Virus record (IMG/VR): IMGVR_UViG_3300020576_002081 | Location: 1 to 64,000 of that record | Length of the DNA stretch: 64,000 nt | Direction: 5' to 3' (one strand) | Source: a virus | Lineage: Duplodnaviria; Caudoviricetes | Shown: positions 1 to 64,000 of the stretch, piece by piece | Position numbering within the stretch: the stretch's first letter is position 1 | Layout of the letters: every line of letters begins with the position of its first letter | Translations under genes and position numbers: made by a program | Notes under the pieces: generated by a model | Databases searched by the model: none | Told to the model about the DNA's origin: nothing | The model's input: only the letters and a program-made list of their open reading frames with translations

Positions 1-7
1 TATCCGT

Positions 8-382
8 TTGGAACAAAAAATCGTTGATATGAAATCAGCGGTTGCATCAGTAAAAACAATTTCAGCTTTAAAAACCATGCGCGCTTCTGATTTCGAAATC
101 GTTAAATCAGAATTAACTACTGGTACACAAATTAGCGGTAAAATTATCCGCAAAGAAACAGTTGATGCTAAAATCCATTTGAATGGAGAAAAAAGCGGAT
201 ATACTGTAAAAAAAGCTGGTAAAGAAGAAGATGCTCCTATTTGTATATCAAATGGTTTACCGATCTATCAAGCAACTGAATTCACTGAGGATGAAAATGC
301 TCAGGATATCCTTGTAGCTCACACTAATGGTGCTGAGATTAAAGCATATCAAGAAGCTCGTAAAATAGCTTTAAACGCATAA
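8..382 (+). CDS. Hypothetical phage protein, probably 5'-truncated by the window edge
   Basis: The frame is open to the window start and the ORF-track start is a TTG. No recognised catalytic motif. Confidence 0.7.
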   Translation: MEQKIVDMKSAVASVKTISALKTMRASDFEIVKSELTTGTQISGKIIRKETVDAKIHLNGEKSGYTVKKAGKEEDAPICISNGLPIYQATEFTEDENAQDILVAHTNGAEIKAYQEARKIALNA

Positions 383-395
383 TAAATAAAAAATG

Positions 396-421
396 AGCCT
401 GGGAGTAATCCTGGGCTTTTT
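396..421 (+). terminator. Rho-independent terminator
   Basis: AGCCTGGGA-GTAA-TCCTGGGCT stem (2 G.U pairs, GNRA loop) followed by a T-run that ends at the tRNA-Thr 5' end. Confidence 0.7.
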
Positions 422-494
422 GCTTTCTTAGCTCAGCTGGTAGAGCACCTGATTTGTAATCAGACGGTCACAAGTTCGATTCTTGTAGAAAGCT
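422..494 (+). tRNA. tRNA-Thr(UGU)
   Basis: Cloverleaf: acceptor GCTTTCT/AGAAAGC, D-arm GCTC/GAGC, anticodon loop TT-TGT-AA, T-arm ACAAG-TTCGATT-CTTGT. No encoded CCA. Confidence 0.95.
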
Positions 495-516
495 CAACAA
501 TTTAAAAATTTAAAAC

Positions 517-795
517 ATGAAAATAAGAACAATTAAAGAATTATTAGAATTAATACTAAATTATCCTCAGCATTTTATAGGTGGTTTATGTATTTGGATA
601 AGTAATTTATATATTATAAATATAATTAATCTAGATGAAAGAAATTTATTACTAAAATATGTTGAAAATAATAAACCATCCGTATTACATAAATTTATTT
701 ACGCAGAAGGTAATTTTTGGTGGAAATATAATAAAATTGAACCACGTATCAAATGGATTAAAAAACATATTAAATTAGTTAAATCTAAATCGTAA
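517..795 (+). CDS. Hypothetical protein (92 aa)
   Basis: ORF with an A-rich start context; no motif. Confidence 0.7.
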   Translation: MKIRTIKELLELILNYPQHFIGGLCIWISNLYIINIINLDERNLLLKYVENNKPSVLHKFIYAEGNFWWKYNKIEPRIKWIKKHIKLVKSKS

Positions 796-802
796 AAGGA
801 TT

Positions 803-1203
803 GGGGCCGCCAGGAATGACCCTTATTGTATAATTAATAACAAGCAAGTAGTGAGATGTAATCTATCACTTTAATACATGGTTATGAGTCTTAATCGACA
901 AAGTGTTAATCACCAACGAAGTAGGGTCACGTGCAGACGTCCTTGCAGTTGTAAAAAATGCTTCTGCAAAAGTGATTCAGTTCACAACAGCTCCTAAAGC
1001 TGTAGAGTTAGAGTTAGCAGCCTAATTTAGGGAGAGTTCCAAATCTGTTTGTCTATTAGAACTATAAAAATATTAGAGATAAACTAAGTCTGTTAGGGGT
1101 AACTCCTTAAGATAGTCTGTATTAGACGATAAACTTATACTAAACTTGTAGAAAATTATTAATAAGGATAAGGGATACAAGGGTTCGACTCCCTTCGGCT
1201 CCA
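803..1203 (+). ncRNA. ssrA: tmRNA (transfer-messenger RNA)
   Basis: 5' GGGGCCG pairs with 3' CGGCTCC-A, including the G3.U70 Ala identity pair. T-arm AAGGG-TTCGACT-CCCTT. Helix-2 arms CCTTATTG/TAATAAGG. Internal open frame 888-1025 ends ...VELELAA-TAA. Confidence 0.93.
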
Positions 1204-1208
1204 CAAAA

Positions 1209-1288
1209 GTATAAAGTAAACAGACTGCAATTAAGTTTTTGGTTACCTTAATTCCTGCATATTGTTAAAAGTAGTCATATCTTTATAC
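1209..1288 (+). other. Putative structured RNA element (nested stems)
   Basis: GTATAAAG/CTTTATAC outer stem, GACTGC/GTAGTC middle stem, AATTAAG/CTTAATT inner stem. Confidence 0.4.
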
Positions 1289-1319
1289 ACTTATTACAAC
1301 AACACAACGGACAAAAATT

Positions 1320-1706
1320 ATGTATAATGGAACAGAATGTGTTATTTGGGAAGGTCCAACAATAACAACACATAAAATTACTTATGGAAGACTTAAAGGT
1401 AAGAAACTTATTCTTGCTCATAGGATTTCCTATCAAAAACAATATGGACCAATCCCAGAAAATTTAGTTATAGACCATTTGTGTAGAAATGGCTTGTGTA
1501 TAAATCCATATCATTTAGAAGCTATATCTAATAAAGAGAATATTTTAAGAGGAGAAGGAGCATGTGCTAAAAATGCTAGATTAACACATTGTAAAAATGG
1601 ACATGAATTCAATGATGAAAATACCAGAATAAGAATAACTGGTAAGATTCGCAGAAGAATTTGTAAAGTGTGTGAAAGAGAATATAATAAAAATAGAGGT
1701 GGTTGA
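1320..1706 (+). CDS. Free-standing HNH homing endonuclease (HNH_3-like) with C-terminal Cys/His module
   Basis: AHRISY...GPIPENLVIDHLCRNGLCINPYHLEAISNKENILRG followed by THCKNGHEF...CKVC. Confidence 0.9.
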   Translation: MYNGTECVIWEGPTITTHKITYGRLKGKKLILAHRISYQKQYGPIPENLVIDHLCRNGLCINPYHLEAISNKENILRGEGACAKNARLTHCKNGHEFNDENTRIRITGKIRRRICKVCEREYNKNRGG

Positions 1707-1729
1707 CCAGTTGTTGTATCTTATTACCA

Positions 1730-1771
1730 AATAAAAGACCAGTTAGGCTGATGGCAAACCTGGTTTTTATT
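1730..1771 (+). terminator. Long hairpin, terminator-like or tRNA leader
   Basis: AATAAAAGACCAG...CTGGTTTTTATT stem (one bulge), ending 4 nt before tRNA-Arg. Confidence 0.45.
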
Positions 1772-1775
1772 AAAC

Positions 1776-1847
1776 AGTCCTATAGTTCAACGGATAGAAC
1801 AGTAGGTTTCTAACCTTCTAATTCCAGTTCGATTCTGGGTGGGACTA
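1776..1847 (+). tRNA. tRNA-Arg(UCU)
   Basis: Acceptor AGTCCTA/TGGGACT, D-arm GTTC/GAAC, anticodon stem GTAGG/CCTTC with loop TT-TCT-AA, T-loop TTCGATT. No encoded CCA. Confidence 0.92.
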
Positions 1848-1871
1848 CAATTAACATTAAATAATTAAAAA

Positions 1872-2363
1872 ATGAAAAGTTTTCAAATAAAAACAAAGTT
1901 AGATAATATTAAATATATTAATTTTTATAGAAGAAATTTTAATGATCTGTCAACTCGTAGTAGAGCTAATTTAAATTCTTTTGAAATATATATTTATTAT
2001 AAAAGATTGAAATTATTATTATCATCTGATTTTAATGATAATAATTTAGAATATATATCATTAAATGATTTTAAAAATTTTTGTTTTCAATGTTTTATTG
2101 AAAAATATCCTAATGAAAAGTATTATAATGTTACATGTAAAGACTTTGAAAATGTTATAGATGCTTCTTTTGATGGATATTTAGATATTGACCATGTAAA
2201 AAATTTATTACCTTGGTCGAAAACTAATGTTCAAAGTACAGAAATTAAACCATTACCTTCTTATAATATAAATCAAATAAGAGATATTCTCATTAATGAT
2301 AAATATGATAAAGAAGATGTTGAAGATATAATTAAAACAATTCAAAACCATGAAACTTCTTGA
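1872..2363 (+). CDS. Hypothetical protein (163 aa)
   Basis: ORF; C-terminal helix motif shared with 3317..4117. Confidence 0.75.
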   Translation: MKSFQIKTKLDNIKYINFYRRNFNDLSTRSRANLNSFEIYIYYKRLKLLLSSDFNDNNLEYISLNDFKNFCFQCFIEKYPNEKYYNVTCKDFENVIDASFDGYLDIDHVKNLLPWSKTNVQSTEIKPLPSYNINQIRDILINDKYDKEDVEDIIKTIQNHETS

Positions 2364-2604
2364 AATAATTAAACCTTTTGTATTTAAACGTACAAATGAA
2401 GTAAAAATAATTAAAATATATTATATATATTTATTATACTATGAATACAAGATATATAAAAAATTTACAATATTATCTTTTATTAGTTTTTATTTTAAAA
2501 CTGATACATTTGATTCATTAAGTAAAAGTAGTATAAATCAATACAATTCTATATTAATGAATGGTGAATTAACAATTAAAGAAATTTATAAAATTAAAAA
2601 TTAA
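2350..2604 (+). CDS. Hypothetical protein (84 aa)
   Basis: ORF overlapping the upstream gene end, as in a coupled operon. Confidence 0.55.
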   Translation: MKLLEIIKPFVFKRTNEVKIIKIYYIYLLYYEYKIYKKFTILSFISFYFKTDTFDSLSKSSINQYNSILMNGELTIKEIYKIKN

Positions 2605-2694
2605 AAACAAAGGAATTGATATAGAATATCCTAATTTTAATAAAAAAGCCAGTATTACGGCTTCTGAAATATTACCTTTTGTTTTACTATTCAT
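2569..2694 (-). pseudogene. Truncated PD-(D/E)XK homing-endonuclease remnant (PDDEXK_5-like N-terminus)
   Basis: Manual translation: MNSKTKGNISEAVILAFLLKLGYSISIP, then unrelated sequence and a stop after 41 aa. The catalytic D...xQxK part is missing. Not in the ORF track. Confidence 0.7.
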
Positions 2695-2698
2695 GATA

Positions 2699-2730
2699 CA
2701 AAGATACAAAAAATATTTTATATTACCAAA
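2699..2730 (-). promoter_or_regulatory. Bacteroidota sigma70-type promoter (-33 TTTG / -7 TAnnTTTG)
   Basis: Minus strand TTTG-N20-TATCTTTG, 4 nt before the ATG at 2694. Confidence 0.75.
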
Positions 2731-2785
2731 AATTTATTAAATAAAATCCATCTCCCGCTACAAAACAAATTTAAAAATTAAAAAT

Positions 2786-3025
2786 ATGAAATTATTTATA
2801 ACAAATTTATGCGTAACTATTATTTTATACTTTATAGTATATTTTATAAAATCATTTATTATTTGGGATTTTACAAATCCTTTTCAGTGGATTATTGATA
2901 TTCCAACTTATGAAGATGGAGATCGTTTCTTAATATTATTTTGCATAATATTATGGCAAACTTTTCAAATACTTATTATTACACCATTAATTAATACTAA
3001 AAAAGAAATAAAATGGGAAAATTAA
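2786..3025 (+). CDS. Small membrane protein (2 predicted TM helices)
   Basis: Two hydrophobic stretches. Confidence 0.7.
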   Translation: MKLFITNLCVTIILYFIVYFIKSFIIWDFTNPFQWIIDIPTYEDGDRFLILFCIILWQTFQILIITPLINTKKEIKWEN

Positions 3026-3288
3026 AACCTATAGATTACCAGAATATTAGAGAAGCTTACGAAAAAAAGACTGAAGAATATTCTAAACATACTCCAGAAG
3101 AGTTAAAAGCTATTTGGGAAGAATCTCAAAAAGATAAGAAAAAACGTATTGGAGGAATATATAAAAAAGCCTTCTTAGATGTTTTATCTAAAAAACTTAA
3201 AGAACAACAATTAGCTAATTTACCTAAAATTGAAGAACCTGCACAGGAATCTTTAGAAAACATTAATCCAAATAATTCAACAACTTAA
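3013..3288 (+). CDS. Hypothetical protein (91 aa)
   Basis: Charged helical ORF overlapping the upstream stop. Confidence 0.75.
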   Translation: MGKLKPIDYQNIREAYEKKTEEYSKHTPEELKAIWEESQKDKKKRIGGIYKKAFLDVLSKKLKEQQLANLPKIEEPAQESLENINPNNSTT

Positions 3289-3316
3289 TTTTAAACCATT
3301 ACATTCTAAAAAGAGT

Positions 3317-4117
3317 GTGATGGTTTTATTTAAATACCGATTTATGAAAAAATTTATAATTGCAAAAAAAATAGGAGCAGGTAGCCATTATTTTATTTCA
3401 GATACTGAAGCTTTCAATCATGCTGATAAAGATATATCATATTATCTTTTAAAATTAAATTATTCACAGTATAATGTGGGGGTTTATAATATTAGTGTAG
3501 AAAGTCAAAATCTTATTGACTTACCTAGCTTTCAACAACATTTTAATTCTAGATTTATATATAATGAAGAATTAATTAAAGATACTAATAATTTATTAAA
3601 TTCTATTAATTTTAGTTCTACTTTTACAGATTCAGAAATTATTGATATTTTAGCTCATGATATTATTTCTTATCCTAATAAATTTAATGAACTAATTACA
3701 TTATTTAATAAAAAATCATATGATATAAATACATATGAAGGTCGAAATGAAAATTCTGATGTATTTAGTCATTATTTAAAAATTCATTGGTCAAGAGGTA
3801 GTGGTCTTTCTAAGAATAAAATTAATGAATATATTAGCTTTTTTTATCAGTATTATTCTAATTTTTATAGCATAATTAAATATCAACAAAATATATTAGT
3901 TATAAATACAATTTTAAATAATCCTATATCAGAAAAATATAATGATATTAATGGTGTTGATAAAAATAAAGAATCAGTTAAAAGTGAAAACATTACATTT
4001 AAGAATATTAAACAAATATTATACGATAAATTTGATAGGGATGATATAAAAGAAATAGTTGATTGCTTAGAAAAAGAACTAAGTAAGTACGAAAATAAAG
4101 TTGGCGAAACAAAATAG
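3317..4117 (+). CDS. Hypothetical protein (start probably the downstream ATG, MKKFII)
   Basis: Long ORF; C-terminal motif shared with 1872..2363. Confidence 0.75.
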   Translation: MMVLFKYRFMKKFIIAKKIGAGSHYFISDTEAFNHADKDISYYLLKLNYSQYNVGVYNISVESQNLIDLPSFQQHFNSRFIYNEELIKDTNNLLNSINFSSTFTDSEIIDILAHDIISYPNKFNELITLFNKKSYDINTYEGRNENSDVFSHYLKIHWSRGSGLSKNKINEYISFFYQYYSNFYSIIKYQQNILVINTILNNPISEKYNDINGVDKNKESVKSENITFKNIKQILYDKFDRDDIKEIVDCLEKELSKYENKVGETK

Positions 4118-5249
4118 AAATCTTTGGGTATATGATATTGAAACATTAAAATCATGTTTTACATATACTGGTTTAAATGTAGATACCCAAGAAGTAGTAC
4201 AATTTGTATTACATGAAAAAGTTAATAATCTAGACTCATTAATGAATCATTTGAATACTTGTAAAGGTCAAATAGGTTTTAATAATGTAAATTTTGATTA
4301 TCCTATAATTCATAGGTTAATGAATAATTATAAAAATGGTTATTTTAAGAACGTTCCTGCAGAAGATATTGTAAGATTAATTTATGATGATGCTCAACGT
4401 TTAATTGAAGAACAGAATTTAAAAACAGGATTTAATAGTATTATATCAATATCCTTAAATGAAGTATTAATACCACAATTAGATTTATACAAAATATGGC
4501 ACTATAACAATAAAGCAAGGTCTACAAGCTTAAAAGCTTTAGAAATAAGCATGAATTTTCATAATGTTATGGAAATGTCTATTGGTCATGACCAAGAAAA
4601 CATACCTCATGAAGCTGTAGAATCAATATTAGAGTACAATTTGAATGATGTTTTAGCAACTTTTGAATTTTACAAAAGGTCTATTGAAAAAATAAACTTA
4701 AGGAAATCTTTGAGTGAAAAATTCAATATACCTTGTTTAAATTGGTCTGATAGTAAAATAGGTGAACAATTGATTTTAAAGCTTTATTGTGATAAAACTG
4801 GTAGTAAGCCTTATGAAGTTAAAAAACTACGCTCAAATCGCTCAAAAATAGCTTTAAATGATGTTATATTACCTAACATTCATTTTGAATCATCAAATTT
4901 CCAAAAAGTATTAAATTATTTTAAATCTAAAGAAATAACTGAAACTAAAGGTAGTATAGAATACTCTGTTTTACATAAAGGTTTTAAGTATGATTATGGT
5001 ACAGGTGGAATACATGGATGTATTAAATCTGGAATTTATGAATCAGATGATGATTATGTGATTATTGATGCGGATGTGGCCAGCCTATATCCCAGTTTAG
5101 CTATAACTAATAACTTTTACATAGACCATTTAGGTCAAGAATTTGTAAATGTATATCAAGAAATAATTAATTTACGTTTAAAAGCTAAATCTGAAGGCAA
5201 TTCCGTATTATCTGATGGATTTAAATTAGCTGCTAATAGCGTTTATGGT
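4101..5249 (+). CDS. polB: Family B DNA polymerase, exon 1 (3'-5' exonuclease plus motifs A and B)
   Basis: YDIET (ExoI), FNNVNFD (ExoII), YNLND (ExoIII), DADVASLYPS (motif A), KLAANSVYG (motif B) at the exon end. Confidence 0.93.
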
Positions 5250-5622
5250 TGAAAAATAATTAAAAATAAATTTGCATAATAAAAGCTTATATTTTAGTTA
5301 TAAGCCACTTCATCAAGTAATTGATGCTGAAAAATTGGATAAATTCGGTGAAACTCCAGAAATGGACAATACCGAGCCAACTATTAATTTAAATAATTAA
5401 TAAAGGTGTAACGACTAGATATTGAAACTAAATAATAAAAGGCATTGGTCAAATCCAATCTCATGTAGTATAACTCGAAGTACAGTTATTATTTAGAATA
5501 TAATATATCCACGAACATCCAACATCCTATAGTCTTTAGGATGAAGATATAGTCTGAACTGCAACTATAATAATGTGAAATTGCAGAATTATAAGATAAA
5601 GAGCTTATAAGATAACAAATTG
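5250..5622 (+). mobile_element. Group I intron without ORF (373 nt) in polB
   Basis: Exon ends in U, intron ends in G. Core AATTCGGTGAAACTCC...ATACCGAG, AACGACTAG...GATATAGTCTGAAC. Splicing restores SVYG|KSND in frame. Confidence 0.92.
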
Positions 5623-6393
5623 AAATCTAACGATATTAATAGCTTTTTATATGATCCACAATTTACAATGGCTATTACAGTTAATGGTCAATTATTATTA
5701 AGCATGTTGGCTGATTGGATTACTGATAGTATTGAAGACTTAACTGTTTTACAAATTAATACTGATGGTATAACTGTTAGAATTAATAAAAAATACGTTG
5801 ATTCTTATTACAAAATCTGTAAAGAATGGCAAAATGCTACTAAATTAACTTTAGAATATGTTGAATATTCTAAAATGATAATAGGTGATGTTAATAATTA
5901 TATTGCTGTAACAACTAATAGTAAGATTAAATCTAAAGGTAGATTTGAAGTTAATAAAGTAGTTGGTTCAGAACCTGCTTATCATAAAGATAATTCGTTT
6001 AGAATCGTTCCTTTAGCTTTACAAGAATATTTTGTTAATTGTGTACCTGTTGAAAAAACAATAGCTGAACATACTAATATATATGATTTTTGTGGTAGAC
6101 AAAAGTTTAGAGGTAAAGATTATGGTGCTATAAGATTTATTAATGAAGATAAGATAATTGAAGAAAAACAACAAAAAAACGTTAGATATTACATATCTAA
6201 TAAAGGGTTTAGTTTCATAAAACATTATGAAAAAGGAACTCAAGAAATAATTAATAAAGGATTTCAAGTAATAATATTTAATAAGTTTATTGGAAAAGAG
6301 ATTGATGAGTATAATATAAATTATGATTTTTATATTAAAGAATGTTATAAAGAGATAAATATGATAATAAATAAACAATTAAGTATGTTTTAA
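5623..6393 (+). CDS. polB: Family B DNA polymerase, exon 2
   Basis: GQLLL and INTDG (motif C), VNNY, KGRF. In frame with exon 1 after splicing. Confidence 0.93.
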   Translation, partial: KSNDINSFLYDPQFTMAITVNGQLLLSMLADWITDSIEDLTVLQINTDGITVRINKKYVDSYYKICKEWQNATKLTLEYVEYSKMIIGDVNNYIAVTTNSKIKSKGRFEVNKVVGSEPAYHKDNSFRIVPLALQEYFVNCVPVEKTIAEHTNIYDFCGRQKFRGKDYGAIRFINEDKIIEEKQQKNVRYYISNKGFSFIKHYEKGTQEIINKGFQVIIFNKFIGKEIDEYNINYDFYIKECYKEINMIINKQLSMF

Positions 6394-7541
6394 TGGCAAC
6401 GTCGTATATAGAACCAGATCCTTTCGCAAAGTATATGAGAGTAAAAAAACTCGTGGGTTTTGAATATGAACCAATAGTTGATGCTAAAGAGGATAAAGAA
6501 AAAATAGAAAATAAAAAATTAATTAAAGATTTTATAAGTGATTTTAAAAAATATGAACTTACTTTTGGTGAATTAAACTATGAATCTAAACCACTTAGTA
6601 AAAGAAAAAGATTTCCAAGAAATACTACAAGAATTCCTGAATCAGGATTAAGGTTTTCTCAAATTTATTATGGTTATGATGGTAATAAACTTTCTACAGA
6701 TAAAAATGAAATTCAAGAAACAATTTTAGGTATACAATTTCTTGCTAAAAATAATTATTATGTTTTAAAATTAGAACCTAAAAGTTTTGATGATAATAGT
6801 TATAGATATAATTTTGTATCTAAAATTAAACGTCCTGTTATAGGTAATGCAATATCTATAACAGGTAATAGTAGTATTACAAGAGTTATTGAAAAATATT
6901 ATTTTGTTAAAATTAAAAATTACAAATTATCATCTAAATTATTTAGCTATTCTTCAATCAAGAAGTCTATGTTCATAAGTAATTCTTTTGATGAAACTTA
7001 TGAACAAGTTAAAAGAGATAATCAATCTCTTACTGAACAACAAGTTTTAGATTTAGCTCATAAAGCTAAACGAAAAAAATATGTAATTAACAAAATACAT
7101 TTTAATCATCTTTGTAAAAAGGATAATATTATTAGAGATGTTGTTGAAATTTTAGATAAAGAATCTGGTAGAAATGTTAAGTTTGCTTTTGAAGATGTTG
7201 AGTTTATTAAACCTGATTTTGATAGTTTAAGTAAATGTGTAAATCCTCCTAAGAAAAAAGAAAAAATTGATATTGGTACTTTAGTAACTATTAAAAATGT
7301 AAAACAATCATTAGCTAAAACAGATTATGTATATACTGTTAAAGAATTATTAAAGACTGATGATGAAGGATTAATCAGATTGGCTGTGATTTATGATGAA
7401 GATTTGAAAAAATTAATAACTGTTAAATTTAAAAATTTAAAAAAATATGACCCTCCTAAAAAGAAAGCCGTTAAATCAAAAAAAGATGTTGAAAAACTCT
7501 CAGAAGATTTCATCACAGATGGTTCAGGACTTCCGTGGTAA
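6393..7541 (+). CDS. Hypothetical protein (382 aa, basic)
   Basis: Long ORF coupled to the polB stop (TAATG). Confidence 0.8.
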   Translation: MATSYIEPDPFAKYMRVKKLVGFEYEPIVDAKEDKEKIENKKLIKDFISDFKKYELTFGELNYESKPLSKRKRFPRNTTRIPESGLRFSQIYYGYDGNKLSTDKNEIQETILGIQFLAKNNYYVLKLEPKSFDDNSYRYNFVSKIKRPVIGNAISITGNSSITRVIEKYYFVKIKNYKLSSKLFSYSSIKKSMFISNSFDETYEQVKRDNQSLTEQQVLDLAHKAKRKKYVINKIHFNHLCKKDNIIRDVVEILDKESGRNVKFAFEDVEFIKPDFDSLSKCVNPPKKKEKIDIGTLVTIKNVKQSLAKTDYVYTVKELLKTDDEGLIRLAVIYDEDLKKLITVKFKNLKKYDPPKKKAVKSKKDVEKLSEDFITDGSGLPW

Positions 7542-8403
7542 TTCAATTAAAAAAAGTAAAATAACTAGATTTAGAACACTTGTTTTAACAAGACATCCTA
7601 GTCATTTCCCTTTACGTGAAAGATTACCTTTATTACCTTTTAGAAGTATAGTTAGATTAGGTAGTACTACTGTTAGAAATGATAAACAACGTGTTGAATG
7701 TAATAGTGTACAATCAGTTAAAAATAGTTCTAGTAAACTTCTAATGAAACAATGTTTTACTAAAGCAGGAGTTAAAACTGCTGATTGGTTTACATATGCA
7801 GGCGGTGGATTTGTCCAACACACTAATGGTATGATTAACAGAGGAATTATGACTGCTGATTTACCATACCCAATCATCTGTAAATCATTACATGGTTCAC
7901 GTGGGGAAGGTAATTCATTAGTTAAAAATCAACAAGAATTAGAAGCATGGATGAGAGGTAAAACACTTAGTAATTATATATTTGAAAAATATTATAGTTA
8001 TACTAGAGAATATCGTTTACATGTAACCAAAGATGGTTGTTTTTACACTTGTCGTAAAATGTTAAAACGTGATACTCCAGAAGATAAAAAGTTTCAAAGA
8101 CATGATGATAATTGTGTTTGGCTTATGGAAAATAATCCAGATTTTGACAAACCTGTTAATTGGAATGATATTGTCAAAGATTGTGTTAGATCTTTACACT
8201 CTTTAGGTTTAGATATAGCTGGATTTGATGTTAAAGTTCAATCTGCTAGAGATGCTAAAGGTAATTTAAGAAATATTTGTGAATGGATTGTAATTGAAAG
8301 TTGTTCAGCACCATCATTTGGTGAAACAACTCTGGAAAAATATCTTTTAGAAATACCTAAAGTTTTAAACAACAAATGGAAAATGAACCAAGCGCGAGTA
8401 TAA
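7519..8403 (+). CDS. ATP-grasp ligase (RimK/phiEco32-like)
   Basis: PIICKSLHGSRGEGNSLV, FEKYY..TREYRLHV, DIAGFDV, VIESCSAPS. Likely ATG at 7519 rather than the ORF-track start 7447. Confidence 0.85.
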   Translation: MVQDFRGNSIKKSKITRFRTLVLTRHPSHFPLRERLPLLPFRSIVRLGSTTVRNDKQRVECNSVQSVKNSSSKLLMKQCFTKAGVKTADWFTYAGGGFVQHTNGMINRGIMTADLPYPIICKSLHGSRGEGNSLVKNQQELEAWMRGKTLSNYIFEKYYSYTREYRLHVTKDGCFYTCRKMLKRDTPEDKKFQRHDDNCVWLMENNPDFDKPVNWNDIVKDCVRSLHSLGLDIAGFDVKVQSARDAKGNLRNICEWIVIESCSAPSFGETTLEKYLLEIPKVLNNKWKMNQARV

Positions 8404-9074
8404 GCCATTATACCATAGATGAACTACTTAATGATGGTAAAAAATCAAAAAAAGAAGTAATTGATTATGAAGATAAATCATTAAAAGAGTTGAATAATAT
8501 GCTTAAAAATAGATATTATATAAGAGCATTTGCTTATAAACCTATTGCTGATGATTTAAAAAGCATAATTGAAACATACTATAATAAATTTATGAATGAT
8601 TATCTTAAAGATAAACTTTTTAAAGATGATTATATTTTGTATTTTAATACAAAAGTTAGATCTGGAGAAGATAAACTATCTCATTTTTTAGACTTAGTGT
8701 TTGAGATTAATCTTTCAAAAAGTCCTATGAATAAAGATCAAAAAATTAATTTATTTAGCAGAGATATAGTATGTTCTATTGATTTTAGAATTACAGAGCT
8801 TTTTGGTAATTGTTCTACAGCAGTATTTAATAATTTAACAATAAGTCAAACTTTACAACATAATGTAATATCATTATTTGCTGAAGCAAATTTAAAGTTT
8901 GTTATAGACTTGTGTAAAATTACTAATTATAGTAATTTATTATATACAGTTAGTAGTGAACATGTAACTAATAAAATATTAGAAGAAAAATTGATTTTAG
9001 AAGATTTTAAAAATATAGATTCGTTTAAAAATAAAAGAGGTGGTGATATAAAATTCTATTCTAAAATAATATAA
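8376..9074 (+). CDS. Hypothetical protein, paralog family with 28757 and 34563 (possible GNAT-like fold)
   Basis: DFRITELFGNCS...FKNKRGGDIKFY pattern. Confidence 0.7.
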   Translation: MENEPSASISHYTIDELLNDGKKSKKEVIDYEDKSLKELNNMLKNRYYIRAFAYKPIADDLKSIIETYYNKFMNDYLKDKLFKDDYILYFNTKVRSGEDKLSHFLDLVFEINLSKSPMNKDQKINLFSRDIVCSIDFRITELFGNCSTAVFNNLTISQTLQHNVISLFAEANLKFVIDLCKITNYSNLLYTVSSEHVTNKILEEKLILEDFKNIDSFKNKRGGDIKFYSKII

Positions 9075-9075
9075 T

Positions 9076-9891
9076 ATGAACAATAATAAAATTAAAAATT
9101 TCCTATTAGGAACAGATCCTGAAATGTTTCTTTATTCTGAAGAACAACAAAAAGTTATACCTGTATGTGGTTTAGTTGGTGGTACTAAAAAAGATCCATT
9201 ACCAATAAGTGATATTAAAGGTTTTAGTTTACAAGAAGATAATGTGGCTTTAGAGTTTACAATACCTCCTGTAGGAAATATTGAAGATTGGGTAAATAAT
9301 ATTAATTTCGTTAAAAATTACGCATCTGAAACAGTACTTAAACCTAAAAATTTGATACCTCTTTATGTAGCTTCAGCTAGATTTGCTGAAGAAGATTTAC
9401 AAACAGAACAAGCACAACATATGGGTTGTGATGTATCATATAATGCTTGGACATTCCAACCGCATGAGGTAGACAGATCAGATTTCAATTTAAGAACTAC
9501 AGGTATGCATATACATGTAGGTTACGATAATCCTGATCCAGAAACTTCATTAGAGATCATTAGAGCTATGGATTTGTTCTTAGGAGTACCAAGTGTTATT
9601 TTAGATCCAGATGTCGAGAGAAGGAAAATGTATGGTAAAGCTGGTGACTATAGACTTAAGAGCTATGGTGTAGAATATAGAGTTTTATCAGGTTACTTTT
9701 TAAATAATGATGAACTCTTAAAATGGGTTTATCAAAACACTATTGCAGCTATTAATTTTGTTAATGAAGGTGGTATTATAACTAATCCACAAGAAATTAT
9801 TGATACAATTGATAATTGTAATAAAAATTCAGCCTTTGAAATCATGGACGATTACAGGGTAGCTATTATTAATTACGAAAAAACAATTTAA
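9076..9891 (+). CDS. phiEco32-like COOH-NH2 ligase type 2
   Basis: GTDPEMF, QEDNVALEF, GCDVSYNAW, RTTGMHIHVGY, RRKMYGKAG..R...YGVEYRVLS. Confidence 0.9.
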   Translation: MNNNKIKNFLLGTDPEMFLYSEEQQKVIPVCGLVGGTKKDPLPISDIKGFSLQEDNVALEFTIPPVGNIEDWVNNINFVKNYASETVLKPKNLIPLYVASARFAEEDLQTEQAQHMGCDVSYNAWTFQPHEVDRSDFNLRTTGMHIHVGYDNPDPETSLEIIRAMDLFLGVPSVILDPDVERRKMYGKAGDYRLKSYGVEYRVLSGYFLNNDELLKWVYQNTIAAINFVNEGGIITNPQEIIDTIDNCNKNSAFEIMDDYRVAIINYEKTI

Positions 9892-9893
9892 AA

Positions 9894-11411
9894 ATGTGTG
9901 GACAATTAGGTTATTCAGGAAAAGAACCGTGTGATATTGAAAAAATAAAGATATTACTATTATGGAATTCACTTGAAAGAGGAGAAGATTCTACAGGTTT
10001 ATATAGTCCTGAAAATGGATTAATAAAAACAATTAAAAAAGGTGCTGATTTTATTATTGATAATGAAATTAAACCAGATTTAATAATGATGGCTCATGCT
10101 AGAGCTAAAACAATAGGAGCCGCTTCTGCTAATAATGCACATCCTTTTAAAAGAGGTAATTGGATTTTACAGCATAATGGTACTTTATCAAACTATTGGG
10201 ATTTAAGAGTAAAATATAATCTTGATTTTAAAGAATATGATGTAGATAGTGATATTTTATGTGGTTCTTTAAATGCTAAGGATGATCTTAAAGTTCTTAA
10301 AGAAATAAATGGACCAGCAGCAGTATTAATTACTAACACTGAACGTCCTAATATTTTAATTGCTTTTAGAAATTCTCTTAGACCACTTTATAGAGGTTTA
10401 ATTAATGGAAACATGTATATATCATCTATTGAAAATTCATTAAAATTAATAGGTTGTACTAAAATTAAAGAATTTAAGGAAGATACAATATATTATATTA
10501 TTGATGGTAAGATAGTTAATACTGTTACAATTAAAAACACTCCTTATGCAAAGAATTATATCAACAATACAAATATTAGAGCTAGTATAAGTCATACTGG
10601 TTATGAATGGGGTCTTAATTGTTGGCTTAGACCAACAAGTTCAATGTGTATAAGTGGACTTGATTTAAAACCAAATTTATATTATTATGTTAAAGAGTTA
10701 CTGGATGTTAATAATTATAAACAATACATTATTTATGATCCTGTTACAAAAAAAGAAGTAAGTATTTATTATGGTAATTTCTTAGCTGAAGATTTGATTT
10801 ATAAAAATACTCTTGTTAAAACTCTTGATGATATTTATTTTAAATCAGATAATAAATTAGCTTTGAAAAAAGGTGAAATTTGTCTTGTTGATACGGTATA
10901 TGAAGATGAAACAATTTCTTTATCTAATCCAAATACAAATGTACAATTAGTAACTTTACATAAAAGATTTATCGTAGCTTTAACAAGAGAAGAAGCTTTA
11001 GAATTTAATAATAAAAGTTCTACTGTTGAATCTGAGAATGAAAATTATGAAAAATTATTATTTGATTTTGAAAAAGATGCACAAATAGATTATACTGTTG
11101 ATGATTCAGATTCTGATAGTGAACATGAAGCTGCTAATAATTTACCTATAGTAGTAAATAACGGAATTGAAAGATTACCTTTTGATACGGATGATGAACA
11201 ATCGGATGATGATGAACAAACTGAAGAAGTAGAAGATGATGATATTACAAAATTTTATGATTTTATTAAAAAACAAACTGAAGAATTAAATGAACTTTAT
11301 ATTTTAACAAAACATGAAGATTTAGAACAAAGTTTGAAAAATAAAATAGCAAGTTTATTATCAGAATCTAATACTGTATTAGACAAAATAACAACCGTTT
11401 TAACAGACTAA
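9894..11411 (+). CDS. Class II (Ntn) glutamine amidotransferase with C-terminal extension and acidic tract
   Basis: N-terminal MCG (catalytic Cys2), RG.DSTG, HARAKT.G, NAHPF, HNGT, DSD. Confidence 0.88.
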   Translation: MCGQLGYSGKEPCDIEKIKILLLWNSLERGEDSTGLYSPENGLIKTIKKGADFIIDNEIKPDLIMMAHARAKTIGAASANNAHPFKRGNWILQHNGTLSNYWDLRVKYNLDFKEYDVDSDILCGSLNAKDDLKVLKEINGPAAVLITNTERPNILIAFRNSLRPLYRGLINGNMYISSIENSLKLIGCTKIKEFKEDTIYYIIDGKIVNTVTIKNTPYAKNYINNTNIRASISHTGYEWGLNCWLRPTSSMCISGLDLKPNLYYYVKELLDVNNYKQYIIYDPVTKKEVSIYYGNFLAEDLIYKNTLVKTLDDIYFKSDNKLALKKGEICLVDTVYEDETISLSNPNTNVQLVTLHKRFIVALTREEALEFNNKSSTVESENENYEKLLFDFEKDAQIDYTVDDSDSDSEHEAANNLPIVVNNGIERLPFDTDDEQSDDDEQTEEVEDDDITKFYDFIKKQTEELNELYILTKHEDLEQSLKNKIASLLSESNTVLDKITTVLTD

Positions 11412-11413
11412 AA

Positions 11414-13459
11414 ATGCCCGATAATAATGAAAATACGAATGATAATAGGACGTTGGTAACTAATGTTGCTACCAATGTAACTTTACAAGATTTTGTTGAT
11501 GCTCTTGAAGGAATTAGAGTTGATCTTAGTCAACCAGTAAATCTGAGTGTAAGTATAGATGATCTTGATACTGCTCCAGCAATAGAACAACCAGCCTCTG
11601 ATAGAGAAGTGATTATTGAAAATTTAAATATAGATTACACATTTGATAGTTCTACTGAATTAACATTATCTTTATATCACCACTTAAGACTTCTTCTTTT
11701 AAGAGTTATAGAAAATGGTTATGGTAATAGATTTGAGTCAATAGAATGTCCTTCAAGAAGAACTTATAAAATTTTAAGAGTTTTAGTTAGTCCCGATAGT
11801 GAACTTGCTGATGTAACTTTTAGATATATAGGAGAAGCTATTATACAAAGACCCCAGTATACAGTTCATTTAGGTAATCAAAGGCAACCAGCTGTTTATA
11901 GATTTGCACGTTCTGATTATTTCTACGTATCAGGTGGTTGGGCAATAAATAGACAAGCTGTTCGTGAAGCTAATAATGATGATGAATTAATAGAAAATTT
12001 GAATTATGAAAAAATGAAAAATAATAAAATTAAAGATTTTGAAGGTAATTTAGTAGATAGTACTTTAGCTGTTAATTCTGTTATAGGAGTTATTAATAAA
12101 AAAGATCCTAGATTTTTTGAAGATGCTCTTAAAAGTAATTATTATTTAACAGATGATAAAGAATTAATTAGAGCTTATGGTATATCTGCAAAAACTATAA
12201 TGCTACGTATAAATTTTGATTCTGAAGGTGTTTCACATGGAAATTTAAAAACCCATGAAAGACGTATACATTTAGCTCCTGCAGTTTATAATCCTAAAAA
12301 TCATAGAACTGAATTTTATACCACTTATGAAGAAACATTAACTCCAAATTTTAAAAAGTTTTATGTTGAGGATTTGTATACAGGAAACTTTGTGCATAAA
12401 GAGTATGCTAATATATTACAGCCTTTTGAAAAATCAATGAAAATTAACGGTATTGAGTTTAATCATTCATTTGATAAGTTTCTTAAAGATCACATAGATA
12501 AACCTATGACCTATAAAAGTACATTAGGTAAAAAATATCAATTTGGTATTGAGTTAGAAACTATTAGTGGTTTAGTTCCGATGTATGTTATGAACAAACT
12601 TTATTGTTCGTCTGTACATGATGGTTCATTAAGACAACCAGATGATAATCAAGCTTATGGTAAAGAATATGTTACTTGTGTATTACAAGGTGATGCTGGT
12701 ATGAAAGCTTTACAAAACATTTGTTATGAAACTAGTCTTAGAACATTAGTTAATTATAAATGTGGTGTACATACTCATATATCAGGACCTGTTTTTAATA
12801 AAGAAACTATAGTTTTAATGTATATGGTTTATCAGGCTATACAAAATGAAATATTTACGTTATTACCAATAAGTAGACGTAATAATGAATATTGTAGACC
12901 TATAAAACAAATGAATTTAAAACTTAGTCTTTTAAAACAAGATAGGTATAAATACTTCCCTTTATATTACGCTGATATCATTAAATTTTTATCAGGTACT
13001 ACTAGACCAACTGGTGATGTTAATAAGTCTAAAAATCATCCTAAAGGTAATAAATGTGGTTATGACCATAATACAGCACGATATTGTTGGGTTAATTTTA
13101 TTCCTTCAGTATTTAATACTCGTAAAAACGGTACTTATACTATTGAATTTAGACCAATGAGTGGTACAACGTCTTATTATAAGATTAAAAATTGGACATT
13201 ATTATGTATGGCTTTAGTTGATTTTGTAGAAAATTATAAAAGCTATATATACTCTTTAGATACTTTAGGTAACATTACTTTGGATACAATTGTAGATGTT
13301 GTTTATGGTGCAAAAGGAGCTAAACTTAAAGCTTGGATTAATAAAAGAAAAGATAGGTTTAATATCAATTCTTTACCTAAAGAAGATTTAGATAAAAATG
13401 AAACAATAGATTATTTAGAAGGAGATTTAGAAAAAATTAATTCAATTAAAAATTTATAA
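11414..13459 (+). CDS. Putative amidoligase (Amidoligase_2-like COOH-NH2 ligase) with long N-terminal extension
   Basis: FGIELET, HDGSL, EYVT, CGVHTHI, RYCWVN, TIEFRPMSGT in the C-terminal ~310 aa. Confidence 0.85.
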   Translation: MPDNNENTNDNRTLVTNVATNVTLQDFVDALEGIRVDLSQPVNLSVSIDDLDTAPAIEQPASDREVIIENLNIDYTFDSSTELTLSLYHHLRLLLLRVIENGYGNRFESIECPSRRTYKILRVLVSPDSELADVTFRYIGEAIIQRPQYTVHLGNQRQPAVYRFARSDYFYVSGGWAINRQAVREANNDDELIENLNYEKMKNNKIKDFEGNLVDSTLAVNSVIGVINKKDPRFFEDALKSNYYLTDDKELIRAYGISAKTIMLRINFDSEGVSHGNLKTHERRIHLAPAVYNPKNHRTEFYTTYEETLTPNFKKFYVEDLYTGNFVHKEYANILQPFEKSMKINGIEFNHSFDKFLKDHIDKPMTYKSTLGKKYQFGIELETISGLVPMYVMNKLYCSSVHDGSLRQPDDNQAYGKEYVTCVLQGDAGMKALQNICYETSLRTLVNYKCGVHTHISGPVFNKETIVLMYMVYQAIQNEIFTLLPISRRNNEYCRPIKQMNLKLSLLKQDRYKYFPLYYADIIKFLSGTTRPTGDVNKSKNHPKGNKCGYDHNTARYCWVNFIPSVFNTRKNGTYTIEFRPMSGTTSYYKIKNWTLLCMALVDFVENYKSYIYSLDTLGNITLDTIVDVVYGAKGAKLKAWINKRKDRFNINSLPKEDLDKNETIDYLEGDLEKINSIKNL

Positions 13460-13460
13460 T

Positions 13461-14741
13461 ATGTGTTTAATAAGTATTTGTCCAGTTGGGACAGAAAAGT
13501 TTAATAAAGAAGTAGAAGAATTCATTAGAAGTGGAGCTTCTTGTAATAGACAAGGTAGTGGATTTATGTATAAAAAACATAATGATGCTAGTGTTTATAT
13601 TAAAAAAGGTTATTTTGATATTGATTTATTAATCAAAGATTTAAAAGATTTGAATTTAGGAGTAGATGATGAGTTAGTAATTCATCATAGAACAGCAACT
13701 TCTGGACTTGTTACTGGTGAAAATACTCATCCTTTCATTATAAGTAATAGTGAAGATGAAACTATATTTAAAGGTACTAAAGTAACTAATAAACCAGCAA
13801 TGGTACATAATGGTATGTTTTGGGATATTAAAGAATACATGGCTTTAAATACAGATTTATCAGACACGTATGCTTTTGCTACACACTTGATGCCTTACTT
13901 AATAGATTTATTTGAAAAAGAGCCTGTATTATTTCAAAAATTAACAAATGATATTATAGGAACTGATAAAGTTTGTATTTTATATCCTGAAATAAACAAA
14001 CCTTTAGCTAAGATGGGTAGATTTATTGAAAAAGAAGGATATTATCATTCTAATATGGGCTATTGTTCAAATTATTTTGATAGAGGAGGTGTTGCAAATT
14101 TTACCAGGGCCATTGGGACTAATCTTATAGGTGAAGGATTTAATATTCCTAATTTAGTAAGAACTAAAAAAGATTTTATTCCTGTTGGCCCTAAAAATAA
14201 AGTAAAACATATTGCTGGAGCACCAGATATCTTAGTATCAAGATTAGATCGTACTGTAATTAATATTACTAAATCAAATTACAAAGATTTTCATTACAGA
14301 AAAAAAGCAGACGTTTTAACAAAAAATCCTAATAATATTATTTGGTATACAATGTCTGATTTTGATGAACTTTGTGATCTTCAAATATTAACTGGGTATG
14401 ATTCAAATAGTGTAAAACAAATAAGCTTAGCAATTCCTTTATCAGAAATTCATCGCGATTATTTATTTACACCAGTAAAACCTCTTATTCAATATTATGA
14501 ATGTTTCTTACAAATAGTTTCTAAAAAACCAATGTATTCTAAAAATGCTCTTAAGGATTTAGAAAAACTATTAAGTAAGAATTTCAGTAAAAAAGATGAT
14601 GAGTTTATTAGGTACAAAGCTATTAACAATCAAGAATATAAAAAATCATTAATGATTTACAAAAACTATTTAGAATTATGCAGAGATGCAATAAGTAAAG
14701 CTAAAAAAGATTTTGAACCAGTGTTACAAGCTTTAAATTAA
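13461..14741 (+). CDS. Second class II glutamine amidotransferase
   Basis: MCLI (Cys2), HHRTATSG, NTHPF, HNG, SDT. Confidence 0.85.
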   Translation: MCLISICPVGTEKFNKEVEEFIRSGASCNRQGSGFMYKKHNDASVYIKKGYFDIDLLIKDLKDLNLGVDDELVIHHRTATSGLVTGENTHPFIISNSEDETIFKGTKVTNKPAMVHNGMFWDIKEYMALNTDLSDTYAFATHLMPYLIDLFEKEPVLFQKLTNDIIGTDKVCILYPEINKPLAKMGRFIEKEGYYHSNMGYCSNYFDRGGVANFTRAIGTNLIGEGFNIPNLVRTKKDFIPVGPKNKVKHIAGAPDILVSRLDRTVINITKSNYKDFHYRKKADVLTKNPNNIIWYTMSDFDELCDLQILTGYDSNSVKQISLAIPLSEIHRDYLFTPVKPLIQYYECFLQIVSKKPMYSKNALKDLEKLLSKNFSKKDDEFIRYKAINNQEYKKSLMIYKNYLELCRDAISKAKKDFEPVLQALN

Positions 14742-14990
14742 ATGCTTAGAGAAAAAACAATAAAAAACCATAGTGATATACAAAAGAAATTATATGTATA
14801 TATACCTATGATAATAGATTTGCATGAAAATATAGTTTTATCATATAAAGAAATACAAAAAGAACTGCTTAACAATTTTAATTGTAGCGTTAGCCTTGAT
14901 GATATTAACTTATATTTTGAACCAAATCTAACAGAAGAAACACTAAATACAGAATTATTAACAAATAATTTAGGTATACGTTATGACTAA
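14742..14990 (+). CDS. Hypothetical protein (82 aa)
   Basis: ORF in a coupled operon. Confidence 0.75.
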   Translation: MLREKTIKNHSDIQKKLYVYIPMIIDLHENIVLSYKEIQKELLNNFNCSVSLDDINLYFEPNLTEETLNTELLTNNLGIRYD

Positions 14991-15591
14991 TTATAACATG
15001 AACATTAAAACAATTATTGAACTTGAATTAGGATTTGAAGAATATTTTGTTTTAAAATGTTTATATTATAATGATAAAAACTTGTTAGTAGATTATGTAA
15101 CTAAATGTAAGAAAATAAATACTGATTTATTTAAAGAATTGCACTCTAAAGGATATATTCTTATTAATACTTTAGACTTTACAAAAATATATTATGAGAA
15201 CTTATCTTTGTCTGAGAAAGGTGCTGAAATATTGCAAACAACAGAAGCATCCGAACTTTTAGTTCACACGGCTGACGAACTTAAATCAGGAAGTAATTTC
15301 GAGAGTTTTAGACAACTTTATCCTAATCGCGTAAAACAAGCTTCTGGTTACAGAAACTTACATACGGATTTGAAAAGATGTCGAAAGCTTTATGACAAGT
15401 TATGTATGGAAACATCGCATGATATATTATGTAAGTGTGCTAAACTTTATATTGAAGATTGTCAAAAGAGCAATACTTATATACAGAATTTAGCTACTTG
15501 GTTACATCAAGAAAATTACAAGAATTATTTAGACGATACTTCAGAAAACAACAATAAAACAAACAACTTTACAAATCTTGAAGCAATTTAA
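14983..15591 (+). CDS. Putative replication initiator / helicase-loader-like protein
   Basis: wHTH-like N-terminus, FESFRQLYP...NLATWLHQE C-terminus; lies directly upstream of the helicase. Confidence 0.55.
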   Translation: MTNYNMNIKTIIELELGFEEYFVLKCLYYNDKNLLVDYVTKCKKINTDLFKELHSKGYILINTLDFTKIYYENLSLSEKGAEILQTTEASELLVHTADELKSGSNFESFRQLYPNRVKQASGYRNLHTDLKRCRKLYDKLCMETSHDILCKCAKLYIEDCQKSNTYIQNLATWLHQENYKNYLDDTSENNNKTNNFTNLEAI

Positions 15592-15592
15592 T

Positions 15593-16645
15593 ATGCAAGA
15601 AAGAATCGCCTCTGGTTTAAGTGGCGATTACGAGGGATTGGATAATGGATTAGATAGAATTAATAATTATATTTTTGGTATTCAAAGAGCTTGTTACACT
15701 TTAATAGGTGGATTATCAGGTTCTGCTAAGACTACCTATTTAGATTTCACTATACTTAATGCTATAGAAGATGCTGAAAATAAAGGTATAAATATTAATG
15801 TAATCTATTATTCATGGGAAATAGACGAGGTAACAAAAAGAGCTAATTGGCTATCAGTTTTAATCTACAAAAAGTATGGAATAATAATACCACCTGAGAA
15901 AATTAAAGGTTTTGGTAAAAACAGACTTGCGGAAGATGAACAACAATTAGTTTTTGATGAAATTCCTAATTTAGAAAGAATATTTTCTAAGATTAAGTGG
16001 ATTTGGGAATCACAAAATCCATATGGTATGTATAGATACTGGTTTGATTTTATGACGTCTAGAGGAGAATTGATTAAAGAAAAATATATTGATGAGAATG
16101 ATATTGAAAAAGAAAGACTTGTTAGATGCGATTTACATGATCCTAAAGAATATAATATAGTAGCGGTAGACCACATTGCTTTGGCTAAACTAGAAAGAGG
16201 ATTTACGTTAAAACAAAACATTGATAAGCTTTCTGAATATGCTGTATTTTGTAGAAATTTATTTAAAATGACTTTTATATTTTTACAGCAATTCAATCAA
16301 GGGTTAAGTAGTGTTGAAAGACAAAAATTCAAAGGAGCTGATATTTCTCCACAACAATCAGACTTTAGAGATAGTACTAACCCATATCAAGATTCAGATA
16401 TAGCACTTGGGTTAATGAATGCTTATAAAATGGATATGGAAACATGTCTTGATTATAACATTAATTATAGAGGTGCAGGATATAACTTAAAAGATTCATT
16501 CAGAATGCTTAAAGTTATAAAAAACAGGCTAAGTAGGGATAATATAGCAATAGGCTTATTATTCTTACCCAAATCTGGTAGTTTTAAAGAGTTACCAGAG
16601 CCACAAAACTTAACCCCTAATTGGTTAAGTGAGAACATAGGTTAA
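15593..16645 (+). CDS. dnaB: DnaB-like replicative helicase
   Basis: GGLSGSAKTT (Walker A), YYSWEI, VAVDHI (Walker B), QQFNQ, DFRDS, KNR. Likely ATG at 15593. Confidence 0.88.
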   Translation: MQERIASGLSGDYEGLDNGLDRINNYIFGIQRACYTLIGGLSGSAKTTYLDFTILNAIEDAENKGININVIYYSWEIDEVTKRANWLSVLIYKKYGIIIPPEKIKGFGKNRLAEDEQQLVFDEIPNLERIFSKIKWIWESQNPYGMYRYWFDFMTSRGELIKEKYIDENDIEKERLVRCDLHDPKEYNIVAVDHIALAKLERGFTLKQNIDKLSEYAVFCRNLFKMTFIFLQQFNQGLSSVERQKFKGADISPQQSDFRDSTNPYQDSDIALGLMNAYKMDMETCLDYNINYRGAGYNLKDSFRMLKVIKNRLSRDNIAIGLLFLPKSGSFKELPEPQNLTPNWLSENIG

Positions 16646-16646
16646 A

Positions 16647-17372
16647 ATGGTGCAAGGAATAGAATTACCAATTAAAAAAGTACTACCAAGTACAGTAAAT
16701 CCTAAAAGGTTAGTTATTTATTCAAAGCCTAAGACTGGTAAAACATCAGCAATGGCTGGATTAGATAACAATTTAATATTAGATTTAGAAAAAGGTTCTA
16801 ATTATGTAGAGGCTTTAAAAATTGATGTTAGCTCGCTAGCAGATTTAAAAGCTATTGGAAAGAAGATTAAAGAAAGCGGATACCCTTATAAATTTATTAG
16901 TTTAGATACTGTAACAGTACTAGAAGATATGGTTAAACCTTTAGCCGCAGATCTATATAGAGCTACTCCTATGGGTAAAAATTTTACTGATAATGATGTA
17001 TTAAAATTACCTAATGGTGCTGGTTATATGTACTTAAGAGATGCTTTTTTTCAAGTATTAGATTATGTAGATACGTTAGCACCTCACATTATACTTTCAG
17101 GTCATATTAAAGACAAGCAAGTAGATGATAAAGGAGAGTTAGTTATGGCCGCAAATATTGATTTAACTGGTAAAATTAAATCATTAATATGCAGTCAAGC
17201 AGATGCTATTGGATATATGTTTAGAAGAGGAAATCAGACTATTATTAGCTTTAAATCAAGTGATGATGTAACTTGCGGTGCAAGACCTGAACACTTGAAA
17301 AATCAAGAGATAGTATTAGCTGAAGAGATTGATGGAAAATTGATTACTTATTGGGAGAGAATATATAAATAA
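16647..17372 (+). CDS. AAA_24 / Sak4-like ATPase
   Basis: YSKPKTGKT, LDLEKG, ISLDTVT, SGH, ADAIGY. Confidence 0.88.
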   Translation: MVQGIELPIKKVLPSTVNPKRLVIYSKPKTGKTSAMAGLDNNLILDLEKGSNYVEALKIDVSSLADLKAIGKKIKESGYPYKFISLDTVTVLEDMVKPLAADLYRATPMGKNFTDNDVLKLPNGAGYMYLRDAFFQVLDYVDTLAPHIILSGHIKDKQVDDKGELVMAANIDLTGKIKSLICSQADAIGYMFRRGNQTIISFKSSDDVTCGARPEHLKNQEIVLAEEIDGKLITYWERIYK

Positions 17373-17397
17373 TAGTAACACTTAAAAAAGAAAAAAT

Positions 17398-17988
17398 ATG
17401 AGTTTTAGTTTAAAACAAGAAGAAGGAACACAATCAACAAGTAAATATCCTGAGTATCAAAAACCTGGAATTTACGAAAACGTTAAAATTACTGAAATTA
17501 AATTCGGTCGTTCTAGCGTTAAACAAAGTCCGTATATTTTAATGTCCACATTAGGTCAAAATGGAGAAGTTGGTAAATCAAATAGAATGTGGTTAACTAC
17601 TGAAAAGAGTGCAAACCCTGATGGTAGTTTGAAACCACAAACTGGTTGGAGTATTACAGCTAAAAACATTGTTGACTTAATTTGTGCAACATCTGATATG
17701 CCAAGATCGCAAGCAGAAGCAATTGAATTAGTACCTTCTAAAGAGGAAAATATTGAAAAACAATATGAATCTTTAGTAAATACAGTTTCAGAACTTTTAA
17801 TTGGTAAACCATTCCGTGGTAAATTTAAAGGTGAAGAATCTGCTACAGGTACAATTTATGCTACTCTTGATAAAGTAGAATCAATGAATATCCCTAAACA
17901 AGTTTCAGGGCTTCGTTGGAATCCTGAATATGATATTAAAAAGTTTGCACAACCACAAAGTGTTAATGCAACAAATTTTGGTGACTAA
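17398..17988 (+). CDS. Putative single-stranded DNA-binding protein
   Basis: PGIYENVKITEIKF OB-like start; position between the AAA ATPase and primase. Confidence 0.55.
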   Translation: MSFSLKQEEGTQSTSKYPEYQKPGIYENVKITEIKFGRSSVKQSPYILMSTLGQNGEVGKSNRMWLTTEKSANPDGSLKPQTGWSITAKNIVDLICATSDMPRSQAEAIELVPSKEENIEKQYESLVNTVSELLIGKPFRGKFKGEESATGTIYATLDKVESMNIPKQVSGLRWNPEYDIKKFAQPQSVNATNFGD

Positions 17989-17991
17989 TAT

Positions 17992-18022
17992 AACAGCCTT
18001 ATTAATTTAAGGCTGTTTATTT
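17992..18022 (+). terminator. Rho-independent terminator
   Basis: AACAGCCTTA/TAAGGCTGTT perfect 10-bp stem plus T-rich tail. Confidence 0.8.
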
Positions 18023-18028
18023 AAAATC

Positions 18029-19033
18029 ATGTTTAAATTAACAGATGCTTATAAAGAACTAACAGTAGATTTTATCTTAAGCAAAGTAAGTGAATACGAA
18101 CTGTGGAGATATTATTGTACAAATTTTGAAAAAATAGATAAACCTTTTTGTTCAGATTTATACGATGATAAAAACCCAGGTTGTAGGATATTTTATGCTA
18201 ATACTAATCGCCTTTTATACAAAGATTTTGGAAACGAAGGTGTTACATATAACGTGTTTGAATATATTCAAGTAAAGTATATGTGTAATTTTAAACAATG
18301 TTTAGAAATTATAGCTAAAGACTTTGGTTTAAGAGAATCTGCTGTTATTCTTAATAAGGAAAGTAAAAAAATAATTCTTGATGAAATTCCTAAAGTTAAA
18401 CAAAAATCTAGAATTGAAATTGTACCACGTCCTTTTAAAATTATAGATTATAATTACTGGAATCAATATTATATTCCTTTAAAAATGCTTAGGGAATATG
18501 ATGTTTTTGCTTGTAAACATGTATATCTATATAAAAATGATGATTTGATTATCTTTAATGAAAATTCAAATAATCCTATGTATGCTTATAGGTTTACAAA
18601 TAATGGTTCTTATAGTTACAAAATATATAAACCTTATGAAGCAAACAAAGATTACAAATGGTTATTTAGTGGTGGTTCTCAAGAAGATATTGAGGGTTAC
18701 GATCAGTTAAATTTACATGGAGATAAATTAATTTTAACAAAATCTTTAAAAGACGTAATGGTTTATAGATTATGTGGGTACAACGCAATATCATTACAAG
18801 GTGAAACTAATAAACTATCATCAGAATTAGTTAATAAATTATTTAAAAGATTTAATGAAATTATCGTTAATTATGATAATGATGCTGAAGGGATTAAAGG
18901 TTCTACAAGGCTAAACCAGCAATATGGTTTTAAATACTTTTATGTAGATGAGTTTAAAGACATTAGTGATTATTGTAAACATTATGGTTTAGAAAAGACT
19001 AAAGAATTAATTAAAAATAAATTAAATGAATAA
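18029..19033 (+). CDS. DNA primase (TOPRIM)
   Basis: PFCSDLYDDKNPGC, YKDFG, ILTKSLKDV, AISLQGE, NYDND..G, KDISDY. Confidence 0.88.
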   Translation: MFKLTDAYKELTVDFILSKVSEYELWRYYCTNFEKIDKPFCSDLYDDKNPGCRIFYANTNRLLYKDFGNEGVTYNVFEYIQVKYMCNFKQCLEIIAKDFGLRESAVILNKESKKIILDEIPKVKQKSRIEIVPRPFKIIDYNYWNQYYIPLKMLREYDVFACKHVYLYKNDDLIIFNENSNNPMYAYRFTNNGSYSYKIYKPYEANKDYKWLFSGGSQEDIEGYDQLNLHGDKLILTKSLKDVMVYRLCGYNAISLQGETNKLSSELVNKLFKRFNEIIVNYDNDAEGIKGSTRLNQQYGFKYFYVDEFKDISDYCKHYGLEKTKELIKNKLNE

Positions 19034-19256
19034 TATACCAACAGCAGAAGAATTTTGTAAATCTTATGAAACTAAAGGTAAGACTTGGCAAGATAATTTT
19101 CATGAAACAATGATAGAATTTGCTAAATTACATGTTAAAGCTGCTATTAAAGAATGTATAGAATCTGCTCCATCTGGTTCATCTACTGATACTGTAAGTT
19201 ATGAAGATGTTAAAGAAGCATTAAAGGATTGTTATCCTGAAACAAATATTAAATAA
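19026..19256 (+). CDS. Hypothetical protein (76 aa)
   Basis: ORF in a coupled operon. Confidence 0.75.
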   Translation: MNNIPTAEEFCKSYETKGKTWQDNFHETMIEFAKLHVKAAIKECIESAPSGSSTDTVSYEDVKEALKDCYPETNIK

Positions 19257-19262
19257 AATTTT

Positions 19263-19454
19263 ATGAGTAAAATATTTAAAAAGAAAAATAAAAACAATTA
19301 TGTAACAATAGCTTTATTTGGGGTATTAATAGGATTAGTTGTAGAAATACTTAATTCTTTTAGTATACCACAAATGGGTATGAAACAATGGTTTTTATTA
19401 ACATTATTCGGTATGGTAGGTCAAATACTAATAGAAAAATACTTTAGAGAATGA
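19263..19454 (+). CDS. Small membrane protein (2 TM)
   Basis: Basic N-terminus plus two hydrophobic helices. Confidence 0.7.
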   Translation: MSKIFKKKNKNNYVTIALFGVLIGLVVEILNSFSIPQMGMKQWFLLTLFGMVGQILIEKYFRE

Positions 19455-19861
19455 TAAATGGTAAATACAAAGTTAGTTTTGAAATAACTAATAATTGGGA
19501 TGTTGAAGGTTTTAGAAACTTTATTAAATTATTATTATCAGATGATACTAAATATGAAGTATTTTTGATAAGTAATGATGATTCATCATCTAAAATAGTA
19601 ACAGTAGGTAACAATTTAGGGTTAGATTCAGAACACATAGTCGTTTGTAATTTTGCAGACGATAAATTAAAAGCTATTAAAGATAGAATTATTGATATTC
19701 ATTTAGACAACTTACAAAGTTTTGTAATGAGTGTTGATACTTTTACTGAAAATACACATGGTATACTTGTAACAAGGTATTTAAATAAATACTATTTACA
19801 ACCAGACTATGTTATTGTCTTTGATAGACTTTTAGAACAAATAAAAAATGAGCAAACTTAA
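19451..19861 (+). CDS. Hypothetical protein, possibly a degenerate HAD fold
   Basis: FLIS and IDIHLDN resemble HAD motifs II/IV, but the catalytic DxD is absent. Confidence 0.5.
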   Translation: MINGKYKVSFEITNNWDVEGFRNFIKLLLSDDTKYEVFLISNDDSSSKIVTVGNNLGLDSEHIVVCNFADDKLKAIKDRIIDIHLDNLQSFVMSVDTFTENTHGILVTRYLNKYYLQPDYVIVFDRLLEQIKNEQT

Positions 19862-20300
19862 TAAAGGGAAGATAAAAAACGCTACAAAATTAGAACAACA
19901 TGGTTTAACATTCAAGTCTAAACTTGAATTATTTACTTATAACAAACTCATAGAAGCTGGTATAACAGACTTTAAATATGAAGGTTATAAGTTTTTATTG
20001 ATGGAGCCTTTCGAGTGTAATTTTGATAGTTTTGAAGTGAAGAAAGATAAATCTTTTGATGCTGTTAATAGAAATATTAGAGCAATAACATATTTACCAG
20101 ATTTCACAAGACTTGATGAAAGAGGTAACGGTTGGATATTAGAATGTAAAGGATTTCCTAATGATGGTTGGAATAATAAATGGAAAACATTTAAACAACA
20201 TCTTATGGAAAATGATTATACTGTAACATTGTATAAACCTAATAACCAAGCTAATGTTATAAAAGCAGTTGAATTAATTAGAAGTAAATATTATGCGTAG
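19848..20300 (+). CDS. PD-(D/E)XK endonuclease (T7 endonuclease I / DUF1064-like)
   Basis: FKSKLE, YLPDF, ILECKG. Confidence 0.8.
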   Translation: MSKLNKGKIKNATKLEQHGLTFKSKLELFTYNKLIEAGITDFKYEGYKFLLMEPFECNFDSFEVKKDKSFDAVNRNIRAITYLPDFTRLDERGNGWILECKGFPNDGWNNKWKTFKQHLMENDYTVTLYKPNNQANVIKAVELIRSKYYA

Positions 20301-20376
20301 TTTTATTAGAAATAACTTAGACAGGATAATGTTTATAACAGCTGTCGTAATAATGATAATAATATGTTTAAAGTAA
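20293..20376 (+). CDS. Possible 27-aa single-TM peptide (not in ORF track)
   Basis: MRSFIRNNLDRIMFITAVVIMIIICLK; fills the gap and overlaps both neighbouring genes. Confidence 0.45.
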   Translation: MRSFIRNNLDRIMFITAVVIMIIICLK

Positions 20377-20567
20377 GTGTATCAGAAATAATCAATATAG
20401 TTAAACTTCTTGAGAAATCAGGTGGTGCTATTAATAATTTAGAAAGATTAGGTGGTAATAAACACGTGTATCTAGAAACTAAGCAAGAAATCCATAAAGA
20501 AGTAGATAGGTTAAAATCTAGATATGATTTGGAGAATTTTGAAGAATGGAAGAAAAAAAGCCAATAG
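20364..20567 (+). CDS. Hypothetical protein (67 aa)
   Basis: ORF in a coupled operon. Confidence 0.65.
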   Translation: MFKVSVSEIINIVKLLEKSGGAINNLERLGGNKHVYLETKQEIHKEVDRLKSRYDLENFEEWKKKSQ

Positions 20568-21286
20568 TAGCTGTTTTTGATGCTGATTTTATACCATATT
20601 ATGTGTGCCATAATAAGAAAGAGGCGGAGGAGAAAAGTTTAAACGATTGTTTAAATCTTTGTGATGAATTTATAAATAATATATTGAAATCAATAAACGC
20701 AGATTACTACATTGGGTTTTTAACAGAAGGTAAATGTTTTAGATATACTATTAATTCTGAATATAAAGCTAATAGGAAATATTTAAATCAACCTAAATAT
20801 TTAGATGAAGTTAAAGAAAGATTGAAAGCTTATGGTTTTACCAGTATTTCTGGTTATGAAGCAGACGATTTAGTAATGTCCTTTAAAGCTCAATACAGTC
20901 AATTTGAGAGTGTTATTGTATCTCCTGATAAAGATATATTGGGTATATGTGAAAAGAGCTTTAATCCACGTAAAATGGAGTTTAATTATCATTCTGAAGA
21001 AGAAATTGTGGAGAATTTCTGGAAAAGTATGATAGTTGGAGATACTGCTGATAATATTAAAGGAATTCCTGGTAAAGGACCTGCTTTTTTTAAGAATTTA
21101 ACATTAAATGTTGATGATGAAGAAAGTATTAGAACTTTAATATTTGATGAATACATTAATCATTTTGGAGAATACGAAGCGATAAAAGAATTTACAAAAA
21201 ATTATTTAAGTTTAAAAATTGTTGATACTGTGAATTTAGGAGAAATAAAACTTAATGAAGTACTTAAAGTAAATTTTAGTGAGTAA
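20546..21286 (+). CDS. 5'-3' exonuclease / RNase H (T7 gp6/FEN-like)
   Basis: VFDADF, EADDL, SPDKD, GDTADNIKGIPGKG. Confidence 0.92.
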   Translation: MEEKKPIVAVFDADFIPYYVCHNKKEAEEKSLNDCLNLCDEFINNILKSINADYYIGFLTEGKCFRYTINSEYKANRKYLNQPKYLDEVKERLKAYGFTSISGYEADDLVMSFKAQYSQFESVIVSPDKDILGICEKSFNPRKMEFNYHSEEEIVENFWKSMIVGDTADNIKGIPGKGPAFFKNLTLNVDDEESIRTLIFDEYINHFGEYEAIKEFTKNYLSLKIVDTVNLGEIKLNEVLKVNFSE

Positions 21287-21869
21287 AAGAATAGAGATAC
21301 TAGGTAAAAAAGCAACAAAAACTCATACATTTGTATTACCTATGTGTGATGTAAGTAGTAGGTTATTATCAGATAATTTTATTAATTCTTATATATCAAA
21401 TGATTGTTTAGTACTGGTGTTTGAATCTATACAAGGTGATAATCCTAGTTATGCTAAATTTTTAAATTATATAAGCTTTAATAATAATTTCCTTAGTTCT
21501 GAGAAAGAAGGGGATGAAGAGATATTCTTCTTTAGAATACCACCTCATTATCAAAATGATTTCCAATTATTTAAAGAAGGTAAATATAGTAAATTTTCAG
21601 AGGGGTTTAAAGAATTGCTTATAAAACATTATGGTAGAGTTTCTATACAAAACAATCATACAGTAACTGTTTATAATACAATATACCCACAGGAATTCAA
21701 GAGAAAGCAGATAGCAGAACATTATAATGTGGAGTTAAATTATGTTCCTGAAGAAGTTTTAGATATTCCTAATTTAGAATTTGAAACATACAAATCAATA
21801 AAACAAATCGAAGAAGAACAAAATACAAAACAACTAGTATATGACAAAAAGCAACAAAATATTGTCTGA
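21279..21869 (+). CDS. Hypothetical protein (196 aa)
   Basis: ORF; FKEGKYSKFS motif. Confidence 0.75.
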   Translation: MSKRIEILGKKATKTHTFVLPMCDVSSRLLSDNFINSYISNDCLVLVFESIQGDNPSYAKFLNYISFNNNFLSSEKEGDEEIFFFRIPPHYQNDFQLFKEGKYSKFSEGFKELLIKHYGRVSIQNNHTVTVYNTIYPQEFKRKQIAEHYNVELNYVPEEVLDIPNLEFETYKSIKQIEEEQNTKQLVYDKKQQNIV

Positions 21870-22273
21870 AATTACAATTTTTAACAAATATGCAAAATAC
21901 AAATCTGAATTAAAACGACGTGAAACTTGGAATGAAATATGTGATAGATATGAAAACATGTTGGTTCAAAGATATTCTCATTTAGAGGCTGAAATAAAAA
22001 ACAACATGCTTTATATTAGAAATAAACAAATTTTACCAAGTATGAGAGCTATGCAATTTGCTGGTGCTCCAATATTTAAAAATGAAAGTAGGATATACAA
22101 TTGTGCGTATTTTCCTATAGATGATTATAGAGCCTTTAGTGAAGGTATATTTTTGTTGCTTGGTGGAACAGGAGTTGGTTATTCTATTCAAAAACAACAT
22201 GTAGCAAAACTACCAACAATAAATAAACCTAATAAATCTAAAAAGTATATGATTACTGACAGTTTAGAAGGAT
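21841..22273 (+). CDS. nrdJ: Class II (B12-dependent) ribonucleotide reductase, exon 1
   Basis: KYAKY, RRETW, LPSMR, NCAY, GTGVGYS, DSLEG. Confidence 0.92.
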
Positions 22274-23244
22274 AAAAACGCCTGTCCTTATAAAAGCCAT
22301 TTAATTGCTGGAAACTCCTAAAGACTATAAAACTACAACAAAATATGAAAATATATTTGTGAATGTTAAAAATTTTTAGTATATTAATAGTATGAAAGAA
22401 GATACTATATATGGACAATCAGCAGCTAAGCTCCTTCTAAATGGAGAAAGTTCAACGACTATCCCTTCGGGGAGTACTCCTTTAAAAAAGGAGGAAAAGG
22501 TGGCATTATTTAATTTTTATGTTTTAATAGATCCAAGAGATAATAAACCTAAATACATAGGTAGAACAGTAGATCCTAAATCAAGATTAAGAAATCATTT
22601 TTATGAAGCTAAAAAGAATAATAAAACTAAAAAAGAAAGATGGTTAAATTTACTTAATAAATTAGGTAAAATACCAAAAATGAGAATTCTACATTCAAGA
22701 ATTTGTTCAATAACAAAAGCAATTGAATTAGAAAAAAGATTAGTTTTATGGTTTAGTAAATATTATGATTTAAAAAATCAACCTGATAATTATTTAGGTG
22801 CTGTTTTAAATGGAAAAACTGTTCACCAATATAATTTAAAAGGTAAATATTTAGCTAGTTATGCTAATAGCAACCAAGCTTATTTAATTACAGGGATAAA
22901 AGATTGTAATATAGGAAGAGCTTGTAAAAATTTAGGAAAATACACTTGCAAAAGTGCTGGTGGATATTTATGGTCATATGAATTATATGATTCATATCCT
23001 TATAAATATAATGATAATGTTAAAGATTTTACAGGAAAACCTGTACAAATGTTTTCTAAAAATTTTGAATTCATAAAAGAATTTAAAACTGCTAGATTAG
23101 CATCTGTTGAAACAGGAATTTCTTGGAAATTAATATCTTCTTGTTGTATAAAAAAACATATTCCTCGTAAAAGTAATTTTATTTGGAGATTTAAATAATA
23201 TGATATAGTCTGACTATATTAGAAATAATATAGATTTTGCATCG
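22274..23244 (+). mobile_element. Group I intron (971 nt) with homing endonuclease in nrdJ
   Basis: P1: exon AAGGAU pairs with intron GUCCUU (U.G at the splice site). Core AATTGCTGGAAACTCC, ATCAGCAGC, AACGACTA, GATATAGTCTG; terminal G. Splicing gives EG-W-ADAVK. Confidence 0.93.
22392..23198 (+). CDS. Intron-encoded GIY-YIG homing endonuclease with two NUMOD1-like repeats
   Basis: FYVL..PRDNKPKYIGRT...RLRNH, E..L, NQP; KTVHQYNLKG and KPVQMFSKNF repeats. Confidence 0.88.
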   Translation: MKEDTIYGQSAAKLLLNGESSTTIPSGSTPLKKEEKVALFNFYVLIDPRDNKPKYIGRTVDPKSRLRNHFYEAKKNNKTKKERWLNLLNKLGKIPKMRILHSRICSITKAIELEKRLVLWFSKYYDLKNQPDNYLGAVLNGKTVHQYNLKGKYLASYANSNQAYLITGIKDCNIGRACKNLGKYTCKSAGGYLWSYELYDSYPYKYNDNVKDFTGKPVQMFSKNFEFIKEFKTARLASVETGISWKLISSCCIKKHIPRKSNFIWRFK

Positions 23245-24719
23245 GGGCTGATGCTGTAAAAGCTTTAGTTAAATCTTATTTAACAGATAGTCAATATAAA
23301 CCAAGATTTGATTATGGTGATATAAGACCTAAAGGAACTAGATTAAAAACTGCTGGTGGAAAAGCTCCAGGACCAGAGCCTTTAAAAATAGCATTAACTC
23401 ACATTGAAGCTATATTTGAAAGGAAGAATAATGGAGATAAATTAACACCATTAGATTGCCACGATATTATGTGCCATTTAGCAGATGCTGTATTATCAGG
23501 TGGAATTAGACGTTCAGCAATGATAGCTTTATTTTCACATGACGACCATGAAATGATGGAATGTAAGTTTGGTAATTGGTGGGAACATTCACCTATGAGA
23601 GGAAGGGCTAATAATTCGTGTGTATTAGATAGGAATGAAATAACTGAAGATCAATTTAAAGAAATTTGGTCTAAAGTTGAAATGTCTGGTTCAGGTGAAC
23701 CTGGAGTTTACTGGACAAATAATAAATATTGGGGTACAAATCCGTGTTGTGAAATAGCACTTAGACCTTACCAATTCTGCAATCTTTGCGAGGTAAATGT
23801 AAGTGATATTCAATCCCAATCAGATTTAAATAAAAGAGTTGAAATAGCCTCTTTCTTTGGTACTTTACAAGCAGGCTTTACAGATTTCCATTATTTAAGA
23901 AGTATATGGAAAAAAACAACTGAAGAAGATGCCTTAATTGGTGTTGGAATGACTGGTATAGCTAGCGGTAAAGTGTTAGGTTTAAATTTAACAGAAGCTG
24001 CTGGTGTAGTAAAGTACGAAAATCAAAGAATAGCTAATATTATTGGTATTAATGTAGCTGCTAGAACAACAACTATTAAACCTTCGGGTACAACAAGTTG
24101 TGTTTTAGGAACAAGTAGTGGTATACACGCTTGGCACAATGATTATTATTTAAGACGTATTAGGGTTATGAAAAATGATCCTTTATATGCTTATATGTAT
24201 ATGTATCATGATAAAATGATTGAAGATGATAAACTTAAATCACATGATACAGCAATAATCACAATACCACAAGAAGCACCAGAAGGTTCAATATTAAGAA
24301 CTGAAAGTGCTATGGATTTATTAGAAAGAATTAATAAATTCAATTTAGAATGGGTTAAAGCAGGTCATAATAAAGGTGATAATACAAACAATGTAAGTGC
24401 TACTGTTAGTATTGATAAAAGTAGAATATATGTAGATCCACCACTGTCTAAAATGGACTATGAAAATAGATCTGATGAATGGCAAATGGTAGGTAGGTGG
24501 ATGTGGAATAACAGAAACTATTACAATGGTATTAGTGTACTACCATATGACAATGGTAGTTACATACAAGCACCTTTTGAAAATTGCACGAAAGAACAAT
24601 TCTTAGAATTGAGTAAAAATTTAAACGAAATTGATTTAACCAAAGTTATTGAAGATGATGATAATGTAAACTTTACAGAGAATCTAGCTTGTGGGCCTGA
24701 TGGATGTGAGGTTAAATAA
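23245..24719 (+). CDS. nrdJ: Class II ribonucleotide reductase, exon 2
   Basis: IRPKG.RLKT.GGKAPGP, GGIRRSA, TNPCCEI, FCNLCE, KPSGT, C-terminal ACGPDGCE. The true exon starts at 23245, 224 nt before the ORF-track ATG. Confidence 0.92.
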
Positions 24720-24725
24720 TAAATA

Positions 24726-25232
24726 ATGAGTAAAGAAAACTTTAATTTAGAAAGCTTAAATAGACCAGCTAATGCTAAAGAATACGAGGGGATTAAAAAG
24801 TCCCCTTGTACTTTACATGATAAAGAAACGCAAATTGCTGAACAAGTTGAAAGATTAAAAGAAATAAATCAGAAAATTTTGATTAAAGAAGCTTCAAAAG
24901 CTTTAAAAAATGATTCTGGAAAGCCTGAATATAGTAATTTACCTAGAAAAGCCTTATTAGAGGTAGTCAGGGTTATGACATACGGTAAACAAAACTATGG
25001 TAAATACAATTATTCTGGTGAAATAGAGTCTAGTAGATTAACAGATGCTTTAGAAAGACATCTTAATAAATATCTTATGAATGAAGATATTGATGAATCA
25101 TCATATCATCATATAGCTCATGTAGCTGCAAATGCTCTAATGTTATTAGATGGTATCTTAACCAAACAGGTTATTGATGATCGTAACAAAATATACAAAT
25201 CTAATGAACAAAAAACAACAACAAATCTATAA
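24726..25232 (+). CDS. dATP/dGTP diphosphohydrolase N-terminal domain protein (DUF5664-like)
   Basis: KNDSGKP...LP...EVVRVMTYG..KYG..NY, ALERHL, HIAHVAANALML. Confidence 0.82.
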   Translation: MSKENFNLESLNRPANAKEYEGIKKSPCTLHDKETQIAEQVERLKEINQKILIKEASKALKNDSGKPEYSNLPRKALLEVVRVMTYGKQNYGKYNYSGEIESSRLTDALERHLNKYLMNEDIDESSYHHIAHVAANALMLLDGILTKQVIDDRNKIYKSNEQKTTTNL

Positions 25233-26259
25233 TTGGTTACTTGAACATCCTGGATACTTAAAATCAGGTTTTGATAAAATACTTGAAATTAGAAAATGGA
25301 ACGATAGTCCTATTGATTTAGAAATAGCACTTAAACAAGCTAAATTAGATCATAAAAGTAAAGTTAATAACTCTGTAACAGCTGAAATTGTAAAAGAAGC
25401 TATGAGAATAACTTCAAAAGATGTAATGGCACCTTTAGTAGTTAGAAAAGGTATTATTAAACCTTTTAAACAACTTTTACCTAAAAGTGAGGTAATTATA
25501 CCAAAAACTAATAAAAGTCCTTTAAAACGCCTATATTTTGATTTAGAAACTAGTCCTAACATAGTTTATTCATGGAATGTTGGTTATAAACTTAATATTG
25601 GTTATGAGAACATTATTAAAGAAAGAGCTATCATTTGTGCTTGTTATAAATGGGAAGGAAGTGATGACGTTGGGTATTTAACATGGAATGATGGTGATGA
25701 TGGAGAATTAGTATATCGTTTGTATGATATATTAATGAGTGCTGATGAAGTAGTTGGTCATAATGGTGATAATTATGATTTGAAATGGTTTAGAACTAGA
25801 TGTTTATTTCATGGTATTATGAATATGCCTGATATTAAATCTATTGATACTTTAAAACTATCAAGAAAATCTTTTAGATTTAATTCTAATAGATTAGATT
25901 ATATTGGTCAATTCTTAAAACTTGGTAAAAAGATGGAAACTGGAGGGTTTGATCTTTGGAAACGTATAGTTTCTAACAACGATCAAGAAGCTATTAAGAA
26001 AATGGTTGAATATTGTATGCAGGATGTTGAATTACTTGAAAAAGTATATAATAAACTTTCTGGATATAGTAAAGCTAAAACACATGTAGGTGTATTAAAT
26101 GGTAAATCACCATGTAGTTGTCCTAAATGTGCTAGTGAAAAGACTTATTCAAAAGGTAACATCATATCTAGTTTAGGTACTGTTAAAAAGAAAATGCAAT
26201 GTATGGATTGTGGTTCTTATTTCACAATAAGTACAAAAGCTTACGAAAGTAGAGATTAA
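25204..26259 (+). CDS. DnaQ/RNase H-like 3'-5' exonuclease with C-terminal zinc ribbon
   Basis: FDLETSP, GHNGDNYD, DTLK, YCMQDV; CPKC...CMDC. Likely ATG at 25204. Confidence 0.85.
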   Translation: MNKKQQQIYNWLLEHPGYLKSGFDKILEIRKWNDSPIDLEIALKQAKLDHKSKVNNSVTAEIVKEAMRITSKDVMAPLVVRKGIIKPFKQLLPKSEVIIPKTNKSPLKRLYFDLETSPNIVYSWNVGYKLNIGYENIIKERAIICACYKWEGSDDVGYLTWNDGDDGELVYRLYDILMSADEVVGHNGDNYDLKWFRTRCLFHGIMNMPDIKSIDTLKLSRKSFRFNSNRLDYIGQFLKLGKKMETGGFDLWKRIVSNNDQEAIKKMVEYCMQDVELLEKVYNKLSGYSKAKTHVGVLNGKSPCSCPKCASEKTYSKGNIISSLGTVKKKMQCMDCGSYFTISTKAYESRD

Positions 26260-26270
26260 TTATTAAAAAT

Positions 26271-26298
26271 AAGGCTAGGGAGAAATCCTTAGCCTTTA
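26271..26298 (+). terminator. Rho-independent terminator
   Basis: AAGGCTAGGGA-GAAA-TCCTTAGCCTT stem, GNRA loop. Confidence 0.75.
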
Positions 26299-26304
26299 AT
26301 TAAA

Positions 26305-26616
26305 TTGAATATGGATATTAGAGAAATTATAACAGAAAAACAACTTCCTTTTTCAGAAGAAAGGAAGAAAGTTAATGAAATATTAACAGAATTGTTTAAT
26401 TCTAAACAAAAAGAATTAGAAGATTCATTAGAAGAAACTTGTGAAGTTAATTCACCATTAACTTATATGCAACATCATGGTGGAATAGATAGTACTTATT
26501 ATTTTGGTACAATATGGGGTACTGTAAAAGTATACATAGGAGATTCTCCTGAAGATTCTAAAGTTGAATTTTTAAAAAATCAAATATTAGGATTAATTAA
26601 TAAAAATATTAAATGA
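26305..26616 (+). CDS. Hypothetical protein
   Basis: ORF. Confidence 0.7.
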   Translation: MNMDIREIITEKQLPFSEERKKVNEILTELFNSKQKELEDSLEETCEVNSPLTYMQHHGGIDSTYYFGTIWGTVKVYIGDSPEDSKVEFLKNQILGLINKNIK

Positions 26617-26622
26617 TTAAAT

Positions 26623-26979
26623 ATGAAAAATATAAAAGTAATTAAAGTTAGTAATGAAGGTTTAGTATTTAACGACGGTACTAAATTATATTCAGATCAT
26701 GAATCTGACTGTTGTGAACATCATGAATTAACATTTACAGATTTAACAATAGATGATTTTAAAGATTTAGAATTTGATTTAACAAATGATGATTTCTTTA
26801 AAAAAATAAAAGATTATGGAATTGAATTAATTCCTTTAAAAGGATTTCCTGTAAGAATACCAGGGCATGGTTACAATAATGGTTATTATGGTACTAATAT
26901 AGATTTAATTATTGAAAATGCGGAAGCTAAATTTTTTAAAAAATATGATATTACAGATTGTCAAGTTATTTACGAATAA
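26623..26979 (+). CDS. Hypothetical protein with DCCE and NNGYYG motifs
   Basis: SDCCEHH...GYNNGYYG pattern; function unknown. Confidence 0.75.
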   Translation: MKNIKVIKVSNEGLVFNDGTKLYSDHESDCCEHHELTFTDLTIDDFKDLEFDLTNDDFFKKIKDYGIELIPLKGFPVRIPGHGYNNGYYGTNIDLIIENAEAKFFKKYDITDCQVIYE

Positions 26980-26987
26980 AACAAAAT

Positions 26988-27407
26988 ATGAGAAATATAT
27001 TCATATGTGATATCGATGGTACAGTAGCTCATAATAATGGTCATAGATCTTTTTATGATGAGTCTAAGGTATTTGATGATACTCCATTACCAACAGTTGA
27101 AATCATTAAATCGTTGATTGCTACTGGTGATAAAATCATATATGTTTCAGGTAGAAAAGATTCTTGTAGACAAGAAACTATAAACTGGATAACTAAACAT
27201 ATAGACGATGAACCACCTTTACTATTAATGAGAAAACATAATGATAATAGACCAGATGAAATTGTTAAATTAGAGATTTATGAAAAAGAAATTAAACCTC
27301 ATTATAATATTACTGCTGTTTTTGACGATAGGTTAAAAGTATGTAAAATGTGGTATGATATTGGTTTATTTGTATTAAATTGTAATCAAGGATTAATTGA
27401 ATATTAA
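26988..27407 (+). CDS. HAD-family phosphatase (T4 PseT C-terminal 3'-phosphatase-like)
   Basis: CDIDGT, VSGR, RPDEIVK, FDDR. Likely ATG at 26988. Confidence 0.88.
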   Translation: MRNIFICDIDGTVAHNNGHRSFYDESKVFDDTPLPTVEIIKSLIATGDKIIYVSGRKDSCRQETINWITKHIDDEPPLLLMRKHNDNRPDEIVKLEIYEKEIKPHYNITAVFDDRLKVCKMWYDIGLFVLNCNQGLIEY

Positions 27408-27409
27408 AT

Positions 27410-27868
27410 ATGAAAAGTATAAAAAGAATACCTATTGTGTTAAAACACATGAATTGGGAACTATTTGTTGAACAAAATGTTCCAAACATAACTCAAACTG
27501 TTAAAAATCTTCTAGTTAGACGACTAGAAAATAATCATGATAATATCAAGAAAACTTGGGAAAGATATTATTACTTTAAATTAAGTAAAATTTTAATAGA
27601 TTTGAATTATTTACCAGCTAGTAATAGATTAGAAGCAGTTAATGAATCAGACTGGTTGGTTAATAATAAATTATGTAGTCCTGAAGATATCTACTTTTGG
27701 TCTAGATCAAGAGATTCAACAGGTAATAAACTTTTAGAACCAGAATTAATTTTATTAAAAGATTTAAAAAACGATCACATATCAGCAATATTAGATTATT
27801 GCGAAGAAAATTCAATAACAATAATAGAAAATTACAAACAATATTTTAAAAAACGTTTAAATAAATAA
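27410..27868 (+). CDS. Hypothetical protein (152 aa)
   Basis: ORF. Confidence 0.75.
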   Translation: MKSIKRIPIVLKHMNWELFVEQNVPNITQTVKNLLVRRLENNHDNIKKTWERYYYFKLSKILIDLNYLPASNRLEAVNESDWLVNNKLCSPEDIYFWSRSRDSTGNKLLEPELILLKDLKNDHISAILDYCEENSITIIENYKQYFKKRLNK

Positions 27869-27870
27869 TT

Positions 27871-28755
27871 ATGAGCAACTATAGAATTCAACAATTTATA
27901 AATAATCAAGGTACTATATTCACAATGAATGAAAATAACATATCTGTTTTTAGTGATACGAACGGTCACTCATTTCATTTATTTTATTTATTAAATAAAC
28001 CATTAACTTTTAAAATTCATTCGGTATTGTTTAGAAATACTACTAATGAAGAATATACTAGAAAATTTGTTTTAGGAGAAAATGTTTGGGGAGGCACTCC
28101 ACGTATAAATCATGTTGTAAATAAATTTGATTTTGTTCCTGGTACAGGAGATTTGCTTATAAATACTCCTTTAGGTAGCCTTCAACATACGTCTGTAAAT
28201 AATCGACAAGAAGAAGTTGCTAGATTAGAAGCAGTAGCTCGTGAAAGAGCTTCTAGACAGCAACAACCTATTGCCCCTCAAACAACAAATCAACCAGCAA
28301 CACAGAATAATTTCTTCAATGATTTACAAAGAAGAATTTTAGCTGATTATCCTAGAGGGTTAAGAGTTCAAGGACTTCTTAGAAAATCTAGAGGAGCAGC
28401 TGGTAGAAATGAAACTTTAAATCAATTTTTAGTTAAATTCTTTACTGATTGGAATACTAATAAGAATACTTTGTTTACTGATGATGATAGTGTTCAAACA
28501 GTATCTGGTAGAAGAAGATCTTTAGGTGATTTATTTATGATTATTAAATATTATTATCCTAGAGTAACTCTTAAAGAATTATTTACAGAACTTAATAATT
28601 TGACTTCTAATACTTCAGGCATGAGAACATCTTATTGTTCTACTATTCGTAAAAGAGTATGGTATTATTCAAGCTTTTCAAGTAATGATGTTTTAAATAC
28701 TAATCAAACAGACGAATACGGAAATATTTATTCATCTTATAGCTCAAATATTTAA
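27871..28755 (+). CDS. Hypothetical protein; C-terminal domain paralogous to 30947..31432
   Basis: RRRSLGDLFMIIKYYYP...YCSTIRKRVWY. Confidence 0.75.
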   Translation: MSNYRIQQFINNQGTIFTMNENNISVFSDTNGHSFHLFYLLNKPLTFKIHSVLFRNTTNEEYTRKFVLGENVWGGTPRINHVVNKFDFVPGTGDLLINTPLGSLQHTSVNNRQEEVARLEAVARERASRQQQPIAPQTTNQPATQNNFFNDLQRRILADYPRGLRVQGLLRKSRGAAGRNETLNQFLVKFFTDWNTNKNTLFTDDDSVQTVSGRRRSLGDLFMIIKYYYPRVTLKELFTELNNLTSNTSGMRTSYCSTIRKRVWYYSSFSSNDVLNTNQTDEYGNIYSSYSSNI

Positions 28756-28756
28756 T

Positions 28757-29236
28757 ATGAAAGGAATTATAAAAGAAAAACAAGGTTTATCAGAAGAATA
28801 TAAGAAAAAAAACGCATTTACTGGTTTCGCTATGATAAATCCAACTACTGCTATGAATGGTAATATTACATTACCTTTAAGTAATTTTTCAGAAATAGAT
28901 AAATACGCTAGAGCTTATAGAATAAATTTTACAATAACATCAGAAAATAATGCAATTTGTGACGTGTGGTGTGAAAATAATCCTACAGGTAATTGTCAAT
29001 TAGTTAGTATTATATACGCTTTTCAATTAGCATCTTTTGAAAATGGTGCTCAAATGCTTAAAACAATGGTTAGTACCTATGGAAAATATCTTGCTTTATG
29101 TGATATTAATCAAAGATATTCAGAAAATTTTGAAAAGTTGTTTTCAAACAAAGAAGCTATACTTTTTAAAAATAATTATAAGAGTAGTAATAATTCATCA
29201 ATGTGTATATATTTAATTAATACTAAATTTATTTAA
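28757..29236 (+). CDS. Hypothetical protein, paralog family with 8376 and 34563
   Basis: PTGNCQL...YKSSNNSSMCIYL. Confidence 0.7.
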   Translation: MKGIIKEKQGLSEEYKKKNAFTGFAMINPTTAMNGNITLPLSNFSEIDKYARAYRINFTITSENNAICDVWCENNPTGNCQLVSIIYAFQLASFENGAQMLKTMVSTYGKYLALCDINQRYSENFEKLFSNKEAILFKNNYKSSNNSSMCIYLINTKFI

Positions 29237-29241
29237 GACTA

Positions 29242-30234
29242 ATGAAAACATTAAATTTAATTGACTTAGAGAAGTCTGATATTAAATATAAAATAAGTAA
29301 ATTTCCTGATGGTCAACAAAATATTGTTATTGATAATTCTCCTGATATAGATGGAGATAAATTACCAGGTTATTATTATTTAGCTGGTCGAAGTAGAATA
29401 TATACTAAAGAAAGTATAACAATTAAATCACGTCTAAACAACTGGTTAGACTTAGAGCTAATCAGTTGTTCTATAGCTTGTTTAAAAGAATTAGGAGTAA
29501 AAGAAATACACTTGTACGTACCTTATATAGTAGGTGCTAGAAGTGATAGAAAGTTTACTGAAGGTTCTAACAACTATTTAAGAGATGTTATATGTCCTAT
29601 ATTAACTAGTATGCAATTTGAAACAATAACTTGCTTAGATGCTCATTCTTATTGTTTAGAAATGGGATTAAAAAATCTTAAAGTTATTAGTAATGAAAAC
29701 TTAGTTAAGTGGGCCACATTAGATTTATATGATGCAATTGAAGAAAAAGGTCCTAACTCAAACTACCCTTGTATATTAGTATCACCAGATGCTGGAGCTT
29801 CACATAAAATCTATAAATTAGCTAAACAAATTGGTTATAAAGGAGATATTATTACTTGTTCTAAAGAAAGAGATACTGATGGTAAATTAACTAAAACGGT
29901 TGTACCTATTACTGATTCAATAATTAAATCTAAAAAAGATTATATTATTATTGATGATATTTGTGATGGTGGTGCTACATTTATTAATATTGCAAAAGAA
30001 ATTAAATCTACTTTTAGTATTTATAGTAAAACAGAAAAACCTAAAATCTACCTCATAGTAACTCATGGTATATTCTCTAAAGGTTTTGATGAATTATCTA
30101 AATACTTTGATGGTATTTATTGTACTAATAGTTATAAGGATGTTCCTAAATATTATACATCAATAATAAGTGGGGAACAATATCCAGTAAATAAAATAAC
30201 TAATGAATTAATTAATCAATTAAACGTATTTTAA
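29242..30234 (+). CDS. prs: Ribose-phosphate pyrophosphokinase-like (Prs / NARP1 Adps-like)
   Basis: FPDGQ, YVPY..GARSDR, DAHS, SPDAGA, IIDDICDGGATF, VTHGIF. Confidence 0.9.
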   Translation: MKTLNLIDLEKSDIKYKISKFPDGQQNIVIDNSPDIDGDKLPGYYYLAGRSRIYTKESITIKSRLNNWLDLELISCSIACLKELGVKEIHLYVPYIVGARSDRKFTEGSNNYLRDVICPILTSMQFETITCLDAHSYCLEMGLKNLKVISNENLVKWATLDLYDAIEEKGPNSNYPCILVSPDAGASHKIYKLAKQIGYKGDIITCSKERDTDGKLTKTVVPITDSIIKSKKDYIIIDDICDGGATFINIAKEIKSTFSIYSKTEKPKIYLIVTHGIFSKGFDELSKYFDGIYCTNSYKDVPKYYTSIISGEQYPVNKITNELINQLNVF

Positions 30235-30235
30235 A

Positions 30236-30493
30236 ATGAGTGTAACAAAACAATTAACTTCATTAGCTGCTGGTTTAGCTGCAGGAAGTTATACAAATGA
30301 TTATGTACTTGAACAATTAGGTGGTGATAAATCACTTTTTGATAGAGTATTAGGAATGGCTGCTGGACTTGGAGTAGGTTCAGTAGCCTCAAGTGTAACC
30401 AAATCAATATTAGATTCCGATATTGTTGATGATAGTCCTATAGGAGATATTATTGATAGTGTAGATGATTTTATTGGTGATATTTTTGACTAA
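30236..30493 (+). CDS. Small Gly/Ala-rich protein (glycine-zipper-like)
   Basis: LAAGLAAG and GMAAGLGVG repeats; acidic C-terminus. Confidence 0.7.
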   Translation: MSVTKQLTSLAAGLAAGSYTNDYVLEQLGGDKSLFDRVLGMAAGLGVGSVASSVTKSILDSDIVDDSPIGDIIDSVDDFIGDIFD

Positions 30494-30494
30494 A

Positions 30495-30950
30495 ATGAGA
30501 TTAGAAGATAATTTAAATAAATATGAACAACGATTACTTCAGGAATGGAGAATGTATGGTAAAATAATCATCGGTGTAGATTTTGATGACACAATATGTG
30601 CATGGAAATTTAAAAGTGATGATGATTTAATAATGATTAGTAAAACAATAGACTTGCTTAAAATGGCTAAATCTGTTGGTGCTTATATAGTTATATTTAC
30701 AGCTTCTCCTCCTGAAAGAAACCCTGAAATACAAGAGTATTGTGAAAAAGTTAAATTACCAATTGATACAATCAATATCACTCCTTTTGAAATACCAGAA
30801 GGATATGGTAAACATGGTAAAATATATGCAAATATTTTCATTGATGATAGAGCTGGTTTACTAGAAACTATCAATACTTTAGAAAAAATAACTCGAATCA
30901 TGATGGGAGATAATATGAAAAAATTAACATTAGGAGAAGAAGTACAATGA
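30495..30950 (+). CDS. HAD-superfamily hydrolase
   Basis: VDFDDT, IFTAS, K, IFIDDRAG. Likely ATG at 30495. Confidence 0.82.
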   Translation: MRLEDNLNKYEQRLLQEWRMYGKIIIGVDFDDTICAWKFKSDDDLIMISKTIDLLKMAKSVGAYIVIFTASPPERNPEIQEYCEKVKLPIDTINITPFEIPEGYGKHGKIYANIFIDDRAGLLETINTLEKITRIMMGDNMKKLTLGEEVQ

Positions 30951-31432
30951 AAATATATGTAAAAACACAAGAAAAATTTAAAAATCATAAAGAATTAATA
31001 AAATTTTTATTTAAAATTTATACAACGAATGGTTTTCCTGAAACATATTCTAATAAAGAATGTACTGTTTTACAGTGTGAAGCTAATAAAATGAGAAGTT
31101 TTGATAATATATACTATATTGTTAAAACATATTTCCCAATAATTAGTCATAAAACTGTTTTTAAAACATTATTACTTTGTAGAAGAAAATCTGGAAACTA
31201 TTACAATTATCCTAATTTAGGATGTTGTGGTACAATGCGTAGAATTAGATTTACATTTGCTTATGATACTGAAGCTAATTTTCCAAAAACTTTACATCAT
31301 TCAATTTTAAATATACAATCATATGAGTCTTTATGGTCTTGGGGAGATTTAGCATCATCAATAGGTATTACAACTATAGAAAGTATTAATGAATTTTTTA
31401 AAAATAATAAAAATAATTTAATTATAATTTAA
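30947..31432 (+). CDS. Hypothetical protein; paralog of the 27871 C-terminal domain
   Basis: KMRSFDNIYYIVKTYFP...CCGTMRRIRF. Confidence 0.72.
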   Translation: MKIYVKTQEKFKNHKELIKFLFKIYTTNGFPETYSNKECTVLQCEANKMRSFDNIYYIVKTYFPIISHKTVFKTLLLCRRKSGNYYNYPNLGCCGTMRRIRFTFAYDTEANFPKTLHHSILNIQSYESLWSWGDLASSIGITTIESINEFFKNNKNNLIII

Positions 31433-31433
31433 T

Positions 31434-32312
31434 ATGTCATTTAAAATAAATAGTCTATACTTAACTGATGGTTACAAAGTAGGACATCAAAAAATGTTAG
31501 CTCCAGGTACTACTAAATTATATGGTACTTGGATTCCACGTTCAACTAAACATGCACCAAAAGGTATTACTAAAATAGTATCATTTGGACAGCAATTAGT
31601 TTGGAAATGGTTACATGATGAATTTGAGGAGAATTTCTTCCTTACTGAATTAAGAGGAGTAGGTGGATATGCTGCTTTAAAACACAAAGAAAGCTTAAAA
31701 CAAAAAGCACTTCAATTTATCAAAGATATGTCTTTATACTTAGGTATGGAGTATGATGGTAAGCATTTTGAAGAATTGTGGGATTTAGGTTACTTACCTA
31801 TTAAAGTAAAAGCTTTACCAGAGGGTATTGAAACTAACCCGAATATTCCTCATATGACCTTTGTAAATACAGTTGATGGATTTGCATGGTTAACTTTATA
31901 TCTTGAAACAATAGTATCATCATTAGCTTGGAAACCGAGTACAGCAGCTACTATTGCTAAGTTATATCGTAGACAATGTGAAGAATGGGTTATGAAAACC
32001 GATCCTAAACAAGCTTATTTAATTGATTGGATGTGTCATGATTTCTCTGCTAGAGGATTAGACCCAATGAGTCAATATTTAATTGGTTTAGGTCATACTA
32101 CTTCATTTAAAGGTAGTGATACTTTACCTGTAATACCTGCAAGTAGATATTTCTATGGAGTTAAAGAAGATGAAATGCCTATATTTTCAGTAAATGCAAG
32201 TGAGCATAGTTGCTCATGCACTAAAATATTTGCAGAAGCAGAAAAGTATTCACAAGTAGAGGAAATGTTTGACGAAGTGACTAATTCTTGGAAACCAGTA
32301 AAATATTTTTAA
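31434..32312 (+). CDS. nadV: Nicotinamide phosphoribosyltransferase-like (NAMPT/Namat), N-terminal half
   Basis: LTDGYKVGH, LPIKVKALPEG, WLTLYLET, HDFSARG, GSDT, ASEHS, then a stop. Confidence 0.92.
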   Translation: MSFKINSLYLTDGYKVGHQKMLAPGTTKLYGTWIPRSTKHAPKGITKIVSFGQQLVWKWLHDEFEENFFLTELRGVGGYAALKHKESLKQKALQFIKDMSLYLGMEYDGKHFEELWDLGYLPIKVKALPEGIETNPNIPHMTFVNTVDGFAWLTLYLETIVSSLAWKPSTAATIAKLYRRQCEEWVMKTDPKQAYLIDWMCHDFSARGLDPMSQYLIGLGHTTSFKGSDTLPVIPASRYFYGVKEDEMPIFSVNASEHSCSCTKIFAEAEKYSQVEEMFDEVTNSWKPVKYF

Positions 32313-32638
32313 TTATGAGTACAACATTCGGAATAAAAGTAAATCCTGAATTGACAGGTTATCCTGAAAAAACTTGGAGTAAAAATTTCAGATATTGGAC
32401 AGAAGAAGAAAACCAATATGATAATGGCGTTTATAAAATAGCATTTAGATTTTTTGGAGGCAAAAAATATGGGGCTATTATGTATTTTACTTGTCCTATA
32501 GCCCATTTATTACCTCTTAACACCCCTGTAATTGCTTTAGATAATACTGCTGGGGATATTGAAACAATAGGAGATATAATTGAACACATTAAAAATCAAA
32601 AAGAGTATCCTGAACAGTTATTAGCAAATAGTGAATAA
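32288..32638 (+). CDS. Hypothetical protein inserted between the NAMPT halves
   Basis: ORF (likely ATG at 32316); no nuclease motif seen. Confidence 0.7.
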   Translation: METSKIFLIMSTTFGIKVNPELTGYPEKTWSKNFRYWTEEENQYDNGVYKIAFRFFGGKKYGAIMYFTCPIAHLLPLNTPVIALDNTAGDIETIGDIIEHIKNQKEYPEQLLANSE

Positions 32639-32680
32639 TTTTGTAAATACCAAATTATTTAACAATTATTTTAATAAAAC

Positions 32681-33049
32681 ATGGAAATAAAAATTGAAGA
32701 TTATCTTTCGGAAGAAGAAATCAAAGAAATAGTTAAAGAAGAAATTAAAAAACACATTAGAAATTGTGTTGGAGAAGTTTCTGTATCTCAAGATAAGGCA
32801 AGAGTTATGTTATCAGTAATGGCGAAACAAATAGCTAGAGATGGTATTCAAGGACTTATACCTAATTTTAAAGAATCTTTAAATGAACATATTAAAGAAG
32901 AAATTAAAAACTTGAAATTACATGATTTCTTTACTCATAATATGGGATGGAGAAGTGATGGTAATAAATTAATTAATTCTATTTTGTCTGATAATAAAGC
33001 GTTAATTGATGCTAAAATTAAAGAAATATTTAAAACATTAGAAAAATGA
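32681..33049 (+). CDS. Hypothetical helical protein inserted between the NAMPT halves
   Basis: ORF; its stop overlaps the NAMPT-C start (ATGA). Confidence 0.8.
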   Translation: MEIKIEDYLSEEEIKEIVKEEIKKHIRNCVGEVSVSQDKARVMLSVMAKQIARDGIQGLIPNFKESLNEHIKEEIKNLKLHDFFTHNMGWRSDGNKLINSILSDNKALIDAKIKEIFKTLEK

Positions 33050-33985
33050 AAACAAGAATTAGACAATTAACAGAACAAGAAAAGCGTTCAAGAGGAGAAC
33101 AACAAATGATTGCAGATTGGCTTAAAATCTTTCCTAAAGGTATTTTAAGCATAGTTTCAGATACATTTGATTTATGGAAACTAATTACTGAATATCTACC
33201 TGCTAATAAAAAAGCTATAATGGATAGAGGTCACATTGAAGTAATTAAATTACCATTATTTAATGGAAAACCTACATATTGTGGTAAAGATTGGGCTATT
33301 GGTGATACATTAATTAAAATAGGAACAGCTCATCAATTAGGATATTGGAGCGAAAATGATGACCCTGACGATAATGTTTATCAAAACCAAAGAACTAAAG
33401 AAACTATAAACTTAACTTTATTAAATGATAAAGGTTCTGAGTATTTTAAATATATTCCTGGTAAATTAGTAATTAGACCTGATAGTGGTGACCCTGTTGA
33501 TATTATTTGTGGATTAAATATTCCTGAATTTAAAGATGAATCTGAAATTAGAGATTGTTTTTATAATATAGATGAAAATAAAGAATTTATTTTTAAATAT
33601 AAAGAACAATTTTATATAGTTAATTCTAATTATACTATTGAAGAACATATCAGAGAGTATGGACAAGAACATTGGAATAAATGGAAAACTTTGTTTGATG
33701 CTGTTGAAAGATATGGTTATGTAGAAATTTATAAACCTAAATTTTCTATATCTGAACAAAAAGGTGTAATTGAACTACTTTGGGACATCTTTGGTGGTAC
33801 TGTAAATGAACAAGGTTATAAAGTATTAGATCCTCATATTGGAGCAATATATGGTGATAGTATTACACCTGAACGTCAAAAACAAATCTATGAAAGATTA
33901 GCAGCTAAAGGTTTTGCAGCTACTAATATTGTATTAGGTGTAGGTAGTTTTACTTATCAATATAATACTAGAGATACATTAGGGT
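33046..33985 (+). CDS. nadV: NAMPT/Namat C-terminal half, exon 1
   Basis: SIVSDTFDLW, VIRPDSGDP, KGVIELLW, IYGDSIT, GVGSFTYQY.TRDTLG. Confidence 0.92.
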
Positions 33986-34220
33986 TGAGTTTTCACAACT
34001 GCGAGCCCCCTTATACAGTAATGTATATTGAATAATTGGAAGAATTGCTGGGAAGTGTTTAAAATCATTATCAGCAGCCGAGCTTTAGGGAAGACTAAAG
34101 AAGGTTCAGAGACTAGGGACACTACGGTGAGCCCACAGCATCCAACTACTTGTAAATCAAGTAGATGATATAGTCCAATAAAATTTAACATATGGAATAA
34201 ACTAAGTAACCTATAAAGTG
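33986..34220 (+). mobile_element. Minimal group I intron without ORF (235 nt) in NAMPT-C
   Basis: P1 exon GGGU / intron GCCC. Core GAATTGCTGGGAA, ATCAGCAGCCGAGC, GGTTCAGAGACTA, GATATAGTCC; terminal G. Splicing gives TLG-F-AAKGAWFE. Confidence 0.93.
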
Positions 34221-34552
34221 TCGCAGCTAAAGGTGCTTGGTTTGAAGTTGAAACTTGTAGTAGAGAAGATTGTAATGGTAGTTCTTGTAAAGCTGAAAGA
34301 GGTTCTATTTGTAAACATCATTCTAAAAAATCATACAATATCTACAAAGACCCAGTAACAGATGATGGTACTAAGAAGTCTTTGAAAGGATTGTTAGCTG
34401 TATTTAAAGATGATAAACATGATTACTTTGTTCAAACTGAATGTGCTGGAGAATTAGAAAATTCAGGAGAATTACAACTAATCTATGAAGACGGTAAGTT
34501 TTATAATCAAACAACATTAGAAGAAATAAGAAACAAATTAAATAAAATTTAA
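34221..34552 (+). CDS. nadV: NAMPT/Namat C-terminal half, exon 2 (absent from ORF track)
   Basis: Manual translation: AAKGAWFEV...IYKDPVTDDGTKKSLKGLL...YEDGKFYNQTTLEEIRNKL, stop at 34550-34552. Confidence 0.92.
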
Positions 34553-34562
34553 AATAAATAAT

Positions 34563-35054
34563 ATGTCTGAAAATAGTAAAATCATGGCTGATAAAGTAAA
34601 AGTTAATGCTGTAAAAGTTAATCCTTTAAAAAAGAAGGAAATATTAAAATATAAAGATCTTGATTATAATGTTGAATATTCAACTTTAGAAGAATTAGTA
34701 AAGCCTTTAATTTCACGGATTATAGAAGATGAAGATCAATGTAGGAACAACCTTTTGTTTTCTAAGAAAAAATTTTCTTTTAGAATTACACAATTAGAAC
34801 ATTGTTGTGGAATTAGTGAATTGGGTGGTTTTATTGTTGATAGAACTATAAATATAGAAGATTTAGCTAACTTCTTTGATTTATTAGTTGCTGGTATTAC
34901 AAATCATACTTTAATTATTAATACTAATGGTATTGATGATTCTAAAACTTTAGAAACAGCATTAGTTAAATGTAAAAATTGGACTGCTGTTAAAAAATTT
35001 AAAAACCATAATTCAAGAAACATGATAACAATCTGGATTAGTAATAATCCTTAA
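34563..35054 (+). CDS. Hypothetical protein, paralog family with 8376 and 28757 (possible GNAT-like fold)
   Basis: FRITQLEHCCG...FKNHNSRNMITIW. Confidence 0.75.
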   Translation: MSENSKIMADKVKVNAVKVNPLKKKEILKYKDLDYNVEYSTLEELVKPLISRIIEDEDQCRNNLLFSKKKFSFRITQLEHCCGISELGGFIVDRTINIEDLANFFDLLVAGITNHTLIINTNGIDDSKTLETALVKCKNWTAVKKFKNHNSRNMITIWISNNP

Positions 35055-35078
35055 TAACAAATAAAAAACAAACAACAA

Positions 35079-35273
35079 ATGAAAACAAAAAACAACAAAT
35101 CAGCAAACAAATCAAAAAGTCTTAACAGTCACGTTAAAGTAGCTAAAGGTGTATATCGTACACTAAGTGGAAATTATGCAGTAAGACCAACAGTAAATGG
35201 AGTACGTTTACATGTAACTTTTACTAACATGAAACAAGCTAAAGCATACTATAAAACAGTTGTTAATTCTTAA
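35079..35273 (+). CDS. Small basic protein, AP2/integrase-arm-like DNA-binding domain
   Basis: KGVYR..SGNYAVRPTVNG.RLH.TF....AKAY: three-strand-plus-helix pattern. Confidence 0.55.
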   Translation: MKTKNNKSANKSKSLNSHVKVAKGVYRTLSGNYAVRPTVNGVRLHVTFTNMKQAKAYYKTVVNS

Positions 35274-35278
35274 TTAAT

Positions 35279-35317
35279 AAAACACCCCTACTACATTTTG
35301 TAACAGGGGTGTTTTTT
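35279..35317. terminator. Bidirectional terminator at the junction of the convergent modules
   Basis: AAAACACCCCT/AGGGGTGTTTT 11-bp stem with A/T tails on both sides. Confidence 0.85.
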
Positions 35318-35341
35318 ATTAGTACCGTAAATATTTAATTG

Positions 35342-38300
35342 TTATTTTTGATAAGGGTCTTTATTCCAAAGTCTAGCAAAATCTGCTATTGGTTTAATTA
35401 CAGGAGTTACATTAATTAAACTGGCTAATTCTTTATTTTCACCTTTAAATCTACCTCTTTTAAATTTATCACCAGTAATTACTGATGGAGTATATTCTAT
35501 AACTTTAATTAAATCTTGAGCTGTCTTAAGCATTGGAACACTAAGTTTTGCAGGATCTGTTAACGCTTTAGGGTTATAAAAATACATTAAATCACCACTA
35601 ATTTGATTTAATTGACTCATTAAAAACTTATATGTTGGATCTTTACGTTTTTTATCATCATCAAATCCTATACCTGCTAATACCGTACCTAATAGTAAGG
35701 TTAATTCAATCATATTCTTACGCATATTATAAACATCAGTTTCATTAAAAGAATACTTTTCAATATTCTCAACATCATTCTGAAATTTAGCTATCATATA
35801 ATTAAATCCTTTAATATAAGTACGATATCTACCTTCAATCTCAACATCTAATCTTTCATCAAATCTTTTACCACCAAATCTAGATTCAATTGCTGCAGGT
35901 ATCCATTTTTTAAATTGAAAAGCGGCTCTAAATAAACTATATTGAGTTAAAGCAGCAGCATCTTTTTGAGAATATCTACCATGAATTAATTGATTAATTC
36001 TATGTATTTTATTAGTAGTTTTAAATATAAAATTATCATCTAACTCATAACCCATTAATTCAGAATTCCATTCACCACTTTCATTGAAAGCTTCCCACAT
36101 GCTTATGGTATTACCTTCTTTAGTAGTAACTTTATTATGTAATAACAAAGCAATCATAGTACTAGTTTGCATTTGTTTTTCACCCATTCTTTGAGGTAAA
36201 TACATTAAAGATTTAATCTTATCTTTATATTCATTAGAACCTACATTAATCTTTTCAAGATTTTCATAATCATCTAATTCCATTAAAGGATTAAATTTAG
36301 CTGCTAATTTATTAAGTTTAGAATCATTCACTAAATTCTCTTTAGAAAATATTTTAATAGCTTCTAAATATTCTTTAGTAGTAAAATGTCTACCTCCAAC
36401 AGCTTCAATTAAGTTACCTATATTACCTATAATAAAGTTTACAGACGCATTAAAAGGATTCAAACCAATTCTTAATAATGATGTATACTTAAGCATAAAA
36501 TCAATATGAGGAGCATATTTCTCTTCACGTTTCATCTCACCTAATACTTGCATTTTAATAAATGAATCAATCATTTCATTAAGTTTAGTATCTTCACCAT
36601 ATACTGATTTATTCTTATTAGTATTCTTAATAAATTCTTGTTGTTTAACTAACTCTTGAAACAATCTTGCTTTAGGTAAAACATCAGTCATTTCTTCATA
36701 TGAATTAGCAAAATAAGCATATTTAAGTAAAACACTACCTAAATCTTTAGATTTAATATCTTTACTTAATTTACCTAAGTATTTAACAGGTACACTATCC
36801 TTTTCAAGATTTTCATCAAATATTCTATCATTATCAGAATAATCATTAATTTCTAACATATGATTTGCACCATCTTTTAATTTAGATAACATAGTCTTAT
36901 CAGACTTCATTATATCCATCAAAGTTCTTTCAACTATATTAGGTATAAAATTAGAATTTTGTTTATATTGTTCAGGTAATTTATCATTAACCTCGGCAAT
37001 TATTCCTTTAAAGAAATTATAAAATTCTTTTAATTCTTTAGTATTTTGAATAGTTTCATAATCCTTATTATTATACTTATTATCTCTAGGTATAAATTCT
37101 TTAGTAGCAGAATTATACGTAGCTAATTTACTTCTTATTAAGAAACCATTAGGTTCTTTAAAAGAATCAGATATTTTTTTATAGAATTCGGTTGTATAAG
37201 GTTTAGTTAAAACTAAAGTACCTTTATGTTCTTGTAAGAAAATTTTATAAATATCTGTACCAGATAAACCTCTAGATTTTTGATAATCAGTTAACTTATT
37301 AACAGCATTATTAATTCTTTCAAAAGACTTCTTATTTTCAACTTCAATCTTATTCTGAGCCTTTTTAATTAATAACCCTATAGTTTTACCTAAATAGTTT
37401 TTAACATCAGCTAATGTACCAAAATTAGCTTCTGCAGCTGAAATATCAGTATCTAATTGATTAAATATACTTTCATCAAATTCTTTACCAGTTAATCCTT
37501 GCATTTCATCTAAAACAAACACTTTAGCGAATTGTAAAGTATCATTTAATAATATACCTACTCTATCTTTAACACCAATCATATTTTCAAACATGTGTAA
37601 AACTTTAACAGTTCTTTCAATCTTATCTACATTAGGTTTATTACCAGATTCTACAACTTGTTTAAGTTTATTAACATACTCTTCAATCTCATCTAAAGTT
37701 TCATTAGCAAGATTTAAAAGTACTTGTTTATTACCATTTTCACTAATTTCTTTTAAACTAGCTTCAATTTTAAGTATTTTTTCATTGGTTTTTAAGAATT
37801 CATCACTAGAAGGTTCTAATTTAGACAAATCTGATTTTAATTTACCTAATAATCCTTTATAATATACATATTGAGGTCTAATATCTTTAGCTATGATATT
37901 CTTATTATTAACACTAAACATCTTAATAAAAAGGTCTGTACTCTCAACTTCTTTAGTTGAAAGTATCATTTTAGCTAATTCTTTAGATAAATTATCAAGT
38001 TCAGACTGTATATTATAGTTTGGTTTAAATAACCTTACAAAAGCATCTAACATTCTTTTTATAGTTTCCCATAAAGCAAAACCAGGTTCATTTAACAATT
38101 CTTCAGGTGTATTAGCTTCAGCTATAACTTTAGCTACTAATTTACCTAAATATTCGTGTTTTAAGAGAGTTTCATCATTATTATATGTATCTATATAGGT
38201 TTGACCTAAAAAGCCTCTATAATCGACTTTATTCATTAAATTAAAGGCTCTTTTAACTAATGTATGATCTTCGCCCAAAGCTAATGTTAAATAATGAGCT

Positions 38301-39562
38301 AATTCTTCTGGAAAAGTATCAGTTTCAGCTAACTTTTGATTAATTTTAATAACTTTTTTAACAGAATCATAAAAACCATTAACTTCATTATTATTATCAT
38401 CAAGAACCTTTTCTATAAATTCAACCTTAATATTATTAACTTTTGCAAAATCTTGTAATAATGTAGACATTCTAGAAGTAATATCATTTTTTTTATCTAC
38501 CGTGGATTTTTTTGAAAATAAGATTTTATTAAGATATTCAGGTTTAATTTCTACTTCATTCCAAGTATTACCATATTCATCAGTAATTATATTAGGTAAA
38601 TAACCATTCTTTTTAAGAATATTAGTTACAGTATTTTCATAGAAATTAAAAATAGGTTTTAAAGCACCAAATCCTTCAGTTTCAACTCTTTCAAGTTCTT
38701 GTTTAAGTTGATTTATTTCTTGTTTAGAAGATTTAGACATAAATTCATAAGCAACTTCTTTACCTTCTTTTTCATTATAAACTTTTGTAGTAAATGCTAC
38801 ATTAGGATATTCTTTAGTTGATTCTTTTTTATGAACTTGATTATCTACTATTTTATAAGTTTTATTAAAAAATTCATCCGAAGCTATTTCTTTAAGTTTA
38901 TTTTCAAGTTCCTTAATCCTATCTTCTTTCTGTTTCTTAAACTCTTCTAAAGTACTATGACCTTCAACTTTACTGGCTGTATTACCTGTAGGAAATAATA
39001 CTTTCTCATATCCTTTCTTAGCACTATCTTGTATAATAGATTTAATAAAGAATGTTACCCAATTGTTGTTTTTGTTTAGAAGTTGTAGGAATTGATTAGA
39101 ATTAATATTCTTATTATAAATATCATTTTCTACTTTTTCAATTTCTTTAATTTTTCTATTTTCATTTTCAATAGAACCTTCTTCTCTTTCTATTCTTTCT
39201 TTTAAATAAGATAAGGCATATTCTTTATCAAATTTACCTTCTTTAGCTTCCTTACTATAAGGATTTTCTGCAATAGGTATAGTACCACCTCTAATTCCTT
39301 CAGATTCAACACTTGCTACATATCTACCTGCATTATTTGGTAAAATAATTTTATAATTATTATCTTTTATAGCTTGTATTGCTTTTTCAAAATTTACTAT
39401 ATTATCTTCATAATTTTTTATAGAAGAAAGATATACCTGTTTATTTGTAGGTACTTTATCAAACTTAGACAAAGTACTATTTTTTAAAGTAGGTATCACT
39501 TTACTTATAAATTCTTCTTTAGAAGAATATGTTGTTCCTTTATATATGTATTTACAAGCCAT
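35342..39562 (-). CDS. Large virion/ejection protein (1406 aa) with degenerate zincin-like motif
   Basis: Size and position next to the vRNAP; GFYD...EELAH zincin-like segment; only Cys is residue 3. Confidence 0.75.
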   Translation of the reverse strand: MACKYIYKGTTYSSKEEFISKVIPTLKNSTLSKFDKVPTNKQVYLSSIKNYEDNIVNFEKAIQAIKDNNYKIILPNNAGRYVASVESEGIRGGTIPIAENPYSKEAKEGKFDKEYALSYLKERIEREEGSIENENRKIKEIEKVENDIYNKNINSNQFLQLLNKNNNWVTFFIKSIIQDSAKKGYEKVLFPTGNTASKVEGHSTLEEFKKQKEDRIKELENKLKEIASDEFFNKTYKIVDNQVHKKESTKEYPNVAFTTKVYNEKEGKEVAYEFMSKSSKQEINQLKQELERVETEGFGALKPIFNFYENTVTNILKKNGYLPNIITDEYGNTWNEVEIKPEYLNKILFSKKSTVDKKNDITSRMSTLLQDFAKVNNIKVEFIEKVLDDNNNEVNGFYDSVKKVIKINQKLAETDTFPEELAHYLTLALGEDHTLVKRAFNLMNKVDYRGFLGQTYIDTYNNDETLLKHEYLGKLVAKVIAEANTPEELLNEPGFALWETIKRMLDAFVRLFKPNYNIQSELDNLSKELAKMILSTKEVESTDLFIKMFSVNNKNIIAKDIRPQYVYYKGLLGKLKSDLSKLEPSSDEFLKTNEKILKIEASLKEISENGNKQVLLNLANETLDEIEEYVNKLKQVVESGNKPNVDKIERTVKVLHMFENMIGVKDRVGILLNDTLQFAKVFVLDEMQGLTGKEFDESIFNQLDTDISAAEANFGTLADVKNYLGKTIGLLIKKAQNKIEVENKKSFERINNAVNKLTDYQKSRGLSGTDIYKIFLQEHKGTLVLTKPYTTEFYKKISDSFKEPNGFLIRSKLATYNSATKEFIPRDNKYNNKDYETIQNTKELKEFYNFFKGIIAEVNDKLPEQYKQNSNFIPNIVERTLMDIMKSDKTMLSKLKDGANHMLEINDYSDNDRIFDENLEKDSVPVKYLGKLSKDIKSKDLGSVLLKYAYFANSYEEMTDVLPKARLFQELVKQQEFIKNTNKNKSVYGEDTKLNEMIDSFIKMQVLGEMKREEKYAPHIDFMLKYTSLLRIGLNPFNASVNFIIGNIGNLIEAVGGRHFTTKEYLEAIKIFSKENLVNDSKLNKLAAKFNPLMELDDYENLEKINVGSNEYKDKIKSLMYLPQRMGEKQMQTSTMIALLLHNKVTTKEGNTISMWEAFNESGEWNSELMGYELDDNFIFKTTNKIHRINQLIHGRYSQKDAAALTQYSLFRAAFQFKKWIPAAIESRFGGKRFDERLDVEIEGRYRTYIKGFNYMIAKFQNDVENIEKYSFNETDVYNMRKNMIELTLLLGTVLAGIGFDDDKKRKDPTYKFLMSQLNQISGDLMYFYNPKALTDPAKLSVPMLKTAQDLIKVIEYTPSVITGDKFKRGRFKGENKELASLINVTPVIKPIADFARLWNKDPYQK

Positions 39563-40290
39563 TATTTACCAAATTTTATTTTACTACGTTTAATTGCACT
39601 TATAGCACCTTTTGTAACATTATATAGTTTACCTATTTGTTCAAAAGTAAGTTCTTTTTTATCTATTAAGTCTAAAATTTCTAATCTTTGTTGTTCTGTT
39701 AGTTTTTGTAACCTTGAAAATTGATTAGTTCTATTAATTAAATGTTTTTCGTTTTCAGAAATTACATAATTAGGTACATCATTCCAACTTCTACCAGATT
39801 TTATTTCAGATATTGTGGTAATACCTACATTATAAGTTTCTGATATTTTTCTTAAAGGTGTGTTATAAGCAATTAATTTTTTAATTTCTATTACATTTTT
39901 TAATGTAAGTTTAGAATTTCTTTGACCTGCTTTAAACAACTCTATTCTTTTTTTAGACATTTTTTCTTTTATAGAATCATCATATTCTAAAGAATCTCCT
40001 CCTGTTGTTAAATTCATACCCAAATCATTTACTTTTCTGAATGAATTAAATTGTATTATATATTTAGCCTCAAGAGTATTAAGTTCTTTTTTTGTAAAGT
40101 TTCCTATTTCTAAAATATCAAATTTATGATTTTCTATACCATACTTTAAAAAACTTCTATATAATAACAACTGATTTTTACAACATTGTAATTTTTTATA
40201 CCTACTAATTCTTTCATTTACATTTTTAGATTGACCAATGTAAATACTTCCTTTTGGATTTTCTATTTTATATATTCCTGATTTATTCAT
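39562..40290 (-). CDS. Free-standing GIY-YIG homing endonuclease with C-terminal HTH repeats
   Basis: SGIYKIENPKGSIYIGQS...R, E..YI, GMNLT.GG. True start is ATG 40290. Confidence 0.92.
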   Translation of the reverse strand: MNKSGIYKIENPKGSIYIGQSKNVNERISRYKKLQCCKNQLLLYRSFLKYGIENHKFDILEIGNFTKKELNTLEAKYIIQFNSFRKVNDLGMNLTTGGDSLEYDDSIKEKMSKKRIELFKAGQRNSKLTLKNVIEIKKLIAYNTPLRKISETYNVGITTISEIKSGRSWNDVPNYVISENEKHLINRTNQFSRLQKLTEQQRLEILDLIDKKELTFEQIGKLYNVTKGAISAIKRSKIKFGK

Positions 40291-40294
40291 ACTG

Positions 40295-40326
40295 CAAAGA
40301 TACAAAAAGTATATTAGAAATCCAAA
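40295..40326 (-). promoter_or_regulatory. Bacteroidota sigma70-type promoter of the GIY-YIG gene
   Basis: TTTG-N20-TATCTTTG, 4 nt before ATG; begins immediately after the upstream stop codon. Confidence 0.78.
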
Positions 40327-41937
40327 TTAATTACAATCTATTTTTAAATCCCCCGACTTTTGTAAGTCTTTGATAATCTGTTCAATATCTCCTAAATTTC
40401 TTCCTTTTTGGTAGAGGTCAGATTGTACTTCTAATATTCTACGAGTTTTAGGATTTCCTTTTAATAAATCAGATAAATATCCTGTTGTACTAATTACTTT
40501 AGATTTATCTACTTTAGCTACAGTAGCATCTATATCTGATTTCCAATCTTCAAATCCATAAGTAGCTCCCCTAGCATCAAATCTTTTCTTAAATTCATCT
40601 TTAGGTATAGTAATTACTTTGTCAAATTCAGACATTCTTTCTTTTAGAATATTAGTATTTGAAACAAATAATCTTTTACCTTCTTTTTTAGCTTGTACTT
40701 TTAATCTATCAAATAGATTAAGCATAAATTGATTATATTCTTTAGGTTTTCTCCCTTTATATTCTTGTCTTGTTTCAGAACCTCTATTTTTATCTATAAA
40801 AGCATTAACTTCATCTGCATAATCATCATCTAAAGTAATAAAATCATTACTTCCTTTTTGTTTTAAATAACTTTTTCCAATAGTAGGATGCCCAAATATT
40901 ACTTTATCATTTTTAGTTATAGGATTATATTGAGCAGTTTCACTATTTAAAAAATCATCTTCTTCTTTCCAACCAACTACTTTATTTTCTTTATCATCAC
41001 TTCTAAACCAGCCAATACCATTATCAGTAGCAAATTGAGCATGACCTTTAATAGAAGGAACTATTTGAGGAGTAGCTATTTCATTCTCTGTATAGTTAGT
41101 ACCTCCTGGAACTGTTAAATTGGAATAATGTGAACTATTTCTATCTATTATTTTAGGTAATAATTTCTTAGCAGTTTCATTAAACTCTCTTTTAGTTATC
41201 TTTTTATCATCTTTATAAAAATAAGTATGTTCTTCTCCATCAAATTCCAGTTCAGTTCTTTGTGTATATTTACTTCCTTCATATTCAAAATCTTCATAAC
41301 CACTATTTCCTCCATAATCTGCTAATTCAGCATTGTCTTTAAATCTATAATCTGTTTTATCTTTAGCAGTATTAATCTCAATAGTATAACTATAATTAGC
41401 TAATAAATCAGTAACAATTTCTTCTCTATTAGTTTTATTTAAACCTAATATTAATTCTTTTTGATATTTAGATATAGCAAGCTCAGTAAGAATTTTATTC
41501 AAATCCCATTTATTCTTTTCACCTTTATCAAATATTTGTTTAGCTTTATCAGATTGTAATATATCAATAGCTTTTATACCCTGATTAACATCATTTTCTT
41601 TTAAACTAAATAATTTTCTTTGATTAGGATTATTAGTATATTTAGGTAATAAATTCTTAACATTAACATACACATGTTGTCTATTGGTAGGAGTTTTAGT
41701 CCAACCAACAACTGGTGTACCGTATTCAGAATTAATAGCACCAACTAATCTCCTACCATCATTTATCTTACTTATATTATTAGAATGTTCAAATAATATT
41801 TGGTTCCACATATCAAATAACTTTGATTTATGTAATTTATCAAATATCTCATTATGAACATTGTTTAATTGTTCACGAACATTCTCATCATTAGTGATGT
41901 TCTTAATATAACTTTTTATTTCACACTTTTTACTCAT
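40327..41937 (-). CDS. Virion/ejection-module protein (536 aa) with inserted P-loop module
   Basis: GHPTIGKS Walker A-like motif; ILEVQSD motif near the C-terminus; only two Cys (residues 5 and 535). Confidence 0.75.
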   Translation of the reverse strand: MSKKCEIKSYIKNITNDENVREQLNNVHNEIFDKLHKSKLFDMWNQILFEHSNNISKINDGRRLVGAINSEYGTPVVGWTKTPTNRQHVYVNVKNLLPKYTNNPNQRKLFSLKENDVNQGIKAIDILQSDKAKQIFDKGEKNKWDLNKILTELAISKYQKELILGLNKTNREEIVTDLLANYSYTIEINTAKDKTDYRFKDNAELADYGGNSGYEDFEYEGSKYTQRTELEFDGEEHTYFYKDDKKITKREFNETAKKLLPKIIDRNSSHYSNLTVPGGTNYTENEIATPQIVPSIKGHAQFATDNGIGWFRSDDKENKVVGWKEEDDFLNSETAQYNPITKNDKVIFGHPTIGKSYLKQKGSNDFITLDDDYADEVNAFIDKNRGSETRQEYKGRKPKEYNQFMLNLFDRLKVQAKKEGKRLFVSNTNILKERMSEFDKVITIPKDEFKKRFDARGATYGFEDWKSDIDATVAKVDKSKVISTTGYLSDLLKGNPKTRRILEVQSDLYQKGRNLGDIEQIIKDLQKSGDLKIDCN

Positions 41938-41938
41938 T

Positions 41939-44900
41939 TTAACAATCTTCAGGGTTTTTAGTAGTTCCTTCTTCAGGATTTATATCTTCATTTATAAAAT
42001 TCTCATTTACTTCACCAAATAAATTATTAGCATAACCTTCATATTCTTCATTAGGAATATTCTCTTCAAGTACAGGTTTGTTTAATTTTTCAATATTCTC
42101 ATCTACTTGTTTATCATTATTATACTTTAAATAAGATTTCTCTATATTAATATAAGGATTTATTTCAAATAAATAGCCTGGTTTACCTAAAATTGTTGTT
42201 TTTTCATAAGAAAAATCATCAGTTTTAACATAAATTTCAGGTTTTCTATTAAATTTATCATAAACACTTATATATTTAGGAGTATTTAATACTCTACCAT
42301 CTTCATTATAAGTATACCAAATCATATCGTTTGCTCTACCTGCAGCTTTAACTAAAGCTTCGTTAGTAACAAGTTTATTAGGTAACGGTTCATTAGATTT
42401 AACATTAAACATTTCACCATCAAATTTCTTAGTAAAATCTTTACTATTATTTCTGATAATTAAATCTACTAATCTAGCTTCATCAACACCTGATAAAACA
42501 ACCATATCATCTTTTAGGTTAGATATAAGATTCTTTCTATAATCGTTATAACCTAAATCTTTAAGTATTTCAGGACTAATAAATTGTGAATAGCTATTTA
42601 AACCTCTAAAGAATCCTGTAGTTAAGAATGAATGTTTAATAAAATCAATAGCTAATGGTTTAGTATTTACATTTCTATATAAAGCTGTAAAAGCTTCAAT
42701 AATATTATTTTTAACTTGTAAATCTAATCTATTACCTTTAGATTGTATATACCAAATCTTATTTTGCTTATCTAATTCAATTTTAATATTTTGAATAAAT
42801 AAGTTATTTTTAATTTGTTCGTAAGTATTAGCTCCAATCTTAAGATCTTTATTATTAGTATCTTTAATATTCTTAATCATTACAGGAAACTTATTTAATA
42901 AATGATTGTAATTATCAGGAACATCTTTAAATACATCAGTCATATAATCAGTATAAGTTCTAATGAAGTTATTCATATATTGTCTTTCTTCAATAGATAC
43001 TTCATTTAAAGATTTCTTACTTTGATTCTTAATAACAGCATTCTTAATATTCATATAAGCATTTGTTGAATAAGGAAAGTAAGATTCAAACCAATCTAAA
43101 GCATACTCATGAGTAGACCATGTTTCTTTCAAACTAGGTACTGAGTCAATATTAAAACCTTTAACAATATTAGAACCGTTAATATTATCAAGAATATCTC
43201 TCTTAGCTATAATATCTTCAATATTAGGACCTACTTCTTTGTTTATAGCAAAGAATTTATTAATCTTAACAAGTTCTTTAGCTATAGATTCAATATTCTT
43301 AAATTGATTTAATACTCTAACTTGATAACTATAATATTCTAATAATTCTAAAGGATTAGCTTTTTTAAAACTTAATTTATTCTTACCTTCAACAGAATGA
43401 CCTTTTAATATTTCATCACCATCAATCCTGTAGGTTTCGATAATATTGAGCATATCTTTTTCATTAATATCAACATGTTCAGGTTTATTACTATTCATAA
43501 CTTTAATATAACCTTGATAAGTAGGATTATCTTTATCCTCTAACTTATCTAAAGAACTTTCAGCTAATTTAGTATAAGAATCAATTAAATCATCTATTTG
43601 TAAATAACCTTCATTAACATCTTTAACCTTATTCTTATTACCAGCTAATATTTTACTTAAGTGTTTAACAGCAGGTTGTGAAGTAAACATTAAAGCAGTT
43701 TTCATATTAACACCAGATCTAATCATAGTTGCTAATACATCTATAGTATTATTATTAATACCAAGTGGTTCAAGTAAAGGATTCTTAATATCATCTAATA
43801 TAGCAGCCATGATACTAGCTAATTCATCGGCAATAAGTTTCCCATTATCAGTGTATAAACCACTGAAGTTTGTTCTGTTAGAACCATTTATATTAACACT
43901 TCTAGTAATATCTAAACTACCATCTTCATTATAATCAGTACTATTTAAATCCATTAATACACCATATGAATGACCAGATACGTGTAAAGCAGCTTGTCCT
44001 TTCAAAGCAATACCAATGTGATTTCTTTCTTTAAAATCTCTTTGTGTTCTAGAGCTAAAGAAATTATATTCATCATAATTAGGAAAATAAGTCTTTTGAA
44101 AATTCTCAAGTTGAGTAAATCCAGATGGAGAAACTAATAAATGTAAGTTATTTATGCTAGTCAATAAAGTTAAATAGTTATCAACTATATTGTTATTTCT
44201 ACTAGCTCTAACATTTTGTTCTTTAACACTAAGCTCTTCAAAATCTTCATAACTTAATTTTTCTTTAGGACTAACGGTATATGAATATTGATAATATCTA
44301 CTTTGAGTAGACTTCTTATCAGTACCAGTATAATATTTATAAGGTATTAAATTATTATTTTCATCCTTAAAGAATTCTTTACCAAAGAAATAAACCTTAT
44401 CAAAGTCAAAGTCAGCTCCAAATTGAGTTGTTACTTCATAAGGTAATAATATAAAGTTACCCATAGTTGGAGGTAAGAATTTAACAACTTTAATAGGCAT
44501 CATTGAGTGTAAACCTTCAGTAGGAATACGATAAGCTATCAATTGTTTTAACTCATCTGGTATAGAATCTATATCAATAAGATTACCTTTTTTATCAAAG
44601 AATTCTTTAGTCCAAGCAGGCATAGCACATTCAGCATAAGATATCTTACCATCTTCTGGTTTAATCCATTTAAGATCTGTTTGTAAATCTAAAGCTTCTT
44701 GTGGAAGATTATCTTGTTGTTCAGCTAAGTTTTTATATTTAAAACCTAAAGCAGTAGCTTGTACTGCACTACCACCAACACTAAACTTTTGTTTAATAAC
44801 ATTATTAGTAAATATACTACTAATCATATTTTCAACTTGTGTAGCAATATTACCAGAGTCTAAAGCATATTCAAAATTACCGTTAACTATATTTAATATC

Positions 44901-47900
44901 TCTTCAACATTAATTGTAGCTCCACGTTTAGTAACCATTTCTTTAATAAAATGAGCAAAATTAATGTTAGATTTAACATCCATTTTATCTTTAAGTTCTT
45001 TAAGAGAATCAGCTAAATTCTCAGCTTCCATATTAAGAATGTTACTTATTATAACATCACCTTTAATATCATTATATAATTTAGATTTATCTATTGAACC
45101 TAAAATTAACATTTTAAGTTGCCTCATAGAATCATTACCTTCATCCATATGATCTGGATTATCTACTTGTACACCGAAGTTATCAGTACTTAAATCTAAT
45201 TTAAGGTACTCTACATCATCACTAATCGTATTTCTAAAGCCTATAGCAGCTTTAAATGATGATTCATGAGCAATCATATCAACACCATCAGTAAGCATTT
45301 GTTCACGCTTCTTAGCAAGTAAAGGATTTAAATCACAATATCCTTTAAATAAAGGTAACATTGCACATTTAACCTGTTCAAACTTTTGTTTTTCAAATTT
45401 AGGATCAAATCTGTTACCAAAGTAATATGGTTTAATACCACCTAATAAACGATGTAATGATTCTTTAATATTACCTTTAGAACCATTTTCAATTATATCA
45501 AAAGCTTCTTGCATTTCAGAAGTCCACGTACCTCTTGCAACATGTATTCTTTTATAGAATTCAGGTGATATATATACTTGAGCATCAGTAACATTTATAC
45601 CTTCTGAATACTTACCAGCAATTTCTTCTATCTCAGCATCAGTAAAACCTTGAGATTTTAAAGTATCAACAATAGAATTATAACTTTCAGAAGCTACTTC
45701 AACGTCTTTAACAACAACAGTTTTAATAATTTTATTTATAAAATTACCAAATACAGTCATTGCTTGACTTTGATAAGTACGCTTTTGTAAATCTTTAGGT
45801 TTATATTGAGCAAAATCACCATTAAATATATTACTAAATTCAATATTGTGCAATAAAGTATTAAGGCTAAAATTAGCTATAAGATGTTTTATTTGTCTAT
45901 CTTGAACCTCTTCAGAATTTTCAACTTGCTCTTGTATACCATCAACAAATTTAGTTTCAGAAGTTAATTGTAAAGATTTATTTTTATATAAACCATTAGG
46001 TAATCTTTCAATTAAACCTTTTCTTTCAAATTCTTTAACAGATTCTTTATAATCTTTATTAAGTTCAGCTTCTAATAATTTCATTATACTTTGTCTAGTA
46101 TCAAGATTATCAAAAGCTTTAATTATATCATTTTTATTAGCTGAAGATTCAAATATTTCTTTAGTCATAGCTAATACCTTATTATTAAACCCTAAAGAAA
46201 AATAATTAAACTTGTAAGCTTGACCATCAAATAAAGTAGGTATAACATCCCAATCAAGTTTATCTTCAAGTATCATATTAGATAACTTTTTAAAACTAGA
46301 TTTAGACATATGATAATGTTCTTCTAATTCATTTAAATTATATTTACCTTCACCTTTATTAGCTATAATATCATTTTTAACATTATTAGCTTTAGCTATT
46401 CTAATAGCTTCAGATAATACAACATTATAGTATTTATTAAAGATAGGTGATTTCCTTAAATCTAAGTCAGAACCATCAACAGGATCTATAGCCACATCAT
46501 ATCTACTAGCATCAATTATTACACACATTGTTTTATCAGATGGTGTAATATATATGTATTTGCTAACAGGCATTGTAGTTTGTTTTTGACTATTAACAGC
46601 GGTATTTTGGAATAAAGCTACTTCAGTATTCAAATAATCTTTAGGTGTTAATGAAGTAAATCCAACACCTTCTCTAGAACCTCTTTCATCTTTAAAACTA
46701 TCCATATAACTAACTTTAAAAGACTCTCTATATTCTTTATTATCAAGAGCTTCTAATAAATTAGATTTGTAGTAAAAATCATCTTTTTGTAAGTCTGCTT
46801 TCCAAAGTTTAAACTTATCTCTATTTTTAATTTTAGCAACAGTCTTACTAATAAACGATGGTAATTGTATTGTATAAATATTCTTATTCTCACCATTAAT
46901 AAACGATGAGGTATATTTTTCCATTAAGTTATCTACTTCATAAGCTACTAATTGTGATAAAGCTTTACGACCTTCTTTCTCTTCATTAATAGGAAAATCA
47001 GAAGCATACCATTTCATTAATGTAGTTACTTGATTCTTCCAAACAGATATGTCTGAAGATAATATCTTTTTAAGTACTTCAGGAGTATATTCTATACCTA
47101 CTTTATTTAATAAAGCATTAACAGATTCGTAAGATATGAGCTTACTAAATAATTTATCCCAAGCTTGTAATACATCTTTAGCTTTAGAAGCATCAATAAC
47201 CCTATTACCATCTTTATCATAATAACCTACAACATCTTTAGTAGGGTCTGCAACATTAATTTCAAACTGATTAAATATTTCACGACCTAAACTACTTCTA
47301 TTAGCATCAATTATCTTATAACTATAATTACCATTTTCATTATCAAACTTAATAAGTGTATAAGCTAATTGTTGTTTACTAAAGTTAGTTTTAAAATCAT
47401 TAACTAATAAATCAAATTGCTCTTGTGACATTTCAGAAGGTTTATTAGATAACTTATCTATAATTTGATTTAAGACAGGTCTGTTTATAGCAAGCTCCTT
47501 AAGAACATTCAATTGTTCAGACAATTCATATTTATCAATAAGATTACGTTCTATGTAATAATATAAATCTGAAAATTCATGGTATTGAGTAACACCCAAA
47601 TTATCTTTAACAACATTACCATCTTTAATAATAGGTATTGATGATAAGAATAATTTAAGTCTTGTACTAGCAGAACTTAAACCACTAATACTAGTCCATT
47701 CACCTAAACCTTTAACAGTTTTAGATTCTAAACTATAAGTTTCAATATCTTCAACAGATTCTTGAGTTAAGTCTGTTTTAAATTCTAAAACACCTTCCTC
47801 TTGAACTTCAATCTCCTCTTTAATAGTATTATAACCTAAAACTAATTTAGATTTTATATTTCTATATTCAAGATATTTCTTAACTTCATTCCATATATCA

Positions 47901-50900
47901 GGAAAGTTAACAATAATTCTAGCACATTCTTTTTCATCAGCTTCTGAAAGTTTACCAGAAACTAATTCTTTTTTGTAAGAATCTTGTATATTTTTAAGAA
48001 TAGTAAAAGAATCTACCTTTTGTTCATTAAAAATAGCTTGTTGATATTCAGCCAGAAATTTGTTCCCTATTGATTTAACAATCTTAACCTTAGTACTAAC
48101 ACCTAATTTACTATTAAGTGCTTTAGAATAAGCGTATTCGTTAAATAAAGACCTATTTACAACACTATTAGACTTACTATTTAAAGTAGCTAATCTACCA
48201 GCATTAATATTTGAAAATAAATCATCTATGGTTGTGGTATCATTTGATTTAAATATTCTATAAAAGTTGAATATTTTATTAAAAAAATCTTTAATCTTGT
48301 TTCCAAGTTTAACCCAAAAGTTACTATCATTTCTATCATAAGCGTATTTTGCAAAATCATCAGCTAACTTCTCTTCATAATAAAGATAAAGAAGTTGCTC
48401 ACTACTATATTTATTTTTTAAACTTTGTTTTAAGTTATTAATTTCTAATTCAGTTGGTTGAGGATATTTAGAAACAGCTTCATTAATTATATCTTGACGT
48501 TGTTTAATAGTCAATAGATTTCTAAACACACCATGAAAAGCTTCGTGATATGCAGTTTTCATACCTGCTCCCTCGAATAGGTATATAGTACTATCTCTAA
48601 ATAAACCAAAAGAATCAATCATTACATCTTTTAATTGATATATACTATCAACATCTGATAATTTTAATTGAGGTAATCTACTAGATAACCACTTTTGAAA
48701 TTTAACTTTATTTAATAAAGTGTTATCATGATTGATAGATAAAGCATTATCATCATTAATAGGAGTGTCTAAATCAATAGATTTTAATTTATCTTTAACC
48801 TTACTGTTTAAATCAGTATCATTAATAGATGGTTGTAATTGATCTAACTCTATATTATCTTGGGCAGAAGCTTCATTTAATTTTTTAGATATTGATTGAG
48901 TATATTCTATATAAGGTTGGACAAAGTATTCCCCTTCAAATGTAGTAACATTTGTTAATAAGGATTTACGATTTTTCATATCTTCTTGGAAAGAAGGTTT
49001 GTTAATATCGTTTATTGAAATATTTTGTTTAACACCTTTCAATCCTTCTAAGAAAGATTTATTTTTAAACTTATTGTTTTGAAATTCATCAAGTGTTACT
49101 AAACCATTAGCATTCCAAAGTTTAATTACACCACCTTCTTTTTTAATTGTAATAGGTACTCCTCTTTTAAATTCAGTACTATATACATAAGGTTGTAATC
49201 TTCTTATTATATCATTAGGTTCATTATCATTATTTGATGTAGATAAAACTTCACTTATCTTATCTAAAGTTTCTTTATTTAAAACATTAGGATAAACAGG
49301 TATTGGACTCCAATCACCATTTAAATCTTTTACTAACTGAAATACTCTACCTTTTTTAGAATCAAACTTATTTAACTTAGCTAATCTTAAGTTAATAGTA
49401 TTAATAGTTCCTTCATCTAAATCAGTATTATCAGGTAATGTTAATTTACCTAATGAATTAGAATAAACAAATACTAATTGATTTTCAATCTTATCTTTAG
49501 GTCTAGCAGTTTCTAATACATCAAATACAGGATCTATTCTACCTTGTTTATCTAATTTAGTATATAGATTACCAGTACCTTTATCAAGTACTTTTTCTAC
49601 AACTTCTTTATTAGAATTAAGTTCTTTTATAATATATTTTCTATAAGTTATTAAACCATCTCTAAGTCTTTTAGATAAATCAGGATCAGATGATTTAGTA
49701 GATATTTCATGAGGTTGTTGAACAAATCCTAATAAATCATTGTCTTTATAAATACCAATATGTTTACCATCATAATCTTTAAGTCCTTCATATAAAGAAG
49801 AAATCTCAGGAGATACTTCTACGAATTTAAAATTAATAGTATCACCAATTTTAATATCATTTATACTCTTAATATTAATATTAGAAGTATTATCTAATTT
49901 AGGAAAACCTTCTTGACGTTTAAACTTAAAGAAATCATTGTCAAAATAATGCTCAAATAAGTGCATCATAGCAACATTATTCTTTCTATTTATACCTTTA
50001 GATTCAACTTGATTATCGGTAATAGGATGTTTTTGACTTACTTCATCATCAATAACTAATTGATTATTTTCTGATACAACGTCTTGTTCATGTTCATTAT
50101 CAACATTAATATCAGATTGTTGTATGTTATTATTTTCTAAAGTTGCTAATTCTGCATCGTATTTAGCATTGATTTTATCATACTGTCTTGATTTACCAAT
50201 TTGACTATCAAATTTTTGTTTTTGTTGTTCTAGATAAGTATCTGCATCTTCTTTGTTATTAAACACTCTTGTTCTTAATATAGGAGCTTTAGATTGTTTA
50301 CCATCTTTCATTTCCCCATACTCAAGAACTCTGTCTATTATAGTATAACCTTCCCCTTCATTTTCTGCAATATTTGCGTCAAAATTATCAGCAGTTTGAA
50401 CATCTTGAACAATTACGAGCATTCCGTCATTATACTCTTGACCAACTTTAAAGGAATTAGGATTGTCTTTGTTTATAGGTGTTCCTTTAGTAGATTTTTT
50501 TACAGATTCTTTTTCTCTCTCCGTAAAAGATTTTAACTCTTCTTGTCTTCTTCTTTCTATATCAGCTTTTTTACCTTCCACATCTTTCAATGCACTACTA
50601 GACTCCTCTTCACTTTCTTTTAAACTACCTTCGCCATAAAATGATTTATTGTCATAAATAACATAGAATGGAGATACTTTTTCGTTAGCAATAATATGAT
50701 TAACAATTTTAACCCCTTTTACTTCTGGATTTGATTTCTGAAAATCATTAAACAGGGAGATAATAGCAGGGTTTTCATTTGCTCTTTCAGTTCCATTATA
50801 TTCTTTTGCAGGGTCATTCCCAATATAAGAACCGCTGTCTGGCTTATTGAACTTGTATCCTTTAGATTTTAATTCTTCATAAATTTCTTTCTCTGTTTTG

Positions 50901-53900
50901 TTAGTATCAATTACAACAAAATCAGAATCTTTAACCTCTCCCTTAATTGGATTACCATATCTCTTTTGCAAGAATGGAGTTGTATCAGTAGATACTGCCA
51001 GCCCATCACCAAATTGACTTACTTGATTTTTGCCTCTTTGGAAATTACCAAAATCAAAATCTTTAACATCTACTTTTGTGTGGTGAAATACTGGCACTAC
51101 ATCTTTCAATGCACTACCAGATACTCCCGAAGTTTCTCCTAAAGCAGCTAATTCTGCATCATCAATTTGTTTTTCTAATTCAGGAGTTAATCTGTTAATT
51201 TCTTTTAGTGCATCTTTTGCTTGTTGTTTAGTAAATTCTCCTTTTTTTACTTTATCAATATATTCTGCATCATATTTAGCATTGATTTCAGAAATTCTTT
51301 GTTTTTTTAAATCTAATAATTGAGTTAATCCCTCTTTACTAGTATTAATTCCTTCTTTTTTAAGGATATTTATAGCTTTAGTAAAATCATTTATTGTTAT
51401 ATAATAACCATTACCCGATGGGTTTGGTTTAAAAATATTTTTTAATGATTGATATTTTTCAGGAAATGCTTCTGTTAATAAATCTATTAATGTTTTGAAT
51501 ATTTGTATTCTATTACCAGTTAAAGATTTTCCTTCCTTTCTATCTGTTATAGCACCTTCTTCATTATAAGATGTTAATTTTGTATCATTAGCATATCCAG
51601 AAAAGGCTTGCTCTGGTGTATTTTTAAATAAATCTAACTTTCTTCTTCTTTCTATATCAGCTTTTTTAGCTTCTATGCTTGTTTCAGTAGTAGCTGTAGA
51701 TTCTAATGCTTGTAGTTCTGCATCATATTTAGCATTGATTTCATTTAAGAAATTACCATTAACCTGATAATTAATTTCCCCATTTAATCTTGCTTGTAAA
51801 AAATTTCTTAAAGCACTAACTGAATTACCAATCGAATGTACATAACCTCTGCTAGCTAATGTTTGTTGTAATCTATCAACATTCCATCCTTTTTCACTAG
51901 CTTTATTTATAATTAATTCTATTTCATCAATTTCATCTTGAGTTAATTCTGTATTAGAACCTTCAGGATTATATTTAACAAAAGCATTAGCTCTTCTTCC
52001 TTCATATTTACTTAATTCCTCTTGTCTTCTTCTTTTTATATCAGCTTTTTTAGATTCTAAATTTTTATTTAATAATTCGCTAAATGTAGGTGGCGCAACT
52101 TCTTTATCTTGAAACTCTTTTAATTTAGCTTCGATATGTGTTTTATTATTAGCATAAAACTCTTGTGTTTCAGCATCATTAGTTACAGTACCATTTTTAA
52201 TAGCTTCAGCAAAAGTAGTTATAATTTTATCTAAATTTTTAGCTTTATCAATTAAACTCTTTCTTTGATTATCATTAACTAACGGATCATTTTTAAGTTT
52301 ATTATGTAAAGAATTAAATTCATCTATTGTCATGCTTTCTAAAGCAACATCAACATCTGATTTAACTTCATCTAAAACTTGTTTATCTTTTTGCTTTTTA
52401 ACAGCTTCTTTTTCAGCATTTTGAACGTCTTTAACAATCTTTTCAGACTTAATTTTTTGTTCAATAAACTCATTTAAAGCTTTAATTTGCTCTGATGTAT
52501 TTTGTAAAGAATTATACTTTTCTTTAGATTGTTCTAATAATTTATTTAAACCATCAATTTGTTTTTGATATTTAGCAACTTGTATTTGATTTTGAGGTAA
52601 ATCATTGAATATAACAGAATTATATTTACTTAACTCATTATTTAAATCTTGAATTTTTTCTTTATAAAATACTTGTTTAGATACTTCTTGAAATGAAGCA
52701 TTGAACATCTTATCAAGATATTCTTCATAACCTTCTCTACCTTCAAGTGCTTTAACAGAAGCAAATTGACTAACAACATTCATTGTATCATTATATAAAC
52801 CTAATAATTGTTTAGCTTTATTCTTCTGTTCAGTTTTATATTTATTCTCATCAAGGATATCAAGTTGATTAATTTTACTAGCTGTTAAACTAGCATTATC
52901 AATCTTATCATTAAGCAATTCTAAACCAACATCACCAAGTTTTAAAAATGGTATTGCAGCTCTTGTAAAGATTTTATTATCTAAATAATCATGTAAAACT
53001 TTATCATCATTTAATGCTGATAAGTCTTTTAATTTACTTTCTGTAATTTCATTAATGAAATCTTCAGTAGCTTCTTTAAGTTTAGTAGGGTTAATAGATG
53101 TTTGAACACCATTTTCATCCCTATCATATATTTCATTATCTCCACTAAATCCTTCAAAGTTATCTTTGATTAATTGTGAGATAGTACCAAAATTCTCATT
53201 ACGATATTCTTGATCTGCTTTTCTCTGTTTAAATGTACCTACAGCTCCACCAAATGAACCTAATACTAAATCCAACACAACTGATTTAAGACCCTCTGTT
53301 GTATTCATAGTAGTAAGAAATTCATTAGCCACACCTTTTATAAAACCTAAATCGGTCTTACCAGTTGCTTTAGCTACTTCATAATTTTCAATAGATGTTT
53401 GACCACCTCCCTCAACACCTTCTGGTAAAGCTGATCCAAATATTGATTTAGAATATTGTTTAAGAGCATCTTTTTTAATAACAGGATTCTCCATTAACTT
53501 ACCAGAAGCATCTTTAAATTCATCCAATATTGATTTATCAGCTTTAAATCTACCTAATAAATTCTTATTCATAATAGCATTAGGTAATACTAATAAAGCT
53601 ATGTTAGCATAAAAAGTTGCTTTACATGCTTCAGCAATTTGTTCAGGACTAGCTCCTTCAGCTTTAAGTCTATCTGCTACACCTTTAGCTTCAGCTAATG
53701 CTTCTACAGAACTATTTAAAAGCGTTAAGGTGCCTAATTCAATATCTTTAGATAACTCAACACCAACTCCTAATTTAGATATCTTAGAAGCCAAATTTAA
53801 GCCTTTTAAAGCAGCTCCTGGAAAAATCAGACCTAATAAATAACCAACACCATCAGCTCCTTCACTTGACCAAAACGATGTACTAGCTATATTGTCTAAT

Positions 53901-54355
53901 ATACCACCTTTACCAGACTTATAAGAATGATAAACAGGTATTTCATTTTTAATGGAATCGTCTAATGATTCTAAGGTATTTAACCAAGCATTATCTAAAG
54001 CTTGATCTAAAGTAACTCCTTTACCACCTTTAGATATATTATCTAATGACCATTCTCCTAAAGAGTATAAATAAGCTGGAGTTTTACCTATTTCAACAGC
54101 AGCTTTAGAAGCTGCTCTTAAAACACCTAAACCAATTTGACCTAAACCAGATTGCTTCTCACCTCTTAAATATTGGTAATCACCTGATTTTACAAATTCA
54201 GAATTTAAATTTTTATCATCATATTCACTATTACCAAAAGTTGTATTTCCAAGAGTTTCTAATGTCGAACCTTTTTTATCTAATTCGTTAGTTCCAATAT
54301 TAAATTTTTTTGAATTTAAAAGTCTTTCTGATAGTGGTTTGTTGTTATCTGGCAT
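41939..54355 (-). CDS. Virion-packaged DNA-dependent RNA polymerase of crAss-like type (~4,140 aa polyprotein)
   Basis: Catalytic GADFDFDK at 44399-44413, YRIPT..., TDAQVY, HEAFH zincin motif (~48533-48547). Likely ATG at 54355 (MPDNNKP). Confidence 0.9.
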   Translation of the reverse strand: MPDNNKPLSERLLNSKKFNIGTNELDKKGSTLETLGNTTFGNSEYDDKNLNSEFVKSGDYQYLRGEKQSGLGQIGLGVLRAASKAAVEIGKTPAYLYSLGEWSLDNISKGGKGVTLDQALDNAWLNTLESLDDSIKNEIPVYHSYKSGKGGILDNIASTSFWSSEGADGVGYLLGLIFPGAALKGLNLASKISKLGVGVELSKDIELGTLTLLNSSVEALAEAKGVADRLKAEGASPEQIAEACKATFYANIALLVLPNAIMNKNLLGRFKADKSILDEFKDASGKLMENPVIKKDALKQYSKSIFGSALPEGVEGGGQTSIENYEVAKATGKTDLGFIKGVANEFLTTMNTTEGLKSVVLDLVLGSFGGAVGTFKQRKADQEYRNENFGTISQLIKDNFEGFSGDNEIYDRDENGVQTSINPTKLKEATEDFINEITESKLKDLSALNDDKVLHDYLDNKIFTRAAIPFLKLGDVGLELLNDKIDNASLTASKINQLDILDENKYKTEQKNKAKQLLGLYNDTMNVVSQFASVKALEGREGYEEYLDKMFNASFQEVSKQVFYKEKIQDLNNELSKYNSVIFNDLPQNQIQVAKYQKQIDGLNKLLEQSKEKYNSLQNTSEQIKALNEFIEQKIKSEKIVKDVQNAEKEAVKKQKDKQVLDEVKSDVDVALESMTIDEFNSLHNKLKNDPLVNDNQRKSLIDKAKNLDKIITTFAEAIKNGTVTNDAETQEFYANNKTHIEAKLKEFQDKEVAPPTFSELLNKNLESKKADIKRRRQEELSKYEGRRANAFVKYNPEGSNTELTQDEIDEIELIINKASEKGWNVDRLQQTLASRGYVHSIGNSVSALRNFLQARLNGEINYQVNGNFLNEINAKYDAELQALESTATTETSIEAKKADIERRRKLDLFKNTPEQAFSGYANDTKLTSYNEEGAITDRKEGKSLTGNRIQIFKTLIDLLTEAFPEKYQSLKNIFKPNPSGNGYYITINDFTKAINILKKEGINTSKEGLTQLLDLKKQRISEINAKYDAEYIDKVKKGEFTKQQAKDALKEINRLTPELEKQIDDAELAALGETSGVSGSALKDVVPVFHHTKVDVKDFDFGNFQRGKNQVSQFGDGLAVSTDTTPFLQKRYGNPIKGEVKDSDFVVIDTNKTEKEIYEELKSKGYKFNKPDSGSYIGNDPAKEYNGTERANENPAIISLFNDFQKSNPEVKGVKIVNHIIANEKVSPFYVIYDNKSFYGEGSLKESEEESSSALKDVEGKKADIERRRQEELKSFTEREKESVKKSTKGTPINKDNPNSFKVGQEYNDGMLVIVQDVQTADNFDANIAENEGEGYTIIDRVLEYGEMKDGKQSKAPILRTRVFNNKEDADTYLEQQKQKFDSQIGKSRQYDKINAKYDAELATLENNNIQQSDINVDNEHEQDVVSENNQLVIDDEVSQKHPITDNQVESKGINRKNNVAMMHLFEHYFDNDFFKFKRQEGFPKLDNTSNINIKSINDIKIGDTINFKFVEVSPEISSLYEGLKDYDGKHIGIYKDNDLLGFVQQPHEISTKSSDPDLSKRLRDGLITYRKYIIKELNSNKEVVEKVLDKGTGNLYTKLDKQGRIDPVFDVLETARPKDKIENQLVFVYSNSLGKLTLPDNTDLDEGTINTINLRLAKLNKFDSKKGRVFQLVKDLNGDWSPIPVYPNVLNKETLDKISEVLSTSNNDNEPNDIIRRLQPYVYSTEFKRGVPITIKKEGGVIKLWNANGLVTLDEFQNNKFKNKSFLEGLKGVKQNISINDINKPSFQEDMKNRKSLLTNVTTFEGEYFVQPYIEYTQSISKKLNEASAQDNIELDQLQPSINDTDLNSKVKDKLKSIDLDTPINDDNALSINHDNTLLNKVKFQKWLSSRLPQLKLSDVDSIYQLKDVMIDSFGLFRDSTIYLFEGAGMKTAYHEAFHGVFRNLLTIKQRQDIINEAVSKYPQPTELEINNLKQSLKNKYSSEQLLYLYYEEKLADDFAKYAYDRNDSNFWVKLGNKIKDFFNKIFNFYRIFKSNDTTTIDDLFSNINAGRLATLNSKSNSVVNRSLFNEYAYSKALNSKLGVSTKVKIVKSIGNKFLAEYQQAIFNEQKVDSFTILKNIQDSYKKELVSGKLSEADEKECARIIVNFPDIWNEVKKYLEYRNIKSKLVLGYNTIKEEIEVQEEGVLEFKTDLTQESVEDIETYSLESKTVKGLGEWTSISGLSSASTRLKLFLSSIPIIKDGNVVKDNLGVTQYHEFSDLYYYIERNLIDKYELSEQLNVLKELAINRPVLNQIIDKLSNKPSEMSQEQFDLLVNDFKTNFSKQQLAYTLIKFDNENGNYSYKIIDANRSSLGREIFNQFEINVADPTKDVVGYYDKDGNRVIDASKAKDVLQAWDKLFSKLISYESVNALLNKVGIEYTPEVLKKILSSDISVWKNQVTTLMKWYASDFPINEEKEGRKALSQLVAYEVDNLMEKYTSSFINGENKNIYTIQLPSFISKTVAKIKNRDKFKLWKADLQKDDFYYKSNLLEALDNKEYRESFKVSYMDSFKDERGSREGVGFTSLTPKDYLNTEVALFQNTAVNSQKQTTMPVSKYIYITPSDKTMCVIIDASRYDVAIDPVDGSDLDLRKSPIFNKYYNVVLSEAIRIAKANNVKNDIIANKGEGKYNLNELEEHYHMSKSSFKKLSNMILEDKLDWDVIPTLFDGQAYKFNYFSLGFNNKVLAMTKEIFESSANKNDIIKAFDNLDTRQSIMKLLEAELNKDYKESVKEFERKGLIERLPNGLYKNKSLQLTSETKFVDGIQEQVENSEEVQDRQIKHLIANFSLNTLLHNIEFSNIFNGDFAQYKPKDLQKRTYQSQAMTVFGNFINKIIKTVVVKDVEVASESYNSIVDTLKSQGFTDAEIEEIAGKYSEGINVTDAQVYISPEFYKRIHVARGTWTSEMQEAFDIIENGSKGNIKESLHRLLGGIKPYYFGNRFDPKFEKQKFEQVKCAMLPLFKGYCDLNPLLAKKREQMLTDGVDMIAHESSFKAAIGFRNTISDDVEYLKLDLSTDNFGVQVDNPDHMDEGNDSMRQLKMLILGSIDKSKLYNDIKGDVIISNILNMEAENLADSLKELKDKMDVKSNINFAHFIKEMVTKRGATINVEEILNIVNGNFEYALDSGNIATQVENMISSIFTNNVIKQKFSVGGSAVQATALGFKYKNLAEQQDNLPQEALDLQTDLKWIKPEDGKISYAECAMPAWTKEFFDKKGNLIDIDSIPDELKQLIAYRIPTEGLHSMMPIKVVKFLPPTMGNFILLPYEVTTQFGADFDFDKVYFFGKEFFKDENNNLIPYKYYTGTDKKSTQSRYYQYSYTVSPKEKLSYEDFEELSVKEQNVRASRNNNIVDNYLTLLTSINNLHLLVSPSGFTQLENFQKTYFPNYDEYNFFSSRTQRDFKERNHIGIALKGQAALHVSGHSYGVLMDLNSTDYNEDGSLDITRSVNINGSNRTNFSGLYTDNGKLIADELASIMAAILDDIKNPLLEPLGINNNTIDVLATMIRSGVNMKTALMFTSQPAVKHLSKILAGNKNKVKDVNEGYLQIDDLIDSYTKLAESSLDKLEDKDNPTYQGYIKVMNSNKPEHVDINEKDMLNIIETYRIDGDEILKGHSVEGKNKLSFKKANPLELLEYYSYQVRVLNQFKNIESIAKELVKINKFFAINKEVGPNIEDIIAKRDILDNINGSNIVKGFNIDSVPSLKETWSTHEYALDWFESYFPYSTNAYMNIKNAVIKNQSKKSLNEVSIEERQYMNNFIRTYTDYMTDVFKDVPDNYNHLLNKFPVMIKNIKDTNNKDLKIGANTYEQIKNNLFIQNIKIELDKQNKIWYIQSKGNRLDLQVKNNIIEAFTALYRNVNTKPLAIDFIKHSFLTTGFFRGLNSYSQFISPEILKDLGYNDYRKNLISNLKDDMVVLSGVDEARLVDLIIRNNSKDFTKKFDGEMFNVKSNEPLPNKLVTNEALVKAAGRANDMIWYTYNEDGRVLNTPKYISVYDKFNRKPEIYVKTDDFSYEKTTILGKPGYLFEINPYINIEKSYLKYNNDKQVDENIEKLNKPVLEENIPNEEYEGYANNLFGEVNENFINEDINPEEGTTKNPEDC
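50135..52055 (-). repeat. Dispersed KKADIERRR and INAKYDAEL repeats bounding in-frame cassettes
   Basis: Three KKADI[EK]RRR copies (~52050, 51670, 50575) and three INAKYDAE copies (~51740, 51285, 50170), plus a DDAELAAL variant (~51160); near-identical at DNA level. Confidence 0.88.
50580..51117. repeat. 19-bp perfect direct repeat pair (ACATCTTTCAATGCACTAC)
   Basis: Copies at 50580-50598 and 51099-51117, 519 bp (173 codons) apart. Confidence 0.92.
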
Positions 54356-54356
54356 A

Positions 54357-56213
54357 TTAGTCTTGTAAGTCTTTAAACGATGTGTTGTCTGATGCAATAT
54401 TGTATAAATCTGTTGAACCAACTTCAGTACTGTAATAAAGTTGATTTAAATATGTAAGCATACTAGCTTGAGTTCTAAATGATATAGGTTCTTTAATTTT
54501 AGAGTTTTTACCTGGAGTTAACAAATAACCTGATTTCTTTTCACCAGTATTAGGGTTTGTAATACCAAATGTTTCTAAAGTACCCATATTAGGTATTTCA
54601 GTTTTATCTATCATTTCAACATCTTTATTTGCTAAATCTGGAGTTCCTTTAATTAAACCAGTTTCCCAACTAGCTCCTTTTAATCCTATAGACGCTACTT
54701 TATTATGGAAACCATCATCAACTACAGCTCTTGGTCTAACCATAATTGGTTGAATAGTACCATCTTTTTTCTTAATATAACCATCTCTATTCATATTACC
54801 TTTAGGAGTATGTCTAAAGTTATTTAAAACAACTTCATCACCTTCTTTTAATACAGGTTTTTCAGCTAATGGTTGATCTGGTTGTTCAACATCCATTAAA
54901 TCATAATTATTCCAATTTCTCTTAAGTTTTTCACTTTCAACTTTAGATATTGGTGCAGACATTTGTTCATCCGCAATTCTAGTTTTACTGAACGCATTAT
55001 ATTTATTTATAATTTCATCAAAGTTTTTATGATTAACTTCTTTATTATAACCAATAGATTTAGCTATTTCTCCAACTACTTTACCTAATTGCTTAGCTTT
55101 ATCAGTAGCGTCTTTATAACCAACTATTGTTGAAACTCTTCTACCATTAACATCTACTACATCATAAATAGGTTCTTTCTCAGAAACATTTTTCCAATCA
55201 ACATTTAATTTAGTTGAACCATCTGAATTTTTAGTTTCAGATAATATACCTGAATCTTTCAATTCATGAAAATCTTTATTATCAGCAGTTAAATCTAATG
55301 TTTGACTTTCTAAAGGACTACCATATAAAGAATTCTTTTGATTTTCTTCATCATGTAATGTTTTCCAAGCACGATTAACTTCTTCTGAATAACCTTTTTT
55401 ACCTTTACTAAATATTTGTTCAGATGCAGAACTATACAATAAATTAACAGCTGCTTCATAAATATCTTTTTGACTAGCTTTAGGATAGTCAAATTTAACT
55501 TTTTCAATAAAGTCTTGTCCTTCAGGACTATCTAAGAATCCATCAGCTTTTTGGTAAGCTTCTTTTAAAACTTTATTACTGCTAATTGTTTCAACACCAT
55601 TTTTATAACCTCTAGTTATACCATCTTTACCAACAATAACATTATCAATATCTGAACCATCAGCAGCAATCTTACCCATTAATTTTTTAGCAGCTTCAGC
55701 ATGATTAGCAGCAGACTTAATACCTGTAGACCTATAAGGTGTAAATTCACCATCTTTATAAGATGAATTAAATTTAGATATATTATCATTCCAATAACCA
55801 TATTTATTTTCAGAAGATAACTTTCTTAAATTTTTCAAATCATCATTATAATAAGCATATGAAGTTTCAAGTTCATTTCTTAAAGGATCATTTCTATAAG
55901 TTTTAATTAGATTATCTAACTTTAATTTATTAGAATAATCTGTTGGATTCTTAAGCCAGTTTTGAGCTAATTCATCTAATTGAGAATTATATTGATCTAA
56001 TAATTCTTTCTTTTTAAAATTATGTTTATCAATAGCATTAACTTTAAGAATCTCATCTTTAGCTGATGATATATCAGAACCTGCTTGTTTATATTTATCA
56101 GAGTAATCTTTAGCTAAATTAGTTAAAGCCTCTAATGGTTTACCCACGTATTGTTCAGGTACGAATGTACTAACATATCTTTGTGGTTGGGGTTGATCGA
56201 AACGATTAGCCAT
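54357..56213 (-). CDS. Virion/ejection protein upstream of vRNAP
   Basis: Likely ATG at 56213 (MANRFDQP); synteny typical of crAss-like ejection genes. Confidence 0.65.
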   Translation of the reverse strand: MANRFDQPQPQRYVSTFVPEQYVGKPLEALTNLAKDYSDKYKQAGSDISSAKDEILKVNAIDKHNFKKKELLDQYNSQLDELAQNWLKNPTDYSNKLKLDNLIKTYRNDPLRNELETSYAYYNDDLKNLRKLSSENKYGYWNDNISKFNSSYKDGEFTPYRSTGIKSAANHAEAAKKLMGKIAADGSDIDNVIVGKDGITRGYKNGVETISSNKVLKEAYQKADGFLDSPEGQDFIEKVKFDYPKASQKDIYEAAVNLLYSSASEQIFSKGKKGYSEEVNRAWKTLHDEENQKNSLYGSPLESQTLDLTADNKDFHELKDSGILSETKNSDGSTKLNVDWKNVSEKEPIYDVVDVNGRRVSTIVGYKDATDKAKQLGKVVGEIAKSIGYNKEVNHKNFDEIINKYNAFSKTRIADEQMSAPISKVESEKLKRNWNNYDLMDVEQPDQPLAEKPVLKEGDEVVLNNFRHTPKGNMNRDGYIKKKDGTIQPIMVRPRAVVDDGFHNKVASIGLKGASWETGLIKGTPDLANKDVEMIDKTEIPNMGTLETFGITNPNTGEKKSGYLLTPGKNSKIKEPISFRTQASMLTYLNQLYYSTEVGSTDLYNIASDNTSFKDLQD

Positions 56214-56232
56214 AGTGTTTATTTTAAACAAA

Positions 56233-56272
56233 TAAAGCTTTTAACATTGCTGAAAAAAGCTTTACAAAGTTA
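56233..56272 (-). promoter_or_regulatory. -7-like element (TAACTTTG) followed by a 10-bp leader hairpin
   Basis: TAAAGCTTTT/AAAAGCTTTA perfect stem at 56233-56264; no matching -33 element found. Confidence 0.4.
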
Positions 56273-56298
56273 AGAATTATTTTGTTAAGTTGTATATA

Positions 56299-58023
56299 TT
56301 ATTTGTATAATTTTGCAAATTCTGGATCATTTAATATCTCAGGGTATTTAGCAGCTATAATTTTAAGATAATCAGTATCTCTTTGAGCCAACTTATCATT
56401 AGTATCTTTATTGATTTTACCAGCTTGATAATCTCTATATTGACCCATAATGTTTTGACCAATATTACTATAAGCAGAACCTTTAAGGTTTCTAGCTTGA
56501 GCTTGATTTTGTAAATTAGCAATAGTTTCTCTATCACCAACACCTGCATTATAATAAGCGGCTTGATTCTTTAAATTAGCATTTTGAGCATTATAATTAG
56601 CTTGTATATTAGAATTAGCCATCATTTGATTTATAGCTAAATCTTTACGATTTTGTAGGTATGTAGAGCTATTACCAACTGAAGCATTTTTAATATTAGT
56701 AGCAGCCATTTTACCTTGCATATTATTGTAACGTAAAGCTGGGTTAACATCTAATAACTCAGGAGTAACTCTATTATATTTTTCAACATCTACTGTATTA
56801 GATCTTTGTAAATCATACATATTACCTGCATTTTGAGCAGCTCCTAAACCTAATTGCTTCAATATATCACCATAAGGAATCTTAGGTGTAGAAGGTCCAT
56901 TATCTTTAAAATCTTCTTTCTGACCATCATATTTCCAATAATTATGTTGATAACCTTGAGCTTGATATTTATCATACAAACTTTTATTATAGTCTGTTTT
57001 AAAGTTATCATTAAAAGCATCACTAGGATCTTCATCATTCATCATTTGAAGAGGTTGTTTTTCAGATTCTAATAATCCACCACCACCACCACCAAATTTT
57101 TTAATACCACCATATTTAAAACTTTCAGAATCTAAACCAATTCTTTTAGCATAATTTTCTAATTTAGATTGTTTAAGTTTTTCTTGTTCTTGAAATAAAG
57201 CTAAAGATTGTTTCATTTTAGCTTCTTTCATTAACTGAGCTGTTAATTTTTGAAGGTTATTAGATTTTTTATCTTCAAATAACTTATCTTCTTTATTAGT
57301 ATTATATTTTTTATTTAAATCAGCGAATGTTTTAGAAGAACCTTTAGGTTTAAGTTTATCGCTAAATACTATTTCACCATTATCAAGGGTAGTTTTAATA
57401 CCGCCTTGTTCATGGCTAGGACCATTATATTGAGTAAATTCTCCATTTGGAGCAATAGTATTCTCTTGTTTTTCAAGTTCAGCATTAGGTGACATATTAA
57501 CACCGCCGTTAGCATAACCAACTGTACCACTACCTTGAGGCATCTGATTCATAAAAGGGGACATTAAGCCAAAAGCGTTTAAGCCTAAACCACCTAATTG
57601 TTGACCAGCCATATCAATTTTATTAGCAGTATTTTGAGATTTCATATAAGCCTCATTACCACCAGTTTCATCAGCAGGGTTAAAATTACCAGCCACACCT
57701 TGAACACCTTTACCTAATCCATAACCTAATTGAGCACCAAGCATAGGATTACCTAATCCAGCACCTATTACAGCACCTGCTACACCAGTAGCTATTGGGG
57801 CTATACCTTTAGTTATACCACCTGTTATATTAGTAATTTGACCAAATTTCTCAGCCGATTTACCTTTATAACTCTCTTCACCAATAACATTGTCTAAACC
57901 AATTACTGATAAAGCATTATCAGCAGTAGCTTTAAGAACGTTACCTGTAAAAGACTTAGCATTGTCTAGTTTAGAACCACCAAATTTATATTTAGGTATT
58001 TTTTTAGTATTTTTATTTTTCAT
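56299..58023 (-). CDS. Virion/cargo protein with Gly-rich segment and GPSHEQGG motif
   Basis: Recurrent [FY]xxGG motifs, Gly/Ala-rich hydrophobic stretch, GPSHEQGGI. Confidence 0.65.
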   Translation of the reverse strand: MKNKNTKKIPKYKFGGSKLDNAKSFTGNVLKATADNALSVIGLDNVIGEESYKGKSAEKFGQITNITGGITKGIAPIATGVAGAVIGAGLGNPMLGAQLGYGLGKGVQGVAGNFNPADETGGNEAYMKSQNTANKIDMAGQQLGGLGLNAFGLMSPFMNQMPQGSGTVGYANGGVNMSPNAELEKQENTIAPNGEFTQYNGPSHEQGGIKTTLDNGEIVFSDKLKPKGSSKTFADLNKKYNTNKEDKLFEDKKSNNLQKLTAQLMKEAKMKQSLALFQEQEKLKQSKLENYAKRIGLDSESFKYGGIKKFGGGGGGLLESEKQPLQMMNDEDPSDAFNDNFKTDYNKSLYDKYQAQGYQHNYWKYDGQKEDFKDNGPSTPKIPYGDILKQLGLGAAQNAGNMYDLQRSNTVDVEKYNRVTPELLDVNPALRYNNMQGKMAATNIKNASVGNSSTYLQNRKDLAINQMMANSNIQANYNAQNANLKNQAAYYNAGVGDRETIANLQNQAQARNLKGSAYSNIGQNIMGQYRDYQAGKINKDTNDKLAQRDTDYLKIIAAKYPEILNDPEFAKLYK

Positions 58024-58096
58024 GTCCGTATTATTAATATAACATTTTATAAGTTATCTACCAAATATTATCTGATATATTCTATAACATTGATTG

Positions 58097-61000
58097 TTAT
58101 CTATCAGATGTTCTATAAGTAGTTTTAATATTACTTATGATAAATCTATTATTAGAAGCATTATCATATTCTAAATCTACAATCATATACTTATCCTTAA
58201 TTCTATCACCAAAACTAGTCTTAGTTAGTATAGAAGAATCAAATATCGAGTAGGTATTTATATTATTAGAGTCAAAATTAACCTTATTTCTAGGTATTTG
58301 TATATTCCAACCTTGTTCAACCTTTCTTAAATTACCTGTTATAGCAGTATTATCTAATTCTACCCAATCAGAATTTTGATATTCATTATATACTCTAACA
58401 CGATTAAACGTATCGTCGAGTTGATTAACATTATCAGATTCTTGTAAAGTATCATTTAAATCATCAATATAAACCCTATTATCCTTAATAGATTCAGTAG
58501 TCCAAGATAAGTTATCATATACCTTAGTTTTAGTAGGATTATCATTAATATTAACCTTTAATGAACTAGGATATACAGCATCGTAGAATGTACAATAATT
58601 ACCTTTATCATGCATATATAACTTACTTCTAACACCTGTTGTAGAATAATCTTTAGGTGTATATAGATAAACTCTGTTGTTTATATATATGTAAGGAGTA
58701 AATGAATAAAATGATGTAAAAGCATCTGTTAAATCTGAATAAGCTAAAGTATACTTCTCATCAACAATCTCAGTTTCCTCACCAGAATTCATAGCTGCTT
58801 GATTTAAAAAAGTATATAAAAACTCATTATTTTTATAATCGTAAGTAGTTAAGATACCTTTGTATAATATCGGATTATCATTAACCCTAATAGTATCATG
58901 TAATATCTTATTCATAAATCCTCTATTACCTTTAGAATCAGATATGGGATTTAAGGTTTCACCGTTAAATAAATATATTTTATTATGTCTGATATCAACA
59001 AATGTTATATTCTCAGGTGATTTACTAATAGACCATTGATGTTTACTACCTATATCAACTGAATGATAAAAGTGTTTTTCTAATGTAGAACCAGTACCTA
59101 ATTGTAAAGGTAAGTTGTTTTGATCGGTTATTATAGATGTAGGATTAACATACAATATAGATAATGCTGTATCTTGTATAGCATACATATTATTCTTAAG
59201 AGTAATTAAAGCATTAATACCACCATAATTACCATCCACATCATAATAATTATTAACTGGTACATCAGACCAACTATCACTTGTATCACCATTTATCTTA
59301 ACATCAGACCAATATACTCTATTACTAAACATTGAAGTACTATTAAATCCTTCAGGTTTAGGTAAATATGTTTTTAAGTTATTAGGGAATGAGTAACCTT
59401 CATCGTAGAAGAATTCATCATTACCACTAGCGTAAGTACCATCATTTTGATTTAAATCAGCATTAACATGTACACCTCTTCTTAAATCTACATTATAAAC
59501 AGACTGTGTTGGAAAATACCAAGTTTGAGAATGTTTAGTAGGAGCAGGAGATATATCACCACTAAAGTTTTTAATAGCTTTTTGTACATCTAATATACCA
59601 TAAAATATATCACCACCAAATACTTTAAGTTTAGTACTACCAGCATTAGTTATTTTATATAATGCTCCTGTAGATATATATTCATTATTAGTTCTAGCTA
59701 AATAAGTTCTACCACCATATTGACTAATAAGATTGCTAGGTTTGTAATGCATAGCTAATAATTTAGAATCACCATCTACAACATCATGTCCAGATTCATT
59801 ATAATCTTCCCAAGTAACAGGAGTTGTTGAATCAACACCTAAAACTATTGTTGGAGAACCTACTGAATAAGCATCACTATCAAATGAACTAGCATTATTA
59901 CCATCCCATTGATAATTATGATTTTTATAAACACCCCCAGCAATACCTATCATAGGTGTTTCACCACCTTGTGAACAATATTCACCTTGAGTCAAATTTT
60001 TAATTTGTTGACTATTACTATAAATTAAATCATTATAAATGAATTTAGAAGTAGCATAATATTTATTAATATAATAGTATTCTTCATATGAACCTAATGA
60101 ACCAGGAGCAGTATCTGGCCACATAGCAGCATTAGTTGTACGAGTATATTTTTCAGTAAATATTAACTTATCACCATTTGATATTTGTGAAGCAGATTGC
60201 TTAGCAAGGTAATCAAATGAATGATATGTTAAAACATTATTTGGAGCTTGACATTGTGTTGAACCATCATAAGTAGCAGGGTCTAAAGCATCAACACCAC
60301 CAGGCACAATATAATGTGACATTGGTAAGAAGAAATTACTACTTTGACTTCCTCTACCCATCATAGTTTGATTAACTAAACCAGTTGTAGGAATAGTTTT
60401 ATCTTTATCTTGTCTATCAACTCTAACTATTTCATAACCATCTATTAGGTTATATAATTCATCAGGTATGTTTACTTCAAATTGAATATAAGGTATATTT
60501 AAATATGTATCAGTACCGTCTATAATAAGACTTCTAAAGTCTGTTGCTGGTACACCACTATCAGTAACTCCAGCTAAATCTGGATCAATAGGATCGTTAT
60601 AGTTTGGAAATTTAATATCTCCAATCCATTTAGCAAAATAACTAGTACCAGTTTTAGATTTAAAAACTATACCAAATCTATATATTTCATTAGGTTGGTA
60701 ACTTCTAAAATTACCTGAGAAGTATTCTAAACCTAAAGTCATTTTAGCATTATTATTATAATACTTTTGTTCAGAAGAACCATTGTTAAATGTAGGATAT
60801 AATCCAGTTAAAGTATTACTAATAGCTCCAGCAGTTCTATAACCATTCTTCCAAACTTGTGTAGAAGCATTATTATCCCTAGTAGTACCTCTTTCAGTAT
60901 TACCAAGAGTAACTGTTGTTGGAGTATATGTATTTAAATCAGCTCTAAATAATACTGAGCCGAAACTATATTTAATGTTAGGTCCTTCACCACCAATTAA

Positions 61001-62659
61001 AGAACTATTCTTTTTGAAAATGAAAGACCTAGTATATAGTGGATCATCATCTGTAGACATACCTAAATTAAAAACAGGTATGTTGTCGGATGACTCTGAT
61101 ATACTATTGTAATCAGAATTTGAATTTATAATGTAGGTTGTAGCAATAGTTTCAGTGTTAAATCTTTTAACTCTTATAATATTACCGTTACCTCCAAATC
61201 CAAACCTATATGTTCTAGTGTCATAAGTATCTAAATATTCTCCTAAGCTATTTTTAATATTAGCATAAAACAATCTATTATCTTTTTGTTCAATTGATTT
61301 ACAGTGTGTAAATGTAGTATTTTCAATTAAGAATTCACTAACTGTAACATCAATCATATTATCAGTATCGTTAGTAAATGTAGTACTTATAGTACTATTT
61401 GTACCAATTATTTGCTCTTCATATTTATAAATATTAAATACATCTCTTTCAGTATTTAATCTAACTATTACAAAGAATTCAATTTTATCAAAATTAGTAT
61501 CAACACCATTAACTTCCCAAGTTATAGTTTTATCAACAGTTGTTGAATCACCAGCTATAGATGAAAAATTAGGTAAAGGACTTATAAATAAACTTGTTTC
61601 TTGTGGTATTAATGTTACAAGATTAGATGGTATTGAATAGTTTGTTAAACCACCATTATTCTTAACCAATCTATAAGCACATTGATATGTATTAGCACAT
61701 GTTAATTGATTAACTGAACCACCATCATTAATTTCTTTGAGTGTAGGTACAGAAAGCTCAATACTATTTTTTAAATCAACTAAAGATGGTTCAATAGCCA
61801 TTAAGTTAGCATCTGCTAAATTTACAGACCTAACAGGATTTAAAAAATCAGACCAATACAATCTTTTAATTGTGGGTAATTCATACCTACCAATAATTGC
61901 TGTAGGAGGTATAGGAGCATTCTTAGTGAGATTTAAATATGAATTATACATTAACTTAAGTTTTGTAACTTGAGTTAATTCATTATAATCTAATTCCCAA
62001 ATTTGACCTAGTTTAGAACTATTTATACTACCAGTAGTTAATAGATAGTTAGTATCATTTATACTTGTTGAACCTAATATAATCACAGACTCACTAGAAC
62101 TTTGTTGAGGTACATAATATGTTGATACAGCAGTTAATTCACCTGTAGGAGTAATAAAACCTATATCAGAACCATCTTGTAATTTAATAGTACTAACTAC
62201 AGGATTAGTAGATTGGATTGTACTACAAAGTCTATATTCAGGATTTTGATATATATAAATATAATCATTACTATAAGCTACAGCAAATGTTCTAGCAGGA
62301 TTATAAGTACCATTATAACAGTTTGATAAGTTCTTAATATAAGAAGCTACATCAGAAGGTGTAGTGTTTTCAAATATATCAATAACAGCAGTAGTATTAC
62401 CATTAATAGTCAATGTTACTTTACCTGGGTAAAATACACCATCTACATCATATGTTTTACTTATTTTTAATTTATAGACACCTCTTAAATTAGGAAACGT
62501 AACCTCACAATTATTTCCTTGAACATTAGATAACGAACCGTTTGATTCACCTAATGTTGTAACAGGTCTTAAATTTAAAGCTTTTAAGTATTTATCATTA
62601 TTTTGAATGTACTTAGATAAATCTGAGTTCATTCCTAAGAACATATTTATTTTTTCCAT
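58097..62659 (-). CDS. Tail stabilization / muzzle-hub protein (P22 gp10-like, crAss type)
   Basis: 1520 aa, beta-rich; N-terminal F.GMNSD.S...Y.KALN.R; synteny with the ring protein. Confidence 0.7.
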   Translation of the reverse strand: MEKINMFLGMNSDLSKYIQNNDKYLKALNLRPVTTLGESNGSLSNVQGNNCEVTFPNLRGVYKLKISKTYDVDGVFYPGKVTLTINGNTTAVIDIFENTTPSDVASYIKNLSNCYNGTYNPARTFAVAYSNDYIYIYQNPEYRLCSTIQSTNPVVSTIKLQDGSDIGFITPTGELTAVSTYYVPQQSSSESVIILGSTSINDTNYLLTTGSINSSKLGQIWELDYNELTQVTKLKLMYNSYLNLTKNAPIPPTAIIGRYELPTIKRLYWSDFLNPVRSVNLADANLMAIEPSLVDLKNSIELSVPTLKEINDGGSVNQLTCANTYQCAYRLVKNNGGLTNYSIPSNLVTLIPQETSLFISPLPNFSSIAGDSTTVDKTITWEVNGVDTNFDKIEFFVIVRLNTERDVFNIYKYEEQIIGTNSTISTTFTNDTDNMIDVTVSEFLIENTTFTHCKSIEQKDNRLFYANIKNSLGEYLDTYDTRTYRFGFGGNGNIIRVKRFNTETIATTYIINSNSDYNSISESSDNIPVFNLGMSTDDDPLYTRSFIFKKNSSLIGGEGPNIKYSFGSVLFRADLNTYTPTTVTLGNTERGTTRDNNASTQVWKNGYRTAGAISNTLTGLYPTFNNGSSEQKYYNNNAKMTLGLEYFSGNFRSYQPNEIYRFGIVFKSKTGTSYFAKWIGDIKFPNYNDPIDPDLAGVTDSGVPATDFRSLIIDGTDTYLNIPYIQFEVNIPDELYNLIDGYEIVRVDRQDKDKTIPTTGLVNQTMMGRGSQSSNFFLPMSHYIVPGGVDALDPATYDGSTQCQAPNNVLTYHSFDYLAKQSASQISNGDKLIFTEKYTRTTNAAMWPDTAPGSLGSYEEYYYINKYYATSKFIYNDLIYSNSQQIKNLTQGEYCSQGGETPMIGIAGGVYKNHNYQWDGNNASSFDSDAYSVGSPTIVLGVDSTTPVTWEDYNESGHDVVDGDSKLLAMHYKPSNLISQYGGRTYLARTNNEYISTGALYKITNAGSTKLKVFGGDIFYGILDVQKAIKNFSGDISPAPTKHSQTWYFPTQSVYNVDLRRGVHVNADLNQNDGTYASGNDEFFYDEGYSFPNNLKTYLPKPEGFNSTSMFSNRVYWSDVKINGDTSDSWSDVPVNNYYDVDGNYGGINALITLKNNMYAIQDTALSILYVNPTSIITDQNNLPLQLGTGSTLEKHFYHSVDIGSKHQWSISKSPENITFVDIRHNKIYLFNGETLNPISDSKGNRGFMNKILHDTIRVNDNPILYKGILTTYDYKNNEFLYTFLNQAAMNSGEETEIVDEKYTLAYSDLTDAFTSFYSFTPYIYINNRVYLYTPKDYSTTGVRSKLYMHDKGNYCTFYDAVYPSSLKVNINDNPTKTKVYDNLSWTTESIKDNRVYIDDLNDTLQESDNVNQLDDTFNRVRVYNEYQNSDWVELDNTAITGNLRKVEQGWNIQIPRNKVNFDSNNINTYSIFDSSILTKTSFGDRIKDKYMIVDLEYDNASNNRFIISNIKTTYRTSDR

Positions 62660-63369
62660 TAGTGTCTAAATTTTCTTTCTGGATTAATATTTTTCTGAAA
62701 GAAATGATTTTCATCATTTTGATTTGGAATAAGTCTTGTCCAAACGTTTTTAATATTTCTTAAGTGTCTTTCATCAGGTAAATTAGCTGCTCCTCTAGCA
62801 CTATTAACATAGAACAAATATTCTTGTTCAGATTTATTTAATACTTTATCAGGAACATTACCTTTTCTCCATTCTCTATAATCAAGCATATATGTAACAT
62901 AAGCTGCACAAGCTTTCATAAAATATACTTCATCTGGTACTAAAGGATAACCTTCATTATCAACTGGTACACCTAAGTAGGTTAAACATATTTCAGTTAT
63001 AGGTTCAGTATCTTTTATATCAGTAATAATCATATTATCACTTATATAAAAATGATAATCTGTACAACATGTAGGTATTTTACAATCAGGACAATCATAG
63101 TTATTTAATTGACTACTTGAACTAAATGATAAAGGTTTATTACCACAAGATATATAAACTAATTTTTCAAAGTTAGCTGGTAGTTGAGCTTTACCATCAG
63201 CAAGTTGTATAATTTTAATATTCTCTTCATATTGAGAATAAGCACCTACTACAGAAAGTACTTCACCTATCCACTCATAAACATGAGCTTCATTTATTTC
63301 AGTTGTTAAGTTTAAATCCCTATAAATTTTATTTATAACGGCTTTAGCACTTGTAAATTTGTATATCAT
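62659..63369 (-). CDS. Tail tubular / ring protein
   Basis: V..KIYRDL...EWIGE; YLGVPVD.EGYPLVPD; position in the tail module. Confidence 0.65.
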   Translation of the reverse strand: MIYKFTSAKAVINKIYRDLNLTTEINEAHVYEWIGEVLSVVGAYSQYEENIKIIQLADGKAQLPANFEKLVYISCGNKPLSFSSSSQLNNYDCPDCKIPTCCTDYHFYISDNMIITDIKDTEPITEICLTYLGVPVDNEGYPLVPDEVYFMKACAAYVTYMLDYREWRKGNVPDKVLNKSEQEYLFYVNSARGAANLPDERHLRNIKNVWTRLIPNQNDENHFFQKNINPERKFRH

Positions 63370-63806
63370 TAGTTATAAAAGTCAAGTTTTTTATTATTAA
63401 CAGCATCAGCAATAAGTCTAGATGCCTTTCTACAAGGTTTGAAAGCATAATGTCTTTTACCTCTAACTACACATTTAGACTTATTCCAAGTCCATCTGTA
63501 ACCGTAAGGTGCGCCAAAATAAACTCTTTGACCAAGTTCTTTAGATTTTTTAAAATCAATTCTCCAAGATTTTTTATTTTCTTCTTCATAATTAACTTCA
63601 AATTTCTTAATATATAATTCACCAAGTCTAAAAGGTAATTTTAACACTTCTGAATTATATACTATTTTATCTCTACAACGAGTATTAAAGTCTTTTAAAA
63701 CTTTACTAAATGTTGAATAAGATTGATATTTAATATTCTTTGTAATACAACTTTCTTTGTAGAAAGCATAAAAGTCTTTAAGACTAACGTTTTTAGTATA
63801 CCCCAT
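63369..63806 (-). CDS. IHF/HU-like DNA-binding protein (crAss type)
   Basis: Helical N-terminus plus LKLPFRLGELYIKK beta-arm; basic. Confidence 0.65.
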   Translation of the reverse strand: MGYTKNVSLKDFYAFYKESCITKNIKYQSYSTFSKVLKDFNTRCRDKIVYNSEVLKLPFRLGELYIKKFEVNYEEENKKSWRIDFKKSKELGQRVYFGAPYGYRWTWNKSKCVVRGKRHYAFKPCRKASRLIADAVNNKKLDFYN

Positions 63807-63808
63807 AT

Positions 63809-64000
63809 TTAGTTTTTAATAGATACTGTTTGGTCAAAATTATCATTAGCGTTATTAGTAGTATCTCTAGGCATCTGAATAAATGGATAAACTTTAGTTT
63901 TAAGTACAATATTAGTTATATCACTAGCCATTTGAAAGCTACAAGGATAAGGAGAATTAGGACTATAGCATGTTGAACCACTACATGAAGTAAAAGCCGT
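63809..64000 (-). CDS. 3' end of a ring/tail tubular protein (5'-truncated by the window edge)
   Basis: Manual translation: ...PYPCSFQMASDITNIVLK...PRDTTNNANDNFDQTVSIKN-stop. Confidence 0.6.
   Translation of the reverse strand, partial: TAFTSCSGSTCYSPNSPYPCSFQMASDITNIVLKTKVYPFIQMPRDTTNNANDNFDQTVSIKN

Follow-up and report, generated by a model that had tools for sequence, protein, structure and literature searches.

What do six adjacent genes for three ATP-dependent ligases, two glutamine amidotransferase (GATase)-like proteins and a GNAT-fold protein do in a crAss-like phage, and do they act as one unit? We addressed this question in a window of 64,000 nucleotides (positions 1 to 64,000 of IMG/VR record IMGVR_UViG_3300020576_002081), where a first-pass annotation had described a tightly coupled operon between polB and the helicase and had suggested that each GATase feeds ammonia to its adjacent ligase.

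Organization of the gene cluster

The six ORFs were found on the + strand at 7519-14741, and the coordinates, junctions and flanks of the described operon hold. The junctions are tight, with a 28-nt overlap (8376/8403) followed by gaps of 1, 2, 2, 1 and 0 nt, and no terminator-like site was found on the + strand within 5000-17000. The features are listed below.

3317-6393: PolB-like pieces, flank upstream of the cluster
6393..7541, + strand: Lys-rich ORF of 382 aa, overlapping the ATP-grasp start; no family match
7519..8403, + strand: predicted ATP-grasp carboxylate-amine ligase (phrog_2599 and a profile match in PDB)
8376..9074, + strand: predicted GNAT-fold protein of an undescribed family, ORF2 (AlphaFold model and structure comparison)
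9076..9891, + strand: predicted COOH-NH2 ligase type 2, a glutamine-synthetase/GCS2-like carboxylate-amine ligase (PF14395, phrog_3815)
9894..11411, + strand: predicted primary class II (Ntn) glutamine amidotransferase (PF13522, NCBIfam)
11414..13459, + strand: predicted Amidoligase_2 (PF12224, phrog_2443)
13461..14741, + strand: predicted class II GATase-like protein (Ntn), the second of the cluster, in a paralogue clade of its own (residues and model)
15578-16645: DnaB-like helicase, flank downstream of the cluster

The ATP-grasp ORF opens at 7447; its third in-frame ATG, at 7519, fits the homologue sizes of 277-297 aa and is likely the start of the gene. One additional ORF, the 382-aa Lys-rich one, lies between polB and the cluster. 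It had no match in Pfam, PHROG, NCBIfam or PADLOC, and an Atlas search gave no lead, but a homologue occupies the same place 5' of the ATP-grasp gene in L004-L007, L024, L027 and L084. This ORF is possibly a lineage-specific companion of the cassette, and its membership is uncertain. No transmembrane segment was found in any cassette protein, and all of them are soluble and cytoplasmic.

All six genes are found in the same order, with 47-66% amino-acid identity, in the IMG/VR contigs L004-L006, and also in the more distant contigs L084, L087, L090 and L092, so the arrangement is not due to chance. The catalytic signatures are intact, and the six genes may form a functional, co-transcribed unit, a reading that is as tentative as the overall explanation given below, of which it is part.

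The contig was assigned to a distant crAss-like phage (Crassvirales and relatives) from its terminase and from the synteny of its replication module with Cellulophaga phage phi14:2 and uncultured phage cr108_1. Its large terminase gave 161 matches; the best of those listed share 34-35% identity and belong to crAss-like records, and crAss-like phages that infect Bacteroides, Flavobacterium and Cellulophaga make up the majority. The sole DNA-level match of the contig was phi14:2.

Family assignment of the encoded proteins

The family calls of the first-pass annotation all proved correct, including its tentative GNAT-like protein. The 7519-8403 product matched phrog_2599 (1e-28), and a profile of 22 homologues matched PurK, PurD, Ddl and CphA in PDB at 1.9e-6. 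The Pfam match of the window's own copy is weak; among the 22 homologues, Pfam matches are spread over ATP-grasp, RimK, CPSase, TTL and R2K_2. In NCBIfam, the RimK family (TIGR00768) came closest, but its 30.3 bits fall far short of the 143.4-bit cut-off. The residues K73, K122, E164, R166, H168, K180, D232, D237 and E260 are invariant. The product is an ATP-grasp enzyme, not assignable by score to the RimK family (alpha-L-glutamate ligase).

The COOH-NH2 ligase was recognized by PF14395 (7.6e-12, 45.4 bits against a gathering score of 25) and phrog_3815 (2.4e-68), and E16, E60, H145, R193, E200 and R202 are invariant across 39 to 72 homologues. The Amidoligase_2 matched PF12224 on residues 407-602 (2.9e-11, 44.1 bits against a gathering score of 22), as well as phrog_2443. 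Its catalytic domain spans approximately residues 380-681, with invariant E, D-G-S, E, H-x-H, R and E-x-R, and is preceded by some 380 aa of lineage-specific N-terminal sequence, for which the Atlas search gave no lead. No solved relative of either ligase was detectable by sequence, and the glutamine-synthetase-like chemistry attributed to both comes from the Pfam family definitions.

The primary GATase matched PF13522 (GATase_6) at 2.6e-13 and the GlmS, AsnB and PurF N-domains in NCBIfam. Its glutaminase domain covers residues 1 to about 215, beyond which the C-terminal extension is poorly conserved and contains an acidic tract. The protein starts with Met-Cys, and 81-82 of 82 sequences keep R70, H94-N95-G96 and D118.

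The second GATase-like protein falls below the Pfam cut-off (PF13230, 17.6 bits against 23), and none of the 76 protein clusters of its relatives, mostly 420-470 aa long, has a precomputed Pfam domain. However, it also starts with Met-Cys (C2), aligns to the GFAT motif H-x-R-x-A-T-x-G...HNG, and has C2, R77, N117-G118 and D135 invariant in 9 family members. The AlphaFold model of residues 1-203 (pLDDT ~85-95) resembles the glutaminase domains of GFAT-1/GlmS, PurF and EgtC (Foldseek E 6e-7 to 1e-2), from which this region is predicted to have the Ntn four-layer fold; the model of the C-terminal region (204-426) is of low confidence. The protein forms a clade separate from the primary GATase (100% SH-aLRT) and, by this phylogeny, is an old, separate paralogue, not a recent copy.

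The ORF at 8376-9074 had no Pfam, NCBIfam or informative PHROG match. Its AlphaFold model is moderate (pLDDT 66.7, pTM 0.69) and returned more than 100 Foldseek matches at E<=1e-3, all GNAT acetyltransferases. With VIA-align, run on 48,161 chains, the best 50 matches were all GNATs (Z 10.9 to 8.8, residues ~60-232). As both aligners returned only GNATs, the modelled protein is assigned the GNAT fold. The family has 59 representatives, and its Cys146 and Arg221 are invariant. In a 37-sequence alignment, the acetyl-CoA pyrophosphate-binding loop Q/R-x-x-G-x-G/A (beta4-alpha3) is missing, as the segment has no conserved Gly or Arg/Gln and varies in length; P0039, a distant free-standing member, carries R-G-H-G-I-A at the loop position. 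None of the 37 members was significant against the Pfam acetyltransferase models, the best single member reaching E 0.022 to PF00583. Without the loop, the GNAT-fold protein may be a non-catalytic adaptor.

The GNAT-fold gene lies directly 5' of the COOH-NH2 ligase gene in 9/9 contexts. In the syntenic relatives L090 and L092/L093, a GNAT domain and the COOH-NH2 ligase are fused in one reading frame, and the N-domains of these fusions matched the ORF2 family by hhalign with 93% probability (E 3e-7). The tie between the two proteins is, by gene context and fusion, a lineage-specific trait of this version of the cassette.

Distribution and comparison with known cassettes

The cassette core (ATP-grasp, COOH-NH2 ligase, class II GATase and Amidoligase_2) was found in 318 phage records holding a COOH-NH2 ligase, and also in phi14:2, cr108_1, KBNP1711 and 80 IMG/VR loci. 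In a survey of 84 loci, the ATP-grasp family was present in 77/84, gamma-glutamyl cyclotransferase (GGCT) in 52/84, and a C26-type class I GATase in 62/84. In the window contig, family HMMs run on every frame of 84.9 kb detected no GGCT, class I GATase/C26 or phi14:2-type uracil-DNA glycosylase (UDG). Since GGCT and the class I GATase are accessory in relatives, their absence marks a variant rather than a non-member.

From its two ligases, adjacent GATase-Amidoligase_2 pair and ATP-grasp gene in one block, the cluster is assigned to the phiEco32-type phage amidoligase cassette, and the likeness noted in the first-pass annotation was correct. The phiEco32-type cassettes (Escherichia phage KBNP1711 gp083-gp091; LUZ24/PaP3/tf/UFV-P2-type Pseudomonas phages) share the four core families in one block, with the class II GATase beside Amidoligase_2. 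The gene order of KBNP1711, CN-x-AM-G2...AG-GGCT, differs from that of the window. Furthermore, unlike the window, these cassettes have GGCT and a short Amidoligase_2 (~300-385 aa), but no GNAT-fold protein of the ORF2 type and no second Ntn paralogue.

Closer likeness was found with phi14:2 (g037-g041) and cr108_1 (Steigviridae), which share with the window the phage order, the place in the replication module and the AG-CN-G2-AM order. The ATP-grasp of the window has 47% amino-acid identity to that of phi14:2 and 42% to that of cr108_1; for the COOH-NH2 ligase, the identities are 36% and 41%, respectively. However, the phi14:2 cassette is preceded by GGCT and followed by UDG, neither of which is in the window, and cr108_1 has a pair of paralogous proteins (300-330 aa) plus a class I GATase ahead of the COOH-NH2 ligase. 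Both phages lack the ORF2 GNAT-fold and the second Ntn protein.

Gene neighbourhoods also pair the primary GATase with Amidoligase_2. The primary GATase gene ends 2 nt ahead of Amidoligase_2 (9894-11411/11414), and the two adjoin in 76/77 loci, in both gene orders. Contact between the primary GATase gene and that of the COOH-NH2 ligase is confined, in the 84 loci, to the order CN-G2-AM; the usual neighbour of that ligase is a class I GATase (50/62 loci), a gene missing from the window phage. One GATase per ligase is therefore not the pattern of relatives for the primary GATase and the COOH-NH2 ligase. The second GATase gene always follows Amidoligase_2. Its product was found together with C26 and GGCT in L091, L009, L047 and L049, and hence is not simply their replacement.

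Proposed function and alternative explanations

In the literature searched, no substrate, product or phenotype was reported for any cassette member, in agreement with the first-pass remark that the product is not known. We looked for degenerate catalytic residues and for failure of the genes to co-occur as grounds for refutation; instead, the residues are conserved and the genes co-occur in relatives. Our preferred explanation, which we consider plausible but short of probable, is that an amide-linked compound or peptide tail of the glutamate type is built, amidated and trimmed in the cytoplasm. The three ATP-dependent ligases (ATP-grasp, COOH-NH2 ligase type 2 and Amidoligase_2) would form successive amide bonds on one substrate, most likely a glutamate/gamma-glutamyl-type small molecule or short peptide tail; we infer both the order of these steps and the gamma-glutamyl chemistry. 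The primary Ntn GATase would hydrolyse glutamine and pass ammonia to Amidoligase_2, converting a carboxylate to a carboxamide. The GNAT-fold protein would physically partner the COOH-NH2 ligase, either presenting the amine/acyl partner or capping the new bond. For the second Ntn protein, the trimming of an intermediate as an EgtC-like gamma-glutamyl/amide hydrolase would be more likely than a further supply of ammonia. Nevertheless, its predicted glutamine-binding residues are all kept, and an ammonia-donor role is just as compatible with them.

Precedents for gamma-glutamyl chemistry are the GS/GCS2-type ligases PuuA and EgtA, the C26 hydrolase PuuD, the Ntn hydrolase EgtC, the GGCT BtrG, and the ATP-grasp enzymes GshB and RimK. 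The EgtA/EgtC (ergothioneine) and PuuA/PuuD (putrescine) systems combine GS/GCS2-fold ligases with Ntn (EgtC) or C26 (PuuD) hydrolases in an 'attach then remove' logic for the gamma-glutamyl group. For the two Ntn proteins of the window, EgtC turned up in the structure and NCBIfam comparisons, although the GlmS and PurF matches are stronger; there is no sequence-level orthology with these systems, and the likeness is an analogy from general pathway knowledge. The gamma-glutamyl argument is weaker here than in relatives because the window lineage lacks GGCT and the C26-type enzyme.

We weighed this explanation against four others. The first-pass model assumed two ammonia-channelling pairs, the first GATase with the COOH-NH2 ligase and the second with Amidoligase_2. 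The complete glutaminase signature of both Ntn proteins, the fixed place of the second GATase directly 3' of Amidoligase_2, and the class I GATase neighbouring the COOH-NH2 ligase in most relatives are in its favour. However, its adjacency across loci ties the primary GATase to Amidoligase_2 and not to the COOH-NH2 ligase, so under this model Amidoligase_2 would have two donors and the COOH-NH2 ligase none; additionally, the partner of the latter in the window lineage is the GNAT-fold protein. We therefore judge the two pairs improbable. Modification of a protein is unlikely, yet deserves more credit. Here, the ligases would add glutamate or other amino acids to a host or phage protein, or amidate its carboxylates, as modelled by RimK on ribosomal protein S6, tubulin-tyrosine-ligase-type enzymes and PafA/Dop, and the GNAT-fold domain would recognise the protein as protein N-acetyltransferases do. 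The best named ATP-grasp matches in several members are indeed RimK, TTL and R2K_2, phage R2K-clade ATP-grasp enzymes were proposed as host-protein modifiers (PMC4431377), and the ribosomal-protein/N-terminal acetyltransferases RimI, RimJ, RimL and NatD are among the structures closest to ORF2. However, the ATP-grasp subfamily matches all lie far under the curated cut-offs, generic GNAT matches cannot separate protein from small-molecule acceptors, the cassette and its surroundings contain no gene for a candidate substrate with a conserved tail, and shared C-terminal tags are absent from the genome.

Editing of cell-wall precursors for superinfection exclusion is a 2009 prediction, ascribed to Iyer et al. 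2009 by PMC10580990. Peptidoglycan precursors in the cytoplasm would have their peptide stem altered or amidated by the ligases and GATase, in the manner of MurT/GatD on iso-glutamate. The MurT/GatD complex (PMC3267633) is a proven case of an ATP-dependent ligase and a stand-alone glutaminase amidating the peptidoglycan glutamate, and the cassette proteins are cytoplasmic like these precursors. On the other hand, MurT is a Mur-ligase homologue and GatD a class I GATase, whereas the window has an Amidoligase_2 and a class II glutaminase, and the cassette genes are unrelated to Mur ligases. Furthermore, the cassette lies among early/replication genes, not lysis/envelope genes, its phages infect hosts as diverse as Pseudomonas, Escherichia, Vibrio and Bacteroidota, with one Planctomycetes phage also found, and no experimental support was met in the literature searched. 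We hold cell-wall editing to be quite improbable, and no result favours the envelope, one of the targets suggested in the first-pass annotation, over other targets. Least credible is hypermodification of DNA or nucleotides, in which amino-acid-type groups would be put on a base or nucleotide precursor. The cassette sits within the replication module, and a UDG gene lies directly 3' of it in 36/84 loci; however, this adjacency is limited to one crAss-like group and absent from the window, and no base-modifying starter enzyme (hydroxymethylase, kinase or DpdA-type transglycosylase) was found among the neighbours scanned. This possibility is very slight.

The presence of the cluster in a crAss-like phage had been called notable, but the cassette is not new in kind: hundreds of phages have been known to carry it since 2009, it is already annotated in phi14:2 and cr108_1, and dozens of IMG/VR contigs of ~100 kb carry it. 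What is new here is a lineage-specific version of the cassette, without the trimming enzymes and with the GNAT-fold family and the second GATase clade.

Gene content and phage affiliation

The window covers the initial 64 kb of a contig that measures 84.9 kb and has a G+C content of 27%; the amidoligase cassette, of the phiEco32 phage type, lies within it. Between 6393 and 14741, the + strand carries seven ORFs, and consecutive ones overlap or lie 0-2 nt apart. No terminator-like sites were found on the + strand between 5000 and 17000, and the promoter scan returned 93 sites against 90 expected. The six ORFs listed in the first-pass annotation as an amide-ligation cluster (7519-14741) are real and tightly packed on this strand. 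The gene order is as follows:

3317-6393, PolB-like pieces, upstream of the cassette
6393-7541, + strand, 382-aa ORF between the PolB-like pieces and the cassette
7519-8403 (ORF opens at 7447), + strand, ATP-grasp; weak in Pfam, PHROGs phrog_2599, 1e-28
8376-9074, + strand, ORF2, GNAT-fold protein
9076-9891, + strand, COOH-NH2 ligase type 2 (CN); Pfam COOH-NH2_lig, PF14395, 7.6e-12
9894-11411, + strand, class II GATase (primary GATase); Pfam PF13522, 2.6e-13
11414-13459, + strand, Amidoligase_2; Pfam PF12224, 2.9e-11, C-terminal half
13461-14741, + strand, second GATase (Ntn protein)
Downstream of the cassette, DnaB-like helicase, AAA_24/Sak4-like ATPase and Toprim primase

The ATP-grasp profile, from 22 homologues, matched PurK, PurD, Ddl and cyanophycin synthetase in the PDB. 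The Atlas and profile comparisons related neither the 382-aa upstream ORF nor the N-terminal 380 aa of Amidoligase_2 to anything known, and no sequence relatives with solved structures were found for CN and Amidoligase_2. Membrane or secreted components were ruled out, as hydrophobic segments are absent from all cassette proteins, and known defence-system families were ruled out by zero PADLOC matches.

For the large terminase, the best matches listed were crAss-like phage records with 34-35% identity, and the majority of its 161 matches came from crAss-like or other Bacteroidota phages. The sole DNA-level match was Cellulophaga phage phi14:2. Together, these results justify the earlier crAss-like label, as a distant lineage.

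Several features of the surrounding genome were recorded. The PolB-like gene is split into three ORFs (3317-4117, 4101-5252, with an exonuclease-type RNase_H_2 match, and 5620-6393, matching the C-terminus of the phi14:2 PolB). The 367-nt spacer between the last two (5253-5619) gave no intron by Rfam and is missing in contig L004, where the halves abut. Contig L084 shares the six-gene cassette and the downstream helicase with the window phage and carries a family A DNA polymerase (L084:4442-6346) where the latter has PolB-like genes. The contig start harbors a full-length tmRNA (803-1206; Rfam, 84 bits) between two tRNA genes (422-494 and 1776-1847), and a 268-aa GIY-YIG domain ORF inside the replication module (22392-23198) is probably a homing endonuclease.

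Composition and gene pairing in related loci

CN is encoded in 318 phage records of GenBank and also in hundreds of contigs from metagenomes. The GenBank carriers include Pseudomonas, Escherichia, Vibrio and Aeromonas phages as well as the crAss-like phi14:2 and cr108_1, and the annotated neighbourhoods show the same cassette, crAss-like phages included. We gathered 80 IMG/VR loci with the CN profile, built family HMMs and mapped the gene order; counts were made over 84 loci, and the E-values of our own HMM searches refer to small local databases. ATP-grasp was present in 77 loci, class II GATase in 81 and Amidoligase_2 in 78, CN being in 84 of 84 by design because the loci were chosen by it. 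The frequent accessories were a class I GATase (about 210 aa, the C26 type; 62 loci) and gamma-glutamyl cyclotransferase (GGCT; 52 loci), to which one crAss-like group added a pair of paralogues, each about 300 aa long. A peptide deformylase gene (PF01327; L087:1977-2498) is inserted in one cassette, between CN and the class II GATase.

The class II GATase adjoins Amidoligase_2 in 76 of 77 loci, in either gene order. The class I GATase adjoins CN in 50 of 62 loci and Amidoligase_2 in none. The class II GATase thus pairs naturally with Amidoligase_2, and the class I enzyme with CN. The class I GATase, GGCT and a phi14:2-type UDG are absent in any frame of the 84.9-kb contig.

A GNAT-fold family tied to CN

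In the window lineage, ORF2 occupies the slot directly upstream of CN. It gave zero family matches in Pfam, PHROG and NCBIfam. Its AlphaFold model (pTM 0.69; moderate confidence outside the core, as for the second GATase) returned GNAT acetyltransferases only in Foldseek, and an independent all-against-all VIA-align search of the model also returned GNATs, with Z up to 10.9. The tentative GNAT-like call made on first reading was therefore right at the fold level. The acetyl-CoA loop Q/R-x-x-G-x-G/A is missing in ORF2, and none of the Pfam GNAT models matches it. Because ORF2 sits in the position of the class I GATase, a degenerate form of that enzyme was considered; it was rejected, as BLAST or profile similarity is absent and the fold is GNAT.

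The family numbers 59 members in a profile search against 1.84 billion representatives, and 30 of these score E<=1e-10. Its invariant residues are Cys146 and Arg221; conservation is almost complete at E141, N145, Y185, Y190, S193, N219, K220 and K230. In all contexts read (the window, L004-L007 and L084-L087), the gene lies between ATP-grasp and CN. In three more syntenic contigs, ORF2 and CN form a single reading frame, encoding 492 aa in L090 and 531 aa in L092 and L093 (P0136, which has five member sequences from six contigs). Both fusions consist of a GNAT-like domain, a short linker and then a full ligase domain. Their N-domains aligned in register with the motifs of the ORF2 family at an hhalign probability of 93% (E 3e-7), and that of L090 matched family member P0039 (BLASTP 7e-12). 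Of the evidence that could be obtained, this fusion at the orthologous site is the strongest for a predicted joint action of ORF2 and CN.

P0039 (L088:7384-8106), the most distant family member, is free-standing: its neighbours are IMPDH, RlaP, RNA-ligase and HNH genes, and a CN fragment lies some 7 kb away. P0039 retains the canonical R-x-x-G-x-A acetyl-CoA loop, which suggests that the cassette-linked forms derived from an ordinary GNAT. A single weak family match of 161 aa (L035:5754-6239, E 2e-7) lies between two GGCT genes, apart from CN, in a contig whose cassette has class I GATases.

The second GATase is a separate Ntn family

The second GATase fell under the Pfam cut-off and starts Met-Cys. 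Nine members of the family share Cys2, Arg77, Asn117-Gly118 and Asp135 without exception; these residues correspond to the GlmS nucleophile, glutamine-carboxylate Arg, oxyanion Asn-Gly and alpha-amino Asp. Class II GATases were the only PDB matches of the family profile, and an HMM made only from primary GATases at other loci detected the protein at 27 bits. In its AlphaFold model, residues 1-203, where the pLDDT is about 85-95, can be superposed on the GFAT-1, GlmS, PurF and EgtC glutaminase domains.

When 82 Ntn domains were placed in a tree, the ten second GATases grouped as a single clade on a long branch (SH-aLRT 100%), separate from all primary GATases, even those of the same phages; the root and exact placement are unsure, given the long branches and the quick IQ-TREE search. 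A recent duplication of the primary GATase is rejected by this separation. The family comprises 76 protein clusters, mostly of 420-470 aa and without a Pfam domain in any, many on 85-96 kb contigs, and the gene is directly 3' of Amidoligase_2 in all contexts read. Replacement of missing C26 and GGCT genes is not the rule, since L091, L009, L047 and L049 contain all three; the second GATase is thus an add-on and not a substitute. At the C-terminus of the primary GATase (10900-11411), a helical tail comes after a long low-complexity tract that is acidic and contains D, E and S runs; such extensions vary between loci and are poorly conserved, with whole proteins of 372-721 aa.

Proposed mechanism and alternatives

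With these pairings, the window encodes three ATP-dependent carboxylate-amine ligases and two Ntn domains of the glutaminase type, all of them intact, soluble and in one transcription unit. We propose that the three ligases would form successive amide bonds on a single substrate. The primary GATase would feed ammonia to Amidoligase_2, so that the pair would make a carboxamide, and the GNAT-fold domain would present or cap the partner of CN. The second Ntn protein may trim a gamma-glutamyl or amide bond in the manner of EgtC, or may be a second ammonia donor. Taken together, we give this mechanism slightly less than an even chance. Gamma-glutamyl chemistry is established for these families (PuuA/PuuD, EgtA/EgtC, BtrG and GshB/RimK). 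By analogy with it, and from the GGCT and C26 genes that relatives carry, the cassette may be read in gamma-glutamyl terms; this reading is weaker for the window lineage because both genes are missing there.

The alternatives overlap in part with this mechanism and with one another and are not mutually exclusive. A protein target for the cassette is rather unlikely, and no small proteins sharing a C-terminal tag were found in the window phage genome. The first-pass annotation proposed two channels, each GATase feeding its adjoining ligase. Both GATases of the window do adjoin a ligase; this pairing, drawn from the window alone, differs from the pairs in relatives, and we hold the model improbable. 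Cell-wall precursor editing, the 2009 prediction of Iyer and colleagues as quoted in PMC10580990, is an improbable candidate as well, and DNA or nucleotide modification is very unlikely indeed.

Beyond the proposed mechanism, ORF2, with its invariant Cys, and CN might constitute a new two-domain amide-forming enzyme that does not use acetyl-CoA. Its GNAT-like domain would instead hold or position an intermediate of acyl or aminoacyl type, perhaps in thioester linkage to Cys146. Combined with the Ntn paralogue of the separate clade, this would make the product of this crAss-like branch chemically unlike that of the classical phiEco32-type cassette. We consider this extension a long shot.

Significance of the cassette variant

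The cassette was reportedly described from genomes in 2009. In the literature searched, we found neither a reported product or experimentally shown function nor a discussion of the cassette in crAss-like phages. As far as could be found, the ORF2 GNAT-fold family, its fusion to CN and the assignment of the second Ntn protein to a family of its own are new. The window variant gives three constraints usable for solving the cassette: the class II GATase goes with Amidoligase_2; the CN partner slot is held by a class I GATase or a GNAT-fold domain, the latter sometimes fused to CN, which indicates that CN works in a two-component unit; and the second Ntn family is a recurrent optional addition. 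These leave the view of the kind of system unchanged. The cassette is among the most widespread phage enzyme modules without a known product, and that product, once known, would account for a common host-takeover step.

Follow-up and report, generated by a model that had tools for sequence, protein, structure and literature searches.

Between positions 31434 and 34552 of the window, by which we mean the whole 64,000-nucleotide stretch of viral DNA analysed here, a gene of the NAMPT/Namat family lies in two parts, an N-half and a C-half, with two open reading frames between them. The N-half ends in a short additional peptide, referred to below as the tail, and the C-half begins with another, the head. 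The features of the locus, including a Prs/Adps-like gene further upstream, are as follows.

29242-30234, forward strand: Prs/Adps-like gene, 330 aa, likely partner enzyme of a NARP1-type module
31434-32312, forward strand: N-half gene, 292 aa, stop 31 aa past SEHS
31434-32231, forward strand: Namat-homologous part of the N-half, 266 codons, ending ...SEHSCSCTKIF
32232-32312, forward strand: tail, 26 cassette-derived codons and the TAA stop of the N-half gene
32315-32638, forward strand: ORF1, 107 aa, cargo in the place of the relatives' reverse-strand HNH gene
32628-32680, no strand assigned: conserved intergenic block upstream of ORF2, 93% identical to 3392-3444 of contig L004
32681-33049, forward strand: ORF2, 122 aa, all-helical, a frequent passenger of the cassette
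33046-33093, forward strand: head, 16 cassette-derived codons, supplying the start codon of the C-half
33094-33985, forward strand: first exon of the C-half, from GEQQ to TRDTLG and the first base of a Phe codon
33230-33458 and about 33514-33759, forward strand: in-frame insertions in the first exon of the C-half
33986-34220, forward strand: group I intron, 235 nt, with no ORF
34221-34552, forward strand: last exon of the C-half, two bases of the Phe codon, 109 codons and the stop

The start codon of the C-half at 33046 overlaps the stop codon of ORF2 (ATGA), 733 bp past the N-half stop. A preliminary description of this DNA had placed the end of the N-half about 30 aa beyond SEHS, with its stop at 32312, had let the C-half restart 733 bp later at its own coupled ATG, and had counted two ORFs in between; the ORF check agrees with it on each point, giving 31 aa for the first. 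Its range of 31434-33985 is right at the start, but 33985 is a 5' splice site and not the end of the gene. The N subunit has 292 aa, and the C subunit has 423 aa once the last exon is joined. Overlooked at that stage were the nature of the insert as a mobile homing-endonuclease cassette, in which ORF1 here stands in the place of the HNH gene, the fact that the tail and head belong to this cassette, and the group I intron that interrupts the C-half.

Both parts are members of the NAMPT/NAPRTase family. The N-half matches the solved SpbetaL1 Namat (PDB 9W5X) over residues 9-251 at E 1e-44 but, with 16.8 bits on PF18127, does not reach the cut-off of 25; the C-half scores 55.3 bits on PF04095 (cut-off 20.8) and matches 9w5x at E 1e-41. 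By alignment, the core residues DxYK, HDFxxRG, GxDT, the His of EHS, VSDxxD, RPDSG, YGD, GxGS and TRD are all present, in keeping with the earlier statement that the motifs are intact in both halves, and these same residues are lost in the decayed control contig L043. In the solved Namat, the active site is made up of F189, R192, D215 and A242 from the N-part and of R306, D308, G360-A362, G390-F392, Y396 and R399 from the C-part (PMC12774641). The aromatics F392 and Y396 of the selectivity-clamp helix of the SpbetaL1 enzyme define the Namat type (PMC12774641). At these Namat-specific helix aromatics, GSFTYQYNTRDT of the window aligns to the same string of 9w5x, and the Namat-type GSFTYQY helix is present.

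The Prs-like gene lies four genes upstream of the N-half, inside the ten-gene limit set for an Adps partner, and scores 26.4 bits on PF00156, and the best solved relatives of its protein are ribose-phosphate pyrophosphokinases. In L004, a Prs/Adps-like gene directly precedes the N-half. We assume this neighbour to be Adps. The 84.9-kb record from which the window is taken yielded no match to the Nmnat family (PF01467). A Namat/NAMPT-like gene near a Prs/Adps-like gene points to a NARP1-type module, and the locus resembles the NARP1 pathway (bioRxiv 10.1101/2024.02.11.579819) in having a Prs/Adps-like gene nearby and no Nmnat. Namat, a nicotinamide transferase with the type II phosphoribosyltransferase fold, is the NARP1 ligase and makes NAD+ from ADPR-PP and nicotinamide. 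By reconstituting NAD+, NARP1 counters bacterial defences that deplete it, among them Thoeris, DSR and SIR2-type systems; the module in the window would have such an anti-defence role.

The gene is uninterrupted in 13 close relatives, namely 11 distinct viral contigs (L005-L016) and two cultured phages. The core of the N-half shares 82% identity with residues 1-275 of the protein that phage Lbo-JY46 encodes in one piece (544 aa), and the last exon is 59% identical to residues 441-544. By tblastn, homology to Lbo-JY46 ends at ...TKIF (32231) and restarts at GEQQ (33094); relative to the uninterrupted gene, 862 nt stand in place of two codons. Close relatives that are uninterrupted, with few codons replaced by the insert, are a feature of genes in pieces. 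At least eight other viral contigs (L004, L019, L048, L086, L169, L170 and L171, plus the decayed L043 and L045) are broken at the identical point and carry the same tail and head. Among protein clusters made at 90% identity from public metagenomes, 27 of N-halves and about 38 of C-halves show this break as well. Wherever a contig reaches both sides, the halves are together and in order. In L140 the same loop has been split independently by a different endonuclease. An uninterrupted Namat with tail and head in frame was matched only by P0082, a deletion fusion. Aeromonas phage LAh_9, which appeared split in the match table, has one 549-aa gene and was rejected as a split form.

The source is a metagenome-derived virus record, which could favour a chimera in which the gap ORFs were stitched into the gene by mis-assembly. 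The probability of this is negligible, as both junctions are covered with 0-4 differences by independent contigs from three separate studies (X1 31593-32740, X4 32151-33075, X7 32130-33090) and the same architecture recurs in many other assemblies. The chimera against which the preliminary description had proposed to check the assembly is not borne out.

What lies between tail and head differs from contig to contig and is often a reverse-strand HNH homing endonuclease gene. The reverse ORF in L004 and L019 matches PHROG 1035/HNH at 2e-17, an HNH gene sits at the break in L004, L019, L043 and L171, and L170 keeps only a 31-codon remnant. At the break of the window itself there is neither a homing endonuclease gene nor a remnant of one: ORF1 is without an endonuclease signature and has no relative in Pfam, PHROG or the Atlas. 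L169 has a 95% identical copy of ORF1 in the corresponding place. Exactly over 32265-32627, where the HNH gene of L004 lies, the window has no DNA homology to L004. The block that follows, 32628-32680, separates in relatives the divergently oriented HNH gene and ORF2, and is a candidate control region. Scanning for sigma-70 promoters and terminators gave counts at chance level.

ORF2 is 91-93% identical in L004, L019, L043 and L170, where the host genes are up to about 50% different; its homologues (55-89% identity) also occur in non-Namat contexts, and it is absent from the split loci L048 and L171. Its AF2 model is poor (pLDDT 58), and its Atlas matches are unnamed viral clusters only. Between the window and L019, ORF2 is 92% identical, against just 41-59% identity of the L019 Namat halves to those of the window's group. 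The split genes do not form a single clade, the N-half of the window being nearest to the uninterrupted L005, and the decayed backbones P0007 and P0011 have a pristine stretch beside the cassette. The same insert is thus present in diverged host alleles, with co-conversion of the flanks, and the cassette is therefore mobile. It has also persisted for a long time.

The tail has no counterpart in uninterrupted genes. Its length is equal in 27/27 clusters, nine positions are invariant, and its net charge is -2 to -4 in every cluster. The head, likewise missing from uninterrupted genes, has seven invariant positions and a net charge of +2 to +5 in 36/36 clusters. For the tail, pN/pS is 0.27-0.71 at a pS of 0.25-0.78. 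The constant length, and a pN/pS below 1 despite a pS of up to 0.78, are signs of selection on the tail. Tail and head, which carry opposite charges, probably help the halves to find and hold each other. When the N-half was modelled alone with AF2, confidence was low at the break and in the tail (pLDDT under 50 for residues 247-276). A MAFFT alignment hinted that the tail arose as a duplicate, since diverged, of the C-half segment around VSDTFD; local alignments against shuffles (p 0.2-0.8) led us to reject this. Two repeats, neither of them kept in L004 or L019, were taken as chance: a 13-nt direct repeat, found where the homology ends and again where the tail ends, and a 16-nt inverted repeat between tail and head.

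Some split inteins are atypical and have an N-piece of about 25 aa. The tail and head, perhaps with ORF2, could accordingly be read as a split intein that joins the halves by protein trans-splicing, and the order of enzyme half, endonuclease gene and enzyme half is that of fractured genes (PMC2677866). The ends themselves make this reading highly improbable: the tail begins with Ala-Glu, not with Cys or Ser, and the head is merely 16 aa long and ends in ...Arg-Ser-Arg/Leu followed by Gly, with no His-Asn and no Cys, Ser or Thr at +1. Pfam gave no Hint/intein match. ORF2 is in another frame, is lacking in L048 and L171 and is found outside Namat as well, and the true inteins of the same gene family (L086, L168) look quite different.

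The C-half is interrupted by a group I intron. The stretch 33986-34220 matches Rfam RF00028 with 51.6 bits (gathering score 50; E 1.7e-12), and it has the further features of this class: a U precedes the 5' splice site, G is the last intron base, and splicing at these positions restores the frame and yields TRDTLG-F-AAKG, exactly the sequence of relatives. The same intron is found in L086 with a LAGLIDADG gene, and intron-less alleles are present in DNA runs. A first Rfam scan, over 10 kb, returned no intron and so missed this one; scans of short stretches were then used. Such a scan of 32180-33140 gave no match, though the same approach finds the intron at 33986-34220, and this supports the earlier view that the gap has no intron core.

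Since the gene contains a genuine group I intron 900 nt further on, and since a first scan overlooked it, so that a miss is possible in principle, one could suppose that the 862-nt gap is itself a group I or II intron, spliced from the mRNA to give a single chain. We find this scarcely credible. The scan that leaves the gap empty detects the true intron at E 1.7e-12. Moreover, only the tail and head are constant across the split loci, and these evolve as codons, whereas the interior is swapped wholesale for unrelated ORFs on either strand, so that a conserved ribozyme core could not be accommodated. In the window, tail and head share a 10-nt RNA complementarity, which L004 lacks.

Comparison of the window with L004 gives a dN/dS of 0.157 for the N-core, within the range of intact genes (0.10-0.22) and below that of the decayed L043 (0.33-0.44); for the core of the first exon of the C-half it is 0.19. 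The dN/dS check named in the preliminary description thus places the split pair, at 0.16, inside the intact range. Catalytic motifs are intact in 25/27 N-half clusters, and all five tested motifs are found in 34/38 C-half clusters; among the other four, three are without only those motifs that lie past a cut-off 3' end and one is decayed. Both halves, tail and head are under purifying selection. One lineage with the same cassette has decayed (L043, P0007, P0011, P0065), and this lineage and the P0082 deletion fusion show that the split state is not always maintained. Given that the cassette is passed between alleles, the low dN/dS of the exons may in part date from before it reached a given genome.

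The insertion may instead have inactivated the gene, the halves being a young pseudogene too recent to have decayed. Selfish homing-endonuclease cassettes can spread whatever the cost, the mobility of this one means that conservation of the exons may in part be older than the insert, and NARP1 is accessory, not essential; the decayed lineage and the deletion fusion also fit. Even so, we regard a pseudogene as unlikely. The tail and head, which are specific to the cassette, have diverged (pS 0.25-0.78) yet keep their length, invariant residues and charge across 27 and 36 clusters, respectively. Every tested motif is kept in 25/27 N-halves and all five in 34/38 C-halves, dN/dS equals that of intact genes, and both halves stayed open through many turnovers of cargo. 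It is more doubtful still that the halves no longer cooperate, one or both having taken a separate function, e.g. as a regulatory or substrate-binding fragment: both conserve catalytic residues that are sensible only in a complete active site, and they co-occur in order wherever a contig reaches both sides.

We consider it quite probable that the locus is a homing-endonuclease 'gene in pieces', a Namat that still works as a two-subunit enzyme. The preliminary description had preferred a two-subunit enzyme to a fresh inactivating insertion, and the comparative data argue for the same choice: many diverged genomes retain the break, tail and head, with a synonymous divergence of 0.25-0.78 in the tail, motifs are intact in most clusters, dN/dS is like that of intact genes, and the gap has no intron core. 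Physical assembly of the halves and enzymatic activity are inferred, indirectly, from selection. The first exon of the C-half in the window bears two large in-frame insertions that are absent from relatives, and alleles without them occur in the same metagenomes; we count these insertions against the two-subunit reading.

According to the gene-in-pieces reading, a free-standing homing-endonuclease cassette would have landed in a surface loop just past the catalytic His motif, fracturing the gene. It would have given the upstream half a 26-codon acidic tail and a stop codon, and the downstream half a 16-codon basic head and a start codon, with exchangeable cargo between them, in relatives an HNH endonuclease gene on the reverse strand, sometimes accompanied by ORF2. 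In the window, ORF1 would have taken over the place of the endonuclease gene. Two polypeptides would be made, an N subunit of 292 aa and, after self-splicing of the group I intron, a C subunit of 423 aa. These would most likely fold together into the intertwined protomer of two domains that is normal for the enzyme, and the protomers would then form the usual head-to-tail dimer, here N2C2.

The closest known case is the ribonucleotide reductase of Aeromonas phage Aeh1, encoded in pieces as nrdA-a/mobE/nrdA-b (Friedrich et al., 2007; reviewed in PMC2988022). In both, an enzyme is split into two cistrons and relatives have the uninterrupted gene. For Aeh1, reassembly into an active enzyme is experimental, whereas activity of the Namat pair is predicted. 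The enzyme here is a Namat/NAMPT, its endonuclease gene is on the opposite strand in relatives and lost in the window, and many diverged alleles carry the cassette, the cargo of which changes while its oppositely charged end peptides are conserved. The T4 topoisomerase gp39/gp60 with mobA and the DNA polymerase 43A/43B of Aeromonas phage 25 are likewise separately translated polypeptides split at an endonuclease insertion, and their pieces co-purify and are active (PMC2988022); these are other enzymes with other endonucleases, and no shared tail/head pair is described there.

Fractured genes, in which split inteins flank a free-standing endonuclease gene (Dassa et al., 2009; PMC2677866), share with this locus the order of N-part, endonuclease gene and C-part, the occurrence in phage metagenomes and the arrival of control elements with the insert. 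However, split-intein ends ligate covalently, whereas the Namat ends, of 26 and 16 aa, carry no intein hallmark, and therefore any reunion of the halves must be non-covalent. Among solved structures, the SpbetaL1 Namat (PDB 9W5X; PMC12774641) best matches both halves, with the same catalytic residues and GSFTYQY helix, but is a single 491-aa chain. Split or intron-bearing forms of Namat are mentioned neither in PMC12774641 nor in the NARP1 preprint (bioRxiv 10.1101/2024.02.11.579819), in which 'split' and 'intron' have 0 occurrences.

As the two-gene form is widespread, homology screens for a single-chain Namat/NAMPT will miss these modules or mis-call them as pseudogenes. Reassembly of endonuclease-split enzymes is treated as an open question in the review literature, and the locus offers a natural series in which one break and one tail/head pair are combined with many cargo states, uninterrupted sisters, a decayed control and an independent second split. 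The tail and head could be a portable docking pair carried by the endonuclease cassette, which would cut the protein at a permissive loop and let the oppositely charged peptides reunite the halves non-covalently, although we hold this only tentatively. If true, selfish elements would have, in addition to self-splicing introns and inteins, a third route to reside in a conserved enzyme gene without destroying it, and a self-contained docking module of this kind would be a small natural tool for split proteins. L043 holds an ORF that begins with the head and ends with the tail, which hints that the pair might also serve other proteins.

The ORF listing of the window places four consecutive genes on the + strand, the first and last of which are two parts of one NAMPT-family enzyme. 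That such a gene stands in two parts with two ORFs between them, as the preliminary description held, is seen in both the ORF listing and a tblastn comparison.

Features of the split locus and its surroundings in the window
29242-30234: Prs-like gene, four genes upstream of the N-half
31434-32312, + strand: N-half ORF, 292 aa
32315-32638, + strand: ORF1, 107 aa, ATG two bases past the N-half stop
32681-33049, + strand: ORF2, 122 aa
from 33046, + strand: C-half ORF, ATG overlapping the ORF2 stop
33230-33458 and about 33514-33759: two in-frame insertions in the C-half, of about 76 and 64 codons
33986-34220: group I intron of 235 nt without an ORF, within the TRDTLG^F codon of the C-half

The C-half matches Pfam PF04095 (55.3 bits). 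Against the solved phage Namat 9w5x the N- and C-halves give E values of 1e-44 and 1e-41, against animal NAMPT 1e-21 and 6e-8, and the Namat-type aromatic helix defined in PMC12774641 is found in the window's enzyme. The source record is an IMG/VR virus contig of 84.9 kb, ~93% complete, in which no Nmnat family member was found. Given this absence and the upstream Prs-like gene, the arrangement looks like NARP1, which consists of Adps plus Namat (bioRxiv 10.1101/2024.02.11.579819), rather than NARP2.

In the closest cultured relative, phage Lbo-JY46, the enzyme is encoded by a single 544-aa gene. Its match to the window ends at ...TKIF (32231) and restarts at GEQQ (33094), so that 862 nt stand in place of two codons. 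The break adds a tail of 26 codons and a stop to the N gene, and a head of 16 codons, including the ATG, to the C gene. The assembly holds at contig level, as both junctions of the gap are covered by contigs from three independent studies with 0-4 differences.

The C-half does not end at 33985, as had been proposed, since this coordinate is the 5′ splice site of a group I intron. The ORF from 33046 departs from the family alignment past TRDTLG, and frame 2 resumes at 34221. The intervening 33986-34220 has raised G+C, the R and S elements typical of group I introns, a U before the 5′ splice site, G as its last base, and a match to Rfam RF00028 (51.6 bits, scan of a short stretch). The spliced frame reads TRDTLG-F-AAKG, the same as relatives, and gives a C subunit of 423 aa. 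Contigs from two of the three studies cover the intron, and the same sequencing runs also carry intron-less and insertion-less alleles as DNA. The same short-stretch scan finds nothing in the gap between the halves, in keeping with the earlier statement that it has no intron core, and the gap's interior consists of unrelated genes, on either strand, swapped in at different loci; within the limits of sequence evidence, this excludes an intron across the gap. Read-through of the group I intron forms the end of seven C-half protein clusters, and at the related locus L086 (2050-3420) the same intron carries a 300-aa LAGLIDADG gene. Both C-half insertions are missing from relatives, including the related locus L004 and the co-occurring alleles; a similar insertion occurs at the first site in protein cluster P0029 and locus L043. 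Their end residues rule them out as inteins.

When viral contigs were scanned with the N-half, the gene was uninterrupted in 11 distinct loci and broken identically in one, L004. This locus has the tail and head of the window and an ORF2 91% identical, and in ORF1's place a 216-aa reverse-strand ORF with a zinc ribbon and an HNH motif (PHROG 1035, 2e-17). DNA homology between the two is gone exactly across 32265-32627, so ORF1 fills the endonuclease's slot. In L019 a far more divergent Namat, which shares 41-59% identity with the window's group and has uninterrupted genes as its nearest relatives, hosts the HNH gene, this tail and head, and an ORF2 matching that of the window at 92% identity. 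Further split loci came from pattern searches and contig look-ups.

Cargo between tail and head at further split loci
L048: one unrelated 115-aa ORF
L086: a 161-aa ORF
L169: ORF1 at 95% and another ORF
L170: a 31-codon HNH remnant and ORF2
L171: HNH alone

In a collection of 5.8 billion proteins, a SEHS-plus-tail query retrieved 27 clusters of about 280-300 aa, and a head-region query about 38 C-half clusters. ORF2 homologues (55-89% identical) also occur at L020-L030 in unrelated gene contexts that lack both Namat and HNH, at L020 for example after a small lipoprotein-like gene and a glucosaminidase-like one, and ORF2 is therefore a roaming passenger gene.

The cassette of tail, head and cargo is much better conserved than the genes hosting it. 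In the N-core tree, which is weakly resolved and compatible with a single origin of the split, split genes are scattered over more than one clade, the window lying beside the uninterrupted L005. In clusters P0007 and P0011 the backbone is decayed, yet about 25 codons adjoining the cassette are pristine, and the flank reads SEHS-[CV]-SC in all split genes versus SEHS-V-ST in intact ones. Cassette conservation, tree and pristine flanks are marks of homing with co-conversion, and point to the insert being a mobile cassette spread in this way.

The same loop is split independently at L140 (1355-3777), in a different Namat clade, by a homing endonuclease from another family (PHROG 314, NUMOD3; reverse strand). 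In L013 (around 5001-6719) the sequences that form this tail and head stand joined, as the halves of one uninterrupted, in-frame loop insertion, which shows that the loop tolerates insertion as well as cleavage.

As tail and head are confined to split genes, the extent to which they have diverged gauges the time spent split. Pairwise synonymous differences in the tail are 0.25-0.78, comparable to the host gene's (dS 0.67, window versus L004), while its length is constant in 27/27 clusters with nine invariant residues; the head keeps seven. Every tested catalytic motif is present in 25/27 N-half clusters, and all five in 34/38 C-half clusters; of the other four, three lack only motifs past a cut-off 3′ end and one is decayed. 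The lack of decay noted earlier is borne out by the N-core dN/dS, which at 0.157 for the two split genes (window versus L004) falls inside the 0.10-0.22 of intact pairs, versus 0.33-0.44 in the decayed lineage. It is possible that the split gene in this particular genome is a young pseudogene: the cassette is mobile, a deletion fusion is known (P0082), and one lineage (L043, P0065) has decayed. In that lineage the split locus (L043 1766-5810; also L045, P0007, P0011 and P0065) is a nested copy in a decayed state, which has lost catalytic motifs and contains extra ORFs. A 106-aa ORF there (4155-4475, minus strand) opens with the head and closes with the tail.

Each active site of the solved Namat draws residues from either side of the break position, and N- and C-terminal segments together build both structural domains (PMC12774641), so the halves must co-fold for activity. 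In every cluster the tail carries a net negative charge (-2 to -4) and the head a net positive one (+2 to +5), as would suit a putative docking pair. Tail and head have neither the terminal residues nor the lengths of intein halves, which excludes a split intein (compare PMC2677866).

Mechanistically the locus belongs with the genes in pieces that endonucleases create, namely Aeh1 NrdA with mobE, T4 gp39/gp60 with mobA and, in phage 25, the split gp43 (PMC2988022). The reassembled Aeh1 and phage 25 enzymes were shown to be active, whereas assembly of the T4 topoisomerase was deduced only from its unusual subunit structure (PMC2988022). Our literature searches turned up no split form of Namat or NAMPT. 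What is new is the type of enzyme, the number of cases (dozens of clusters), a cargo that turns over while the tail/head pair stays constant, and the complementary charges of that pair.

Other interruptions were also seen. The C-half of L086 (662-2050; P0055, P0039) is interrupted at RPD^SGDP by an intein of about 305 aa, which begins with Cys and ends ...Gly-Asn ahead of Ser. In Staphylococcus phage O1-102 (L168, 1197-3638) a single 813-aa ORF encodes NadV; about 350 aa of it form an in-frame insert that ends ...Ser-Gly-Asn immediately before TEHS, the catalytic His motif, and is probably an intein. In L004 (4682-7763), two ORFs resembling pieces of a PolB-type exonuclease/polymerase flank a GIY-YIG endonuclease gene (6217-6939), possibly a further case of a gene in pieces within this phage group. 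Downstream in the window, a strong hairpin followed by a T-run (35266-35322), with weak, chance-level matches only in Rfam, lies between convergent genes (35079-35273, +; 35342-39562, -) and is probably a bidirectional terminator.

Follow-up and report, generated by a model that had tools for sequence, protein, structure and literature searches.

Paired terminal cysteines and a homing-endonuclease cassette at the breaks between RNA-polymerase cargo proteins of a crAss-like phage: a candidate end-to-end tether

Introduction

Among the phages of the human gut, crassviruses are the most abundant, and how they pack and inject an RNA-polymerase cargo of ~700 kDa per set is an open question.

For Cellulophaga phage phi14:2 and Bacteroides phage crAss001, the products of g067-g066-g065 and gp47-gp50-gp49, respectively, have been identified as virion proteins by mass spectrometry (PMC10172136). 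From this work and from record annotation, the homologs in these two phages are known to be located in the virion and to be ejected. The structure of crAss001 could not resolve these RNA-polymerase cargo proteins (PMC10172136). Their terminal cysteines, which are the subject of this study, go unmentioned both in the structural paper on crAss001, in which the word cysteine does not occur (PMC10172136), and in the preprint on the phi14:2 RNA polymerase, in which the word disulfide does not occur. In purified crAss001 virions, disulfides have been found between the tail hub and ring proteins (PMC10172136), which demonstrates that disulfides do occur in crassvirus particles.

A disulfide between two ejection proteins has been observed in the cyanopodophage A4. 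Here, cryo-EM of the pre-ejectosome revealed a bond that joins Cys1715 in the C-terminal helix of gp27 to Cys5 of gp26 (PMC12002296). Inside the capsid, the bond ties a near-C-terminal Cys of the first ejection protein to Cys5 of its neighbour. The genes described below display the same placement, in which the upstream chain bears its Cys at or close to the C-terminus and the downstream chain at residues 3-5. In contrast, A4 belongs to the T7-like group, its bond is a single one observed in a folded pentameric ring, and neither a general rule nor a chain has been described for it.

For genes broken by an endonuclease, the closest described system is phage Aeh1, whose ribonucleotide reductase is split by the free-standing endonuclease gene mobE into NrdA-a and NrdA-b, which assemble via insertion-derived tails (PMC3045599). 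The locus analysed here resembles it, since a free-standing homing endonuclease interrupts a gene and the insertion is flanked by unique C- and N-terminal tails that unsplit homologs lack. In contrast to Aeh1, these tails are a conserved Cys-tipped pair, which recurs with an endonuclease at several positions and in many different phages, and a covalent link between them is suspected. The order half, endonuclease, half is furthermore that of the fractured genes (PMC2677866), with which the locus would share the role of restoring a broken protein. However, an intein fold and splicing residues are missing here, and a rejoining, if any, would proceed via docking and a disulfide instead of a peptide bond.

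The Cargo Genes of the Window

The window is the whole stretch of viral DNA that was analysed, 64,000 nucleotides of the IMG/VR record IMGVR_UViG_3300020576_002081, and all features given below lie on its minus strand. In a tblastn search 113 crAss-like records match, and no near-identical DNA was found in the phage collection. Sequence homology places the genes in the order Crassvirales, where they encode the RNA-polymerase-associated cargo of a crAss-like phage. By analogy, the three giant cargo proteins are probably carried in the virion and injected.

The first of them (41939..54355) has 4138 aa from an ATG, or 4160 aa from an upstream TTG. It consists of an N-terminal part similar to phi14:2 g067 and crAss001 gp47, followed by a virion RNA polymerase of the g066/gp50 type (blastp matches at 6e-49 for g067, 4e-44 for gp50 and 2e-26 for g066), and contains the catalytic motif DFDxD, which reads DFDFD and lies at residue 3337 when counted from the TTG (4160 aa). 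The 536-aa protein (40327..41937) and the 1406-aa protein (35342..39562) are the N-terminal and the C-terminal half of one cargo protein of ~2000 aa and putative polyvalent type, which is unbroken in 146 of 237 homologs. The 1406-aa protein matches crAss001 gp49 at 8e-28, and the part homologous to gp49 and phi14:2 g065 is the C-terminal one. Relatives carry polyvalent-type modules (MuF_C, ART-PolyVal, Zeta/AAA_33 kinase), and one relative, P0016, matches AAA_33 and Zeta_toxin. The two pieces of the window have no Pfam match; in a P-loop kinase-like insert of the 536-aa protein (40498..40905), the motif GHPTIGKS was read by eye.

In comparison to the block of phi14:2 and crAss001, the proteins are homologous, and the DFDxD polymerase, the gp49/g065-like C-terminal part and the layout of the terminal cysteines are the same. 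The window differs in that a single 4138-aa chain combines the g067/gp47-like and the polymerase parts, and in that the downstream protein, whose N-terminal region is putatively of polyvalent type, is broken in two by an endonuclease cassette. Cys2166 of the fused polymerase protein was considered as a relic of a former junction, an idea that was dropped since local alignments gave no clear answer.

The domain in which the downstream protein is split was searched for a name. The fused homolog P0054 found no match in a PDB sequence search, and neither P0054 nor P0129, two fused homologs spanning the split domain, matched Pfam. An AlphaFold model of P0054 reached a pLDDT of 58, with values below 50 in the conserved core.

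Cysteines at the Junction-Facing Ends

Two junctions connect the three proteins, and the four cysteines that flank them are all encoded by TGT, as read from the window. At junction 1, the RNA-polymerase protein, which contains 7 Cys in 4138-4160 aa, ends in NPEDC-stop (codon 41942..41944, the junction 1 tail), and the 536-aa protein carries Cys5 (41923..41925) within the motif MSKKCEIKSYIKN, the junction 1 head. The only other Cys of the 536-aa protein is Cys535 (40333-40335), which faces junction 2. On the other side of this junction, the 1406-aa protein has a single Cys at residue 3 (39554-39556). The outer ends of the series (MPDNNKPL... and ...KDPYQK) are free of Cys. Both the four positions and the Cys-free outer ends had been listed in a first-pass annotation, and the sequence confirms them.

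Such a pattern is unlikely to have arisen by chance. Within the 18 junction-facing terminal positions of 6080 residues lie four of the ten cysteines (hypergeometric p about 1e-8), and with Cys at 1.02%, its frequency over the whole window, its presence in all four junction zones has a p of about 2e-6. The window contains 61 ORFs, of which solely those of the RNA-polymerase protein and the 536-aa protein place a Cys within the last 3 residues.

The Junction Rule Across Related Phages

The survey comprised the window and 64 related viral contigs, which are mutually related, and the junction counts are not independent events. A Cys in the last 10 residues of the upstream protein and one at residues 2-6 of the downstream protein were scored. 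Between homologous cargo genes, Cys was present on both sides in 50/50 junctions (37/37 unique junctions), compared to 14 of the 457 other gene junctions that served as control. In a stricter raw count of adjacent genes, the odds ratio was 20.7 (Fisher p 1e-24, with related contigs treated as independent). The cargo proteins contain 174 Cys in 232,198 residues, 114 of them terminal; their internal Cys density is 0.026% vs 1.11% in other genes, and 74 of 105 have no internal Cys at all. Across the site of junction 2, the 123 fused homologs display 0 Cys in 9,679 residues. The first-pass annotation, which had read the terminal cysteines as inter-chain disulfide sites, had chosen the count of terminal versus internal Cys in homologs as the test of this reading, and the count favours it.

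The position of the Cys varies from -1 to -9 in the tail and from +3 to +5 in the head, the intergenic spacing varies as well, and 41/50 cargo junctions have no endonuclease. At junction 1 the Cys is conserved and the surrounding sequence is highly variable. By sequence comparison, this junction between polymerase and 536-aa protein belongs to the type found across the order. In phi14:2, the sole Cys of g067 is residue 1797 of 1797, g066 has Cys 3 and Cys 2179 of 2180, and g065 has Cys 3. In crAss001, gp47 ends in ...RCNS, gp50 has Cys 5 and Cys 2404 of 2412, and gp49 has Cys 5. The phages cr118_1 and crAss002 obey the rule too, and the named phages span three families. The gp47 gene of crAss001 lies on the strand opposite gp50 with the Cys kept in both, which indicates that the rule acts on the proteins and not on the DNA junction.

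Four contigs (L053, L062, L046 and L078) have an extension of 63-66 aa after the tail Cys, and a protein of 594-783 aa lies between the piece with the tail Cys and the head-bearing piece. This suggests that the link is not always strictly end-to-end. These intervening 'MYKNINVEAEHN' proteins were considered as a second mobile element and had no informative Pfam or PHROG match; one gave a borderline PG_binding_1 match and another a weak match to a PHROG of unknown function.

The Endonuclease Cassette at Junction 2

The genes of the 536-aa and the 1406-aa protein are separated by the ORF of an intact, free-standing GIY-YIG homing endonuclease (39562..40290, 242 aa from ATG), whose stop codon overlaps with the start codon (ATG) of the 1406-aa protein. 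It matches PF01541 at 5e-7, has Sigma70_r4 and HTH_38 helix-turn-helix matches, and matches the homing endonuclease family PHROG 314 at 1e-19. The earlier disulfide interpretation is supported in part. The enrichment of Cys in homologs speaks for it, but its direct succession of the two genes does not hold, the two proteins being moreover halves of one, and its statement that no description of such a link was known went too far in view of the A4 disulfide (PMC12002296) and the Aeh1 NrdA tails (PMC3045599).

The endonuclease is flanked by two arms. The upstream arm is the 20-aa C-terminal tail DIEQIIKDLQKSGDLKIDCN of the 536-aa protein (40330..40389), which contains Cys535, and the downstream arm is the 18-aa N-terminal head MACKYIYKGTTYSSKEEF of the 1406-aa protein (39509..39562), which contains Cys3. 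Together, tail, endonuclease and head (39509..40389) form an 881-nt block of DNA homology common to the window and contig L046 (86% identity), outside of which the flanks diverge. Unsplit relatives lack the cassette, and the module is found at no fewer than three different sites of one conserved domain. The Cys tail flanks all seven endonuclease relatives found in cargo genes; the Cys head is present in the six whose locus reaches the downstream gene, the contig L068 ending inside the endonuclease. For another three proteins with the tail, the gene that follows is likewise of the GIY-YIG type.

In an alignment of 24 tails the Cys is the sole invariant column, and 9 aligned heads all share M1, A2, C3, G9 and Y12. 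In none of the 237 homologs does the head motif occur at an internal position, and fused homologs carry a different, Cys-free linker at the split site. The terminal peptides quoted in the earlier work are conserved modules seen only in split forms, which fits a docking function. AlphaFold predicts a helix and a strand for the tail and a hairpin and a helix for the head with moderate confidence (pLDDT 63-73). For a natural 139-aa piece with head and tail (L070), modelled as a single chain, the mean pLDDT was 52, and the secondary structure of head and tail alone is usable.

New here is the make-up of junction 2, an 881-bp cassette in which a 20-aa Cys tail, an endonuclease and an 18-aa Cys head follow one another. 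The two junctions of the window differ in origin. On sequence level, junction 2 interrupts a conserved domain secondarily, with one arm ended and the other started by Cys. Tail and head probably bring the two halves together again, which would make them a non-splicing counterpart of a split intein.

Discussion

An end-to-end tether of the cargo through its paired terminal cysteines, most likely as inter-chain disulfides, is the reading to which we give a somewhat better than even chance. Here, separately encoded chains would contribute an upstream Cys at or near the C-terminus and a downstream Cys at residues 3-5, whose thiols would meet in the assembled particle, and an inter-chain disulfide would most likely form. 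The pieces would then act as one nearly linear thread, running from the RNA-polymerase fusion via the 536-aa piece to the 1406-aa piece. Linked in this way, they would be packed in fixed proportion and pulled through the tail one by one, and the reducing host cytoplasm would separate them again. The depletion of other cysteines would prevent wrong cross-links. A point against this reading is the variable sequence around the junction 1 Cys, which does not account for a specific pairing of tail 1 with head 1 and of tail 2 with head 2. The hosts are anaerobes and assembly takes place in a reducing cytoplasm, a point against a disulfide. As to a phage-encoded thiol oxidoreductase, the 84.9-kb genome gave no match to the thioredoxin family, the only one searched, and the window has no CxxC redox motif.

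The terminal peptides might also dock non-covalently, with the cysteines as contact residues or as joint metal ligands in a thiolate bridge or clasp. The conserved modules of junction 2 with their predicted secondary structure (pLDDT 63-73), the reducing or anaerobic conditions of assembly and gut habitat, and the Aeh1 NrdA tails, which assemble a split protein without a covalent bond (PMC3045599), are in line with this. Nevertheless it appears unlikely, since junction 1 keeps only its Cys in variable surroundings, which argues for thiol chemistry and not for a shaped interface, and since a strong depletion of other cysteines is expected if stray disulfides are hazardous. For a metal, one Cys per side yields two ligands, and the alignments reveal no conserved His, Cys, Asp or Glu partners. 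Which thiols meet is not decided by the sequence itself, and the cysteines could bond elsewhere, in head-head or tail-tail dimers of the same protein or with a capsid, portal or tail component, or they could sense the entry into the cytoplasm. The disulfides between structural tail proteins in crAss001 virions and the 63-66-aa extension after the Cys of some tails would agree with other partners. We regard this as quite unlikely, however, because the cysteines lie solely at ends facing another cargo chain and never at the outer ends, because the pairs appear exactly at chain breaks and are absent from fused forms, and because the partner observed in A4 is the neighbouring ejection protein.

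It seems improbable that the Cys codons are a by-product of gene splitting on DNA level, as endonuclease targets, co-converted flanks or a duplicated target, with no role in the protein. Homing endonucleases do sit exactly at many junctions and their flanks move with them, by which co-conversion could explain part of the conservation of tail and head. But 41/50 junctions are free of an endonuclease, gp47 and gp50 of crAss001 keep their Cys on opposite strands, Cys position (-1 to -9; +3 to +5) and gene spacing vary, and the internal Cys depletion over 232,198 cargo residues is a property of proteins. Junction 2 as a split intein, which would trans-splice with Cys nucleophiles, is very improbable and was rejected since its defining features, a Hint fold and splicing residues, are missing. 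The order of half, free-standing endonuclease and half, as in fractured genes (PMC2677866), and a Cys at each edge recall such a system. However, an N-terminal intein part begins with Cys/Ser and a C-terminal one ends in (H)N before Cys/Ser/Thr. Here, the 20-aa tail finishes in Cys-Asn instead of starting with Cys, the head has its Cys directly behind Met-Ala, at residue 3, which leaves no space for a C-terminal intein part, neither half matches a Hint or intein family in Pfam, and the head Cys is preceded by Ala, Ser or Pro and not by the Asn needed for splicing.

Taking the tether by terminal cysteines as a basis, a wider proposal can be made, which is plausible at somewhat less than an even chance. 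According to it, a GIY-YIG lineage would travel as a cassette with its own Cys-tipped docking peptides and break, at various surface sites, an injected protein that is essential. The halves would be rejoined post-translationally by docking and a disulfide, exploiting an order-wide head-to-tail thread of all crassvirus RNA-polymerase cargo. If true, such a cassette-broken and rejoined protein could be called a 'disulfide-stapled fractured gene', with the function of a split intein and a different chemistry. The selfish endonuclease appears to bring along a protein-level repair for the gene broken by its insertion, which, if true, would add a third solution to those of introns and inteins. Furthermore, short Cys-tipped peptide pairs could serve as protein-joining tags.

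For the crassviruses themselves, a conserved thiol link, if true, would provide a mechanism for fixed stoichiometry, ordered ejection and cytoplasmic release of the cargo, and it is cheaply testable. It would also explain why the giant cargo genes are freely fused and split between lineages.

Cargo Genes and Cysteine Positions in the Window

The minus strand of the window carries four head-to-tail genes, coding for products of 4138, 536, 242, and 1406 amino acids. The first encodes the polymerase protein (41939-54355, -; 4160 aa when counted from a TTG further upstream), which displays a DFDFD motif at residue 3337 and whose polymerase region matches 113 crAss-like phage records. In blastp searches its N-terminal part resembles phi14:2 g067 (6e-49) and its C-terminal half crAss001 gp50 (4e-44) as well as phi14:2 g066 (2e-26). 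This indicates that two cargo proteins, separate in phi14:2 and crAss001, are fused in this giant protein. The 536-aa protein (40327-41937, -) contains a P-loop kinase-like insert (GHPTIGKS; 40498-40905, -). Relatives match AAA_33 and Zeta_toxin; the protein of the window itself has no Pfam match. The 1406-aa protein (35342-39562, -) is related to crAss001 gp49 (8e-28) and phi14:2 g065. The virus record has a length of 84.9 kb and an estimated completeness of 93%.

The first-pass annotation had proposed a disulfide chain through these three proteins, with the 536-aa protein as the direct predecessor of the 1406-aa protein. The order is correct, the adjacency is not: between them lies an overlooked 242-aa ORF (39562-40290, -), which encodes an intact, free-standing homing endonuclease of the GIY-YIG type (PF01541, 5e-7; PHROG 314 'homing endonuclease', 1e-19) whose tail is a helix-turn-helix. 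Its stop codon and the ATG with which the 1406-aa gene starts overlap (TAATG). The series has two junctions, junction 1 between the polymerase and the 536-aa protein and junction 2 between the 536-aa and the 1406-aa protein. Directly upstream of the polymerase gene, at 54357-58023 (-), two proteins of 618 and 574 aa with zero cysteines are encoded, probably additional virion or cargo components that are not part of the chain.

The cysteine placement described in the annotation is borne out residue by residue. The polymerase protein contains cysteines at 266, 2166, 2633, 3019, 3029, and 3265 plus its C-terminal residue, the 536-aa protein only at 5 and 535, the 1406-aa protein only at 3, and the outer ends of the series have none. 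The junction-facing terminal positions, 18 of 6080, hold four of the ten cysteines (p about 1e-8); at the window-wide cysteine frequency of 1.02%, all four terminal zones would be hit with p about 2e-6. Among the 61 ORFs of the window, only the polymerase and 536-aa proteins have a cysteine within the last three residues.

Met-Cys starts (e.g., MCGQLGYS) are present in four non-cargo proteins of the window, at 9894-11411, 13461-14741, 21342-21869, and 23469-24719 (+). Such a start is typical of N-terminal-nucleophile enzymes, for example glutamine amidotransferases; these proteins are unrelated to the junction rule, but are a background source of N-terminal cysteines. Cys2166 of the giant protein lies roughly where the g067/gp47-like part meets the virion RNA polymerase part; local alignments gave no clear sign that it is left over from an earlier junction.

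Terminal Cysteines in Related Phages

Conservation was analyzed in 63 viral contigs fetched via the 1406-aa protein and one more fetched via a homolog, with genes called by one simple rule. In a raw count of adjacent same-strand genes, a C-terminal cysteine (last three residues) and an N-terminal cysteine of the next gene (residues 2-6) occurred together in 46 gene pairs, the other cells being 19, 48, and 410. This gives an odds ratio of 20.7 with a Fisher p of 1e-24, which is not a true probability because the contigs are related to one another. In 10 of the 19 pairs with only the C-terminal cysteine a GIY-YIG gene separates the partners, in one a small DUF5856 gene does, and the remaining eight are unrelated genes on the other strand. 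Many of the pairs with only the N-terminal cysteine represent the opposite side of an endonuclease insertion, and in others the upstream cysteine lies slightly deeper, at -4 to -7.

When cargo genes were defined by homology alone and endonuclease genes were skipped over, cysteines were present on both sides at 50 of 50 cargo junctions (37 of 37 unique) vs. 14 of 457 controls, so the terminal enrichment on which the proposed chain depends extends to the homologs. Cargo proteins contain 174 cysteines in 232,198 residues, 114 of them terminal; the internal density is 0.026% compared to 1.11% in other genes, and internal cysteines are absent altogether from 74 of the 105 cargo proteins. In contig L001, a 119-aa DUF5856 gene (7816-8175) separates the polymerase (...QIIKCL-stop) from the cargo piece that follows (MSNTCINIHHP), a further case of a small insertion at a junction with cysteines on both sides.

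The same arrangement is found in named phages. For phi14:2, whose cargo consists of virion proteins by mass spectrometry according to the database record, the single cysteine of g067 is the last residue, g066 has cysteines at 3 and 2179 of 2180, and g065 at 3. In crAss001, gp47 ends with ...RCNS, gp50 contains cysteines at 5, 1334, and 2404 of 2412, and gp49 at 5. Here, the gp47 gene lies on the strand opposite to gp50, which shows that the rule applies to the proteins rather than to a junction in the DNA. In cr118_1 (Suoliviridae), a 4946-aa fusion has a cysteine at -4 and the only cysteine of the next protein is residue 3. In crAss002 (Intestiviridae), the single cysteine of gp32 is at -2 (...ELSFVCS-stop), and gp33 would face it with an MSC... 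head if it starts at Met33, giving MSCTPSNPKLDK; the annotated start (L076, MN917146, 10329-10430) is probably 32 codons too early. The 170-nt gap between gp32 and gp33 contains a terminator-like hairpin.

A Mobile Cassette at Junction 2

Both the 536-aa and the 1406-aa piece are matched by one chain, typically of 1800-2400 aa, in 146 of 237 database homologs, and judged from these alignments the two proteins are halves of one protein. The break sits in a strongly conserved, unnamed domain between the motifs ...RRILEVQSDxxQKGR and ...NQFLQLLNKDNNWVTFF...; relatives carry the polyvalent-protein modules MuF_C, ART-PolyVal, and AAA_33/Zeta kinase. In the 123 homologs with both flanking motifs in one chain, no cysteine was found in the 9,679 residues between them. 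In the 237 homologs, the head motif (C-K-Y-I-Y-K-G-x-x-Y and variants) occurs 15 times N-terminally and never internally. The cysteine pair is therefore confined to broken chains.

The tail (...(helix)...SG-D/E-L-x-I/V-x-C-x-stop) and the head (MAC-K-Y/H-I-Y-K-G-x-T-Y-x-S-K-E-E-F) recur on proteins otherwise differing in sequence. In an alignment of 24 tails, the cysteine is the sole invariant column, and in nine heads M1, A2, C3, G9, and Y12 are invariant. Between the window and contig L046, a single continuous DNA block (40389-39509, 881 nt, 86% identity) corresponds precisely to the 20-aa tail together with the endonuclease and the 18-aa head. All other matches are short (37-184 nt) and lie in conserved host motifs. 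Junction 2 consists of this mobile cassette. The module is found at three different positions in the conserved domain: after GWFRSDD (L006, L021, L028), after EVQSDxxQKGR (window, L001, L005, L046, L053), and after NNWVTFFIKSIIQ (L057). Database heads occur in the first two contexts and in others.

A search with the endonuclease revealed seven relatives in cargo genes, all with a Cys tail upstream, and a Cys head in the six whose locus reaches the downstream gene; a GIY-YIG gene also follows each of three more proteins with such a tail. In contig L070 (162-3065), a 139-aa piece between two GIY-YIG genes combines a Cys head (MACKYKYNNKWY) with a Cys tail (...LGQLVIKCD), so the domain can be cut into several pieces, each ended in this way. 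Among the relatives examined, no endonuclease-free copy of the cassette tail type was found; L072 has one junction without an endonuclease and with a cassette-like head.

An exception to strict end-to-end placement is present in four relatives (L053, 6968-14413; L062, 835-9021; L046, 217-9147; L078, 4757-7146), where an in-frame extension of 63-66 aa follows the tail cysteine and ends ...GLVIPKN-stop (...GLVLPKIK-stop in L046). It is followed by a protein of 594-783 aa starting MYKNI(N/K)VEAEHNELIL (MKQNINIEAEGSELIL in L046) with a CxxC at residues 42-45. Neither Pfam nor PHROG gave an informative match for these proteins; one of them weakly matches a PHROG of unknown function. The head-bearing piece comes only beyond this protein in L053, L062, and L046; the L078 sequence ends before that point. 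In L047, a 719-aa protein of the same kind precedes the head-bearing piece, and a tail extension was not seen.

Implications for Crassvirus Cargo

In the crAss001 structure, gp47, gp49, and gp50 are the unresolved capsid cargo; disulfides link tail hub and ring proteins, and cysteine in the cargo is not mentioned (PMC10172136). No published description of a terminal-cysteine rule in crassvirus cargo was found. A direct precedent, as a single case, is a disulfide seen by cryo-EM in cyanopodophage A4, where Cys1715 of gp27, at its C-terminal helix, is bonded to Cys5 of gp26 (PMC12002296). In Aeh1 NrdA, tails resulting from the mobE insertion are essential for the activity of the split protein (Crona et al., PMC3045599). 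Fractured genes with split inteins (PMC2677866) share the gene order of junction 2; their intein features are absent from the window proteins.

The cargo junctions most likely represent, to judge by the cysteine pattern, an inter-chain head-to-tail link, the simplest form of which would be a disulfide that arises in the particle. Head and tail would dock. A single-chain model of the L070 piece, of low confidence overall (pLDDT 52), is better in these parts (63-73), predicting for the head a beta hairpin and then a helix, and for the tail a helix and then a short strand. This would fit a small sheet with both cysteines at adjoining strand ends. Weak points are that assembly conditions are reducing, that pairing specificity at junction 1 lacks an explanation, and that in some variants an extension follows the tail cysteine and another protein intervenes.

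A head-to-tail link would turn the separately translated cargo proteins into one thread, which may be ejected in order and reduced on entry. At junction 2, the link would reunite the halves of a protein that a selfish endonuclease has split.
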